Assembly (NCBI GenBank): GCA_000708835.1
Contig: DF237102.1
Coordinates: 1-64,000 of the forward strand
DNA from: Klebsormidium nitens
Taxonomy: Eukaryota > Plantae > Klebsormidiophyceae
Reading direction: 5' to 3'
DNA length: 64,000 nucleotides
The notes under the pieces were generated by a model. That model searched no databases and was not told the DNA's origin. It saw nothing but the letters and a program-made list of their open reading frames with translations. Below are positions 1-64,000 of the stretch, one piece after another (position 1 is the first letter of the stretch; each line of letters opens with the position of its first letter). The position numbers and the translations under genes are program-made.

Positions 1-34
1 CGTTCTCTGGTCGTATTGTCCGCTTTATAGCTGA

Positions 35-523
35 GGCTTTAGGGCAGACGTCACAGTTGTGCGCTTGAAGGACACCAAAACGGCCGAGGCACGTGACATC
101 ATGTCTGGTTCGGGGAACTATCTCTTGGAGATTGCACAAGACCAATTTCGACTGGTGTTAAAAGATTACAAAACCGTCAAACATCACGGACCCACTTCAA
201 TAGACATGTCCACACGATGCAACAATGTCATCGCTGAAAGCCTTCAGGTATTCCCAAGAAAATTCCTTTTGTCTCAAATCAAGTCGCCTGACAAGCCCAT
301 GAGTCGAAGTTATCTGACAAAGGTTTGCAGCACGGGGCTTTTCAAGGACGCGAGTGTAGGTTCATGTCTCCTTCGCAAGATATGTGTGAGCAACCTCTTC
401 AAAGATGCTCCGAGCATTGCCGAGCGCGACAACCTCGCGCGGAGCATGTTGCACACCGCAGCTATGGCACAGCGGACGTACGAGAAGAAATTCAATCCTG
501 ATGGATCTCGCATTCAGTTCTGA
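35..523 (+). CDS. Tyrosine recombinase/integrase, C-terminal catalytic part (5' end outside window or frameshifted)
   Basis: Ordered motifs: FRAD (catalytic Arg, 41-43), GNYL, LVLKDYKTVKHHG (catalytic Lys region), CLLRK (HxxR equivalent), MLH, and RTY (Tyr nucleophile). In-frame TGA at 32-34. Confidence 0.8.
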   Translation, partial: GFRADVTVVRLKDTKTAEARDIMSGSGNYLLEIAQDQFRLVLKDYKTVKHHGPTSIDMSTRCNNVIAESLQVFPRKFLLSQIKSPDKPMSRSYLTKVCSTGLFKDASVGSCLLRKICVSNLFKDAPSIAERDNLARSMLHTAAMAQRTYEKKFNPDGSRIQF

Positions 524-546
524 TTGATCTTAGACCTTCTTGTTCT

Positions 547-900
547 CTAAGACACCTCGATGCTCGTGAATGCACCCAAAGGAAGGGTGGATGCTTTGAT
601 CTCTCTCTCCATGTCCAAAGAGCTAGTCATCTGGGGCACCTCAAATCCGGCATCGATCAGACGTCGCGCTGTGGATTTGTGGAGCTTTTTTGTTCGGCCA
701 TTTATGAATCTTTGATATGCCTTTCGTAACAAGATATCGTCATGATGTCTCTGATAGTATGCCCTCATAATTGCGTTGTGCTTTTCTGGGTGAATCTTGG
801 CATGTTCTCTGTGTTTTTGACACGCTCGACACGGACATGGGACGTGCAATTGTGTCTTATCAGAGGCATCAAAGAAGCTTTTATTCATGTGGTGGACCAT
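547..900 (-). CDS. Small basic virus-type hypothetical protein (CxCxxC motif, YY-containing helix)
   Basis: 117-aa intronless ORF filling the space between recombinase and primase; contains CPCRAC and IMRAYYQRHHDDILLRK. Confidence 0.5.
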   Translation of the reverse strand: MVHHMNKSFFDASDKTQLHVPCPCRACQKHREHAKIHPEKHNAIMRAYYQRHHDDILLRKAYQRFINGRTKKLHKSTARRLIDAGFEVPQMTSSLDMEREIKASTLPLGAFTSIEVS

Positions 901-1012
901 TTTGAGCCCTGTTGATGTGTGAGATTATATTTGCAATGCTCCAACCGCAGCCCGATTTAGGTGCGTTCCTCTGACGTGCTTTTATTTCCTTGTGTGACAC
1001 AAGGACCTTGGC

Positions 1013-3927
1013 ATGTCTGCATCTGTGAGTGGCGCTCAACAAGCTGGCGGCTCTCAGGCCTCGGCCCAAGGACCTCTCAAAGCCCTGGGACCCCATGTTG
1101 ATGAGAGACTCGTGCTCGTCACCCAAGATGGCCGACTTCATGTGCCTGCAGAGGATGCTCCATTCCAGTCTCGTAACAAGCAAAAGTATCGGTTGGTGGA
1201 TGCGATGCGAGCTCTGTACAAGCAGGGCATGTACACGGTCCCTCTACGGCTTCGAATGTCAAAGGGTAAAAAGGAAGCGAGCTTCAGCGGTGGTGCATAT
1301 ACACCCTTGATGGAGTCGTTGGATGGTTGGAAAGATAAAATCAATGAATATATCGATCAAGCTTCAACAAACGTCAACGCCTTAGCTGTGTTGTGTGGCA
1401 TATCAGATATATATGTGGTTGATGTTGACTCGACGGGATCTCCTTCCAAAGGAAAGAACCAGGCTGGCAAGGAGGCCGGAACACAGCTCTGGGAGCGCTT
1501 GGTTGAGCAACATGGTGATATTGAAACGATGAAAGCTCGGACCGGATCAGGGGCCGGTTTGCACCTATTCTTTGGAGCAAGCAAAACCGTTGGCCTGTTG
1601 AGAAATGCCAACTTTTCAACGGTTGCATACAACGAGAAGAAATGGGCCATCGATGGACGTGGAGAAGACGGTATTGTCTTCGTTTCTCCCTCGACTTACT
1701 ACTATGATGAAAAAGGCACCAAGTATGGGTACCGTTGGCTCAATTGCGATAAATCAGCACCTCGCATTGGGATGCCAAACTGGCTGACGGAGTTTTTGAA
1801 CGAGTGCGCATTTAAAGAAGAGCCTCGGACCACATCACATCCCGAAAATACCCCACCTGTGCCTAGCATTGCAGCAAGTGCGCCTTCTACCACTGCAGGG
1901 GTCTAAATTCCGAGTCCGGATTGCCTGGATTGAACGCCGCGCTCAACAAAATCACAGAGCTACTCCAAGCCAAAGTGCCAGGGGACCAAAGTCGATTTAG
2001 GGGAGTCGGGAAAAGACTCTCAACGGGTTGGCAAATTCTCAAGTTCAAGACCGTCGGCACTAGAACGTGCTTGAATGGCTGCGAACATGACTCCAATCAA
2101 TTCAGCATCCTGAGCAACGGGGCCGTTTTAGTGTACCGATGTCTGAGCCCTGGATGCGATACACGGCCAAAGCCATTGTTGGGCATACACTTTTGGCCCG
2201 AGTGCCTGCCGCTGAGAGTGGAAGGGGAGCTCTTCAGGATTTGCGAAAGCTACGTGCTCCCATTTGATTCGCCCATAACTGAAAGCGAAGAGAAAAAGAG
2301 GAAAACGGGAGATGACGAACGAACAAAAGGAGCTAAAGTGGACTTGCACAATCTCGTCATACTCATCATGAACCATTACTTTGCCGTCGTCCGCTCGACA
2401 AAGGCGGTTTACCTAGAGACAATCTACTCGAGAGACGCGAATGGGCAGCTTGAGCCTGAGGAGACCATTCACCGGTCCGGCCGCGACTTTTTGGAGGTCT
2501 GCAGAAACTTCCATCTCGAGAGCCTACCTGGAAAGAACAAGGAGGTTGCCAAGTTCTGGGAGAGCAACCCTAAGCGTCCAAGGAGTATGATCAGATCGTG
2601 TTCGAGCCGGATCCATCAAAGGGATCCCCACGACATTTCAATCTGTTTTCCGGGCTGAGATTTAAACCGCTCGAACACAAGTTGACGGAGGCGGAGTTCG
2701 TGGAGTGCGAGGTACAGATGCCAAAGCTGGGCTTATGTGGCACCTTCGCAACATCGTGTGCGATGGCTCGATCGAACGATTCACGTATAACATCTGTTGG
2801 ATGGCGCACGCCGTGCAGAAGCCTTGGAGGAAGATTGGAGTGGCTCTCGTATTCCGAAGTGGGCAAGGGTGCGGAAAGTCTGTAGTGTGGGACTTCATTG
2901 GACGCGAGATTCTGGGTGCCAAGTACTATCTTTATTGCAACAACATCGAAACGGTCATTGGAAAATTCAATTCATTGGGAGCCAACAAGCTCCTCATTAC
3001 ATTTGACGAGGCAGGAAACTGGGGAGGGGCGTTCCGGATGAATGATCGGATGAAGTCGCTAATCACTCAGGAGACGACGTGCTTGGAGCGTAAAGGCCAA
3101 GACCCGATCAGCGTGCAGGACAAAAGCAACATTGTTTCACTACAAACAACTACTGGCCAGTGAAACGAGAGGCCGACGACCGGCGATACTCTTGCCAGCA
3201 GGTATCAGATGCCAAAATGGACGACAAAGAGTACTTTGATGCACTTGTGGAAGAGTTGGAAAGCCCCATGACCGCATATCACATGTATCGGTATCTCTCA
3301 TCCATTGACATTTCCGATTGGAATCCTCAAAAGATGCCAATCACAACCTGGGGAGAGGGCCTAAAAGAACACTCTATTCCACCTCAGGTCAATATGATGC
3401 AAGCGCTGCTCGAGAACGGATGCTTTCACCCTTGTTTGGAGACGTGGGTAGCATCAACGGATATCAAACGTACATATGACACATTCCTGCATCAGATGGA
3501 CATCAAAGAGGATCGCCATACCGATGTCAACCTCTTGATGCGCTCTCTCAATGCCGTTTTCAATATGAGGCCGCAGGCACGCTCCATTCAGGGAGTTCGA
3601 ACCCATAAGGGATGGTGGTTTGCCCCACAGGGCGCTATCTGCAAGGCTCTCCATAAAGGCAAGCTGCTGAGCTCGACCGTGGAGTGGGTTGATACATGGC
3701 AACGACTCGACTACGTCGAAGATAAAGAAGGGCCATGGATGACGGAGTCGACAGCCCTGCAGAAGCTGATTGATGCTTCGGGAGGGTCGCGACAATCGGT
3801 TGCAGATCAAAAGTGCTCGTTCTGCTCCAACCGTCATGTGTGGGAGGTGAGACGAGGCGAGAACGGAGAAGTGTTGACTCGGCCTAGACCGGATAATGAC
3901 TTCTCAAAGTGCTTGAGTACCAGATAG
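1013..3927 (+). pseudogene. Bifunctional DNA primase/polymerase (Prim-Pol) + Zn finger + SF3/D5-like helicase fusion, ~972 aa after repairing four 1-bp deletions (~1900, ~2580, ~2730, ~3138)
   Basis: Prim-Pol motifs IYVVDVD, RTGSGAGLHLFF and IDGRG; Zn-finger CxxxCxHxSN...CxxxxC; VFEP..FNLFSG; Walker A GQGCGKS; Walker B LITFDEA; motif C NIVFTTNN (restored by adding one T); DDRRY Arg finger. The four pieces join by consistent -1 shifts, and 2915+4 nt is divisible by 3. Confidence 0.85.
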
Positions 3928-4530
3928 CTTATTACCCTCTCATTACCCTTATTACAACAACAAAACACACATGTCAGTACCCATGAATGAAGCCTTAAAC
4001 TAGACGTTCCATTACCCTATTACCCTATTACCCATTGCTTTTAGAAATATGGAACCTCTTGGAGCCTCCATCACCACACGACAGATGTACAAACAGAACT
4101 TGAGGCGGTGGGTAATGAGTAATAGGGTAATAGAGGAGAACTTCAACTGCGGCCTTATGTTGAATCTACCAACGGCTCTAACTATCATGTGTGGGTGTGA
4201 AAAAGAGGGATTGGAAGGAGCATGTAGTATCTTGAGAATCAAAAGAACAAATTTCCGAAGTGTGGGAGTACAAAACAGCTTATTACCCTCTCATTACTCT
4301 CATTATAGCACACACACACACATGACGGTACCCATGAATGAAGCCTTAGACCACACATCCTATTACTCTATTACCCTATTACCCATTGCTTTTGCAAGTA
4401 TGGAACCTTGCCAACGCACATGACAGATGTAAAAACATAAAAAGGATTTGAGGCAGCGGGTAACGAGTAATAGAGTAATACAGAACAACCTCAACTTCGC
4501 CCCCTCTTGATCGAGTCTCTCAAAGGATTG
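3926..4530. repeat. Two diverged ~250-bp units (period 351 bp), each with TATTACCC-type 8-mer iterons in inverted orientation; candidate replication origin
   Basis: AGCTTATTACCCTCTCATTAC starts at 3926 and 4277. Direct iterons at 4010-4033 and 4361-4384; inverted iterons GGGTAATGAGTAATAGGGTAATAG at 4110-4133 and a variant at 4458-4480. Confidence 0.85.
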
Positions 4531-4541
4531 CTAGCTTTGCT

Positions 4542-7500
4542 TCAATAGACTGCGTACTTTGACCGCTCAAACAACGTATCAAGGATAGTGGTGACACGGC
4601 TCATCAACCTCCTGATGCTCGTGATCTGCTGAAGGCTAGCTGCGCATCTTTTCAACCCAGAATTCACCCCTTCTGAGGCCGTCGTAATCGTCTGGCGGTG
4701 TTGCGCAAAGGAGTCGATGAACAGCGTCGACGAGCACGTGTGCGTCGCGTAGCGCTTCGCGCCAGACGGTGCGCAGCTGACGGGCCCCGAGTGGAAGCGA
4801 TCGACAACAAAGACCATGAACTTGGCTAGCTGCGGCACCCGATTGAGGAACCACTCATGCGCGTTGCAAGCAGCGTCCTCCACGATCGTGAGTCCCCGCA
4901 GCGACTTGAACGGGAACCGTGTGAGCAGCACAGTGCCGAGGTCCGACACAGACTCGCCCCCCTTCAGCCAGTGGTACCCGAGAGGTGCCCGATCTTGGCA
5001 GCATGCAATAAACATGCCGGCGCGCCCTTTAGAGGATCGAGGGTTTGGGGCGCTGCAGTGCTGGGTGAGCCGCTCCTCCGTCGACCGTCTGCCGCGGCCC
5101 TCCCCATCTTCCCAATCAACGAACCGAGGCCGGCCATACAGCAGGGGGTGGAAGGAATAGGTCGAAACAGCGCTGACCCGCTCCGCGTAAGTCGTCGACG
5201 GCGCTCGAAGGAAGCCGCCCTCTTCGTAGCACTGGGGCTCCCGAACCTCCAACTCGAAGAGGAAGGAGTTGGCAGCCCCCTTCAATGCTGCTCCCCGTCG
5301 CTCGGCATACTCCATAGCCGCCCCTTCTAGCTGACCCGCAAGCCTCAGCTTCTCGCATTCGATTGCCCAGAGGTGCTCGGTTGCATCATGGAGGGCGGCT
5401 AGAGGCGATCGCGACAAGGGGCCCGCCGGCCGGTTTGCGCTCGGCTCGAAGCAGAGGAGGTTCGTGGCGTAGATGTCCCGAACGAGCGGCCGCAACGTTG
5501 CTCGAAAGGTGTACTGTCCGCAGGCAATTGGATGGAGGCGAAGAACGGCCGCCAGCATGGGGCCGTCATTGGAGAGGTACACCAGCCCTCGCGCGTCGAG
5601 AGGGCCCTCGAGGAGCAAGTGCCTCAGCAGCTTCAGGGTGACGATACGCCCAAACACCCAGGAGTAGCGAGGGATGAGCAGCGCGTGCAGAAGGGCCCCG
5701 TACGGTTGGAAGTGAGTCGGGCACCAACCGGTCGGCGCCACGGGTCCGTCCTTGAGGAAGCCTTGCATCCAGGGCCGTCTCGGGACCCTCTGGCAGACGG
5801 CACACGTGGCGGGGTCCGCACAAGCCCCGGACTCGGTCACGAGGTCGACCAGAGCGGCAACGTTTGCCGGAAGCCCCTCCCGCATGGCAACAAACTCCTC
5901 CGGCTTGAGGGGCGCGTTGCTTCCTTGGGCCGAAGCCTTTCGAAAGTTGCACCACCTCTGTGCCAGAGCACGCACGGCCGGCCGCAACTCCGAGAGCCCG
6001 TTTCGATACTTCCAAGGGCAGTCGACCCCTGCCAACGGCACATTGGACGGGCGCACTCCGCCAACACTCAGAGGAGTGAAACCCCCAGCGACCCTCGGCG
6101 CCTCGGGGTCCGGCTCGCAGATGCTGTGCAAGGACGCCTCGGTGCCCGAATCGCGCATCGTGCTCGAGTTGGCAAAGAAGGTTCCGTCAAAGGTGATGAC
6201 CTTGTCACGCCCGAAAGCGTATGTTGCTAACTCCGAGGTCAACCCCTCCGTTCGCTCCGGCTTCAGGGGGTCAGTGCCGGTCGCACGCGCCTCCGCCTCG
6301 GCCGCCTCCACCTCGCTCGTGTAGAGGTGCGCGCAATCGGAGCGCGAGCACACGTGCTGGATCCTCGAGCGTGCTGCCAGGTCGTTGAAGGCTTGCATGG
6401 CGGCGTCAAACACCCGATCGTCCAGCCTAGGGGCGTCGGGCCCTTCAAGACATCTTGAGGCCATGTCGCCCGCCTCGAAGTTGAGGCTGTGGGCTGCCCC
6501 CAGGGCTGCGGCAAAGTGGTTGTGGAGCAGAAGGCCGTGGGAGAAGAGATTATTGCCGGAAAAGTTGAAGATGCCGTCCTCCTGTAAGCAAGTAGCAATT
6601 GAGAAGGTTAATCAATGTTGCATTTGAGTTGGCCCTCCCTCATTTTAAAGGCTATTGCAAAAGGTGATTATCGGCATGAACGCAAACGCGCAATTTGGGT
6701 TGGTGCTAAGCATCATTGGTGAAAATGGAAAGCTCGATCTTGAAGACCTCTCATATGGTGCACGTACGTGCAAGGATGCACACGCTTATGTCGGTTCAAA
6801 AGTGCACCACTATCCACAATCAACAAAGATGCCTTTGCAAGGCCCGCATCCTTGCATCAAAGTGTACCCAATGCAAGAATGTACGTTATGTAATCAGACC
6901 GATCTGTGCTTTCGATGGCCATTCTCTCCTTATTATGAAGCAGCGATTTGTGAGGATTGTATTGGAAGGCGGTATGATGTATTGGGTTGTTTGACCACAA
7001 TGGATGCTCGGCGCAAGTACCGGATCCGTGATCTCTCCGGCCTGCCATGGGTGCCGGATCCAAGACCGTCATACCAAGCACGATACTATCTCAAATGGAA
7101 CGTAATTCTGAGAGCGCTTCAGGAGAATAACGGGCCACAAGGTTTTAAAGAGGCCCGTGAAGCTAGAAGTAGAAGAGCGATGGCCCGATTGAAGAAGACA
7201 GAAAATTGCGAATGCAAATGATTTTTGGATGTTGATACCCACCTGACCGTCGTACATTACCGAGCAGCAAGCGGCCTCCCGTCCTGGGGCGATGCGGCAC
7301 ACCCTCCGATAGGTAGTGACCTCGTAGCGCGCCCCCGCCGTCGTGAGTGCCCCCCTCCTGGTCTCCACCTGCCATGGTCGGCCGCACGGCGAGAGCACCT
7401 CGGCGGGTCTTGGAGCGCAAAAATGCTTTGCCTTGTCCCGCCGCCGCACGCCCTCCTCGCCCCACCGATCGCAAAGGCTCACGACACACGCACCACCTCG

Positions 7501-9035
7501 GCTCATGATCGTGTTGACCTTCTTGTGGCTGTGCCCTGTGTCGAGCGCCGCTGCCGGGAGACACTCCCAAGGCTCGAGGGTCTCTCGATGGGTGCACGCC
7601 ACTTTCGAGTCCGGCCGACGGCAAACGGGGTCGTTGCACACCCAGAGCCTCCTTGCCCCCGCTTCACGCTGCGCAACCCTCTCGGCGCGTCTCTCAGCAA
7701 GGACCCGATTTGCCTCGCTCCTACCTCCATCAATTGCGCGCTCGATCAAGGGTAAGGGTTGCTTCGAGAGCACACTCAAGAGGTGCCGGCACCGCTCCGC
7801 CGCCGCGCAGTGGACATTGCTGCAGTGCGCTGTCTCTCCTCCAAGCACGCAAACCACGGGCTCCTCTTCAAGATCGCTCACGACAAATATTCGAAGCTGT
7901 GGCCCGCCCTTCCACGCCTCTGCATCTACCCCACGGAGGGCGCCCCCCACGCACCCTCCTTGGTCCAACGGCAACACCCAAGGCACGCCGTCAGTGACCT
8001 CCCGCGCGAACGGACGGCTGTCGNNNNNNNNNNNNNNNNNNNNAGGAACGCCATGTCGTGGTCACGGCACGCCCTCTGACCACAGAGGCACCGGAAGCTG
8101 CCCGTGTGGTCGACCTTGACGAGCCGGGGGACGTTACTGAGCCCTCGATTTGTGGCAGAAATATCCAGAAGGCGCCCACTGGAGGCGTCGAGCAGGGGCA
8201 CGAGGAAGAGGCCGGGGGCAACGGCAATCGAAGGAATCTTGCTCCGGGTAAGCTCCGAGAGGAGGGCAACCGAGCCGAGCTCTCGTGGGCTCGGCCCCTC
8301 TTCAAGCGCCCTCTTCACCCCCCGCTTCAATGGAGCAACCGTTCTAGATTCGCGGCAGTATGGGCAGGCGGCAAGGTCCCTCCTCTGGACAAAAAACTGG
8401 TAGCCGCCCTCGCTTCCCACCTCCCCTAGCCGTACCTCTCGAAGCTCTTTCGTCTTGGGGAACACTTCGTACTTGGTGAACAGCTCTTGCTGGGGGACAG
8501 GGTCCCCGGTCGTGCTTGAAACAAAGGGGCGCCCAGCTTCATACTCGGCCTCCACGCACCGCGAGCACAGGAGGTGGCCCCCTCCACCTCGGCAGATCAG
8601 TGCCCCACCCCGGTTCCGTTTCCGCTCCCATATGAAGGGCTCGCTCCCCCGGGCGTAGACCGCCCCCTTTCCGCCACAGGTGCGCCCGATGCACGTCGAG
8701 CCGAATCCGCCTCGAGCAAAAGCTCCAGCAGGCCGCAGGCTGAAGGCGAGCCCGTAGTCGAACATAAAGTCGGCGCCCCCCTGCTTGGCCGCGTAGGAGG
8801 GGCGGCCTCCTCGCACGCCTCCAGCATTTGGCAGGGGCGGGACGGCAGCCGGGACGCTCTTGATGTCGCTGAAGAGGGGGGATGGGCCTTGGAAGTGGAC
8901 TGCCGCACAACTCCTGACGGCTTGACCGGCCTTCAGGTTCTCGTGCAGGCTCGCCGAGGCCGCTGGAGTGGTCGAGGCAATGAGCACGACGCCGGAGGGT
9001 CGTTTTTCGTCACGGGACGCCGTCGCGAGATTCAT
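4542..9035 (-). CDS. KDZ (Kyakuja-Dileera-Zisupton) transposase with N-terminal CxC/SWIM-like Zn fingers; exons ~9035-7243 (across a 20-N gap) and 6581-4542
   Basis: Splicing CAG|GTGGGT (7243/7242) to CTTACAG|GAG (6582/6581) gives the in-frame KDZ motif YDGQ-EDGIFNFS..LFSH. The core has GGES, EDAAC, VDRFH, HTCS and SEGVNS. Upstream Cys/His clusters: CPYC, CLCGQRAC..H, CSNVHC...CRH. The start codon is uncertain. Confidence 0.85.
6676..7221 (+). CDS. XPA/Rad14-like C4 Zn-finger DNA-binding protein nested antisense in the transposase intron
   Basis: C-x2-C-x19-C-x2-C, then LTTMDARRKYRIRDL, YYLKWNVILRAL..NG and EAREAR..R. This is the same order and pattern as the XPA minimal DNA-binding domain (ITKTEAKQEYLLKD / LYLKLQIVKRSLEVWG / EAKEVR). 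Alternative ATGs at 6829 and 6871. Confidence 0.7.
   Translation: MNANAQFGLVLSIIGENGKLDLEDLSYGARTCKDAHAYVGSKVHHYPQSTKMPLQGPHPCIKVYPMQECTLCNQTDLCFRWPFSPYYEAAICEDCIGRRYDVLGCLTTMDARRKYRIRDLSGLPWVPDPRPSYQARYYLKWNVILRALQENNGPQGFKEAREARSRRAMARLKKTENCECK
8024..8043. other. Assembly gap (20 N) inside the KDZ transposase
   Basis: Run of N; the reading frame changes across it, so the gap length is probably nominal. Confidence 0.99.
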
Positions 9036-9170
9036 CCTGGGACAAGAGAAAAAGCTGAGAGTTTGAGCGAGTTTTGATGGCCCTAAGTCTCTGCGGCACG
9101 CCCGAAATCCGCTCATTATGCCAAACACAAAGTTGCACGTCATGTTGTGGCTCGGTGGCCGCCCTGATGC

Positions 9171-11160
9171 TGGACCACACCTTGCAGATGGCTTCGTTCC
9201 CGGCTCCTCATATAACTATTGGCAAGGTGTGGTCCAAGAAAATCGAAAGTGCTCGCCATATGCTTCTGGATGGCCGGAATGGCCGGCTTGCTCTACGGAA
9301 TGGCTGGACCACACCTTGCAAACAATTCTTTTCAGTTAAGAGCCGAATTCCCACCCAATAACCTTTGGCAACGTGTGGTCCATCAGGACCGAAGTTGCTT
9401 GCCACATGCTTCTGGACGGTCCGTATGGCCGGCTTGCCTTTGCGGGCAGCTGGACCACACCTTGTATACGGTTCTTCTCAGCAAAGAGCCGAATCCTTAA
9501 GAAGTATTGGCAACGTGTGGTCCATCAGGACCAGACCTGCTTGCCAATTGCTTCTGAAGGGCAGGGATGGCCGGTCTACCTTACGAGCGGCTGGACCACA
9601 CCTTGTATACGGGTTCGCCCAACAAAGAGCCAAATCCCTTATAACTATTGGCAACATGTGGTCCATCAGGACCGAAATAGCTTGCCATGTGGTTCTGGAG
9701 TTCTGAATGGCCGGAATGGCCGGCTTGACTTACGATTGGATAGACCACACCTTGTATGAAGCTCGGCCAGGCAAAGGGGGGGAGTTCATAAGAATCTTTG
9801 ACAACGTGTGGTCCAACGGGACCGGACCAAAATTGCTTGCCACATGCTTCTGAATGGCCAGGAGGGCCGGCCAGACTTGCGAACTTTAGAACGGACTGGA
9901 CCACACCTTGCATATAACTTTTGCTAGCAAAACATCAAGCTTCCTAAGAATCTTTGACGACGTGTGGTCCAACGAGCCGGCCGGACCCCAAACTGCTTGC
10001 CATATGCTTCTGGATGGCCGGCCTGACTTGCGATTGGGTGGCCCACACGTTGCTAGAAGCTCGGCCAAGCAAAAAGGGGATCTTTGACGACGTGTGCTCA
10101 AGTCCGGATGGTCGGTCTGACCTTCGAAGTCTGAAACGGGCTGGACCACACCTTGTAGAAGGCTTGGCCCAGCAAAGAGCCGGATCCTCAGTAACTATTG
10201 GCAACATGTATGTGGTCCATGAGGGTCCACCGAAACCGCCTGCCATATGCTTCTGAATGGCCCGGATGGCAGGTCTTACAGACGGGGCTGACTCGTGATT
10301 GGCTGGACCACACGTTGCAAATGGCATTCTCTAGCAATAGTAGGGAGGTTCATTACATTATTGGCAAGGTGTGGTCCAGCTTTTGGCAGATGCCGCAACG
10401 GATAGTCTGAATTTCGAGAAGGGTTGGACCACACCTTGTATAAGGTTCGGCCTAGCAAAAGAGCTGGGTTCCTAAGAATCATTGACAGGGTGCGGTCCAA
10501 GAGTTTCAAGGGCCAAACTTGCTCGCCATATGCTTCTAAATGACAGGGATGGCCGGTCTGACTTCCGAACGAACCAGTGGACCACACGTTGCACAAGGCT
10601 CTCCCTAGCGTTTCTTAAGTATCATTGACGACGTGTGGGCCAACAAGCAAAAACCTGCTTGCCACATGCTTCTGAATGGCCGGGATGGCCGGTCTGACTC
10701 ACGAACGAACTGAGTGGACCACACCTTGCATGAGGCTCTCCCCAGCGTTTCTTAAGAATCATTGACGACGTGTGGTCCAACAAGCAAATCCTGCTTGCCA
10801 CATGCTTAATCCAAATGGCCGGGATGACCGGTTTGACTTACAAAACAGAACAGTGGTTGGGATGGCCGGTCTGACTAACGAGCGAATCAGCGGACCACTC
10901 CTTGCACGAGGCTCTCCCTAACATTTCTAAAGAATCATTGACCACGTGTGGTCCACCAGATAAAACCTGCTTGCCACATGCTTCTGAAGACCTAAATAGC
11001 CGGTCTGACTTACGAACGAACCAGTGGACCACACCTTGCACGAGGCTCTCTGTAGCATCTTTTAAGAACTATTGACCCCGTGTGGTCCAATCGTGACGAA
11101 GCAAAATCTGTTTGCCACATGTTCTAAGTGGCCGGGATGGTTGGTCTGACTCATTGCTTC
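9171..11160. repeat. Tandem array of ~14 units of ~120-175 bp, each containing the inverted pair TGGACCACACCTTGC ... GCAAGGTGTGGTCCA
   Basis: TGGACCACAC-like cores at 9171, 9305, 9451, 9592, 9741, 9897, 10039, 10142, 10304, 10425, 10578, 10715, 10891 and 11025. Perfect 15-bp inverted repeat at 9171-9185/9222-9236. Confidence 0.92.
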
Positions 11161-11698
11161 TAAAAACGTGGGCTGGCATGGGGGCCCAAGTGTCACCAAG
11201 ATCTCATATATTTTGCTGAGTCACTGATTCTGAGTTCTCATCAAGACTTTGCTGGCCATGCTATGCATTGTCAGCCTTGCGTATAGTTGGCACGAGTTGA
11301 CAGCTCACTCGGTCATCTTTGACACTTCTAGAATTAAAAGATGATCTAGAATCCAATCGTGATCAAGGTTTGCTGACTCTGGCTGTGGCATCGGAAATTG
11401 CTCACCCCACTGAAATCACAACCTTATTGCTAAGGTCATCCGGCAAATGAAAGGAAGCCATCATCCTGAGTGTGCCGCTGGTAAGCTACAATATTCGGTC
11501 CGGATATGGTCAAAGCCGGGACCTCCACTGAACGTATAACTGGTGTAAGATCTGACACACCAGTGGCTATGGAGTGCATTGAAGAGAACGCACCTGACAT
11601 GATTCTCAGCTCGCTGTCAGATCCCGCCCCTCTGCCGCCAATGTCCCTTATGCTTGGCAGCACCAGTAGTAGTAGCTAGTAAAGTCCTTGAATTGGTG

Positions 11699-11940
11699 GC
11701 AGCTGAGAATCACAATTCGCAAGCTGCCCTTCGCCTTTCGCAGGCCCTTTTCTTTGCTGCGGCAGGGGCCAATCCACTGTCACTGCGTCCCTCATCCGGC
11801 AGCCGCCAGACGAGCTGTCCTTCACGTTTTGCAGGCCCTCTTCTTTGCTGCACGGCATTGGCCAGTCCACTAGTGTGCGTCCCTGACTCTTGCAGCCGCC
11901 AGACGAGCTGCTCTTCACGTTTCGCAAGCCTGGCAAATGC
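11699..11940. repeat. Three degenerate 93-bp direct repeats
   Basis: GCAGCCGCCAGACGAGCTG at 11799 and 11892, with a weaker copy from ~11699. Confidence 0.6.
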
Positions 11941-14687
11941 AGTGTGCCAGAGCAAACCTTCCAGGCTCAGTTCAGTGACTCTGTGGCCCATAGCTTATGG
12001 CATTCCCAGTCAAACCGGGCACTCCGCGTGCAGTTCGGCAGAATCGCCTATCGACGGCGCTCATAGAAACCCTGCTCATCGGACGGTGAAGAGAGTTGGG
12101 TGGGATTTGAGACTCGCGCCGCCCCGCGGCTGCCTAGTGGCCTGAGTAAAACTTCGCCGCGCAGCCGGGGCGGCGGCCCGGCCATTCCAAGCGCGGCGCG
12201 CGCAGCGCGCGGCCTGGCTACTGCCAGCCCGGCGCGGCCCGCCTCCGATCGGACGCGGGCGGCGCCCATTGAGCGCTGTGCGGCGCCGCTGCCGCGCATG
12301 GGCATTGCCAGCATCCGATCATAGGGCACCAGCATTCTGTTCTTGTCACCATACAATTCAGTGATCTATCAGCTGGAACGCTGGTAGACGCCCTTCTGAA
12401 GCGCAATGCCGTTAGTTTTACGCTGTACGAAGAAGTGCTGAGGCAGTTAGAGCTGAAGCCCAGCTGAAGTTGCAAGTTCAGTGCTGGACATTCTTAGGTG
12501 GGGCCTACTGCTTTCTGTTGGTTGAAGTTCGGCTTTGCCTTTTGCTGATTTGCCAATAAGTTTGCTGTGTCATAGAGGGGCTGTAGAGAGTTTAGGATTG
12601 GTTTCCATTTACCTTACCAGTTAGTTCTGTCCGGATGGCTGCCAAAAACTCCTTAGGTTTGCTCAAAAGTACAGGGCACTCCATCCCAGATCTGGGCAAA
12701 AGCCCTGGGCAGCAGCTCAGTGCAGCGCTGTTTCAACTTGTGTCCACCAATGAGGAAAGCAGTGTCTGGCAGTTTGAGGAGCCCTTGCTACTACATCACA
12801 AAGAACCACAGACAGGCGGGCTCGACCAGGCCGACAAAGCACGAGTGCGTGTTAACCATCGTTGCTCCAAAAGCTTTTGACTGTCTCAAGGCGTATATGT
12901 ACTATGGGCTGATTAAGAACACATCAGGCAGCAAGCCGATGCAATATCAAAAGTACTACAGCACTGAGGACAACTTCATGCGCAGCATGAATCTGAGGTT
13001 TGGTACGGCGCATTCGCTTGGAGTTTTGAAAGGAATGCTAACAGCGGCAAAAAGCAAGCGGAAGCAAAAGGAGAAGAATGCAATGGCGGTGAAGATCTTA
13101 AGGAGCAGCTACACCAGCAGCTGCCGCTAGGTGAGAGTGCTCCATAGAATTTCTCCGCTCCTTTCAGTGACCTGAAACTTCTGCTTTCCAACGTAATTTG
13201 CACCGCGAAGATGTCACCTTCTAAGTGGGGGTTCAAAGTACGCCCCATTGAAGGTTGCCAAAGCTCTTTCCGCTGGTAAGGCATACACAGAATCAGAGCA
13301 TGCGGTCCGCGTGATTCATGCAGATCCAAGCAAGAGGATGTATGTGATTGAGCTGGGACATATGACGGTGGATTTCAGATAACCTTCTTACAGGCAGACA
13401 AGAGGGGGTGGAAGCCGGAAATGCCCCACCAAGAGAAGAGCATCGGCAGGAGCAATGGTCAAATGGGAACTTGCAATATACATGATTAGGGATCTCTTTC
13501 AAGCCTTCTGATTTTCTTGTCTCCAGTGCATCTCCGGAAGCCCCCCAAATGGCATCGAGAGGACTGCCTGTTGCGACTACTACTGTGCCGCCTTCTCAAG
13601 ACCAGCATGAGGTAAGCGTGACAGCGTATTATGAACTTCATTTGGCAGGCTGAGGGGCAGATTGACGGTGCATCAGAGCAGTCAGGATGCATCTGGTTGT
13701 AGGCATACCATAATGTCACCTGATGGACCAACCACCTAGCAGCTTTGTGCACCCGACTCGACACTCAAGACAGTGAATTGCATAGTAGATCAGCATGCAG
13801 GAGTAATAACAGGGTAGGTCATACTCCAGCGTTCATCGATGCAACCAGTGGTTGCATAGGGTGTTTTGTGTCAGATTCAAAAAACGGAGGTGTAACAGAT
13901 GTAGGTTCATAAGAGACCCATCATTCCAGTTTGACCTCTCACCCTGGCCCGACAAAACCCTGGCCAACCTTGCTCTATTCTGCTGGTGCCTGCAGCCTAC
14001 TGACGTCGGACCCCAAGAGGCTGCGCAAGCGGGTGCGCAAGCAACTTGGTTGCTGCAGCCTGGGGCCGTAGCGTCTCCTGCTCGCCACAGAGAAGCTGCT
14101 CAAGCGCTCTTGACACTGGCGCAAGACCGGGCGGAGCATGACTGCTCTTGCGGGGTGGGAGCGGTGACGGGCGTCGCACTGATGGACAACAATATTGACA
14201 GATGCCTAACATTGGGCAAACGGTCGATGCATGTGAGTCTCATATGTGTGGGATTTACAATCTTACAAGTCATGTTGACGGGTTAAGACCTGTGCCAAAT
14301 TGCTTTCGTGTCACCAGCATCCCATCGCTGGTTGATCGCTTGTTGAGATTGTCACAACTTATTGACTGTGATTGCTCTACTGAAGCCTGTCCTTGGTTTG
14401 TTCGCTTTTCGGTGATCCTTGTGATGAGCAGTTGGGCATCTTCCATGATGCGTTCTCCCCTTAGCATTATCCGCTTTCCTTGCGGAGAACTTCTAAACCT
14501 TCACGACTTGTCGCTCCCTCTTACCAGTCAGGTTACGACAGAGCCAGTAGCTTGCCCCTCGTGAGGTAGCTTCGCGATACTTCTCTCAGATATTTTGTCC
14601 CCATTTCCTCCCGTTCATTGAGTTCTCGGTGAGTTTCTTCCACCACCAACACGCTGCTGTCACTGAATCTTTACCCTTTTTCTGTAG

Positions 14688-16492
14688 GAAGAAGAAACCA
14701 AGTCGAAGACTGAAGCAGATGCCAATGAGCACCACTTGGAGACGGCGGTGACGTCAGCCAGGCCGACGGTGACGTCTGCCGTGCTGCTAGCTGGGGAGGC
14801 CGGGAAGGAGAAGCTGACGCGCACACGGCACGAAGCCATCCAGGAAGGGTGGGGTCGAGATGTTGCCCGAGACAAGAGAGCGCGCAGTGCGGTACGGACA
14901 ACTAGGGCGGAGAGCCGGTTGGCTGAGGAGAGGGCACGTGTCCCAACGGAAGCTGGGGAGTCGCATGCTGTGACAGAGAACATGAAAGTAAGATGCAAGC
15001 GATGCCTCTCTTTAATTTCGAGTCCTAACAGAGTTCTCAGTTGGACATTCTCCTTCAAAGGTGTCTGTCGTTTCGTGTTTTTGAAGCCAACAACGGGCTT
15101 GACAATCCGGACTGAGATTGCGCTCTTCGTTTGGGCCCCTGCTTGAGGTGCCGTGGACAGGTGGTTCGAGATGCGCAAGCTTCGCGGAGGCTCTCATTTC
15201 AGAGCGTGCTCAATCTACTTCCAAACCAGCCTGCTTCTTTGAGCTGCAGGCGACTCTTTCGTGCTATTACTTGCAAGACAGATGCCTTTGGTTGACTTCA
15301 TAACCTTTGGGATGTGGATTTGTTGGTGACGTCACTGTATGTGGCAATCTGGTGATGCATATCAGAGTCGAAAGTGAAAACCTCTTAAGATCGAGGCCAT
15401 GAGTCTCCAAAGATTTTTTGAAAGAGCTTGAGCGGACCGCCAAATCCGGTTGGATTCGGTTTTCGGGTTCAGTTGCTGAAATTCAAGTGCTCTGAGCGTA
15501 CGAAGTTCGGTTCAATGCAGATGAAGGATCCGGTGGGCGTCGAGTCCTGCCCCGAGTCGGGGGCGAGTTGCGCTGCTTCCGTCACCGAGCCGGCTGCAGA
15601 GAACCCCCAACCCGCTCAACTGGACTACATGGAGCTACCTCAGCTTCTCTGCCTCAAGGACCGGACGGGGATTGTCCTGGGCGACATGCTCGGGGGAGGT
15701 TCTTTTGGGACGGTCTACGAAGCTTCGCTGAAAGGCAGTCAGTGGCCTGCATGGCTTCTGGAATTGGATCTGGTTGTTAAAGTCGTTCGAGACAATGCTT
15801 CCGGAAACGGAGGCGGGGGAGTCAGTCGGGGACGTGTTTTTGATGAGTTTGTTCTGGGTTCGGTTCGTCATCCGTCCCTCGTTAGCTGTCTCGGATTCAC
15901 ACAATCGTCTCCGTTTTGGGCGCTTTTCGAGCGGTGTGATTGCGGCTCCTTGTGGAAAGCTTTGAAGGGGAGCCGAAGATCCGAGGCGAAAGCCCGTCTC
16001 CTCGAGGAGGTCAGAAGTGAAGGGGTCAGACTTGTGGTCCAGTTAGCGGAGGGCATTAGCTGCTTACACGGACAGGGACTTCTCCATTGCGATCTGCACG
16101 AAAAGAACATCCTGCTTCACTACGGGAAGGACAGAGTTTTGAAGCTTCGCATAGCAGATTTTGGTTTGTGCACCAGGGTCTCTGATCGCCGGTCGCATAA
16201 GCTTATACGTCCGCAAGAGCGGGAAACTTACAGGAAGCAACGTCCCCATCATATTGCTCCGGAACTCATAACCGGTGGAGACTATTCGTCTGCATCGGAC
16301 ATGTGGGCCGTAGGTTTCATCGCAGAAAAGTTGCTTGGTCTGGATAGATGGACGGGTAATCCAACGCGGGGCGGCAGGAAAACCAAACTTTCCTTTCGTG
16401 CTCTTCAAAGCATCGGCAAGTGCTCGTCCCCAGAGGGTGCCGTTAGACCAGCCGTGACTGACTTTCTAAATTTATTTAGGAGTGAACTTTGA
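14688..16492 (+). CDS. Protein kinase (TKL-like, non-RD); exons 14688-14987 and 15521-16492, further 5' exons likely
   Basis: LGGGSFGTVY, VVKV, HCDLHEKN, ADFG, APE and SDMWAVG motifs. Phase-0 exon 14688-14987 (TAG|GAA ... AAA|GTAAG) splices to GCAG|ATGAAG at 15521. Confidence 0.85.
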
Positions 16493-17769
16493 ACTCGGTA
16501 TACAAACGTGTTTACAAACGTGTCTGGCTTAGCCGAAAAGCGTCCCATATGATGGTTGTCGAAGAACGCATCCTCTTGGTACTCACTTTAAACCGTGTTG
16601 CTGTACGACGAATCCTTGCCATGATCACGATTTAGATACTTCACAGAGCCATGCAAATGGCACATCCGTCTAATTTTGTTTATTATAGCATACTGTGCAA
16701 TTCTCGAACCGGCATACAATTAATGATGCCTCCGCATTACTAGTACTAAGATTCAAATTCAGCAACACATGTACAATACATATTGAAAGAACGACGGTGC
16801 TGACCGGGCACATTTGATATATGCAGCCATGCTTACTGTACGGTACAAAAGCCCATCTGTCAAATCATATATAAAGTTAAGTATACTTAGACTGAAGCCA
16901 GATCGCGGCAATCTGATTCTTCATACGTTTCTGTACCCTAGTGATAATTGCATTAATTCCGGCCAGAATCTGTATACTATTGAACAACGATTGCCATGCC
17001 TCATTGCAGTTCTCTCGGGTTCTTACAGCATAGCGGCTAGCATGCAAAGCAACTTACTATAGCGCTTGTGATAAACGGCAATAAACGTTCTCCATATTGG
17101 GGCGGAGATTATGCTGAAAACGCGCAATGATCAAGTTGTACGGTGGATTCATGTGCAGCCGGCCTTCTAACATTTGCATCCATGTGCAATATAATAGCAA
17201 GCGACCTGTCCAGTGGTTCACTTGCGCATGATTAAATAGATGCTTGTATAAGCGTGTAATAATCTGCGGCTTTCGTATTTAATGGACTTGCGTATGTTGC
17301 CAGAATGAATTCCCGACTCTCTTCATTGCACTTCCGAATTGTTCAGTATACTTCTGTATGTCGGACTAGCTAGATATACAACGCCACCAACCTAGCTGCC
17401 ACATGTATTGTGGCATGTCACATGCTAGCAAGCGCTAAAAGCAGAAAACAATGATGTCTCCCGGTCTTCCTCGCCCCCCTTAGCTTGAACTAGTAGCATC
17501 ACCATCTTGTAGAACAGTATGAAACGCCGAACTTAAGTACTGATTCGACAAAAGTGCACGTCCATTGTCCAGGACCTGGCAACATATCAACATTGGAAAC
17601 GCGTGCAAAACGCTGCCGACAGTGAAATCAGCTCGGAAACTCGATGCATGAATACAATGATTACAATCGTAAACTGACCGGCGGCAGCTCCAATGTAAGT
17701 TCAGAGTTCAGCTTCAAAGTTCTTCAACTCTCGTGAATAATTTAGAGCTGAGAACAAACCCAACCCTTC

Positions 17770-20700
17770 TCACGAGTCTCCTCCGCTAGAGTTTAGAAAC
17801 TGATTGATTACATCATCTGAACTGAATTGCTCGTTCGAAGCGCCGTAGTCGCATGGCGCAGCCTGGCTCTGAGCCCCCGATAGCGGGTCGGGCCCAAACA
17901 ACGGGTCGTCCAGATCGTAGGAGTCTTCAACCAGTAGACGGTTGCCCGGCTGCTCGTCCAAGGAACCGTCGACGTATCCTGCTCGTAAAAGGAGCGGAGG
18001 ATGGCCGCAAGCTCGTCGGGCATGGGCTCCGCTTCGTCGTCGATCCCGGCATTCTGGTCGCCTTCCGGCGCGGCCCTGGTTGGGTCGGAGGAAGAGGCTC
18101 CCGTGTCGGGGTTGGCAGCCGTTGGAGCGGCGACCGCTCGAGGTGTGGGCTCGATCGCTCGGACGGGCTTTGGGCGGAGCAACCCTGAAACGAAAAGCAA
18201 GCGTTCTGTGAGTTCGTCTGACTCTGACGCCAGTCTCTTTTCTCGTGCCACCATCTGCCGACGTCATTCTTTGCTCGCGATGACGGAGAATCAGCAATTA
18301 ATTGCAGGCCACTTCTCTGCATAAACGGCTAATGATTGGGGTCATGTGTCACGCTCACAACCTACCAGATCCATTGCAGAATAAGGGCTATCAAAATGAG
18401 TTCTCGAAAAGCCTGGTTTAGATCTCTGCAAGTCGTGTGCCTTAGCAAGGCATATGACGAGAATCCAAAGCATATGACAAGATTTCTGTGCGCTTTTGAG
18501 ATGTACCTGGTTTGCAGCGACTGATGGTAAGTTTTGACCTTGGCCATCATCTCGAGGGTGTCCGTGCGAAGCCGGTTCCGCTTGTCGTTTTGCATCCACC
18601 CCATCATGCTAAAGACCCGTTCCACACCGCCGGCGTGGGGGGTGATGTCAAACATGATGATTGCGAGGGAGGGGAGGTGGCTGTACTCGGCCGAACGCAG
18701 CGATTCCCAGTACAAGCGAGGCTAGAAGTCCACCACCGAGGCTTGCAGGTCGAACGGAGGACGGCCCGCCTTGTACTGCTGCATCTCGGCCGTCAGCTTC
18801 AGGACTGCCTCACGTCCGTGCCCGTAATTCTTCCAGATCTTTCCCGCCTACATTCCAAGAACACGAGATGGCGTCAAAAGACCGTGCAAGAAGATTGCTC
18901 CGTCGAACATGCTCGGACAGCTCATTGCCATTCCCAAAGCCAACTGATCCGGATTCACATTCAACCGCTGTTCAGAAGCAGATTTGGCCGGATCTCCGCA
19001 AAAGGGTTCCTTCAGTCAGATTGTGCATCTCGAAGACGACTGGGTTGAGCGGCTTAAGATTCTGCACCCTTCAAGCGTTCTTGAAGGAGAGACCCCCGCT
19101 TCTGAGTACGGCCAGAAGGATTATGAGGCTACTTTCAAATCAGCTTTGAAATCGAAACGATTTGACGAAAGAAATCTGTCTCCCATCATAATCTCCCATG
19201 CTCAAAGCGGCGAAGAACTTTTCTGTTCGATGCATATATTCTGAACCCGCTCATCAGAATCGGCAAAGTTGAAGGTTCGCAATTCAACTTGACGCGAGTC
19301 CTTTCTTTCCTAAACACCCATGCTTCTTAGCCTGTTAATGATGCTCAGAACGGGGCAGAGCAAAACTCCAAGGCCCCCAAGAGACTAATAGAACTCAGCA
19401 TTGTGAATGAGCGCGCATACAAACTTGCTAATCAAAAACCGAACCGAAATTTTGACTAAATGACAAACGTGAAAGCCGTGCGGCTTACCGTACGGCAGAT
19501 CTCCGAGAACTTGGACCGCGCATTCGCTGCCGCACGGTAGTGAGGGTGCAGAAAGAGCGCCAGGTGGTACTCCGGCTTGTCCATATCAGCCCAGCGCTTG
19601 TTGAAGGCGCGGACGAGGTGCTCGCGGTACGCGAGGTCCACCGAGGTGTCGTCGTACACCTTCTTGACCTTCTGGCCCAAGTAGATGCCATAGCGGAAGA
19701 TATCCGCCAGTGTGGCGGTCCGCGACTGGACGGCCATGACCACCTCGCTGAACGGCTGCATGACCGTACAGAGGGTTTCGAGCTTGGACCAGAACCCCCG
19801 GCTTTGAATGATGGCCTTCGGGTCTGCAGCGCCCCGACGGGGTGCGGCAAAGGCCTCCGGGTGACGGGCTACCACAGCCTGCAGGGGCCGCTCGTTGTCC
19901 AGTACCGACTGGAGACAGTCGTGCACAGAGGTGAAGCGGGTCTTGTTGGAGGAGTGCAGGCCCGTCGTGACTTTCTGCTCCGTGGCAATTGCGCTCAAGA
20001 GCGCAAGAGGGCGGTGGCTGGCCTTGATGTAGGTAACGACACGCTGCGCGTCCGCGACCACAGGCGCCGCAAACTCGTGGCCGAGACTTGACCCAATGAA
20101 GTGGCTGAAGCCGTGCATTCCGCACCTGCACATAGGCTGACGTCAGCACTAACGACTATGGCAGACACGTTGGTGCGGCTTTAAGTACAGCGTATCAAAA
20201 TCGCAGACCAAAAAAGCATGCCCAAGCAGCTGTTATTTACTGCCACTACTGAGGAGTACATGTAAGGTGGCGGTCATCTTGTGCAGGATGGCTTCTTTAA
20301 AAGACCAGATGCCTCAGAGAGACATGCCATCAGAGCTCCCCACAAGAAACCGCATCACATCGGTCAACGTTCGCAACATATGGCAAAAAAACTTCACCGA
20401 AAAACAACCCTACCATCAGTGGGAGTGCTGCTTGAAGGTCCTGCCAGGTACTGTGCAACAAGCGTGTATGCGCTCGTCAACTCTGCATTGAAAAGGTTGG
20501 AACATCAAAAGGACAATTGCAGCAGGTTCGCTTACGGAAGCTCGAGCATGTGCTTGGCCTCGGGGAGCTCGACGATGATCCTCCGCAGCTTCTTCATAAC
20601 GTTGGGGTTGTCGGTCAGGAGGCAGATGAAGTTCTTGTAGCCGTACTTCTCGAGCCAGATGCGGACTCTGCCTGCAGCATGACACACCTGTCAGTTGATT

Positions 20701-22176
20701 CTGATCAGCAGTTTACATAGCTTTCTGTCCTCTATAAATCCCATCAGAGTTCTTATCTTGGCAAGCTGCTAAAAAAGCATCCTCTATGAGACATATGAGA
20801 CATGAAGCAAGAGGACAAAGCAGGATAGAATGATTATTTGCTGAAGCCCTATGACAAACGCTGGCGCACAGAGTGTCCTGAGGCATGTACCAACTTTCAC
20901 CAACACCTTTAGGAGCATCTCTAAGGACTGCTGGTGAGCTGCTGAGTACTTGAGGGGTGGGCTCACTCGCAATGTTCTCGCTGGTATGCTTTTCATCGGA
21001 GAAATCTTCCGTCCCAAAGAGATGGGATACCCTGTCTGGGAACGAGCCAACAAAGGCATAGATTGACCTCTTCCAGGCGTCCGTCCAGCCGTCCAACGTC
21101 AGTGTGACGTGTCCCTGGCTCTCGACCTTCTTGCGAACAGCCAGCTCGACTCTTGCGGCCTCTTCCAGCAATGTCGAGTGGCGCAACGTGTAGTCCCCTG
21201 CAGTAAGAGTGACACGCACTTCGTTTGCCTTTTCTTGCCAGACTAGATTTGATAGGTGGCACCAAAGTCAGGTCTTTATGTAGCTGTCTGAAAAGTCAAA
21301 CGGTGTCAATGCATCGGCATATTGTCAGTATTCAGGCTCTAAAGTGGCTCCGGAAGTCAAGAAGTTGCTTGAAGAAAGGCTGAATTCACCTGTCTCGGCG
21401 CCGTAGGCTGTCAGAGCACAATCAAAATCTTCACTGTCAGTCGTTGACTGTGTGGCACATGCTCTCAGTTGCAGATTCCAAGATTATTTCATTGACAATC
21501 AAGCTTGAAAAGAATGCTCACCTGCAGGGGCATAGTTTGGTCTCAACGCCCTTACAAAGTCCAGGAAGTAGGGATCACTGGCCACCATGAAAGGAATGTT
21601 CCGCATGACAAAGAGCATAAGCAGCTTGTGGTCATATATCTTCTTCTGCTGCGGAAGCACAGATGCTGTGTCGACGTGGTAGCTGATCTGCTTCTGCTTC
21701 AGTGATGCGGGCGCATCTGCTTTTGGCCTCTTCCCCTCAAGGACATAGTCCTTCTCGCTGGCTGGCACCTTGGCAGCAAGTATTGCCAGCTGATTTAGCT
21801 TCACATCATCAGGTGCGCTTTTGCAAGCCCTTGCAATATGCTTAACTGCATCCTCAACCCTGCTTTTAAACTCCGTTGCGCAGTAGGTGCACTTCACCCA
21901 GTGACGCTTGTCAGCTGTCTCCCTGCCGCCCTGCAGCTTTGTGTAATGACTCCAGATCTCGTTCTGAGGCCGCCCTCTCTTCTGCACACCAACAACTGGT
22001 ACTGCAAAGCTCGTTATCTGTGACTGTTGTGGCTGATGGTTGGGCAGCTGTGTTGAGCTTGTCACACCACTACTGCCACCTGATGCATTGCTGCCAGCAG
22101 CAGATCCTGGAGAAGTAGCCTGACCAGTGCCATTGACAGCTCCTTGCATCACTGGATTAACACCAGGCGTGCTCAT
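17770..22176 (-). pseudogene. hAT (Ac/Tam3-type) transposase with BED finger; exons 22176-21522, 21197-20967, 20671-20536, 20125-19489, 18847-18507 and a degenerate last exon
   Basis: BED finger IWSHY...KCTYC...HIARAC; LTLDGW, LTDN and CGMH (CxxH); TRF; LALFLHP; dimerisation domain YW..LA..VERVFS. All exon phases are compatible. In-frame TAG at 18722-18724 and frameshifts in the tail. Confidence 0.9.
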
Positions 22177-22850
22177 CCTGTTCCTCCTGGGAATGCCGAC
22201 CTGGACAAGCTTGTGAACCCAACACTGCGCAGGCTTCACACATTTACTAGTATTGAATCTTCACATCAGCACATCCAATCAGAAGCTCGCTGACATTCAA
22301 CGTGCTTCGCTATCATACCTACACAGCAAGCGCCTCAGCTGATTTGCCCTGCCAGCTGAGCCCTCCTACTGGCTGCAGCAGAAGTGTTGGCAGAATTGTC
22401 AAGGCAACCCCCTGTGAATCCAGGTACAACTTCAAGGGCGCTTGTTCAATGTTGACTCACTGGGGAGTCAGCATGGACTTGGCAGGAGTCTGGCGGTTTT
22501 GGATCGTGATTTGCGCCAGTAGGACACGTTGGCTGCCATTCATTGGCGGAATCTGTTCATGTGTTCTCCTTGCTGTACCTGATTGGCAGAGACTCCCGAG
22601 CCCTCCCGCCAATTTGACGCTCGCTATGTCGTCCGATGCCATGGTCGATCTCAGATCGACGTTGCATCTTTCAAGTTTTCATAAACATCGTCACATCAAG
22701 ACGGTTGTACGCCGTTGGATGAGCATCTGCAAGTGCCGCGTGCCTCATGTGCATTCGTCGATCGCGCGCGCACAAGCTGCCGGCACGCGCTGCGCGGCCG
22801 CGCTGTATGCGTCGGAACGCGCGCGCGAGAACACTCTCGCGGCCGCGCCG

Positions 22851-22955
22851 CGGAATTTCGCCACACTGGCGAAATTCCGTCCTGAGACACTAAATGGCGA
22901 AAATGCGGCGAAAATATAAATGGCGAAATTATTTAGTTTCGCCACGAACAATCTA
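22851..22955 (-). repeat. hAT 5' end: 13-bp perfect hairpin plus GGCGAAA subterminal repeats and probable TIR ending at 22955
   Basis: CGGAATTTCGCCA-CAC-TGGCGAAATTCCG (22851-22879), several further GGCGAAA/TTTCGCC copies, and terminus ...TTTCGCCACGAACAATCTA (reads TAGATTG... on the minus strand). Confidence 0.65.
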
Positions 22956-23160
22956 GCCTCTGAGTCTAGGGGAGGCTGAGCCTGAGCAGCCTCTAGGTAG
23001 ACCTGACCACTTTTTAGCTAAATTGTTTCTTTCAGCAAAAGTTTGGAGTGGTGGCGCACCTGCAAATCCAAGTGACGTTCTTCTTGGAAGCCTGGGCTAG
23101 GAAAGCTTTTCCTTCGAAAGTTTGAATCGTTGCGCCTTGGACTGTGCTTTGAATTTCACC

Positions 23161-26100
23161 ATGTACGGGTCATTCGGTCAGAAAGGGCCTCAGTCGGGAT
23201 ACTCAGACGTGCAACGAAGTACGGGTGCCGGGAAGGGCTTCGCATGGGGCCGCACAAGGGGTTACGATGAGGAAGCGGGAACCTCTCTCTATCCGGGGTT
23301 GGAAGGAGCAGATGCAGAGATGCGCTGGGGCTTCATTAGAAAGGTAGAGCAGGAAAGTCGCAGCATTGTGTTCAAGCTTTTCAAGGTGCAAGTGAGATTG
23401 GTCTGTGCTTTATAAGAGCATCTTATTGGCTTGTACAGACGCAGGTGGACTTCGGCCTCTCGGCATAAAGGCCTGGAATCTTTTATTCTCTCGAATCATA
23501 TGCCACTGTGTTTAGGAGTCGTCACAGCACTCGGCGACGCCCTCCAAACAAGTTCCTGGAAGTGTCCAGAAAGATACAAAGATGTCATGAAGCTTTCTGT
23601 CAGCTTCCTCACCATGAAAGGTTGCTCCTGAGGAAGTTGGATGCATGCACTTTCAGTGCCATGCTGTTTCGTTACTGCTGCGGGGAGTTGCAGCCCTGTT
23701 GTTCTACCAAAAAGCAACGATCATTGGACTGAGCTGTCAAACCCCCCACAGCAATTTAACACTGCGAAAAGTACCTGGTGGAGTTCTGCCCACACCACCC
23801 AGAAATGAAAAATACTGGCTGACCACCCAGAACTGAAAAATAATGACTGAGTGTCAAGAGACTCCTCCGCTCCACGTGGTTTCCTGAAAATGACTATCAG
23901 AAAGTCCTACCACAGGTTCCTCTCATTTCTATCTACGGACAATACGTAAACACCTGTGCACAACCCAAAGGGTGGATGCCCTTCTCTTCATATTAGGACT
24001 TCGCTGAGCGAGTGCTACCTTATGTGGCTTCATTCCTCAACCAAGATACCAGTACTTGGACACATGCTCACCATTTCAGGCGTTCACTTCCAACGGTCTG
24101 ATCACAGGCTCCTTCAAATTACAAGACCCCTCACTTGTCTCTGCTATCATTCTGCACCTCGAACAAGGATTTCACCGTTGTCCCCGTTTCTCGTCAGGTG
24201 TACGGCATCCTGACGTTCCAGATACTGTTAACGCTAGTTACTGTGGGCACAGTAGTGGCCGTCCCTACGCTGCGAGACTTCATCGTCAACACTCCTGGCC
24301 TCTACCTCGTTCTCGCAATCAGCCCCATCATTCGTGAGTTGCATTCGCTTTTTCCACTCTATTATAACATTCGGTCTCTCCACGTTTCTTTGAGAAGGCA
24401 TTGTGCCAAGAGCAAACCTTTCCTTGTAGTTGCCGAGAGGTCCAGATGAGAATTTGGCGCCATGAAGTGTGTCTGACAAAGTAGATTGGTACTTTTCAGG
24501 ATAAAGGGTCGTCTCCTTGAAGCTATCAAATATCAAGACCAGGTCCCCCTTCTTTGAAGGCAGGGGGCCAAAATTCTAGGCAACTAAGAAAAATTACACG
24601 GCATGCCTTATGTAATTATCTAGATTGCATCCTTCGTTCTTAGAAACTGTTTACTAGTTTGGCTCGTGTTCATGCTTGAAGCATAAAGACGGGTCTATCG
24701 CAATGACGGTGCAAAATGTAAACACGAGTGGTTGGAAGGAAAACTTTCCGTGAATCAGAACGTGGAACGAAAAGAAGATGCTGACAAGACGCTCATGCTG
24801 CTTTCTTTGTTGTGCAGTGATCTTTCCCCTGGCCTGCTATAGTCAAAGCCACCCACTGAATTTAGTCCTCTTGGCGGTCTACACGATCGCTCTCAGCCTT
24901 TCGGTTGGGGTCATAGCATCATTCACGGCTGGTAAGTCGATTTGGGCTCACTTGACCTTGCGACTTCCGTTCTGCTCTTTTCTTAGTCTTATGTGGTCTT
25001 ACATTCCGCTCCCCATCTCAGTTGATGCGAATGTTTTAAAAAGGCTAATCTTTCAGCGATCTGTGTCGTTGTGCCAGTTGTCTTTCGTAACCCAACAAGC
25101 TGCCACAACACGGACAGGCTTCGTATCATCGCCATCGGTTTTCATTGTGGACATGGTTCTTGCTGCGATCATCTGAGCCCGTTCGGTGAGCCACCTACTG
25201 GTGCTGACGATGCTGACGTCATTCTCCGCAGCCCCCATCGTGTTCGAGGCCCTCCTGCTGACATTCATAGTGGTCGCGTCGCTTACGGCGTACACTTTCT
25301 ACGCCGTCCGACAAGGCGCCGACTTCTCGTATCTGGGGCCGATTCTGTGGGTGTCGGTGCTCGTTCTCATCGGATGGGGCTTCCTCCAAGTAAGCAGTTC
25401 TTCTCATCTATATTATCTCTCAGTGTTTTTAACATTTTCTCTGTGAAGGCTTTTGCTTTGAAGGAAGGCCGATACCCTGTTCCTGGGGTCGAGACTGTGG
25501 GTGTCGCTCCACTCGTTCTCATCGGATGAGCTTCTCCGCGATCAGATTTTACTCTCTTCGTCGATTTACCCTCAAGCCTTTCCTTTGGATGGGCTTCCTC
25601 CAAGCGGGAATCTCCTCCACTTTCCCGTGAGTGCCTTCTCTGCGCCTTGGTTCAGTGAAGGAGGCCAATATGTTGTCTCTGTGGTTGTCGCTGCTCCTTT
25701 CACGGGATGGGGCTCTCGCCTAAGCTAGCCACTCACTTCTCTGCTCTTCTCCCCACTTACTCTAAACAAATTCGATGTAAGGCCGATTTTTTGTGTTATG
25801 TCGTTGGCTGTCAAGAATCGGAGAGGCGTTCCGCCCTTGTCCTAGTCCATTTCAGTTCGTCATTTCTTGTGCCGAATGCAAGAGCGTTTGAAGGGATTTC
25901 AATGACCAAGAAATTATCTAATCTGGGACGTTTTTGTCTGACTTCCTTCTTTGTGTACCTCTCCAGCATCTGCTATTCTACTTTTTTGTAGAGAGCACGA
26001 AGGATGTTACGTCTTCCCCACGAGACAGCGTCGTTCGGTTGCTCACATTCGAACAGCTCGTAACATCATGCAACCAGACTGGACCATTGTCCAAGCTCGC

Positions 26101-27268
26101 AATCAGAGTTTCTGTACCGCGGTTGGAACCAGGCTTTTTTTTGCGAGTGCTTTTCTCTGTACTTTTGGCACACTAGATTGCTTTGTCGACCAATGTTCGC
26201 CAAACGCCTGAGTCTGCAGATCTGGCCCGGATCATGTACGGTTCGATCAAGGGTCTCAGATTGTTCCAATCGAATCGCTAAGTCTCACTAAACGTCGATT
26301 CTGGCCGCAGATCTTCTTCCCGATGGGCCACGTGTCGCGGACGATTTACGCCGCCCTGGGGGCGCTCGTCTTTAGCGTCTACATCGTCTATGTAAGTATC
26401 ACCTTTTCGTCAAGGTTTCCAGTCTGTCAGTTCTCGCTGTCCACCAAACAAGAAAAGGCATTTCGTTTCAGACACGTCAGACCAATTCCGCAGGGGTTAG
26501 TCGAGAAACTTCTTCTTATCAATATAATCCGGAACCTGTCGACGGGCCTTCGGTGCCTTGAAACCTAGCCGTCGTCCAATGGCCGGTTGTTGCATCAGGA
26601 CATTGCTGAAGATCGTTTCTCTCTTTCCTCGAAAGGCATCAATTCCGGTATGAGGGATTCAAGTTCACGACGCGTGCAAATGAAAAGTAGGAGAAGCCGT
26701 CTTTCACTGGGTCATTTCTGCTTCTCTGATCCTTAAGCGAACGTCTGATTGGGGAGCAATCAAGCCAAGAGGGAGTCCCTCGATGCAGAACCGGTGGCGT
26801 CGATGATTGTGCCCAATCAAATCAAGCCTTACGTGGAGAAGGGCGGACAATATTTTTGCTGCGCCGAAGCCCCACTTACAGCGGTTCACTGTCCGGTCTC
26901 GCTTAGGGGCCACCTTTCTGCTGCTTACTTTTACTATTCACCCCCCTCGGTCCATGCCCCCCGTCAGACGTAGCCGAGTGTCAAGACTCGGGAGTTTGCA
27001 AAGTGGCTCCACGTTTCGTCTGAGATTGTGACTTTGATAACATTCTCCGTGTTAAACCTGCGAGGCTCGTCACGGAACTGGGTTGCTCTGGTAATTGCCT
27101 AAATTTGGTTGTGAAAACTCTTTTCGTTGTGCTTTGCAGGACACGGAGAATCTGATTAAGCGGCATTCGTACGACGAGTACATCTGGGCGTCCGTTATGC
27201 TGTACATAGACGTACTCAACCTGTTCATCAACCTGCTCTCGCTTCTGCGAGAAACGCAAGACAACTAG
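23161..27268 (+). CDS. Bax inhibitor-1 family membrane protein (LFG/TMBIM4-like, BI1-like), 266 aa; exons 23161-23343, 24198-24333, 24818-24931, 25232-25389, 26311-26391, 27140-27268
   Basis: Family signatures MRWGFIRK|VYGIL, HPLNLVLL, DFSYLGP, YAALGALVFSVYIVY|DT, YDEYIWASVMLYIDVLNLF. Canonical GT-AG sites; exon sum 801 nt. Confidence 0.95.
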
Positions 27269-28536
27269 TATGGTCGCGGTTTTCATTTTTGGCTCGTAGG
27301 GAGCTTTGTACATCAACCTTATCACTTGTAGCGTACTGGGCAGCCGTTCTTGGACTCACTCGTACAATGAGAATATTATATGAATCGGTCGAACCTAACA
27401 ACATTGCTCTACTAATCTTGCATAAGCCGACTGAGCGTTCCCTTGTGATGGCTCTTGAGAAGAGTTTGAAGAGTACTGAACCCTCGAAAGAAGGACCAAA
27501 ATTTGACGGCGGCCTGTCTCTCATATGTCAAGGTGTTCTTGACGATACTGAATGCGCAACCAAGCTAGTGGTCCTCGTGGTCCGAAAGCTCCTTTGTCAA
27601 CTTCGAGTACAACAGTTGTTGCCATGTTGAATGTGTCTGATAGAGGTCCTGTATTGCAGCGCACTGCATGCATGCTCAAAAATAATCATGCAGAAGAACA
27701 CGTATATACGATTGGTAACAAGCTAGTCGGCGTTTGGAAAAACCATTTGATCATTGACCGTCGGACGTACCGCAATATTTGGCCATACGTTGCATGTAGG
27801 CCTTCAAGCGGCTGCGCAGTTTATGTAGAGAGTGATGGCTGAATTAAGCATGAGGCTCCGACTACTTGCTTATATAGAATTTATGGACACGTCGCGCGTG
27901 CATGTGCCTCTTTTAACATATTAAGGATCATGTATTGCATCCACCAACCGGAACATAGATGAATGTCGGATTTAGGAGCCGCGGCCGACTCACTGCAGCA
28001 AGCCGGTTCGCGCGTGTGCGGCTAGGCCGCCGGGCGTATTAGACGTTCTTCCGCTGCACATATGCAAATAACCACGCGCCATAATTTAAATGGTCTAACT
28101 GCACATATGTGTCCGATCTAGCAAAAGGAATGACTACCTCTCTTTCGCACGTTGGTGTGCATAGCTTCCTATCACGCACTGCATCATTCGATCTATCCGA
28201 GTCATTGATATGTATACACGTGATGCAAGCTGCCAATCTAAGCAGGAAAGTTGTACCGTAGTCGCAACTGAGGAGACAATCGACCAACACGTGTCCTAAA
28301 AGGACAGGCACCATGACGTACACAGTCGTTTCATTGTACCAGATCTGGGTTCCGGCCGCCCGCGGCCGGCCCAACTCTAGAACTCTCTCAAAACTCTAGC
28401 TCAGCTTGAGTCGCGGGCTCGCGTTTTCACACCTATATACTCAGGCCCCTTCAAAACCGTGGCTGTACCTGAAACCAACTTTAGCAACTCGACGACGCGC
28501 TAGCTTTGCTGTTGCTAGCTGCGCGTTGATTCTAGT

Positions 28537-31500
28537 TCAGAGTCTCCGCTGGTTGGGAAACGGCACTTGCAGCATGAAGAAGTGTTCGAGCGCGTATCGA
28601 ACCGTTTTTGCAAGCTCTTCTACCGGCACTCTAAACGGATAGTTCTTGACCATCTGGTTGCACGTGCCGTCATGCGAGTGGTCTATCGAATGCAAGCCTT
28701 GACACCTTGCAACTTCTTCAGGGGTGAAATCAGCCCCGACTTGCGGATGTGTGTAATTGACGGCTTCGACGCCGAAGTAGATCAAGTTTCGTACGGCCGC
28801 CATGTTCCGGTACTCCGTTTGGACGCACTTGTTGGGGAACAGCTCGATGACCGCCGCGTTTTCGGGTAACCACGCGAGGTTAGCCAAACCACCTCCGTGC
28901 GGGGCGATGAGGATTCCCGTTTGCGACATGGTCAGAACCTGCCACATGAAGAAAAACAAGGATTTTGGGACCGCTTTGTTGCTCCAACGTGCAAACTCGC
29001 CCTCCCCTGCCCTCAACTGGAACTTTCGTGGTCTGAGAGAATCCAAGCAAAGCAGCGTTCTTCTCTCAGAAAGTACTCAGGGGTTCTGAAAAACTGCTTG
29101 AAACAGAGAGTGACTAAAGAAGGTGTTTTTGGCAGAGTTCCAAGTACTTTCTCGATCGCTGTGATCAAAACTGCCCACATGAGTTTCGTAAGGATGCCTC
29201 CAAAAGGCGGGTGAACTGAATGTACTCAAGCCAACCGCAAACGGCACCCCTTGAGAACGTTCGAACTTCGTTACAGCAGCTGGACCCGCTCTATAAACAC
29301 TCCCGCTTTTCGCTTTGATTCAGGCAAACGCTTCTTACAGGAATATGAATCAACGGACGAAAGATTTTCAAAACTGCTCCAATGGTAACCAGCTAACCCT
29401 CCTTACCTGCTCCCGGAAACTCCGCGACTGCCTCGCTACCTCCTGAACCAGGTCAACCTCCAAACCCAGTTTTCGGAGCGCCTCCGTAACCTCGTCCGCG
29501 TTTTCCACGTGCCGCGGGAATCCTGACGGGCGGTTAACCAGCGTAACCCGCGTCCAGTTCGCGCGGTCAACATGCGGAATCTTTAGGTGTTCGTAAGCCC
29601 GCGCCCTTAGCTCTGCGGCGTCTAGAGGTCCCGTCGACCAGGAGGGCTTGTAGCTCGTGATCCCGCCGCGCTCGGCGCAGAGTAATCTGGATCAGAGTTG
29701 AACAAGCGGTGGTTAATGGGTGGAGTTATACTTAGCAATTTAAAAACGGGGTTTTCAGAATTGTGGCAGAACGCGAGGATTCGTTGGACATCGGCGCATG
29801 GCTTAGACAAAGGAGAGAGCTGTCAGCAATGAGTATCAGCCACCTGATTTCATTGAAGAGCTAAGCAGGCACACTCCTGGAACAAAAATTGCAGGATTGA
29901 GAAGACGGAAGCAGGGTTTGGGAAAAAGAAGTCTTCATGCGGCCGTATGAGCCCTCGCCGTCGTCTGCAGAACGTTGCAGGAAAACGGAGCAGAACGAAG
30001 GGGCACCTACCTGTTTTTGTGCGGGAGGTCTTTCGTGAACACCAGCTTTGTCTGCGGCTGAGAAACGATCTTCAACATGCCGAGATTGTAGTCCGTGTAT
30101 CCCGAAGTACCGGCCGTTCGATTGAGCACGAGGACGTGATCCAACGGCGGAAACGCTCCCGAAGCATTCCGCATCTGAGCCTGCGGAGCGAGAGTCGGGG
30201 TCCTCAGCTTCCCTCAGCAGAATGGGCAGAACACATGCCCGTCTTCGTGAGCCAGCGCCCAGAATTTTACGTCGTTGGTTACCGAAAGTCCACCCGTGTT
30301 TAAAAATTCAAGCATCGTATCACGCTCTGCAAATGCGACTCCGCAAACCTTCGATCATCGTCCTTGTTCGCCTACAAGTAATCTCCTGATACGACAAACA
30401 CACAAAGACGTCGAGATTGCATAATTTGCTCAAAGCGGGAGGCTTTGAAAGTCGGGTCTAGTCGCCGATCAGCTTGAACGGTTTCGCAAACGCGGAGGTT
30501 TCATCCGATGGTTTGCCCAAGGAAAGCGTACGACATGTTTCTCGGAGGACGCCTCCCTGCAGAAGGCTCGTTAAGGACGTCCGGACTGTTTCACTTATGG
30601 TTCTCGAAACGGAACAGGACCGGAAAGGGACAAAACAAAACGGATTCGACCTCGGAAGCAATTACCGAGACGCCATACCTGCAGAAGGCCCGTAAACGAC
30701 AGTCCATTGTGCCAGATGTGATTCGTGGTGTCCGTTTCCGGACGTACGAACCACAGCCCACCGTCCAAAAAGGTCGCGTTCGCAAGAACGTCCGCGCTCT
30801 CCCAGACGCCCTCGATCTTGTTGTTGATGGGCAGCGGCCACTTGGAGTCCGGGGGGAGCCTGCGCGCAAGACCCTGACGTCAGCAGTGTGCTGACGTGGT
30901 AGAACAACGTCCCCCCAAACCATGGTAAACATGGGAACGCGTCTCTTATTAAATGTGAATGTGTCTGCCTCTTAGAATACTGGGGATACGCTTGCACTGA
31001 GACTGTTGGGGGAAGGATTCAGGACAGGAGTTACAATATCTCATCGTGTCAGTGAGATCGTTCTAAGTTCCTTCTGGCTCGCGAGCAAGCCCAAGAAGTA
31101 TCATGCACTTTAAGGAAAGGTGTCCGGAATTTTGTCGAGTATAGAGGTGAAACGTTGGCCTTTCTACGTACAAATCTTGCTTTCCCAGATTAAGGACAAT
31201 CAAGGTGTGACAAAAGTCTGCATACACCAAAAAAATACACCATAACTCCAAGCATGTACGAGTGCATAGATCTCAGCGTCTTGTTCTCAGTTTGCGCTAC
31301 CGTAGGTACTGTCAAACCTGGCCGCTCGATGTAACCTCGATCTCAATCATTCCAGAAACTTGGGCCGTTAGATTGCCTATAACAAATAATGGGATGCCTA
31401 CCTAGATTCTGTGACCAGCCTAGATCGAGTTTCGGTGAGGCTGCCTGGTTTGACAGAAGGTGCGGTACTGAACTTCCCTTCACCCTGACACAGAAGTTAG

Positions 31501-32354
31501 AGTTGCGCACAGTTCCCTCACCTCCCTTGCGTCCAGCGCCCGTCCTGAAAAATGATTTCCGACGCAAACGCTTCCCCCTTCCGATCATCGTCCACTAGCA
31601 CCAGCTTCCCCCGCTCTCCATCGTAACACACCACTTCTCCGTAGTGACAGACATCCGACCCATCCGCATCTCTGACGCATTCTGCGGTGCTTTTTGGACT
31701 GTCCCAAACCATTGAGCCTTCGTCCCACAAACCTGCTCTTCCCAAAAGACTCGACTTTTGTGTCGTTTCAGTGTTTTCATCTTGACGAGACAGGCCGGGA
31801 AAGGCTAAACGGCCCTTGGCGCTTGGACTTCCTTCCCCCTTCTCATGTTGAATGACGCCCGCCTCCAGGGATCCCTCAGCAGAAACCTCGGCTCCCTTCT
31901 TCGCTCTGAGTGACTCCACTGCGGCCCCTGCAACTTTTCTAAACAAATCCTTTGTTCCAAGCTCCGCTTCATTCCCGTTCCCAGCCGTCCTCTGTCTCTG
32001 CCAACCGGCCAGCCCGCTTGAAAGAACCAAAGTATCAGCTGAGCGTGGTCGCTTCACAGCCGCTCTTCTCATAACAACTTTCGACTCCATCTCATCTATT
32101 TTCAACCGGTCGAGAAGGGCCGACACCCGCGAGTACTGCTCGCCGTTTGCGCTGAAATCCCCAAACTTTCTGGAGGGGCGGCCCCTGGCTAGTGAGCGAT
32201 TGACAGCTGTCCTCATTGGCGAGATGACGTCCTGCTTTGAGCTCAAAAGGTAGGCGCACAAGAAGAGAACTAGAATGGACGCAACCCCAAAGACCTGCGT
32301 TCGGACAAACCTTTTCAAGCTCCATTGTGGGACCTCTAATTTTTGTGAACTCAT
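28537..32354 (-). CDS. Glycosyltransferase family 61 (type II Golgi/ER membrane protein), 621 aa; exons 32354-31522, 30859-30679, 30180-30011, 29686-29407, 28938-28537
   Basis: N-terminal TM helix and stem, then NHIWH, R-HVENADEV..AL..LG, SFREQ|V...GILIAPHGGGLANLAWLP..AVIELFP. Phases are consistent; exon sum 1866 nt. Confidence 0.9.
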
Positions 32355-34106
32355 CTTTTCTGGTCAATTCTGCCCGCCAGATTGGACTGGGCAAAAAGCT
32401 GGTCACCGCCTAACCCGTCTGCTTAACCTGGAGGTGGACTCCTTGAGCTGGTAACTGCATCAATGTAGCGGTGGGTTCTGTCCAGGTATTGAGTTTGTGG
32501 GGCTTTAATCAGCTGGGCTGCATGCGCACTGGTCTGTGAAACAAACCAATGGCCGATTTTTCAAGTGCTGCTACTCTCCTTTTCCCCCCGCTACAGCAAC
32601 TGACTGGCCACTTACGTCAAAGAGAGTACCACCTTAGCTGGCAGCTGCAGCTCTCTAAGCGTGGGCCCGAGCTGCCTGCGCTGCATACCTAGCTTTTCAC
32701 TTGCATCTGCAACAACTTCTTTTTGAAAGACCAGCCCCAAAAGCTAAAGCATTGAACTCGCAGCGAGTGAACTCCAAACCTGCGTAAACAGATTGCAGCT
32801 GCAAACGGGCAAGCTTTTTTTGAGCTCGTTACGAGATTAAGAGCGTCAAGTGAGATAATTGAGGAAAGGGATTGCAATAGCCTGGCCCTTTGTCTTGGGC
32901 CCTCTTGCGAAGCAATGGCGCTGTTCTGTTCACAAGTGATTCAAGATGGAGCTCAGACCCAGAGAGCAAATGATGTCAACACCACCATCGACAATCAAAT
33001 TGAATGCTTCTTGATGGATGATGAAGAGCGAAGCCGCAACTTGCCCAAGCCCTGGGCACAGGAACATTGGAATTCCACCGTCACACCTATGACGCAAGGC
33101 CCGTTGGGCCTGGCAGTTATACGCGCGCATTTTGGATAGTACGGTGCGCGCGCACGTTCTTGTTGGATTCTCCATCATTGAGCTCGGTTTCGTATGAACT
33201 TTGAAGCACACACTGCATGCACCGCGCGAACTTGAAAGTCTGGGTAGTACTACTACCTACCGTATTCGTAAGTACACCTCTGCTGCACTGGCAGGTGTCT
33301 ACTGTAACTTTCTTAATTTGCTGTGGCAGCTTGTGCCCCGATGAACCCTGTCGTGGAGACGACGTGTCAAAAAGACGTGTGCTGGTCCCTGGGCGTTATA
33401 CAACTTCTCATTGATCTTGCACGGCGTGATTATGCACTCAGGATCACTGATCTCATCTTGCGGATAAATTCAGAAATGGATTTGCCCCAAGATGCTCGGA
33501 ACGTCGCATAAGCGGGGCCTGCCAATCATTGAACACACTCTGTCACTTCAAACACTGGCCTTTGTATTCTCAGCTGCTGTCTTTTGCTTTCCCACAGCAC
33601 AGCGACTGACTACTGATCGCTAGAAATCTATCAAAAACAATGCCGTATTCTAAGAGGACTGGAGCGTAAATGACTGGGCACGCATCTTCGAGCGCTAGCA
33701 GTGATGTTCATTTTTACTTTGTAGTGCCAGCATTGCGTGGTTCCAAAACGAAGCTGGCGCGATCAGACAGCACCAAAGGTAGCTTCCGGCGTTAAGTCCG
33801 ACCTGAAATGTGGAAGTTGCTTGGATCGCTAGGGGGATCGTCGCTTGTCTGGTGGGACCCTGCACTGCGTGCACGGGAGGGGAATTTGTAGACGCTTCAC
33901 GTTTTGGCTACGGGTGAAGTTGGGGTGTGAAAGATTCCTGAAAGCAGCACGTGTGCGCTGATCGGTGTAAGGTTTGTTCTTAACTAGGACTAGCCTAAGT
34001 CCGGTGGTTGGTTGTGAGAGGGAATGCACCGCAGAGGAGGACGAATTGGCTTTAGTTAAAACTGCGAAGGATCGCATGCGGGAGATTCTTCGGCGAGCGT
34101 TTCGAA

Positions 34107-37100
34107 ATGGGGGGCCCCAGGTATGGGTCCAAGAGAAGGGGGGCGCCGGCGGGTGCTCTCCCATTGGGGTTGCTTCTACTCTGCCTTCTCGTGATAGCTG
34201 GTGAGCAATGACTGTCTTGAAACACTACGTATCCACCAGCAGAGACTCTTATTTTTCAGGCAGGAACTTAGATCAGGTTGGAAGAATGAGGGTAACTGTG
34301 TCCGTGAACTTCTTTGCTTCAGTGTGTCCAGAACAACGAGTTTCAGACTCGTGATCAAGGCATAATTTTGGGGTCATAACATCGTTCTCCTATTCCGTGA
34401 CATTTGATAATAGGCGCGCTGGCTGCCTTTGGTGGAGACAGCTTGACAAACCATAGGCAACGGACACTTGGCTGCTAAACTTAGATCCGATTTCTCGTTC
34501 CAGAACTGAGAACTTGAAATGTCCCTGATTCTTACATAAATCCAGCTCTGGAATCAAGGGGATCCCCTGATCGACAGATGTTAAGTGCAAAAGGACGACC
34601 CGGACAGTAACTACAGCTGTGACCCTGTGTCAAATCGCCTGACAACAAGGTCTGCATATTTTTTTTTCTTTTGAAAGAAAGACAAAAGTCTCTTTCAATT
34701 GGCGCTGAAAAGAAAGAGTGTTTCGTTTTCTCTCACTTTTTGGGCTATGAGCAGCCTATAGGCTACTTTTTCTAGTGGGGGATGGTGGTAATTCTTCCAG
34801 GGCTCGATTTCGGGACGCTGGGCACTCATAGCGGTTTTCTTCTCCTTTTAAAAAAGCGATTATGCTTCGTCCAAAGCTTATGTGGGCGCTTCTGCGAACG
34901 TACAAAACGAGAGGGCTGAGACGGAGCTGGATGAGAGGATCGGAGACACCTTTTGAGCAACCAAGAAGCGAGCTTTGAAAGGAGAAACCCGGTCAGATTG
35001 TTAATTTGCACGAGCAAAATTCCCTTCTGAAAAGTAGGGAAACGCGTTGTCTTTCTACAGCTTCGTGTGCCAAGTGCGATCTTTATATCAGCGTTAGGGT
35101 GATGGCAGGGGAGGTCTAGTTTGCCTGGCGCAGTCCTTAAAAGCATCGTTTTCTGCTGCCATCCAGTCCAAGGGAAATCAATATCTTTGGCGAATCTGTC
35201 GCAGTCACTTTGCCACTCACATTGTGAAGAGAACACTGCTGAATAAGTGGCTTGCGAATGCCTTTCTGGAAGAGGTTGAGGTGGAAGCTTGGATCTGCTG
35301 GAAAGCATTCTGAGTGGAGGGGAACAAGCAGCTTTGTTAGCAACGGCCACGTACTTCTTTACTTCCAAACCTTGAACGAATTGGTGTAAGGCCTTCTGAA
35401 GGGCTATTTTATGCTACGCTCCAGATCGAGCTGGGAATCTGAAAGTCCGCTCTTATGTGCCGACACAACAGACTCAGTCGAGAGTCCGTCTAATTCCACG
35501 CCGCTTTCCATTCTCAGGCGAGGCAGCGGACTCATACGGGAGCAACCAGAAGCAGACTCAACCCCCGTCGGCGACCAGCTATAAGGACTCGCAAGCGGCG
35601 GGTTATAAGGCGGCCAGCCCTTCTCCGAGGTTGTCGTACCAGCAGCCAACGCAGGCGTATAAGGCGCCGGAGGCGACCAAAGCGTATCAGGAGCCGGAGC
35701 GCACGCAGGCGTATAAGGCGCCGGTGGCCACCAAAGCGTATCAGCAGCCGGAGAAGACGCAGTCATATAAGGCGCCGAAGGCGACGAAGGGCTATCAGGA
35801 GCCGGAACGGACGCAAGCGTATAAGGCGCCGGAGGCCACCAAAGCGTATCAGCAGCCGGAGAAGACGCAGGCGTATAAAGCGCCTGAGGCGACGAAAGCC
35901 TATCAGCAGCCAGAGAAGACGCAGGCGTATAAGGCGCCGGAGGCCACCAAAGCGTATCAGCAGCCGGAGAAGACGCAGTCCTATAAGGCGCCAGAGGCAA
36001 CGAAGGGCTATCAGGAGCCGGAGAAGACGCAGTCGTATAAGGCGCCGGAAGCGACGAAGGGCTATCAGGAGCCGGAGCGGACGCAAGCGTATAAGGCGCC
36101 GGAGGCGACGAAAGCCTACCAGCAGCCGGAGAAGACGCGGTCGTATAAGGCGCCGGAAGCGACGAAGGGCTATCAGGAGCCCGAACGGACGCAAGCGTAT
36201 AAGGCGCCAGAGGCGACGAAGGGCTATCAGGAACCAGAACGGACGCAAGCGTATAAGGCGCCAGAGGCGACGAAGGGCTATCAGGAGCCGGAACGGACGC
36301 CGTCGTATAAGGAGCCGGAGCGTACGCAGTCTTATAAGGCGCCGGAGGCGACGAGAAGCTATCAGCAGCCGGAGAGGACGCAGTCGTATAAGGCGCCTGA
36401 GGCAACGAGAGGTTATCAGCAGCCGGAGCCAACGAAGGGCTATGGAAACCCAGAGCCGACTAAGGGTTACGGAAACCCGGAGCCCACCAGAAGCTATAGT
36501 AACCCTGAGCCAACCAAAGGGTATAAAAACCCAGAGCCCACCAAGGGTTACGAGAACCCCGAGCCAACCAAGGGTTACGGGAAACCGGAGCCCACGAAAG
36601 GGTACGGAAACCCTGAGCCGACCAAGGGTTACGGTAACCCTGAACCCACCAAGAGCTACGGGAAACCAGAGCCCACGAAGGAGTACAAGAATCCAGAGCC
36701 GACAAAGGGTTATGGAAACCCTGAGCCGACCAAGGGTTACGGGAAACCAGAGCCCACGAAGGAGTACAAGAACCCAGAGCTGACAAAGGGTTACGGGAAC
36801 CCAGAGCCGACGAAGAGTTACGGAAACCCTGAGCCGACTAAGGCTTATGGGAACCCTGAGCCAACCAAGGGCTACGGAAAACCGGAGGCCACGAAGAGCT
36901 ACGGGGATCCTGAGCCCACGAAAGGATACGGAAACCCGGAGCCGACGAAGGGCTACGGAAAACCGGAGGCTACCAAAGGGTCTGAAAAGCCTGAACCGAC
37001 GAAGGGTTACGGTAACCCTGAGCCGACCAAGGGATACGGAAACCCTGAGCCCACGAAGAATTACGGAAAGCCGGAGCCGACGAAGGGCTATGGGAGCCCA

Positions 37101-40100
37101 GAGCCGACGAAAGGTTACGGCAACCCTGAGCCGACCAAAGGGTACGGAAAGCCGGAACCCATGAAGGGCTATGGGAATCCTGAACCGACCAAGGGTTACG
37201 GGGACAAGCCCGAGCCGACCAAGGGTTATGGAGACAAACATGAGTCAACCAAGGGATACGGTGACAAGCCCGAGTCAACCAAGGGTTACGGGGACAAACC
37301 CGAGTCGACCAAAGGTTACGGGAACAAGCCGGAGTCAACCAAGGGTTACGGGGACAAACCTGAGCCGACCAAGGGTTATGGGGACAAACCTGAGTCGACC
37401 AAGGGATACGGTGACAAGCCGGAGTCAACCAAGGGTTACGGGGACAAACCCGAGTCGACCAAGGGTTACGGGGACAAGCCGGAGTCGACCAAGGGTTACG
37501 GGGACAAACCCGAGCCGACCAAGGGTTATGGGGACAAACCTGAGTCGACCAAGGGTTATGGGGACAAGCCGGAGTCGACCAAGGGTTACGGGGACAAGCC
37601 CGAATCAACTAAGGGTTACGGTGATAAGCCCGAGTCGACCAAGGGTTACGGGGACAAGCCGGAGTCGAACAAGGATTACGGAGACAAGCCCGAATCAACC
37701 AAGGGCTATGGGGACAAACCTGAGTCAACCAGGGGTTACGGAGAGAAGCCGGAGTCAACCAAGGGTTACGGGGACAAACCGGAGTCGACCAAGGGTTATG
37801 GAGACAAGCCGGAATCGACCAAGGGTTACGGAGACAAGCCGGAGCCGACAAAGGGTTACGGGAACCCAGAACCGACCAGAGGTTATGGCAACCCGGAGCC
37901 GACAAAGAGGACTCCGCCAGCACCCACGGATCGCCCGTACGGTAACCCGTCCACTAACCCGCCCAAGACTCCTGCGCCGAGCCACAGCACTCCCGCTCCC
38001 AAGCCCACCACGCCCCGCGGACCCCCCGACAGCTACCGTAAGTATTTTGTGTACTCAAAGGCTATTTGAGCATTTGGTCGAGGTCGACCGTCATTTTGCT
38101 CGGAATAAGCTTCTGCAAAGGAGAGTTTTTCGCGTCACGAGCGCGTTAAACGTCAGTCGCCCCAGTCTCTCGTCGTCAGGAACTCGCTTTCCAGTCGCAA
38201 ACTCGCGTTTCCGAGTAGACCGGAAGCGGGTCCGTTGAAAGTGAGTGCTGCTGCATCGTGTGCCTATACTTTATTTTTTTCGATTCCTAGACATACGTAC
38301 AAATGAGCGCGAATATGTTATATCGATCTCAGATCTCGTCTTTTTGGAAGGACAAGGACTTTCGAAGAGCATGACGGACTCTCGTCACATTATTCGGAAT
38401 GGTCCGCTTGTTGTCAGCTTCTCAATTTTGAGGGTCGCTTGCAGATGCGCACTTCTACGTTTGTGCGTATATGACATTCTTTTCAGCCGTTACTTGAGGC
38501 CAGAGCGATTCTAAACTTTTCCAAGCCTCGAGACCGGTTCTCAGTCTTGCTCGATCCCATGCTTCCGGTACAGTCCCTCTTCTGACATGTTTGCAGCTTC
38601 AGCTTTCAGCTCTTTCCGAAAGTAGGTCCAAGTTGCATCACCTTTTGCTTCTTGCAGGGATCTTTGAAATACTCAACTGAAATACTCAATTGAAATACTC
38701 AAGTTGCACAAGCAGCCCCAAACTCTCTCCTTCGGACGCGATTTGATCCTAAATAATCTCGGAGAGTCGATGTGAATCCTAGGCTTCGACCTCATTCGTT
38801 CTCGTTCCATACAGCCACAAGACCCCAGACTGGCACTTTCTGTCCTCGATTTTCATCGAGTGCCTGGATTCCTCTCCAGAATCTTCGAGTCAAACGGCTA
38901 AACCCCGATTTCCGTCACAGGTTGCTCCGGTTCCAGCTGCGCAACGGCCACCCACTCCTTCCAGCAGAGCCAAGCGCCCGGCGGATGGGCCTCCGGCCAG
39001 TGGATCTGGTTTAGCTCCGTTATCCAAACCTCCCGGTTGAACGCCCCGAGCACCGTTACGATTGCCCCGAGCACAATCTCAGTCTGCGGCCTGAGCATCC
39101 CAGCCCCCGCGGCAACGATTAGTTTCAGCGCGGGGCCTGCGTCGACAATCTTTTCGCGGGGGCAGTGGGTGACGTCAGCGAATCAGGGGAATGGTGACGT
39201 GTTCGCAGTCGGACTTGCGCACCAAGTCACCGCTTCCGAAGCGGTGGTTCTAAAATCTTGCGGCGGAGGGGGGTCCCAGTACAGCTGGACGCTGTGTGTT
39301 TCGGCTCTTTCCACCCCCCCGGCGGGAGTGGAGATCAGCTTCCAAGTGGCGGCCGCAGTTTACGCGCAGATGACCGGTGATCTGACCAAGGTTTACCCTG
39401 CCCCAGACAAAAAGTCAGCTAACCCGGGGTTAGGTTGCAACGCTCAGGCGTGCAGGGCCGGCTGTGCGAGGACTAACGACGCGGGGGCTCCTGCGGTGAG
39501 TACGAAAACCTGCTCGGATCCTTAAACACAGTGACATTGAAAATGTTGTTCTCGACAGAATCTACGTCGTTATAGATACATCTTAGAATGGCGAAGACTT
39601 TAGTATCGGCGAAATGCGTCAAAAGTACGCACCTAATGCATTGCAGTTGGAGCTGCAAAATGTTGACCCTGCATTTAACGGGCCCGACCTAATTTTTGCC
39701 AGACGTTGATTGACTAGTTACGTGGAATTTCCTTTTATCTCCTTCCTCGTTCCCTCCCGCAATGATCTTGGTATTCGTAAGCAAAGCATCTTTGACGGCT
39801 TCCGTGTACCTATCCTCTGTCTCCTTCTGTCCTGACATCGAACCGCCTCTTGGCGGCCATAGAGAAATCTCTGATGGAAAAGCAGAAAGCGGTTAATACA
39901 CAACGAAGCTCGTTTAAACAATCGCTGGTGCGGGCGACGGGAGCTCTTTCTGCAAGATCGCACCGAAGTACGTGGGGCTGTGATGCTCATATGATTCCGC
40001 ATCGCGTGCCACAGCAGAGTTAATTCTAACTTTGGCACAGGCCGTCGAAGCGCCAATTGCTCAATAGAATAGAGGCCAGTCGGCGCCAATCTGCGGATCC

Positions 40101-43100
40101 AAACGGGCTTCTCCGGCCGTACATATCTTCTGAAAGAATGCCCGCGAACTGAAGCACAAAGAACACACTCTTCGAAAACCTGACTCACGTTCTAGTTGGA
40201 ATTGCAGAGCTTTCTACCTACTCTGGAAAAACTCGTATATGAGTTTACCTTGCGTTTGTCCGCTGAAAGCATAAGATGCTTGCATTCTGACGTGGCTTAT
40301 GCTACTCGTCAATCCTGCAGGCCTTCGCCTGTTCCAGCAATCTTCTCGGCGGAGGCACGGGGGGGAAGGGTTCCAACTTCGTCGGCAGTTACTCAAACAG
40401 CCCAATGATCTGCATCGGTAAGGTCCTCGCTAAGAATCATTCTCCATCTCAGTAGTATTTGTGTCCGAGACCTAGTTCGAGACCGTCGAAGCAAGCCGGA
40501 AATCTTTGCGTGGACCACCAATGTTTCTACCGGAATTTCACCGTGAGTACGTCCGCTTATGGCGTTTAGGCAGAGCTCTTGTTTGTCGTGGAAGGCAGGA
40601 ACAGGGCATGATCATTGGCAATTTCAGGAAGGGAAACATTGATGCAAAGAATACAGGTTCAGGCTACAGACGTTCCGCTGACCCGGCTCCGTTCCGTTCT
40701 GGCTGCTTCAGGCGACACCCCAAACGGAACACCGGCGCCCACCACGGGCTCTCCGACCGGTGTCCCAACTAACCCACCTACTAACCCACCTGGTACTCCA
40801 GCTACGAACCCTCCCACCAGCCCTCCCACGAACCCGCCCACTAACCCGCCTGGCGCTCCTCCGACGGACGCTCCAACCAACCCTCCAAACAACCCGCCCA
40901 CTACCCCTCCTACTGACTCTCCCACTAACCCTCCAACCAACCCGCCCACCGACTCCCCAACTAGTGCTCCAACTGGATCGCCCATTAAACCTCCCATTTT
41001 CTCGCCCACTGATGCCCCAACCAAAACCCCGACTGATTCTCCTACCATCCCTCCCACTAATCCGCCGAGTAACCCGCCGACCAACCCTCCCACCAACCCG
41101 CCAACAAACCCGCCTACAAACCTGCCCAACACGCCCACCAACCCGCCCACCAATCCACCCACTAACCCGCCCACTAACCCGCCCGGTACGCCCACCAACC
41201 CGCCCACCAGCCAACCCGCTAACCCNNNNNNNNNNNNNNNNNNNNNNNNNNNNNNNNNNNNNNNNNNNNNNNNNNNNNNNNNNNNNNNNNNNNNNNNNNN
41301 NNNNNNNNNNNNNNNNNNNNNNNNNNNNNNNNNNNNNNNNNNNNNNNNNNNNNNNNNNNNNNNNNNNNNNNNNNNNNNNNNNNNNNNNNNNNNNNNNNNN
41401 NNNNNNNNNNNNNNNNNNNNNNNNNNNNNNNNNNNNNNNNNNNNNNNNNNNNNNNNNNNNNNNNNNNNNNNNNNNNNNNNNNNNNNNNNNNNNNNNNNNN
41501 NNNNNNNNNNNNNNNNNNNNNNNNNNNNNNNNNNNNNNNNNNNNNNNNNNNNNNNNNNNNNNNNNNNNNNNNNNNNNNNNNNNNNNNNNNNNNNNNNNNN
41601 NNNNNNNNNNNNNNNNNNNNNNNNNNNNNNNNNNNNNNNNNNNNNNNNNNNNNNNNNNNNNNNNNNNNNNNNNNNNNNNNNNNNNNNNNNNNNNNNNNNN
41701 NNNNNNNNNNNNNNNNNNNNNNNNNNNNNNNNNNNNNNNNNNNNNNNNNNNNNNNNNNNNNNNNNNNNNNNNNNNNNNNNNNNNNNNNNNNNNNNNNNNN
41801 NNNNNNNNNNNNNNNNNNNNNNNNNNNNNNNNNNNNNNNNNNNNNNNNNNNNNNNNNNNNNNNNNNNNNNNNNNNNNNNNNNNNNNNNNNNNNNNNNNNN
41901 NNNNNNNNNNNNNNNNNNNNNNNNNNNNNNNNNNNNNNNNNNNNNNNNNNNNNNNNNNNNNNNNNNNNNNNNNNNNNNNNNNNNNNNNNNNNNNNNNNNN
42001 NNNNNNNNNNNNNNNNNNNNNNNNNNNNNNNNNNNNNNNNNNNNNNNNNNNNNNNNNNNNNNNNNNNNNNNNNNNNNNNNNNNNNNNNNNNNNNNNNNNN
42101 NNNNNNNCGCCCACAATCCACCCACTAACCTGCCCACTAACCCGCCCGGTACGCCTACCAACCCGCCCACGAATCCACCCACTAACCTGCCCACTAACCC
42201 GCCCGGTACGCCTACCAACCCGCCCACCAGTCCACCCACTAACCCGCCGACAAACCCGCCCGGTACGCCTACCAACTCCCCCACCAATCCACCCACTAAC
42301 GCGCCCACTAACCCGCCCAACACCCCGGCGCCTACACCCACGGAATCTCCCCTGCCGCCCCCGACCGGGTTACCGTGCAAACCCGACTTCGTCTGCTCGT
42401 TCCTGCGTCCGGTTTCGTCCGAAAGCGAGCTTTCGGACGCCCTCACGGACCTGTCCGTCTGCGGGGCGACCCTGGTGGGCGACGTACAGCTGTCGGAGTC
42501 GCTGCCACCTGTCAGGCGCGTGTTTCAGATCAAGAGCAACGCGGCGAAATGCGCGAGCGGGAGGTGCGCGATCCTCGGCTCGGGACAGGACGGCGTGTTC
42601 CAGGTCGTGACCGGGGGAGGGCTGTACCTGCAGAGCGTCATCATTCAAGGAGGGGTGCAGGTGACATTTACGGCAATATTTCCGCGGCTGTTTTTTCGTT
42701 GAATATTCCGGTGGGGCTCATATCATTACCGGCCTTTTTGGCAGGTGCTCTTTCTCCGTGCCACATTCACCGGAGATCGCATCCAACAGAGCTGTGGCTC
42801 CAGCTTACAAGGTTTCAAAATTCTTGACCTCAAGAAGAGTGCAAATCGCACAGCGAATCAGATATACGTTGTTGTTTTATAATCGCTGGTTGTACCCTGG
42901 TTAGCCCGCTTTCAAATCGAGGAGGAACCGTAATGACCCATTTCACCTGATTGATTGAGATTGTTGACCAATATTTTGCAGGCAGCGGGAGGAGCCGTCA
43001 CAGTCGGCTGCGGAGGCTACCTGATCGCCGGGAACGTCGACTTCAAAGGAAACCAGGCCAGAGTATGTCGACCTTGATCACTTTGCTTCTTAATGGAAAG

Positions 43101-46100
43101 GATTTCTTGGTCCCCACAGCCTTTACGCCTGTTCTGAAGGCCTCAAAAAGCTCTTGCCACTTGAAACGAAAGCACGCTTCCGAGTTCTTCGAAGGTTCCA
43201 ATAATATGCGTGACAGAGAAAGTCTGAGCGTGGCCGTCGAGATATTGCCGATACCCCTGCCGCCGCGCGGTTGAAGATGCGGCGGAAAGTGATACCTTGC
43301 GTCCCGGAGAAAGGCGACTTATTCGTCTCCTACAAGTTTGCCAGCTTGCAAGCAAAGCAAGTGAACACATTTTACAAGAAGGCAGTAGAACGCGGTTTTG
43401 AACTATTGAAACCCTTGAGCATCGTCTTCTGTGGACGATTCAGCCAGCTGCCCTGCAAAGTCGCTGCCCTTATCTTTTCCTCCTGTACCTGACTCAATTT
43501 CCGCTTGGCATTCCGCCGGAGCTGACACGGGTTCCGTCTTCATGGCGTTCAGTCGACGGCGTCGAACAAGCTGGCGGGCGGAGGCGCGGTCGCGGTACTT
43601 GGCGGCGGAGCCCTCTTCAAAAGCTGCGTCTTTGAGGAGAATCAAGCATCCGGTGCAATGGTGAGGGCAGTCTCAAAGTTTCCGGTTGGCATATCAGACC
43701 ATCTACTGGTTTCAACTAGATGAGCGATAAGTAAAGCTGGGAGATATGAGCTGAAAAGTCGAAGTGATAGGGTCGAAAATGAAGATCCCTATGGACGACG
43801 ACAACCCCACTTGTTTACGAATGTGCGGCAACGACGGCTGAGCCGCATAGTGACAGGGCCGTTGACTCGGTTCAAACCCGTTTGCGCTTTCTTTGCCAAG
43901 AATCTTCTCATACGTGGAAAGAAAAGGTCAGCAATCAGCTGGGCTTAGTGGTCGTTTCGTTTCCTTGCAAAAGTTCGCAAAGTACAAAGCTCACGAGAAC
44001 TTGGTTTTGTGTGTAGGGCCGTTCCAACGGAGGCGCTCTGCTGGTTATGGGCGACGCGAACGACGGGTGCCCCAGCGGAACGGCCGTTCTTGAGAACAGT
44101 GTCCTTGCTAGCAACAAGGCGCAGGTGAGCGGTGCACCTATTCTGAATTACGTCCTTGAAACAAGCAGCTACGAAGAAGTTATGAGACCGAAATAACCCA
44201 AGTCTTATGATAGAATCGGTCTATAACCCTTAGGAGCGTGTTCCTACGAATGTCCTTTGTTAAATGGACCGACGTTTCAGTGGGTTTTGCAGATCTCTCC
44301 CTTGCACATGCTGAACCGGCCGCTTTTTCGACAGCCCTTCGCCATAGATGCATTCGGAAAAGGGGCAATTTTCAAATCTTCTCGCTAAACAGCGAACTTT
44401 CAAAGTGAGAAAATCAACTGATGAACAGAAAATTTCTCGTGTTCAAGCTGGTCATAAGTCAGAATTGTTCGTTCACAGGATTACGGAGGCGCCGTGTACG
44501 TCGGCGAAGGCGGCCTCGCCTATTTGGTCTCGACGCAGTTCAGCGGCAACAGCGCCGGCGCGCCCGCGCCCACGAGCGCGCGCGCGGGCGGCGCGGTCGC
44601 GGTCCAGGGCGGGCGCGCGTTCTTCGACGCCGCGGTCTTCACCGCAAACGCCGATCAGGTGAGCAGCTCGAGATCGTCTTTGAGACAAGTGATACAGGAG
44701 TTTTTCCTCTGGGCGCTCAATCTACTGATCGAGTGTATGAGACCCCTCGAGATTGCATCAGTCGAAAGCAAGAGACAAGCCCTGATATGGTGGGATACCA
44801 GTTGATAGGGACGGTTGCAGCGAACAGGGAACAACTCTCCTTTTTGTGGACTCCTATGAAATAGCCTAAAGAAGTGTTCCGACGTGGGACGTTAGCAACG
44901 AAGGGCTCAGACAAAGCACTCACCGGTCCTTAGCAGGCTCTAGCTCAGCTTTTCAAACTCATAAGAAGCGAGAATGAAAGACATTACGAACTCATCTGGA
45001 AGACAAGGAGGAAGAAATCTTCATAGATATCTGAAACGAAGTGTAACAAGAACAAACGGTTCCGACTGATGCAGGTCGGCGCCAACCACGTCCACGTGGA
45101 CGGCCCCGGCAGTCGCGCGGCCTTCTCCCCGATCGCTCCCCCCTCCGTGACGTCATCCAACCAGGGCGTGACGTCATCTCGGAGTACCTGCAAGCCGCCC
45201 CCCTGCCTGATGACCTCTCCCTCTCCCTTCCCACAAAATTCCCCGTCACCGTCACCGCAGACGTCACCAACCCCATCGCCGCTGACGTCAGTTTCGCCCT
45301 CTCCGGGGTCATCCCCCTCTCCCTCTCCCTCTGCTTCGCCTCCCCCGGGGACCTCCCCCGAACCCTCTCCTTCCTCTCCGCCGCTGACGTCACCGTCCCC
45401 GTCACCGCTGACGCCACCTTCGCCGTCAGCTTCACCAAACCCGGAGGGATCCCCCGAGCCCTCTCCGTCTGCTTCGCCGTATCCGGAGGGATCCCCCGAG
45501 CCCTCTCCTTCTGCGTCGCCCAACCCGGAGGGATCCCCCGAGCCGTCCCCTTCTTCCTGGCCAACGCTGTCACCTCCTCCTGAAAAGATCGTCATCCCAA
45601 GCCCGTCTTCTTCGCCAGTGCCCGAGCCATCAGGTATTAATAGAGGCCACTTAACTTCACCTTGATTCCAAACGATTTTGCACTCTTCAAATTTGAAGCC
45701 CAAGTAAGGCGAGCTTTGAACTCACAGGTTTCACCTGAAAGAGAGAAGGCTTGATATGCTTGTGACTGCTGCTTCGGTTTGCGTTTGCGCATTTTCAATC
45801 CCCTGCACTCCATCATCCTTCGTTACGTTTGTTGGAACTTTCTAAATCTCTCGGAACAGCACGGGAGAAGTGTTTGTTCCTGTCTCCACCTCTCTGTACA
45901 TTCTTCTTGGAACCATGTCGGAACACTTTTGAAACACCGACTCATTTACTGCCCCAATTTCCGCCCTTCAAGGCTCAGGCAGCCTAGTATTCTGATCATC
46001 TCAGGTCATCTTATGATGCCACGCCTTCAGAAAGTTTCACGTGTGTTATGGTCCAAGACTTTTTTTGCCTGGTTGAAAGGAACCCAGGGGACTCTGAAGA

Positions 46101-49100
46101 TTTTAAGCTAAGAGACGCATGTTCCTTTATTGACCCCAGTTTTACGTGTCAAAGCCTAGACTCTTCGAACGTGGGCATCTACTACATGTCGGTCAAAATT
46201 TCGTCGACCTTCCCCAGACCTTGTCCTGATAACGAACGCAAACTTAGCTTTTACCCACCAATAACCCACTTTCCAGGCTCCCCGTCACTACCCCCCGGCG
46301 CGTCTCCATCCCCTCAACCGAGCGCCTCCCCCGAGCTCCCCCCCTGCTCCCCGCCCCAGTACCTACAGGGTTACGGCTGGGTTTACCCCGACACCACTAA
46401 CTGCATTCCTAACCCCTCCCCGTCGGCGTCCCCGGCCACTTCCCCCGGTCTCTCTCCCAGTCTTCCCCCGTGCGACCCGCCCGAGTTCCAGGAGGGTTAC
46501 GGCTGGGTTTACCCGGAAACAGATAATTGCGTTCCCCAAACCCCAAACCCCTCCCCTTCAGGGTCCCCGGTAGCTTCCCCCGGGCAATCTTTGCCCCCCT
46601 GCCCGCCCCCTCGTTATAACGAGGGTTACGGCTGGGTTTACCCGACCGCCAGGGACTGCATCCCGCAGGCCCCGGGGGGATCCCCCTCCCCGGTCCCTTC
46701 CCCCAACCTGCCCCCGTGCGCCCCGCCCCGGTACCAACCGGGTTACGGCTGGGTTATGCCTGACCCCGCTAACTGCATTCCGTCCAACCCTTTGACGTCC
46801 CCCGGTACCTACTTCCCCGAGGCGTCTCCGTCCGCTCGTCCCATGCATATGCCTTCCCGGTCTCCTAATCCGGGCGGTTACCCGAGTGGAATACCTAACC
46901 CGGGTACTTCACCAAACCCCGGCAATATGCCTTATCCGGGCGGGTTACCTAACCCGGGTGGGGCACCTAACCCGGGTGGTTCGACTAACCCGGGCGGTCT
47001 GCCGCCATGCCCACCCCCCGTCTTCGACGCGCGCGTCGGTTGGCTGTACCCCGACCCAACCAAGTGCCAACCAAATACCAACCCTACTGGTAAGAGACAG
47101 CTTGAGGTTAGAGGTTTGTACCGTTCACATGCATAAGAATTAAAGACGTACTTAAGACGGCCAAGAGAATGCTTCTGTTCTCGCCGACCCACCAACTTCG
47201 ACCGGTTCGCTCTCTGATTCCAGAATTACGGTTAGATTACGACGTAGGAGCCGTCTTCGCATGTTGTTTTCATGGTTCGCCTTTGAAAGACTCATGTAGA
47301 ACGCAAACGGCGACATCAGGATAGACCTGGGATAAGAGCGAGTAGGATCGGTTGTTGAAAAGCTTTTTGTTGGGCTTATGGGCTGCACATCCTTGCCAAT
47401 GCTGAAAGGGTCCGATGCAAATTAGATGAATCCTGCGCCTCCGATATTCTGAGGTGCCTCTGCTCTTTGTCGAAAAGCACTAGTCACTACAACAATCCGG
47501 AATTCGAAAGAGCGGAGACCAAGCTACATAAGGATCAGAACACATTTGATCGGAGAGACGCGCTATCTGCAGGCACCCCCAACAATTGGTACCCTGGAAT
47601 GCCCGGCGGTTTCAACAACCCTCCGGCCATGTACCCCAACTATGGGCTGCCCCAGTACCCGCAGCAACCGGGGTACAACTACCGGGCAACCCATCACGGT
47701 AGATTCTCCGTTCACGCCCTTTTCCGTTCCACTTCGATTGATTGGCCGAGTAGATCCGTCACAGCATTGACTATCCAGACCGTTGCTGCATAAGCAATTT
47801 GAACAAGTCTGTGAACCGCGGTGCAATCTGATCCTCTTATCCCTTGTAAAGAAAGTGTATTCTAAATCGGCTTCATCAGTTTGAGAGAATACCTCACTCC
47901 GTCTTTGACCCCCTTCATAACCCTCGTCTAACCCCTGTCGTTAACCCCCTCCTAGACCACTCGCGCGGTCATCGCCACCGGTCAGACTCCGAAGGCGGCG
48001 ACGGACAGATCGTAATCAACATCGAGGAGAATTTCAACGGTGGTGATGCCCGGGAGAGCCGTACCGGCTGGGATGAAAACGACGAGTACCAGCAGTCCGG
48101 GCCCCGATATGGGGGCGCCGGGCAATACGGCGGGCCGGGAGTTAACCTCCAGGGTTTTTGGCCCGGTAACCAGGGTTACGGTGCCGGGTTTGGCCAGAAC
48201 TGGCCGGGTCAAGCGAACTGGGGGCCCGGGTCTCTGGTGGAGTTCCCCTCCAGTACCAATCCTACCGGTCACGGTAAGGAGTGTTAACATTCGAACTCCG
48301 CGCTAATGTTTCTCCGCGCTGTTATATAACCTTCTCGAGAATAAGGCATTCCTAGCTGATTCAATGACTTTGCATTGCAGTCCAGAGGAATGAAGCAAAG
48401 CCGAAGCCAAGCTTGTTGCCTGTCCAAGTGAACTCTGCGTTCGCTCGATATGCACAAGAGTTCGTCGTGGCATACTCCGGATCTTTGAGTTAGCCGTATG
48501 AGGTGATACCTCAGGATGAAGCACCTACGATCAGCGAGATACACAGAAGAATTAGATTCACTCTTTGGAAAACGAGACCCTGGAAGGCGTCAAGAGAACC
48601 GCAACAACTGCTTCTGCATCTTAGACTCATCCGCTGAAACTGCCCACGCTATCGTTGCAGGACACAACAACGAAATGCGCGAGGAGCCCGCGCGCGAGCA
48701 GCCCGAGCGCGAGCCGGAGCGCGCGGACTTCCGGCAGCTGAGCTCCCGCGACGTGGAGCTGTTCAAGGCGGGGATGGAGTACGGGCGGCAGATCGGGAGC
48801 GGAAACAGGCAGCCGGAGTGAGCCGCTGCCGCTGCCGCTGAATTCCTTTTCTTTTTCGATATCCTCACAGTCGAGACTAGAAAACCTCGACTGGTCGACC
48901 AACACACGTCGAAAAACAACAGACGCGCTGTCGAGGTTTTCTGGAAGTTTTGGTAGGTTCTTAATGATCGCAATTTTGCGGTTTGTCTCCAACCGGCAAT
49001 TTTGTGAAAATAGTCTAGGACGTAAAGCGGAGACGTAGACACAAAGATGCACGTGATCGAAATCAAAAAAAAAATCTCGCAGTCCGTTCGATCCCGATCC

Positions 49101-52100
49101 GAATGTAAACAGTCGTCTCACAGATGCCCTTTCGAACACACTTGACGCGCCGCGTCAGCCGGAGTATAATACGCTTCTGCTGAACTCGCCTCGCCTTGCT
49201 CTGCGTATGGTTTCCGGTTCGAAGTTGACACGAAGCCTACCTTCACGAGAGCATCCGCAAACCGCAGTTGTAAGTGCGTCTGTTCTATTTCCAGCTTGCA
49301 AATTCTAAAATAACCTTGCTTTCTCTGTTTGAAGGAACCCTCATGCCGAGGGACGCAACCCGGACCAGCCAAGCACCCCGGAGGGATCCCCCGAGCACGA
49401 CACAGAAACAGAGTATCATGCGGACCGTTCCAGCAGCCCGGAGGAGCCCTCCGAGCCCGTGGCAAGACACGAGGATGTGTCAGAGTATCACCTTGAGAAC
49501 GCTGACGGACCGGTTGACACTCAGAACGCTTACGCGGAGCCGCAAGAGCACCGAGACGAAGAGTCGGGACACGCAAACGGTGACGAGCACGAGAGCCCGG
49601 TAGAGCAAACCGAGCAGTATTCCGAAGGACGCGAGGAACGGGAAGAGCATACGGAGCAAGCGTACGGAAACGAGGAGCATGACGAGCGGATGCGGACACC
49701 GGAACCGGAACAGGAATACGCACCGGAGCCAACGCCGGAACCTACACCGGAACCTACACCGGAACCCACTGAATACACGCCGGAAACGAAACCGGACCCG
49801 ACACCGGAACCGACGCCGGAACGGACGCCGAGCCCGACTGCAGCGCCCACACCCGCGCCCACGAAAGCGGCTGTAACGCTGAAGCCATCTGTCTGGCCAG
49901 CGTTACAGTCGAAGGACGGGAAGCCGATCGCGATCGAGGCTGCAACGGGCCAGAACCTGAACGTTCTGTCGTGTTCCGCTCTGCAAGCGAATGTGCACCT
50001 GACGAACGGAAAGGACGGAACGCTGGTAAGCGAAAATTCTCGCCTTGCCTTCTAATTTGTAAGCTCTAACTTTTGATAAGGTACGGGAACAAAGTAGGCG
50101 GACTTTATTGAACTCCAAAAAATGTGTATCTCGCTGAGCCGGGGAAATCATGTATCGTTCGAGGATGAGCAATTCCTCTCCAAAGTATGAAAATCACTCT
50201 GTTTGTCAGGATGTATCCCTTTGTGCTGTCTTTCCTGTGCAAATTACACTTCTTCCACGCACGCTTCTATTTGGCCAACCACTACAGTCTTTCAGCCTTC
50301 CTGTGACGTGTTGCTCCGATGGGCACCCGTGAATGGATTTCATTGCACGCTTTCTCGGGTGATTTTTCAATGATTATATTACAGGGTCCGACGTCCCGAA
50401 GATTATCTTACCTCCTTGAAGAGAACCCGTACAGACACAACAAGTCTTCTGGTGGTCTTGCTACCTTTCTCCTGTAACCTTGACGGCTGTGAGACTATCT
50501 CTGGAAAAGGTTCTTATCCACACAAACCGTTCTCGCTTTCTGCGCGAGCAGTGCACAACAAATCGAACCAGAAGAATTCTCACCATGTCACTTTTGAAAT
50601 TCCCACACCAGGAACAAGCAGCATGTCATCTCTTACGAGCAAATTCGATTCAAAAAGCTCACGCCTCTCGGCGCTTTTCCTTCTTGCCCGCAGTACATCG
50701 ACAAAGTGGGCGTCACCTTCAAGTGGCAGAAGATCCAGGTCGACGCCGCGAGCACCGCGGCCGCGCGCGCGCAGCGCTTCTACGGCAAGCTGACGACACC
50801 GAACGTAAGCCCATCTGCCCCGTCCTATTTCTTTCCGCTGATGAGACAGCAAAGTTCACATCTTTTCAGGGTTTCCGTCAGTAAGCGATCAAGGGTGCCG
50901 GTTGGAAAACTCGTCTAAAATCGATAAAGGGCAAGTAACAACTTGCAGTGACTCCCAGCACAGCTGCCCTGTTTCCAGCAACTCCTTGATGACGTAGAGT
51001 GAGGCACCTACCTCACAATAGGACAAGTCATATTTCGCTGGGCGGACAAGACATTGATGACACTGGTGGCGGACCCGTCGATTTGAGGCCCTGTTGACTA
51101 AAAGCGTGATGGTCTGATTCAGAATGGAAGCCTTCAAACATATGACCAAAATACCTAAAAGATAACCCAACAAGATACCTGCTCTGCACCTGTACCCATC
51201 CTAAACCGCCAAGTAACTCCAACGTTACCAGGCTGGCGAGCTGATTTTCCTTCGGCTATCATTCCGGATGTATACCCTCTTTTTAGTTCAAAATAGATAT
51301 CTGCGTTTCTCCTCTCAACGTATCAGCATGCGTGCAATTGAGTAACATTCGAGCGCTAACGTTCAACAACTTACCTGCACTCCAATTTCAGAGGCCCCTG
51401 CTGGATCGCCAGCGCCGCTACTTCTTCAACGGAATGACCGTCGACCGGAGCGGAAACGAAGTATACGTGGCCGTCAACGACAGCCCAGTGCTCCACATCC
51501 AGATCGTTCCGTCCGGCGCTTCCGCCACCGGACCCTTCCTGGATTATGTAAGACCGGAAACTTTCGATTTGACTACATAAGGATGCAACATTTGCAGTGC
51601 TGATTTTTAGATGAGGTCCCTCCTCTAATCGGCTTTTCGCCCTCTTACGACTGCTCTGCAGAAGCGCTGCTCGTCGAGTAATCTTGGCTGCAGCTGCCTG
51701 ATCAGTCTCCTGCATTCAAATCAGAGCTTATTTGCAACGAGGTGGTCCGCACCTCGATCTAACCCGGTTGTTCATCGCTGAGCTCCTTGTAGACAGTTCT
51801 ACCTAGCCCTGACATAACCTAGGTGTTCATCGACAAGTTTCTTGCAGACGATTCGAGGTAGCCTCGACTCAAGCGGCGTGCTCATTGATGGATACCTTGT
51901 AGACGAAGTAGTTAGCCCCGAATGCCGGCAGTCTAACCTCCTTGGACCGCGGGCTACATTCCGCTGATTCCTATCCAAATGCTTCCCACCTGCAGCTCAT
52001 CGTGCAAGTGTTGGGCGTCCCTGCTGGCGACACGTGTCACGGCCTGATTGGCCAGACGTTCGTTCCTGGCCACGGTGATCGGGTGGACGGCTCGCCGGCG

Positions 52101-52695
52101 GACTACCTCGCTGACGATGTGCTGAGCACGACTGGGGCTTACTCCCGGTTCCAAGTGAGTGGGCGCAAATCAGTCCTTCCAGAATGGGGAAAGCTGCGCT
52201 TTATGCCTCTAAATCGAAACCTTGGAATAGAGGTCGGAGAAGCTACGGTTTTTCGGACTAGATCCTGAACTTGGACTACAAGTTGGGAAGTTAGGGTATA
52301 TGTGTCTGGATTAGAAAGTTTGGACTGCGAACTGGCAAACCGGTGAAGCTCCTCAATCGAACGATGACTAGAGCATGACTCGACTAGGCCCTTCCGTCAT
52401 ATCTTGAGCGAATGTTCTCACGCTTCCCCTCAGGCTTTGCTGCTCTCCGCTTCTCAATGCCTCTTAACGAATCTTGGATGTTCTTTTCTCGTGCACGGTC
52501 AGTGGTCTCAGGCTCTCGGAACCTCGCAATAAACCCGTGATGTCCCTACATGTCCTCTTTGCTGCTTTCCACTCTTTGATATTGACGCTCTATTGATCCT
52601 GGATTGCGATTTTTCTCGTGCAGGGTCAGTGGTATCAGGCTCTCGGAATCTCGCCTGCCCCGGGCGCTGTTAGCCCCACCTCGAGCCCACACTAG
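34107..52695 (+). CDS. Giant secreted mosaic cell-wall/adhesion glycoprotein, ~2,900 aa, 18 exons: 34107-34200, 35518-38037, 38921-39495, 40321-40417, 40712-42660, 42982-43062, 44017-44124, 44479-44658, 45075-45633, 46277-47089, 47573-47698, 47956-48273, 48661-48817, 49335-50025, 50694-50804, 51392-51547, 51996-52154, 52624-52695
   Basis: Every junction is GT-AG and phase-compatible. Exon 1 encodes a signal peptide (MGGPRY...ALPLGLLLLCLLVIAG). Domains in order: Tyr/Lys repeats, beta-rich Cys domain, TNPP repeats, GGA-x/F-x-x-N beta-helix repeats, SP repeats, Cys-YGWVYP modules, G/Q/Y-rich segment, acidic PEPT segment, and a root-cap/vWD-like C-terminus (CHGLIGQTF...YSRF). The last exon is less certain. 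Confidence 0.8.
35630..37900 (+). repeat. Coding tandem repeats in three blocks: 54-bp (YKAPEATKA-YQQPEKTQA), 27-bp (YGNPEPTKG), 30-bp (YGDKPESTKG, about 22 copies)
   Basis: Directly visible in the translation of ORF 35457-38069. Confidence 0.97.
40740..42345 (+). repeat. Coding (T/S)NPP / PTNPP mucin-like repeats spanning the large gap
   Basis: ACTAACCCGCCC-type 12-bp units on both sides of the N run. Confidence 0.93.
41226..42107. other. Assembly gap (~882 N) within the TNPP repeat exon
   Basis: Run of N flanked by the same repeat. Confidence 0.99.
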
Positions 52696-54419
52696 TTGCC
52701 CGGGACAAGCGCCCGGTGGGCGATTGACTGAGACCAGCACCTTCTAATTCTGGAAGGATTCGGGGGCAGCACAGCGTTAACCAAGAGATCAGCATAGACC
52801 AAGCTTGGTTTGTGGTTGGTTAAGTGCCCGTATAAAAGGGAGAACGTGGTTCTTGTCTGATTCGATACCCAGATCTGGTTAAGGGCACGAGCTTCTTGCG
52901 CGAGTTCCCGCATGGCAAGGCGTTAATTCCGAAGCTAGTTTAGAGCCTCCGTTTTTCAATCACTCGAAGCCTTTCGTAGGGTAAGCTGAGCGGCCGTTTT
53001 ATTGAGTTGACGTTTCTAGACTTTGAGCTAGCGTATCAGATAGTTTGAGTTGAGAACTGTTAAAGTGTAGAGATTCGCATCGCGCTACACGGGAGATCAG
53101 CATAGCTTCGCATAGAATAGAGCTGAGAATGTATGCTCTCACTGATTAGATGTGTTGGAGCCGCTTAGACGGATTCATAAAGTTGACAGTCGACTGCCTG
53201 CTCTTTTGAAAGGCCCGGTAATGGATAAAGACCGGGAATGAGCCCAATACCTTTTAGACCTACCGATTGCCTGATTTGGATGGTAGTTGTGTGTATGCAC
53301 TCAAGAGGTCCCGTTCGCGAGTGCCGCAGCGCAAGAGACAGTGCCGAACAGAGGTGCTCGACAGTCGTCCAGACTTTGATGAACAGATGTTCGAAGAACT
53401 CGACGCCGAAGCAGACGCATAATTGACATACTTTCTTTTACGGACCTTGGCAGTACTACGAGCCTTCAAGCAACTGCTGACAACATGAAGACTATAGCGC
53501 AGATGTATCATGTATATGAATACGCCACGTGGGCAAAGCCATTTGCGGTGAGGCCTTGAGAAGCAATAATTCAAATCGCCTCAAATGACCGCAACGGAAA
53601 CCAACGGTCATGCCAATGTACTTCGACCCATGCAATTCGGACACGGAGATTCCACTCAGTAGCTGTAAAGGCAGCCATACATCGTTTGATGTAGGTGCTT
53701 GCACAAGCACCTATATCAATCAGTCACGCGCCGGCAGCAAGACCCAGAATGATGCTCGTACGTCTGAGAGACTCTAGCTCTGTGCGGGCCCGGCAAACAG
53801 TGCAAGTATGAAGTTGGAACCGGGTCAGCACTGCGGTACTAGATGCTCGGCGGATCCTCGGTATCGGACTGTTGCACGCGACGTGATTTGAAGTTTGGAT
53901 CAGCGGGTCGACTTTACTGAGGTACAATCTGCCAGGGCCAAAAATGTCGAGGGAAAGGTATCGTTGCTTGAAAAATACATTCAAAAGCTACTACATACAA
54001 AAGTTGAAAAGTTGAGAGGCCTAGCCTCTTGCCTGTGTGCTGGTTATTTGATGGTACTAACCTCGTATTGTGCAAGGCATCCGGATTCAGCTGTACAAGA
54101 ACTGCGTAAAGCATGTCGCGCTACTTCTACTGCAGGCCCTAACCGCGAGATTTTAATGAAGATCGGTAACGTATAGCCGATGCAAGGTCTGTCCGAGTGC
54201 GGGTACTTACAAGCCGTCATCTTTCCAGATCAATCGAGACCTGTGCAAAAGCCACTTATCTTACTAGGCAAAGTAAAAGTAAGAGACGGACGTGTTTTCT
54301 TTCACGGGTAATTAATGCTGTCACGTGTCTCTGGCTCGGCGCTTGGCAGCTTGATCCTTAAACGTGAAGATCGTACGCCACGCTGCGAACCTGACCCGAC
54401 CGACGGTAACGAAGTTCCC

Positions 54420-57087
54420 CTAGGCCCCAAACATCGAAAGCGTCTTCATCGCCAGGAAGAAGTCCGTGTCATAGCTTATTGACGAAGGCCTTGCTACCTG
54501 CACCCGGTTCCCCGTCCAGACGCTTATTTTCTTGGCCGCCTCATTCTGCATAATCAGCACCCGGCGCCCCTCTACCGATTCCACGGGCCGCAGCATCCCG
54601 TCGATCGGGGCTGGCAACCGGTACAGGATGACGTAACCATCGTCATCCGTGACGATGTCACCCTCGCCCAGCACGCCGTGGTGCGGCTTCACCGTCAGGT
54701 GGAGCAGCGCGGCGACGTCGCCAAGCCGCATCGCGACCTGGCTGGTCGCCGTCAGGTTCTCCACGCGCGCGCGCGCGAAGAGGCGCCGCAACGTGGCGCT
54801 CCCGGACATCGCGGACAGCGCCACGTCAGTGCCGAAGTTGTAGTGCTTGACGTCCGTCAGTCTGCCGTCGCAGTACATGGGGATCGTGCGCGAATTCGAG
54901 GGGGATCCCTCGTACGTCGGCTTGAGCTGCTCCGCGCGCGCGTCCGCGAGCGGCTGCCGCGGGTTGCAGGTCGCGCACATGCGCCCGCTGCTCTCGCCCA
55001 CGGCGTGCCACGTAGTGGGGCGCTGTTGGACGATGAGCTCCATCGCGCTGCCTTGCATGTACCTGGAGTGAAAGGAGACGTTGAATGGAGCAAAAGGGTG
55101 GGGACGGCAAGTCGAAGGAGGCGTTTTCAGTATTGTTCAATTCGACAGGTATTATCAAGAATCACGAGCCAAATAAGACCGATCTTGAAGGACTTCGAGA
55201 TCCGCTCCGACTATAAAGTCCCGTTTTCAAGGCCATATGCCCTTATAAGATTGACGCGGATTGAACATTTATGTCGATAGAGAAGCTCCCTTTCTCAGAT
55301 CGGCGCTGTGACTCGACCTTCCTTCATGTTCTCATGTATCCACAAGTGGTCTGAACATGGGGTCTCGGTTGACTGTGATGTATCAGTTATACGAGAAAAG
55401 CGGGAGGGGTCATGACCGAGAAAGCGATCGCAGAAGAAGGTCGTAGGAGAGACGGCCGCTCAGTTCGGCAGGTGGCTGATTGACTTCATGCCCCTGGAGA
55501 ACTAGAGCGGCGAGTACTGGGAAAGAAATTCATCGTGACCCAGCGGAAGAACTGCCGAGGCTGTTACTTCCGGAGGGATGACTCATCGGCGCTTGTGCGG
55601 ACGGGCAAGATGCTGTGTGGTAAGCACGTCGACGTCACAAACGAAGAAAGGCGTGTGAACATTTAACCTGGTGACGTCTCTTCCGTTTTGAGACTACAAT
55701 AGTAAGCGGCGTGGACGACCGACCTCTCTTCGGAAGTCAGAGAACATTTGAGGTCTCGTCCGACTATTCAGAGTCTATGTAAGACAGAGGAAGCATCTGA
55801 CGGCAAAAAAAGACAAGTCGACCGCTTGTCCTGGTTTTCCTTGCAAGGCATGAGAGTGCAAGGGTTGGGAGACCGCGCAGGCGGCCGCGGCGCCCAATCG
55901 GCTTCTGCACAATAGCAGATTCTCAAGCGTTTGAAAATGATCATGATAGGCTTTGCTTTTCTGGTGGACTAGCAGCGGTAATATGAAACCAACGATGTCG
56001 ACGCCGCAATTCGATCGGTTGGCATTTGGTCCCACAAAGAAGGAAAAAGGTGAGCAGTAAATGGAAAACGTTTGATCGTAGAAGGTGAAGTCAAGCAAAC
56101 AGCTCGTAGGGGCAAAGGTGGTGTTTCGGTTGAAGGGCACGGACACTGCTAAAGCCTTGTCGAGGATACAAGCAGCCTAAGATGACGGCTTTCTTGGTAC
56201 GTGTTTAGAAGTCCGATCTTATTCTCCACAGGGAAAAGAGAAAGCGGGGAGAAACAACACACCCTTTGACATCTCGAGAATGAAGACGGTGCACATCTCT
56301 GTACTGCGGAACGAAACTCTCCTTATACCGCCTGAAAACAAATCGGTGCACGTCGGTACATACCCGAGACAGAAGAACCGCGCCGTGTCATTTACCCACA
56401 GGTGCGTATACACAAACAGGCTGGCCTTTGCGCCGCGCCCGGTTCCCTCCCCATATGCGGCACTGTAGATGACGATTGGGTCCGCGTTCAACGGCCCGAC
56501 GGTGAGCGTCGTGTCGGACTCCCTCAGAAGAAGGAGCTTGAGTAGCAACAAGCTCTCCTGGTTGCGGCAGTAAACCTGATTCACATAAATTTTGTCAATA
56601 TCTGCTCATTCTTGAGGTATCCAAGCGAAATTTAGCGTTTCCAAGAATCGAATCAGAATGTCCCTTTTCAGGCGCATCCCTTATTGCCATTCTGACTTTG
56701 TAAATGATTCTACAGGAGCCACGAACTTCGAAGTTGGTTTTACTGCTCAGCCGACCACGGTTTTACCGGTACAAGTACACGATGTACGCGGTTATCAAGG
56801 CTTACTGGAATCTGGAAGCAACTCTATCACCAACTTTTGAAAAGAAAAAACGGTAAACCTGCCATGTTCCGTATGAAATATTCGGCCAGACTCACCTTAT
56901 ACCAGTATCCTTTTACGTTGCTCTCTTCCGCCGGAACGGGTCCGAAGCTCGACGGATTTCCGTCCGCGGGCAGCGCGGAGGCGAGGTTCAGCGCGAGCCG
57001 TAGCAGGCGCTCGCGCTCGCGCCGCAGCAGGGCCTCGCTCGTCTCGGTGAAGATGGTGGAAAAGGTCCACGTGAAACTAGTCGCCAT
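54420..57087 (-). CDS. Hypothetical protein, ~348 aa; exons 57087-56896, 56575-56364, 55062-54420
   Basis: GC-rich coding-like segments joined by phase-compatible sites (AAG|GTGAG, GG|GTATGT, CCAG|G); exon sum 1047 nt. No family recognised with confidence. Confidence 0.65.
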
Positions 57088-60000
57088 CAGTGAGGGGCGG
57101 ACCTGTGACGGAGAAACAACTAGTTCAGAATACCTCTCTTACATCATACGAATCTTTTTCACCCGCGGGCAGCTCCTTTGGAGTAAAGCGGAGTATTCTT
57201 GAAAACCCTAGGATTCCCTATTCGAACGATCGGTTATAGATGTTGGGCAGCAAAGTACTGAACGGAAAGGAGAAGAAGGGCGTATGAATTTGCGACAAGT
57301 AAAGTTGCAAGAAAATTGTGGTCGGCCGATTTAGGAAGGGAATATGGAACAACGAACGGTAGGGATGTTTGGACAATTCGAGTTTTCGATACCCAATATT
57401 TGAGAGCGACAAGGTGTGACTTTGAATTGGACCTCCTTGAGAGAGGAGTTCACAAATGTGAACTTTCGCAAAAGATGGGTGAAAAAGCTCAAAGTAAGAG
57501 TGAATAAGAAGTGGAAGGATGTAAAACTCAGTGGTGTATTACAGGAACAAAAGAGACAGACCTAGATTATGGACTCGTCTGTCAAAGCAAAGCGACCTCT
57601 TGAAGAGACACAGGACGGGGATATTCGAATGGATTTCATCAAGCAAGGCTTCTGGCAAGAAGGCGATAAAGGACTTATGTGCGGCAGCCCATCTTCTCTC
57701 CGTTCTGCCAAATATGGAGCACCTGAGCATGACTTTGGATTCTTGACAGTACTTTAAGAATGACGATTGAGAGCTTGCCAGTGTACTCAAGGGAGGGTAC
57801 ATGTGCCAGTTGAACGTTTTCAAGATATGCAGTATCCTTCCAAAAACTCTTCTCTTGGATGGCGAATGACAGACTGGTGGAATGAAATCATTTTCAAACC
57901 AACCCAGAAAAGAGTAGAGATTGTTCCTTGCATCAGGGGGGAGGATTGCTACAGAGCCTTCTAACTTAATCGTAAGAGGGGATTTGAGCCTGAGGTGCTC
58001 ACATTGGTTTGTTACGAAGAACTGATCGCTTTTGAGTAGCGCGAAATTGGATTCTGATATTGAATGCATCAGAAGCATTGGAAGATACTAGGTTGCGCAC
58101 AAGACACAAACGCTCAGGGGTTTTATCACCTTGGAATATGGCTGCCTTGTCGCAAGCATTGGAATGCGGTTGGGATAGGAGAAGACATGAGGACTTTTCA
58201 ATCAAGAGGAGTTCGTATATATAGAAGCTACGATACGCAAGGGGCCCCTTAAAGATGCAACCAGACCCAGGGGGCCTTCCCCGCAGGATGATATAGCTGG
58301 CAAGGACAGGACGTTTTGCAAGCCAGACACTGGACAAGTCTACCACCTGGCAGTATTCAATCCAGAAAATCAATGAATAGTGGATCCAATTTTGACTAGC
58401 TCTGGCGCCTTTGAAAGCTGGCAAGCTCTGGTCCTAATGAACATACGCGGTGCGTAACATATCACATCACTCTACTCCTACGACACTGCAGCTTCTAAGC
58501 GCAATGACACAAAATTTAAGTCACAAAAACCCATTGCAGACTGAACTGTCCATTAAGTGAAGACATTGTCTCTGCTGACTATTTGTAAAAGCTGCACCAG
58601 CCGGAGCGCCCTGTAGCCCAAGGATAGTTCACTTAGAAACTGGGAGTGACCTTATCTTAGCATTGGATCAACAAGAATTGGGCAGATAGCTGATGGCATG
58701 GCCATGGATCAGGTATGCTAGCTTCATAGCAGTTCTCTTTGGCATTTGCAATTGGGTTGTGACAGCGTTGAATGACAGCAAATGGGCTCATCATCTGATG
58801 GACGAGGTAGAGGCAATTGGGGCTTGAAGACCCAGCATCACCCCAGATCTCCTTGTTGGCAGTCTGAGCACTCCCCGCCCTTTTGAAATTTACCAGCAAA
58901 GAGTGAAATAGTGCATCCTGCCTACAATTGCTCAACACTTATGAAGCCGTTAAAGAACACCCCGATAGCCGCTTTGTGTAGAAAGCAAGAGCTTCCAGCA
59001 AGAATTGCCAATTCCCGCTTACGAAAAGTAACATCGAGAGAAACCAACCATTGGGAGCAGGCAGATACAGCTCTCTCAGCATTCCACTTACCTTCAAGCA
59101 AGTCAGTGAAGATCGCCTCCGCTCAATCCCCTTGCACTAGCGCAATGCTGCACCCCCGGCTCTGTGTTGCTTTCTCCAGCTAACCACTTGTTGTTGAGCA
59201 GGCGCGGATGGGGGCGACCACAACAAGGCTCAGTCCCTTGCACACAGTGCTGGGGGCGAACTATCGTAGTGTTGTTCCTTCTATTCCATTCTTTCAGCTA
59301 GCGTGGTTTCTCCCACTAATTCTTTCTTTTAGCTGGTGTGGTTTTCTCTACCATCACGTCTTTCGTTGCGCTAGCGTGATTTTTCTTCCTATTTCTTTGA
59401 CGTCTTAGCTAGCGTGATATCTCCGTCTAATATCTCGTCCTTCTGGCTTTGCTTCTTGTTTGCAACTCACAATTGGGCGGACGCTCTTCTGCAATAGGGA
59501 AACTTCTGCGCAGCTTACACGAATCTGACGGCCACTGCCAGCTGGCACAATTACCAAGTCAAAGTGCAAAGCTGGGCAATAGCTCTAGCAAATGTCCAGC
59601 ATCCTTGACGATTACGGTAACCATACTATATTCTACCCTCTTTTCGGCCGCATCAATTTCCAACCTGCAGATTGAGCTGGGTTTAGTGTACCTGTGCTGG
59701 GTTACCAACAGAAGCGCGGTGCGTGTCAATGGACCTCAGACCCATTGAAAGGACGTTAATGCCCGGGAATTCCATCAGATTCCCGGCCTGCGATTGCTGA
59801 CTCAGCGAGCCACTTGAACCAGGCGCGCGCTTCATGCAAACCAGCCAGTTAACCCGCGTTTTTCTCAGGAATGACTCTGCGCCAGGGAACCTCACACCAG
59901 ACAAGCCTACACCGAAAAGTACAGCTGATAACCTCTACAGCTCACCATTCTGCTTGACGCCTTCATAGTATACGCCGCCGCGCATGGTGTGTGAGCTAAC

Positions 60001-63000
60001 CCCGAAATCCAAGAGCTCTCTGCAACTTCGTACGTGTGGGCCAGGGCCAGGTACTCGTGTATTTGGTGTACACGCTACAGCCTGACAGGATGCCAATCAT
60101 TGCTACGCTGGTTGCCAGGGCACGCGCTGTATCGGAGGCCAGATGGCAAGCGTTGCGACTTTCTCACAGGCTGGCGTACAATCATGCGCAGCTTCTCGCA
60201 TGTTGACTTTGGGATGATGCGCAAATACGAAACGCCGCATCGTCTGCACGGAAGATACTACTGGTGCCTTCCAAATTACGTATAGCTAGCTAGGTACACC
60301 GTACCTGCTTCGTAAAGCCAGTCTCACTGCTCCGGACCGGGATACCGGTATGCATGGAGGATTTAGTACCCCCGGTTCATTCCTTATGACCTGGAACAAA
60401 CGACTTTGCAGCGACTTTGCAACGACTAAGAACACAGGGAGGTCCCTATGAAAGTAAATGCCCGGCGGATCCGTCGCGATCTTCCGAACTCTCCCAATTG
60501 CGAGGCCCATCGAGAAGCCGGACAAGGGGTGTCCCGATTTTATGAGACTAGTGTTAAGCTTACTCTACCGGTCATGGACAAACCAAGAACCCTTAAACCT
60601 GTACATTCAAGCGCTCCGCAAACTAGTCCCACCCTAACCCCCGGGATAACGGCAGCCGTCCTCCGGGATTGACCTACTAACATACGCAGAGCTTATTGTT
60701 CACACAGTCGGAAGATTATGGGGGATCGCCCGGTTGCCGGGTTGCCGCGGCGCGTGCAACAAAAGCACACATGACAACATTCCGAAGATGCCGTTCTCGG
60801 AATCACGTACAGAATTGAACCTGATGCGCCTGATTCACGAATAACTTCAACAAGTAATCACAGTGTGCATTTATTCAAGGAAGTATAAACAACTGTTCGG
60901 TCGAGCAGCCAACAGATTATCTCCTGACCTGCCCAAAAATGGCTTCGGATGGTCATATATTGTCGAGTTTCGTTTGAGTCATCTACTTTTGCAGATAAAA
61001 TGTTTTTTTTTGCTTCGTAAAGTAAGCTGCTGAAACAATACATTGTACGAATACGTTGTTACATGTGGAACTGGCTAATATCCTCACGCTTGTGAAACTT
61101 TTTTACCCCACACCAATCATATCAGCTGCCCAGATCACCATACATAAGAAATCAAATATTGGACAACGCTGCAATTGGACAACCTTAATGAATTATTAAT
61201 GTGTTTTACGGTACCGTATTGGTGTTTCAGGTGCACTCATGTTTGAGTACAGTTTGCGTACCCGTCGATGTGCCAAACTTCTTTCAAAGTGTGCATATGC
61301 CAGGCTTGCCGCCGACCGTGACCAGTGGCCTCTTGGCAGCACAGAGCAGTCGTCAAGTTTGGCAGGGGCCAAATCTGCTGAGCTGCCTGATCAGGGCTGC
61401 GGCAGCTTCCCGGAAATGAAAAACATTGGAATCTGCCAGCTAAGATCAAATGGGCCTTCCCTCTTTTGCGCACACTAGTTGTGAAGCTGCGGTTTTGCGG
61501 ATCAGGACGTCTATAAAAGTTTGCAGATTGCATTGCAAACAAACTTGCATCCTTGCCCATCTCCTCCTCATCTTTTGTCTTGCCACCCAGCTACCACTTC
61601 AGCAAAGCAAACGCAGTTCTGAAGCCAAGGGGGCTCTGCTGATAATCTATCTCAAAAGCGGCAGTCTCTGGCTGCCGCAGACGAGTGGGCCAGTGCGCCC
61701 CGACATCCCTGACCCGCGCTGGGGACCGCACAGAAACCGCACAGCATAATCCAATCAAGGCCACTGAAACGCGCCCGACAAGAAGCGGACGAGAGTCTGG
61801 GGGGCAGTTGACCTCGTCCCCCCAGCAAGGAAACGTCCACACGTCAACAAGCCTACTCCACGCCTACTCCAGAAGCCAGGTAAGTGGCATTGGCACTGCC
61901 GATTTTCCTTCCAATGCCTTCTTTTTATTTGTCTGGTTTCAAGCTGATGTCTTGTCAATTGAGCCACTGACGAGCATTCAGTCAGTGTACTACTTTGAAA
62001 GATATTAGTTTTGACAGGGTGCTGTTGCCAGTTTGTAACATTTAATTGCTTCAGGTTGTCAGTATGCTTCCTTCATGAGCTGAAACAACAGCATTCCTGT
62101 AACACCTGTTATAGTCACGCAGTGCTGTATTTCTTTGCACCATTGTTCAAGGGCCAGCAAATCCTGTGTCACACCATAAAAATGATCGTTGCCTTGCTGG
62201 AACGCTATGCCTCCCCATGAAGTGCTGACCCAAAGATTTCAGTTTCAGGATGTGATTGATCCAATAACAAAGAGTTCCTTGGGGGGAAGAAGTCTTGACT
62301 GGTCTTTTGGAGGCCAGCTCAATCTGGGAGCTAGCGGTCAGAAGGGCCTGGACCCATAAACCCTGCCAATCTGCCAAGATGAACAGAGTCTGTGTCCTTT
62401 GGCCGCACAAGAGCGTGCCTTGCACTGGGGATGCTTCCTGGCGCTTAGTTGGTGCGTCTCACAGGTCTTTTAATCGGTGAATCAGGAGCTCCCTTATGAA
62501 TAAACAGTGGGCAGAATCTGGGGGGGTTCAGAAAGCTGCTTTCAGAGACGACTCGTGCGCAGTCAACGAGACAATGAGGACTTTTTTCCCTTTAATTCTG
62601 TAGCATTTCTTGCCTCCTACAGCTGTTGAGGAGTTCCAAGCATTCACAATAATCTGCAGAGCTTCTTTTTCCCTTCTTGGTCGAGTTTTGAAGGTGTCGC
62701 AAGCAGTACCGCAAAATGCATGCAGGAGTAATCAGGGCCATGTCACATCTCAATGGTCTACAAAGAGTGTACGAGCAGCTTCCTCCCTTTGAATAGACTG
62801 CTCTTACTACTAGTCTCATGCAAATCACCTGGATTCATGCTTGTCCAGTAGGGTTTGAACCAGACCCCCGAGCTCAACCTGAGATCAGTCTCAAGCTTTT
62901 GGCCTTCCTCGATACATCCAGCAGAACCCGACTGATTCACCACTTTGGGCACCATGTTTTCAAAAATGCTGGCTCTGTAAAAGATCACGAACCGCAGTAA

Positions 63001-63099
63001 TTCCAATCTGCCCTTTCTCTACGCGTTGGCTGGCTTTGAAAGGCATGACCCCTCAACTGTATCACAAAACTTCTTTTGCAGGCAGCCATTCCGGCGACC

Positions 63100-63825
63100 A
63101 TGGCGACCCAGCTCCAGTTTGCCCAGGTCGCCACGCACAAGCTCGTTCTCGGGTTCCACCAACAGGGCGCGGGCGATCGGTGCGCGATCGCCAGGTTTGA
63201 CAACCGGTACTCTCTGGTGCAGTCCTTCACGGGTTCCGAGGAGAGAGTCCACGCGTCGCTGGCAACCCTAGACGCCAACGGCGGCACGCGCTTCCGCGAC
63301 TCGATCTGCGACTTCGTGGACTACTTCCGGACGTCCGGGCGGCGCGACCGCCCGTGGCTCATCATCGTCATCACGGACGGGGACGACAACGGGAGCACGC
63401 GGTCCGTTTTCAACGCCGGGCAGTACCTCTTGTCCCGCTTCAACCACGAGCAGAATAATTTTATGTTTACCATCGGGGTCGGTGATGACGTGGATAACCG
63501 GGCGCTTGAGGCGCTGGCAAAGCAGGGCGGGTACAACCACGTCGGGCTCGAGTCGTTCGAGCTGTTGGAGGCGCTGTTCCAAATCATCGCGGCGCAGGTG
63601 GTGCAGTCAATCACGGGGGTGGTGGGGCAAATTGACGGGAAGACGTTCAGTCTGGTTGGAGCAGAGGAGACGCTAGTCCGGCAGGGCATCGACTACGGCT
63701 TCCTCATTGACTGCTCTGGTTCGATGGGTTCGATCGTGGGTCGCTCTAGACAGTCAGTGCGGCCACAGCCGCTGCTGATGGCCCCGCCGCCAGCTCAGCA
63801 GCCAGCCTGCTGTTCAATCCTGTAG
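63100..63825 (+). CDS. von Willebrand factor A (vWA) domain protein, circularly permuted, with C-terminal CaaX (CCSIL), 241 aa
   Basis: DRCAIARF, GGTRFRDSI, IIVITDG and FTIGVG occur in canonical order, but the beta1/MIDAS motif YGFLIDCSGSM is near the C-terminus. ATG is in GACCATGG context after an acceptor at 63081. Confidence 0.85.
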   Translation: MATQLQFAQVATHKLVLGFHQQGAGDRCAIARFDNRYSLVQSFTGSEERVHASLATLDANGGTRFRDSICDFVDYFRTSGRRDRPWLIIVITDGDDNGSTRSVFNAGQYLLSRFNHEQNNFMFTIGVGDDVDNRALEALAKQGGYNHVGLESFELLEALFQIIAAQVVQSITGVVGQIDGKTFSLVGAEETLVRQGIDYGFLIDCSGSMGSIVGRSRQSVRPQPLLMAPPPAQQPACCSIL

Positions 63826-64000
63826 TAAGAGCCTCGTGAAGAGCAAAGCCTTTGTGACGCTTAAGTCTGCAGTGCTGCAATATAAGGAGATATCGACATA
63901 AATTCTGGTCAGTCTTTTGAGTTGGGAGGCAGCGTCCACGCAAACATGTATATGTAACTTGTTTAGAATCAAGCCAGGTTGATCGGCCTGTGGTCTACAT

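Follow-up and report, generated by a model that had tools for sequence, protein, structure and literature searches.

A probable 19-exon gene for a long chimeric wall-type protein in Klebsormidium nitens

Klebsormidium serves as a model for green-algal adaptation to life on land, and the inventory of its wall proteins is still sparse. In the 64,000-nt stretch of Klebsormidium nitens DNA analysed here (contig DF237102.1, positions 1-64,000; the window), repeat-rich coding exons are interrupted by an apparent stop codon at 39523-39525 and by an assembly gap, which raises the question of whether 34107-52695 is one gene or several, and what kind of protein it encodes. We conclude that it is probably a single nuclear gene of 19 exons, encoding a secreted, non-membrane, long chimeric HRGP-like protein of the wall or extracellular matrix, of ~2,950 residues. 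The original prediction had likewise drawn one 18.6-kb gene, which holds across the stop and across the gap while the exons after 43660 are prediction-based; it had given 17 introns where the model counts 18.

Gene model and downstream exons

The features are as follows, with slashes in splice-site sequences marking the junction.

34107-52695, +: whole gene, 18.6 kb, 19 exons and 18 introns, stop TAG at 52693-52695
34107-34200, +: exon 1, 31 codons + 1 nt with the start codon and the signal peptide, donor CTG/GTGAGC (prediction)
35518-38037, +: exon 2, Tyr/Lys-rich tandem repeats, 839 aa (repeats, composition, third-position bias)
38921-39495, +: exon 3, core of a bacterial-type beta-sandwich domain, 191 aa, 8 Cys (phmmer, hhalign)
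39496-40320, +: intron 3, 825 nt, phase 0, containing TAA 39523-39525
40321-40417, +: exon 4, 97 nt, AFACSSNLLGGGTGGKGSNFVGSYSNSPMICI, conserved C-terminal motif of the beta-sandwich domain (hhalign and two algal contigs, L001 and L002)
40712-42660, +: exon 5, PTNPP mucin-like stalk leading into a Pmp-like beta-helix, of which the exon encodes the N-terminal cap (with Cys) and the first turns (repeats, L001)
41226-42107: assembly gap, inside the PTNPP repeat of exon 5
42982-43062, 43553-43660, 44017-44124 and 44479-44658, +: exons 6-9, Pmp-like turns, all phase 0-0 (dynamic-programming model)
45075-45633, +: exon 10, Ser-Pro-rich extensin-like tract (prediction)
46277-47089, +: exon 11, five two-Cys modules, PPCxPPx[YF]xxGYGWVYPDxxxCxP, with SP/PNPGG linkers between them
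47573-47698 and 47986-48273, +: exons 12-13, Gly/Gln/Asn/Tyr/Pro-rich low-complexity tract (prediction)
48661-48817 and 49335-50025, +: exons 14-15, acidic tract rich in Glu and Pro, bearing PEPT repeats and followed by the beginning of the C-terminal domain
50694-50804, 51392-51547, 51996-52154 and 52624-52695, +: exons 16-19, C-terminal domain, motif CHGLIGQTF (best dynamic-programming chain)

The modelled chain amounts to 8,844 coding nt (2,947 codons, of which ~294 are estimated for the gap). From the gap to 52695 the exons follow the best in-phase path found by dynamic programming, which places 14 introns in that stretch; the top-ranked donor is used in 11 of these, and in 14 of the 18 introns of the full model. 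Cross-species support is confined to five introns (38038-38920, 39496-40320, 40418-40711, 42661-42981 and 43063-43552), and intron 1 and the 12 introns beyond 43660 are predicted. The proposed start, ATG 34107 (MGGPRYGSKRRGAPAGALPLGLLLLCLLVIA), has the highest hydrophobic score among the ATG-led ORFs in 33-53.5 kb, and the same scoring revealed no second signal-peptide-like start in that interval. Reading of the sequence showed that the donor G/GTGAGC at 34200/34201 and the acceptor at 35517/35518 agree in phase. A scan of the product found no hydrophobic segment besides the signal peptide, no transmembrane segment and no GPI-like tail, which bears out the secreted product originally proposed.

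No annotated protein of this locus was among the matches of any protein search, and an exact look-up of five ATG-led ORFs in the protein collection gave no match; the locus may have escaped annotation through its repeats, the assembly gap and low expression. Profile, sequence and fold searches took the exons of the gene one at a time, which makes them less sensitive to the beta-helix and to the C-terminal domain.

Exon 10 is 32% Pro and 28% Ser, with SP occurring 33 times and SPPP twice, and the SP-rich composition goes on past the next intron. Neither a relative nor a family was found for the Cys-module of exon 11 by word search or in Pfam. The HGLIGQT motif of the C-terminal domain presumably resembles root-cap proteins; the C-terminal exons and read-through ORFs gave no match to Root_cap (PF06830) or vWD (PF00094) at E up to 1-5, a scan in which short single exons limit sensitivity, and the C-terminal exons had no match among PDB sequences or in the Atlas. 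The module order first proposed was thus recovered for the Tyr/Lys repeats, beta-rich domain, PT stalk, Pmp-like turns, SP runs, two-Cys modules, G/Q/N/Y tract and acidic segment, but not for a root-cap/vWD-like end, which exon-by-exon comparison with Pfam, PDB and the Atlas did not return.

The weakest junction of the model is 48817 to 49335, where the donor GGA/GTGAGC shares bases with an in-frame TGA (48819-48821) and the acceptor reads tttgAAG, with the poorest scores of any pair (ranks 5 and 8). Reading through 48817 gives GAG TGA, and the locus could hold at least two neighbouring genes. The first of these, well supported and reaching from the signal peptide to the Pmp-like module or as far as the G/Q/N/Y tract, would end downstream of 44658, for example at this TGA, and the acidic and C-terminal-domain exons would form a separate gene; introns after 43552 have no cross-species or RNA support, and dynamic programming can always obtain some in-phase path. 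However, an acceptor stands at the start of every downstream exon, the acidic exon has no ATG over ~118 codons, no signal-peptide-like ORF lies within any proposed intron, the intervals between coding segments all have the length of a typical intron here (287-668 nt) and amino-acid composition is continuous over the junctions. Exon 14 is read as internal because its acceptor is top-ranked; no signal-peptide-like ORF occurs in 48822-49334, and no ATG stands close to the beginning of exon 15. We therefore regard a division here as unlikely and carry the single gene through to 52695, with a last-exon placement that only marginally beats its alternatives in the dynamic programming.

Conservation and expression

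A contig of a related alga (L001) is syntenic with the window and alignable only in exons. Differences between the two fall predominantly at third codon positions (91 of 135; P = 7e-16), with donors and acceptors kept. By codon position they number 2/4/13 in exon 2, where the third-position bias confirms the frame, 17/13/45 in exon 3, which is 84% identical, and 2/2/13 in the non-repeat part of exon 5, which has 97% protein identity, while in exon 4 they lie at the third position in 11 of 13 cases (P = 2e-4), with both splice sites retained. At the sequence level, this comparison shows the stretch from the signal exon through the Pmp-motif module to be under purifying selection relative to the related alga.

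Exon 2 is built of 18-aa (AYKAPEATKAYQQPEKTQ type), 9-aa (PEPTKGYGN) and 10-aa (KPESTKGYGD) units, with tandem periods of 54, 27 and 30 nt, and contains 86 Tyr, 122 Lys and no Cys. Its word-search matches were rejected as relatives, being only convergent KPTKGYGAP repeats in what appear to be arthropod proteins. The exon is joined in phase to exon 3, from donor C/GTAAGT (38037/38038) to acceptor cacag/GT (38920/38921).

Continuity across the assembly gap was assessed from its flanks. The 12/57-nt PTNPP repeat is present on both sides; the frame of the left flank is set by the upstream splice and that of the right flank by the open frame into the beta-helix exon, and in L001 the orthologous flanks are joined by one gap-free ORF of 357 codons. 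Because the same repeat lies on both sides, the two frames are fixed independently and the L001 ORF is unbroken, the reading frame is likely continuous across 41226-42107, where the gap length in the window is an estimate. The exon 5 acceptor cttcag/GC is conserved in L001, as are exon 6 and the exon 7 acceptor, and exons 8-9 are predicted.

We saw no sense-strand RNA in transcript contigs from the species' runs. Between 38040 and 40760 at most 7% of words were present in any run, all of them antisense, and exon 3 was absent from the contigs of all 24 listed runs. The antisense RNA is a separate spliced transcript, outside the gene product.

39363-40410, -: antisense spliced transcript, exons 40410-40249 and 39490-39381 or 39397-39363

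Its joints (39489>40248 and 39396>40248) come from two contigs of two runs in one study, the intron ends CT..AC are canonical on the minus strand only, and the transcript has no long ORF. The absence of exon 3 from every run, RNA joints that are exclusively antisense and the missing annotated protein would suit a silent or decaying locus, with a real structure whose expression is lost or antisense only. We consider this improbable, as the third-position excess against L001 is strong in each comparable exon, frames are open over 8.8 kb and splice sites are intact; moreover, rare transcripts are dropped from contigs, and stage-specific wall proteins (zoospore, attachment, stress) would be missed in bulk cultures.

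The stop at 39523-39525 and the beta-sandwich domain

The donor GCG/GTGAGT (39495/39496) sits nine codons ahead of the TAA, and both it and the acceptor ctgcag/GCC (40320/40321) rank first among the candidate sites of the interval; exon 4 then ends at donor TCG/GTAAGG (40417/40418), with the next acceptor, cttcag/GC, at 40711/40712. An alternative exon 5 acceptor at 40627/40628 was dropped in favour of this last site, where L001 conservation first appears. Intron 3 cannot be aligned to L001, the read-through tails diverge (VSTKTCSDP* versus VSNKLQTL...) and nothing is conserved between the two in 39503-40287. In a more distant alga (L002), position and phase of this intron are the same, both domain introns are shared and an equivalent of exon 4 is present. 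Exon 4 has no ATG ahead of its conserved coding part and a conserved acceptor, so that only a phase-0 junction can supply it, and the sole conserved exon upstream, exon 3, ends in phase 0. A MILVF start at 39763 was rejected as a separate first exon, since it lacks conservation and the coding part of exon 4 already begins ahead of any start.

The domain itself provides a second line of evidence. Exon 3 was matched by phmmer to four proteins (P0005-P0008; E 1.6e-4 for P0007 and 2.3e-4 for P0008), and hhalign aligned it to positions 59-193 of a bacterial profile, A1, with probability 97.4 and E 1.3e-11, while exon 4 aligned to positions 221-242 of the same profile (probability 94.6, E 6.6e-8). 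Exon 3 contains the core motif SNFNGT...WFSSV...WQWAAAVY by profile match, and exon 4, colinear with it, the C-terminal motif AGTPExF..GGxxGGGGSNxTGSYS; intron 3 cuts inside AGAPA/AFAC. Across the bacterial family, which numbers 1,818 proteins, the corresponding NSDHAGTPEAFKxFVxGGARGGGGSNFTGSYS is contiguous. The choice between stop and splice is thus answerable without RNA, as homologues that have no introns keep the domain in one piece and so tell which exons join. Orthology with L001 and L002 and colinearity with the bacterial domain uphold the bypass originally proposed from 39495 to 40321, and by these comparisons the TAA at 39523-39525 is intronic, with 38921-39495 spliced to 40321-40417.

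Division into two genes, the first stopping at this TAA and the second beginning before 40321, as the original prediction had offered as its alternative, can draw on the in-frame stop nine codons past the donor, an 825-nt interval roomy enough for a promoter and the spliced, though antisense, transcript arising there, but is highly improbable, as termination at the TAA would delete the near-invariant C-terminal motif encoded by 40321-40417, exon 4 is coding throughout with a conserved acceptor and no usable start, 39503-40287 lacks conservation and two other algae share the intron.

The spliced single-gene reading thus yields a complete domain, where the original prediction had recognised a beta-rich domain but missed its bacterial family and its completion by 40321-40417. 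The bacterial family has no entry in Pfam or NCBIfam. AlphaFold gave a pLDDT of 36 for exon 3 alone and 90 for a bacterial homologue; fold searches with the latter model (Foldseek PDB, VIA wide, Atlas) returned only generic beta-sandwich matches (best Z 5.5), PDB sequence searches were empty or insignificant, and the algal domain alignment retrieved no match in a metagenome scan. In a search of 1.8 billion cluster representatives, matches were to bacteria and to only two algal-looking clusters, the intron-bearing L001 and L002, which makes the present gene the third algal-looking locus with this domain.

In the family of P0008, from soil Planctomycetota, Acidobacteriota, Verrucomicrobiota and others, the whole domain, including GGxxGGxGSNFxGSYS, is colinear with algal exons 3 and 4. 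It is N-terminal in the bacterial proteins and fused to SdrD_B/Cna-B-like domains, and SdrD_B is typical of the stalks of surface adhesins. However, bacterial and algal copies share only 31-33% identity, and the algal ones have 8-10 Cys and two introns. In a tree the algal copies form a clade of their own on a very long branch, so that a bacterial donor cannot be named. Tentatively, the algal members of this undescribed family could reflect an old transfer from a bacterium to an alga, with recruitment to wall proteins and later splitting by two conserved introns, and no streptophyte alga would then have had a long chimeric HRGP-type protein documented before this one; we hold this combined reading to be possible, though somewhat doubtful.

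Related proteins and possible role

Long chimeric extensins of >2,000 aa are known in chlorophyte algae, and a survey reported none in Klebsormidium (Liu et al. 2016, PMC4769139). This is the closest described kind, namely the long chimeric extensin/HRGP of green algae, and the original statement that no equivalent had been described was too strong (PMC4769139). As in the proteins of Chlamydomonas, Volvox and Ostreococcus, a signal peptide, >2,000 aa and SP/Pro-rich tracts amid non-HRGP domains are present, and an extracellular matrix role is likewise presumed. The present protein has the features by which BIO OHIO defines a long chimeric extensin (signal peptide, SPPP at least twice, >2,000 aa, non-HRGP domains), an assignment that holds only under the single-gene model, and it falls outside the classical extensins, with their Ser-Pro3-5 arrays and YXY throughout, having two SPPP and mostly SP/SPSP. 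Unlike the long chimeric extensins it is poor in SP3-5 arrays, its main Pro-rich spacer is PTNPP, and it adds the 839-aa Tyr/Lys head, the bacterial-type beta-sandwich and the Pmp-like turns.

Both the PPVYK-type repetitive proline-rich proteins of plants and mussel foot protein 1 (AKPSYPPTYK) consist of units that are cross-linked or adhesive. The head resembles both in its short tandem units with regular Tyr and Lys beside Pro, but the units themselves differ, being rich in Glu, Thr and Gly, and no homology was detected.

Pmps of Chlamydia and trichomonads mediate adhesion, and their ~27-36-residue units form beta-helix coils (PMC2997323, PMC6701047, PMC11166332). Units of this length with GGA[ILV] and FxxN also recur here (six and four times, respectively, in exons 6-9), in line with the Pmp/pectin-lyase-like beta-helix proposed earlier, but the module of ~255 residues, divided among five exons and known from its sequence motifs, stayed below the PF02415 gathering score (17.2 and 16.0 bits versus 20.6; E 0.006-0.014), in scans of single exons that lower the score. 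A metagenome scan with the beta-helix exon found nothing. Chlamydia-type Pmps combine a right-handed beta-helix with an autotransporter barrel, whereas the algal product has no barrel-like or hydrophobic C-terminus.

A possible role follows from this architecture. The SP-rich, Cys-loop, G/Q/N/Y, acidic and C-terminal modules would share a transcript with the upstream part. The Pro-rich tracts would be hydroxylated and O-glycosylated into stiff spacers, and peroxidases could cross-link the Tyr-rich repeats to the wall, as they do those of extensins and proline-rich proteins in plants. Since the beta-sandwich, the Pmp-like helix, the Cys loops and the C-terminal domain, as folded modules, are proposed to bind wall polymers or substrate, the protein might work as a tether or adhesive, and we infer an adhesin/attachment or wall function. 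If the model is true, it would show a streptophyte alga assembling a matrix or adhesive protein from Tyr/Lys repeats that can be cross-linked, spacers that are glycosylated and folded modules, with one or more of these modules common to the alga and soil bacteria.

Splicing across the apparent stop at 39525

The giant gene (34107–52695, + strand) was originally predicted to bypass an apparent stop by splicing, and the splice sites then named are all present in the sequence around 39495–40712.

Signals read in the sequence between exons 3 and 5
after 39495, +, donor GCG|GTGAGT, phase 0
39523–39525, +, apparent stop TAA
before 40321, +, acceptor ctgcag|GCC
after 40417, +, donor TCG|GTAAGG
before 40712, +, acceptor cttcag|GC

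Splicing across 39495–40321 is supported by four independent lines of sequence evidence. Using protein P0005 we reached L001, a 4.6-kb contig from a related alga (Logan SRR23617307), to which the window aligns over the last part of exon 2, over exons 3 and 4 with the near flanks of exon 4, over the PT repeat and beta-helix cap and over the exon that follows, and nowhere else; no alignment was possible over 38058–38897, 39503–40287 or 40499–40697. In the predicted frame, differences at codon positions 1/2/3 were 2/4/13 in the exon 2 tail, 17/13/45 in exon 3, 2/0/11 in exon 4, 2/2/13 in the cap and 1/1/9 in exon 6, with 91 of the pooled 135 at third positions (P = 7e-16). This concentration indicates that exon 4 is coding from its first base, and as its acceptor is conserved and it has no start of its own, a phase-0 upstream exon is needed. 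Sequence 3′ of the exon 3 donor diverges. The window reads VSTKTCSDP*, L001 reads VSNKLQTLSRSMV..., and L002, a contig of a distant alga from a JGI metagenome (43–45% identical), reads VSSTAYAHYV...; the shared VS is a mere codon reading of GTGAGT or GTAAGT. L002 shares both the phase-0 intron, placed after GAGIPT, and the phase-1 intron, placed after ...SNSYPVCV(G).

Intron 3 splits a beta-sandwich domain between ...NDAGAPA and AFACSS..GGGTGGKGSNFVGSYS, and the bacterial relatives of this domain are intronless. Exon 3 matched positions 59–193 of the bacterial profile (probability 97.4, E 1.3e-11) and exon 4 positions 221–242 (probability 94.6, E 6.6e-8), while the bacterial alignment ends in the near-invariant motif YxNSDHAGTPEAFKxFVxGGARGGGGSNFTGSYSAT. 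Two genes divided at 39525 are therefore very unlikely, as this would leave the domain truncated and the exon 4 motif lost, whereas bacterial relatives carry both parts contiguously. The bypass thus holds on the L001 conservation pattern, the L002 introns and the intronless bacterial domain.

Sense-strand RNA was not seen, with no run containing >7% of the words of 38040–40760, although assembled contigs cannot show absence. The joints of two RNA contigs in this region run from 39489 or 39396 to 40248 and have CT..AC at their ends. Shifting the cut never yields GT..AG on the plus strand, so a plus-strand origin was rejected and the joints represent spliced antisense transcripts.

Antisense feature
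39363–40410, −, low-level spliced RNA over exon 4 and the 3′ part of exon 3

These transcripts use a single donor (40248) and alternative acceptors (39491 and 39398); they contain no long ORF, and L001 does not conserve their donor. Separately, ~80 nt at the start of intron 4 (40418–40498) are 88.6% identical to L001; the remainder of intron 4 could not be aligned, nor could the other introns. Coding is excluded in the similar stretch by an 11-nt indel and diverging read-through, and it may act in splicing or regulation, or be linked to the antisense RNA. Within intron 3, 36 nt (39652–39687) match the interior of otherwise unrelated contigs from two other runs at 90–95%, and are probably a short dispersed repeat.

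The assembly gap and the exon chain to 52695

The gap of 882 N (41226–42107) lies within a tandem repeat, with the 12/57-nt PTNPP unit on both sides. The left-flank frame is fixed by the upstream splice and the right by the open frame, which reaches the non-repetitive beta-helix cap and continues to 42660, and both flanks encode PTNPP in their respective frames. L001 spans the orthologous region without any N, a single 357-codon ORF connecting AASGDTPNGTPAPTT with the cap ...CASGRCAIRGSGQDGVFQVVTGGGLYLQSVIIQGG through ~215 PTNPP-repeat residues. From the flank frames and this uninterrupted ORF, reading is likely continuous over the gap; the frame in this genome depends on the real gap length, for which the assembly gives an estimate.

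The window is eukaryotic DNA and alternates in composition between exons (GC 0.58–0.70) and introns (~0.45–0.50). Genes were searched by simple dynamic programming using codon log-odds and splice scores, with an open frame required. The best chain from the right edge of the gap terminates at TAG 52693–52695, in agreement with the predicted gene end.

Exons of the dynamic-programming chain
42982–43062, +, exon 6, also kept in L001
43553–43660, +, exon 7, acceptor kept in L001
44017–44124, +, prediction
44479–44658, +, prediction
45075–45633, +, prediction
46277–47089, +, prediction
47573–47698, +, prediction
47986–48273, +, prediction
48661–48817, +, prediction
49335–50025, +, prediction
50694–50804, +, prediction
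51392–51547, +, prediction
51996–52154, +, prediction
52624–52695, +, prediction, last exon

With four upstream exons and exon 5 (40712–42660), the full model has 19 exons and 18 introns, rather than the 17 introns first proposed, and a coding sequence of 8,844 nt (2,947 codons, ~294 of them estimated gap). The top GT of its interval serves as donor in 14 of the 18 introns, and acceptors mostly rank first to third. Comparison with L001 confirmed exon 6 and the exon 7 acceptor; intron 1 and the twelve introns 3′ of 43660 are predicted.

The model is weakest at the junction 48817 to 49335: an in-frame TGA overlaps its donor, GGA|GTGAGC, its acceptor is AAG, and a gene boundary could be placed here instead of an intron. 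Against this, ~118 codons of the acidic exon pass without an ATG, no intron contains a signal-peptide-like ORF, the sole strong one in 33–53.5 kb being at 34107, the non-coding stretches are all intron-sized (a uniform 287–668 nt), and composition does not break at any junction (SP-rich to SP-rich, P/G/N/Y to P/G/N/Y, E/P/R to E/P). The locus is a real, conserved, giant gene and probably a single one: orthology and domain colinearity uphold the stop bypass, and the chain after 43660 follows by prediction. We hold a single gene to be highly probable for 34107–43660, and reasonably likely for all of 34107–52695.

Modules of the product and neighbouring loci

Protein searches and folds were run on each exon singly. 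By composition and motif, the originally proposed module series from signal peptide to acidic tract is present. The signal peptide is followed by a Tyr/Lys repeat module (839 residues; units of 18, 9 and 10 residues; 86 Tyr, 122 Lys, zero Cys), the bacterial-type beta-sandwich (exons 3 and 4), the PTNPP stalk (250 residues or more, plus the gap) and a Pmp-like module of ~255 residues, which has the expected motifs (GGA[ILV] six times, FxxN four times) but stays under the PF02415 profile threshold with exons scanned singly. Next come an SP-rich tract and five modules of PPCxPPx[YF]xxGYGWVYPDxxxCxP, for which single-exon searches found no relatives; a G/Q/N/Y/P tract, an acidic tract and a C-terminal domain complete the list. 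The root-cap/vWD-like end was not borne out, as the C-terminal exons, searched singly, match no family; the 'root-cap-like' label has no basis beyond the HGLIGQT motif. Because the predicted product has neither a transmembrane segment nor a GPI-like tail, it is predicted to be fully secreted.

Matches to exon 2 (P0001–P0004) are apparently arthropod proteins of ~800–850 aa with KPTKGYGAP and SQSYGAP repeats, one opening with a chitin-binding-like Cys motif; the repeats are similar to the PEPTKGYGN units of the alga, apparently by convergence rather than homology. Upstream, a neighbour at 28540–29691 (−), perhaps extending to 32363, matches GT61 glycosyltransferases (PF04577, E 2.9e-6 and 2.9e-4) and lies head to head with the giant gene, at least ~1.7 kb from its ATG. 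Downstream, a GC-rich island (54423–55277; 0.61–0.69) carries long open frames on either strand and matched nothing in Pfam; the gene that follows probably has an exon here.

The product is most likely a chimeric-HRGP-type protein of the extracellular matrix or wall, in which glycosylated Pro-rich spacers would hold folded binding modules apart and Tyr-rich repeats would become cross-linked into the wall. Long chimeric extensins of >2,000 aa are known from Chlamydomonas, Volvox and Ostreococcus; the same survey reported their absence from Klebsormidium flaccidum (PMC4769139). Pmp repeats occur in Trichomonas as well as in Chlamydia, where they mediate adhesion (PMC2997323, PMC6701047).

The beta-sandwich family

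A query with the bacterial homologue P0008 retrieved at least 1,818 proteins with a common N-terminal domain of ~210 residues, preceded by an LExLEDRxVPS leader and followed by SdrD_B/Cna-B-like domains. Pfam and NCBIfam hold no model for this family, making it a candidate new domain family. The predicted structure of the homologue is a confident beta-sandwich (pLDDT 90, pTM 0.87). Foldseek with this model returned no neighbour at E ≤1e-3, best VIA scores (Z 5.5) were to pilin-like, CBM-like and adhesin-like sandwiches, and Atlas matches had TM <0.3; the model thus suggests no specific structural neighbour.

Among GTDB species representatives, 208 loci carry the domain, mostly from soil, in Gemmataceae and other Planctomycetota, Acidobacteriota, Verrucomicrobiota, Thermoanaerobaculia, Chitinophagales, Dyella, Solirubrobacter and others. 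The algal copies, three in all, group in one clade (SH-aLRT 100) whose branch is very long, and no bacterial donor can therefore be named. In the L002 gene (6602–10958 of a 119-kb contig), a signal-peptide exon and the beta-sandwich, which carries the same two introns, are followed by about five TPCWGACPSGxTCSKPCPSDGSKCQDAKYCSTPPP repeats; the same domain thus sits in a different, shorter architecture from that of the giant gene. Of the whole giant gene, this bacterial-type domain, not previously described and interrupted by an old intron, is the most interesting part.
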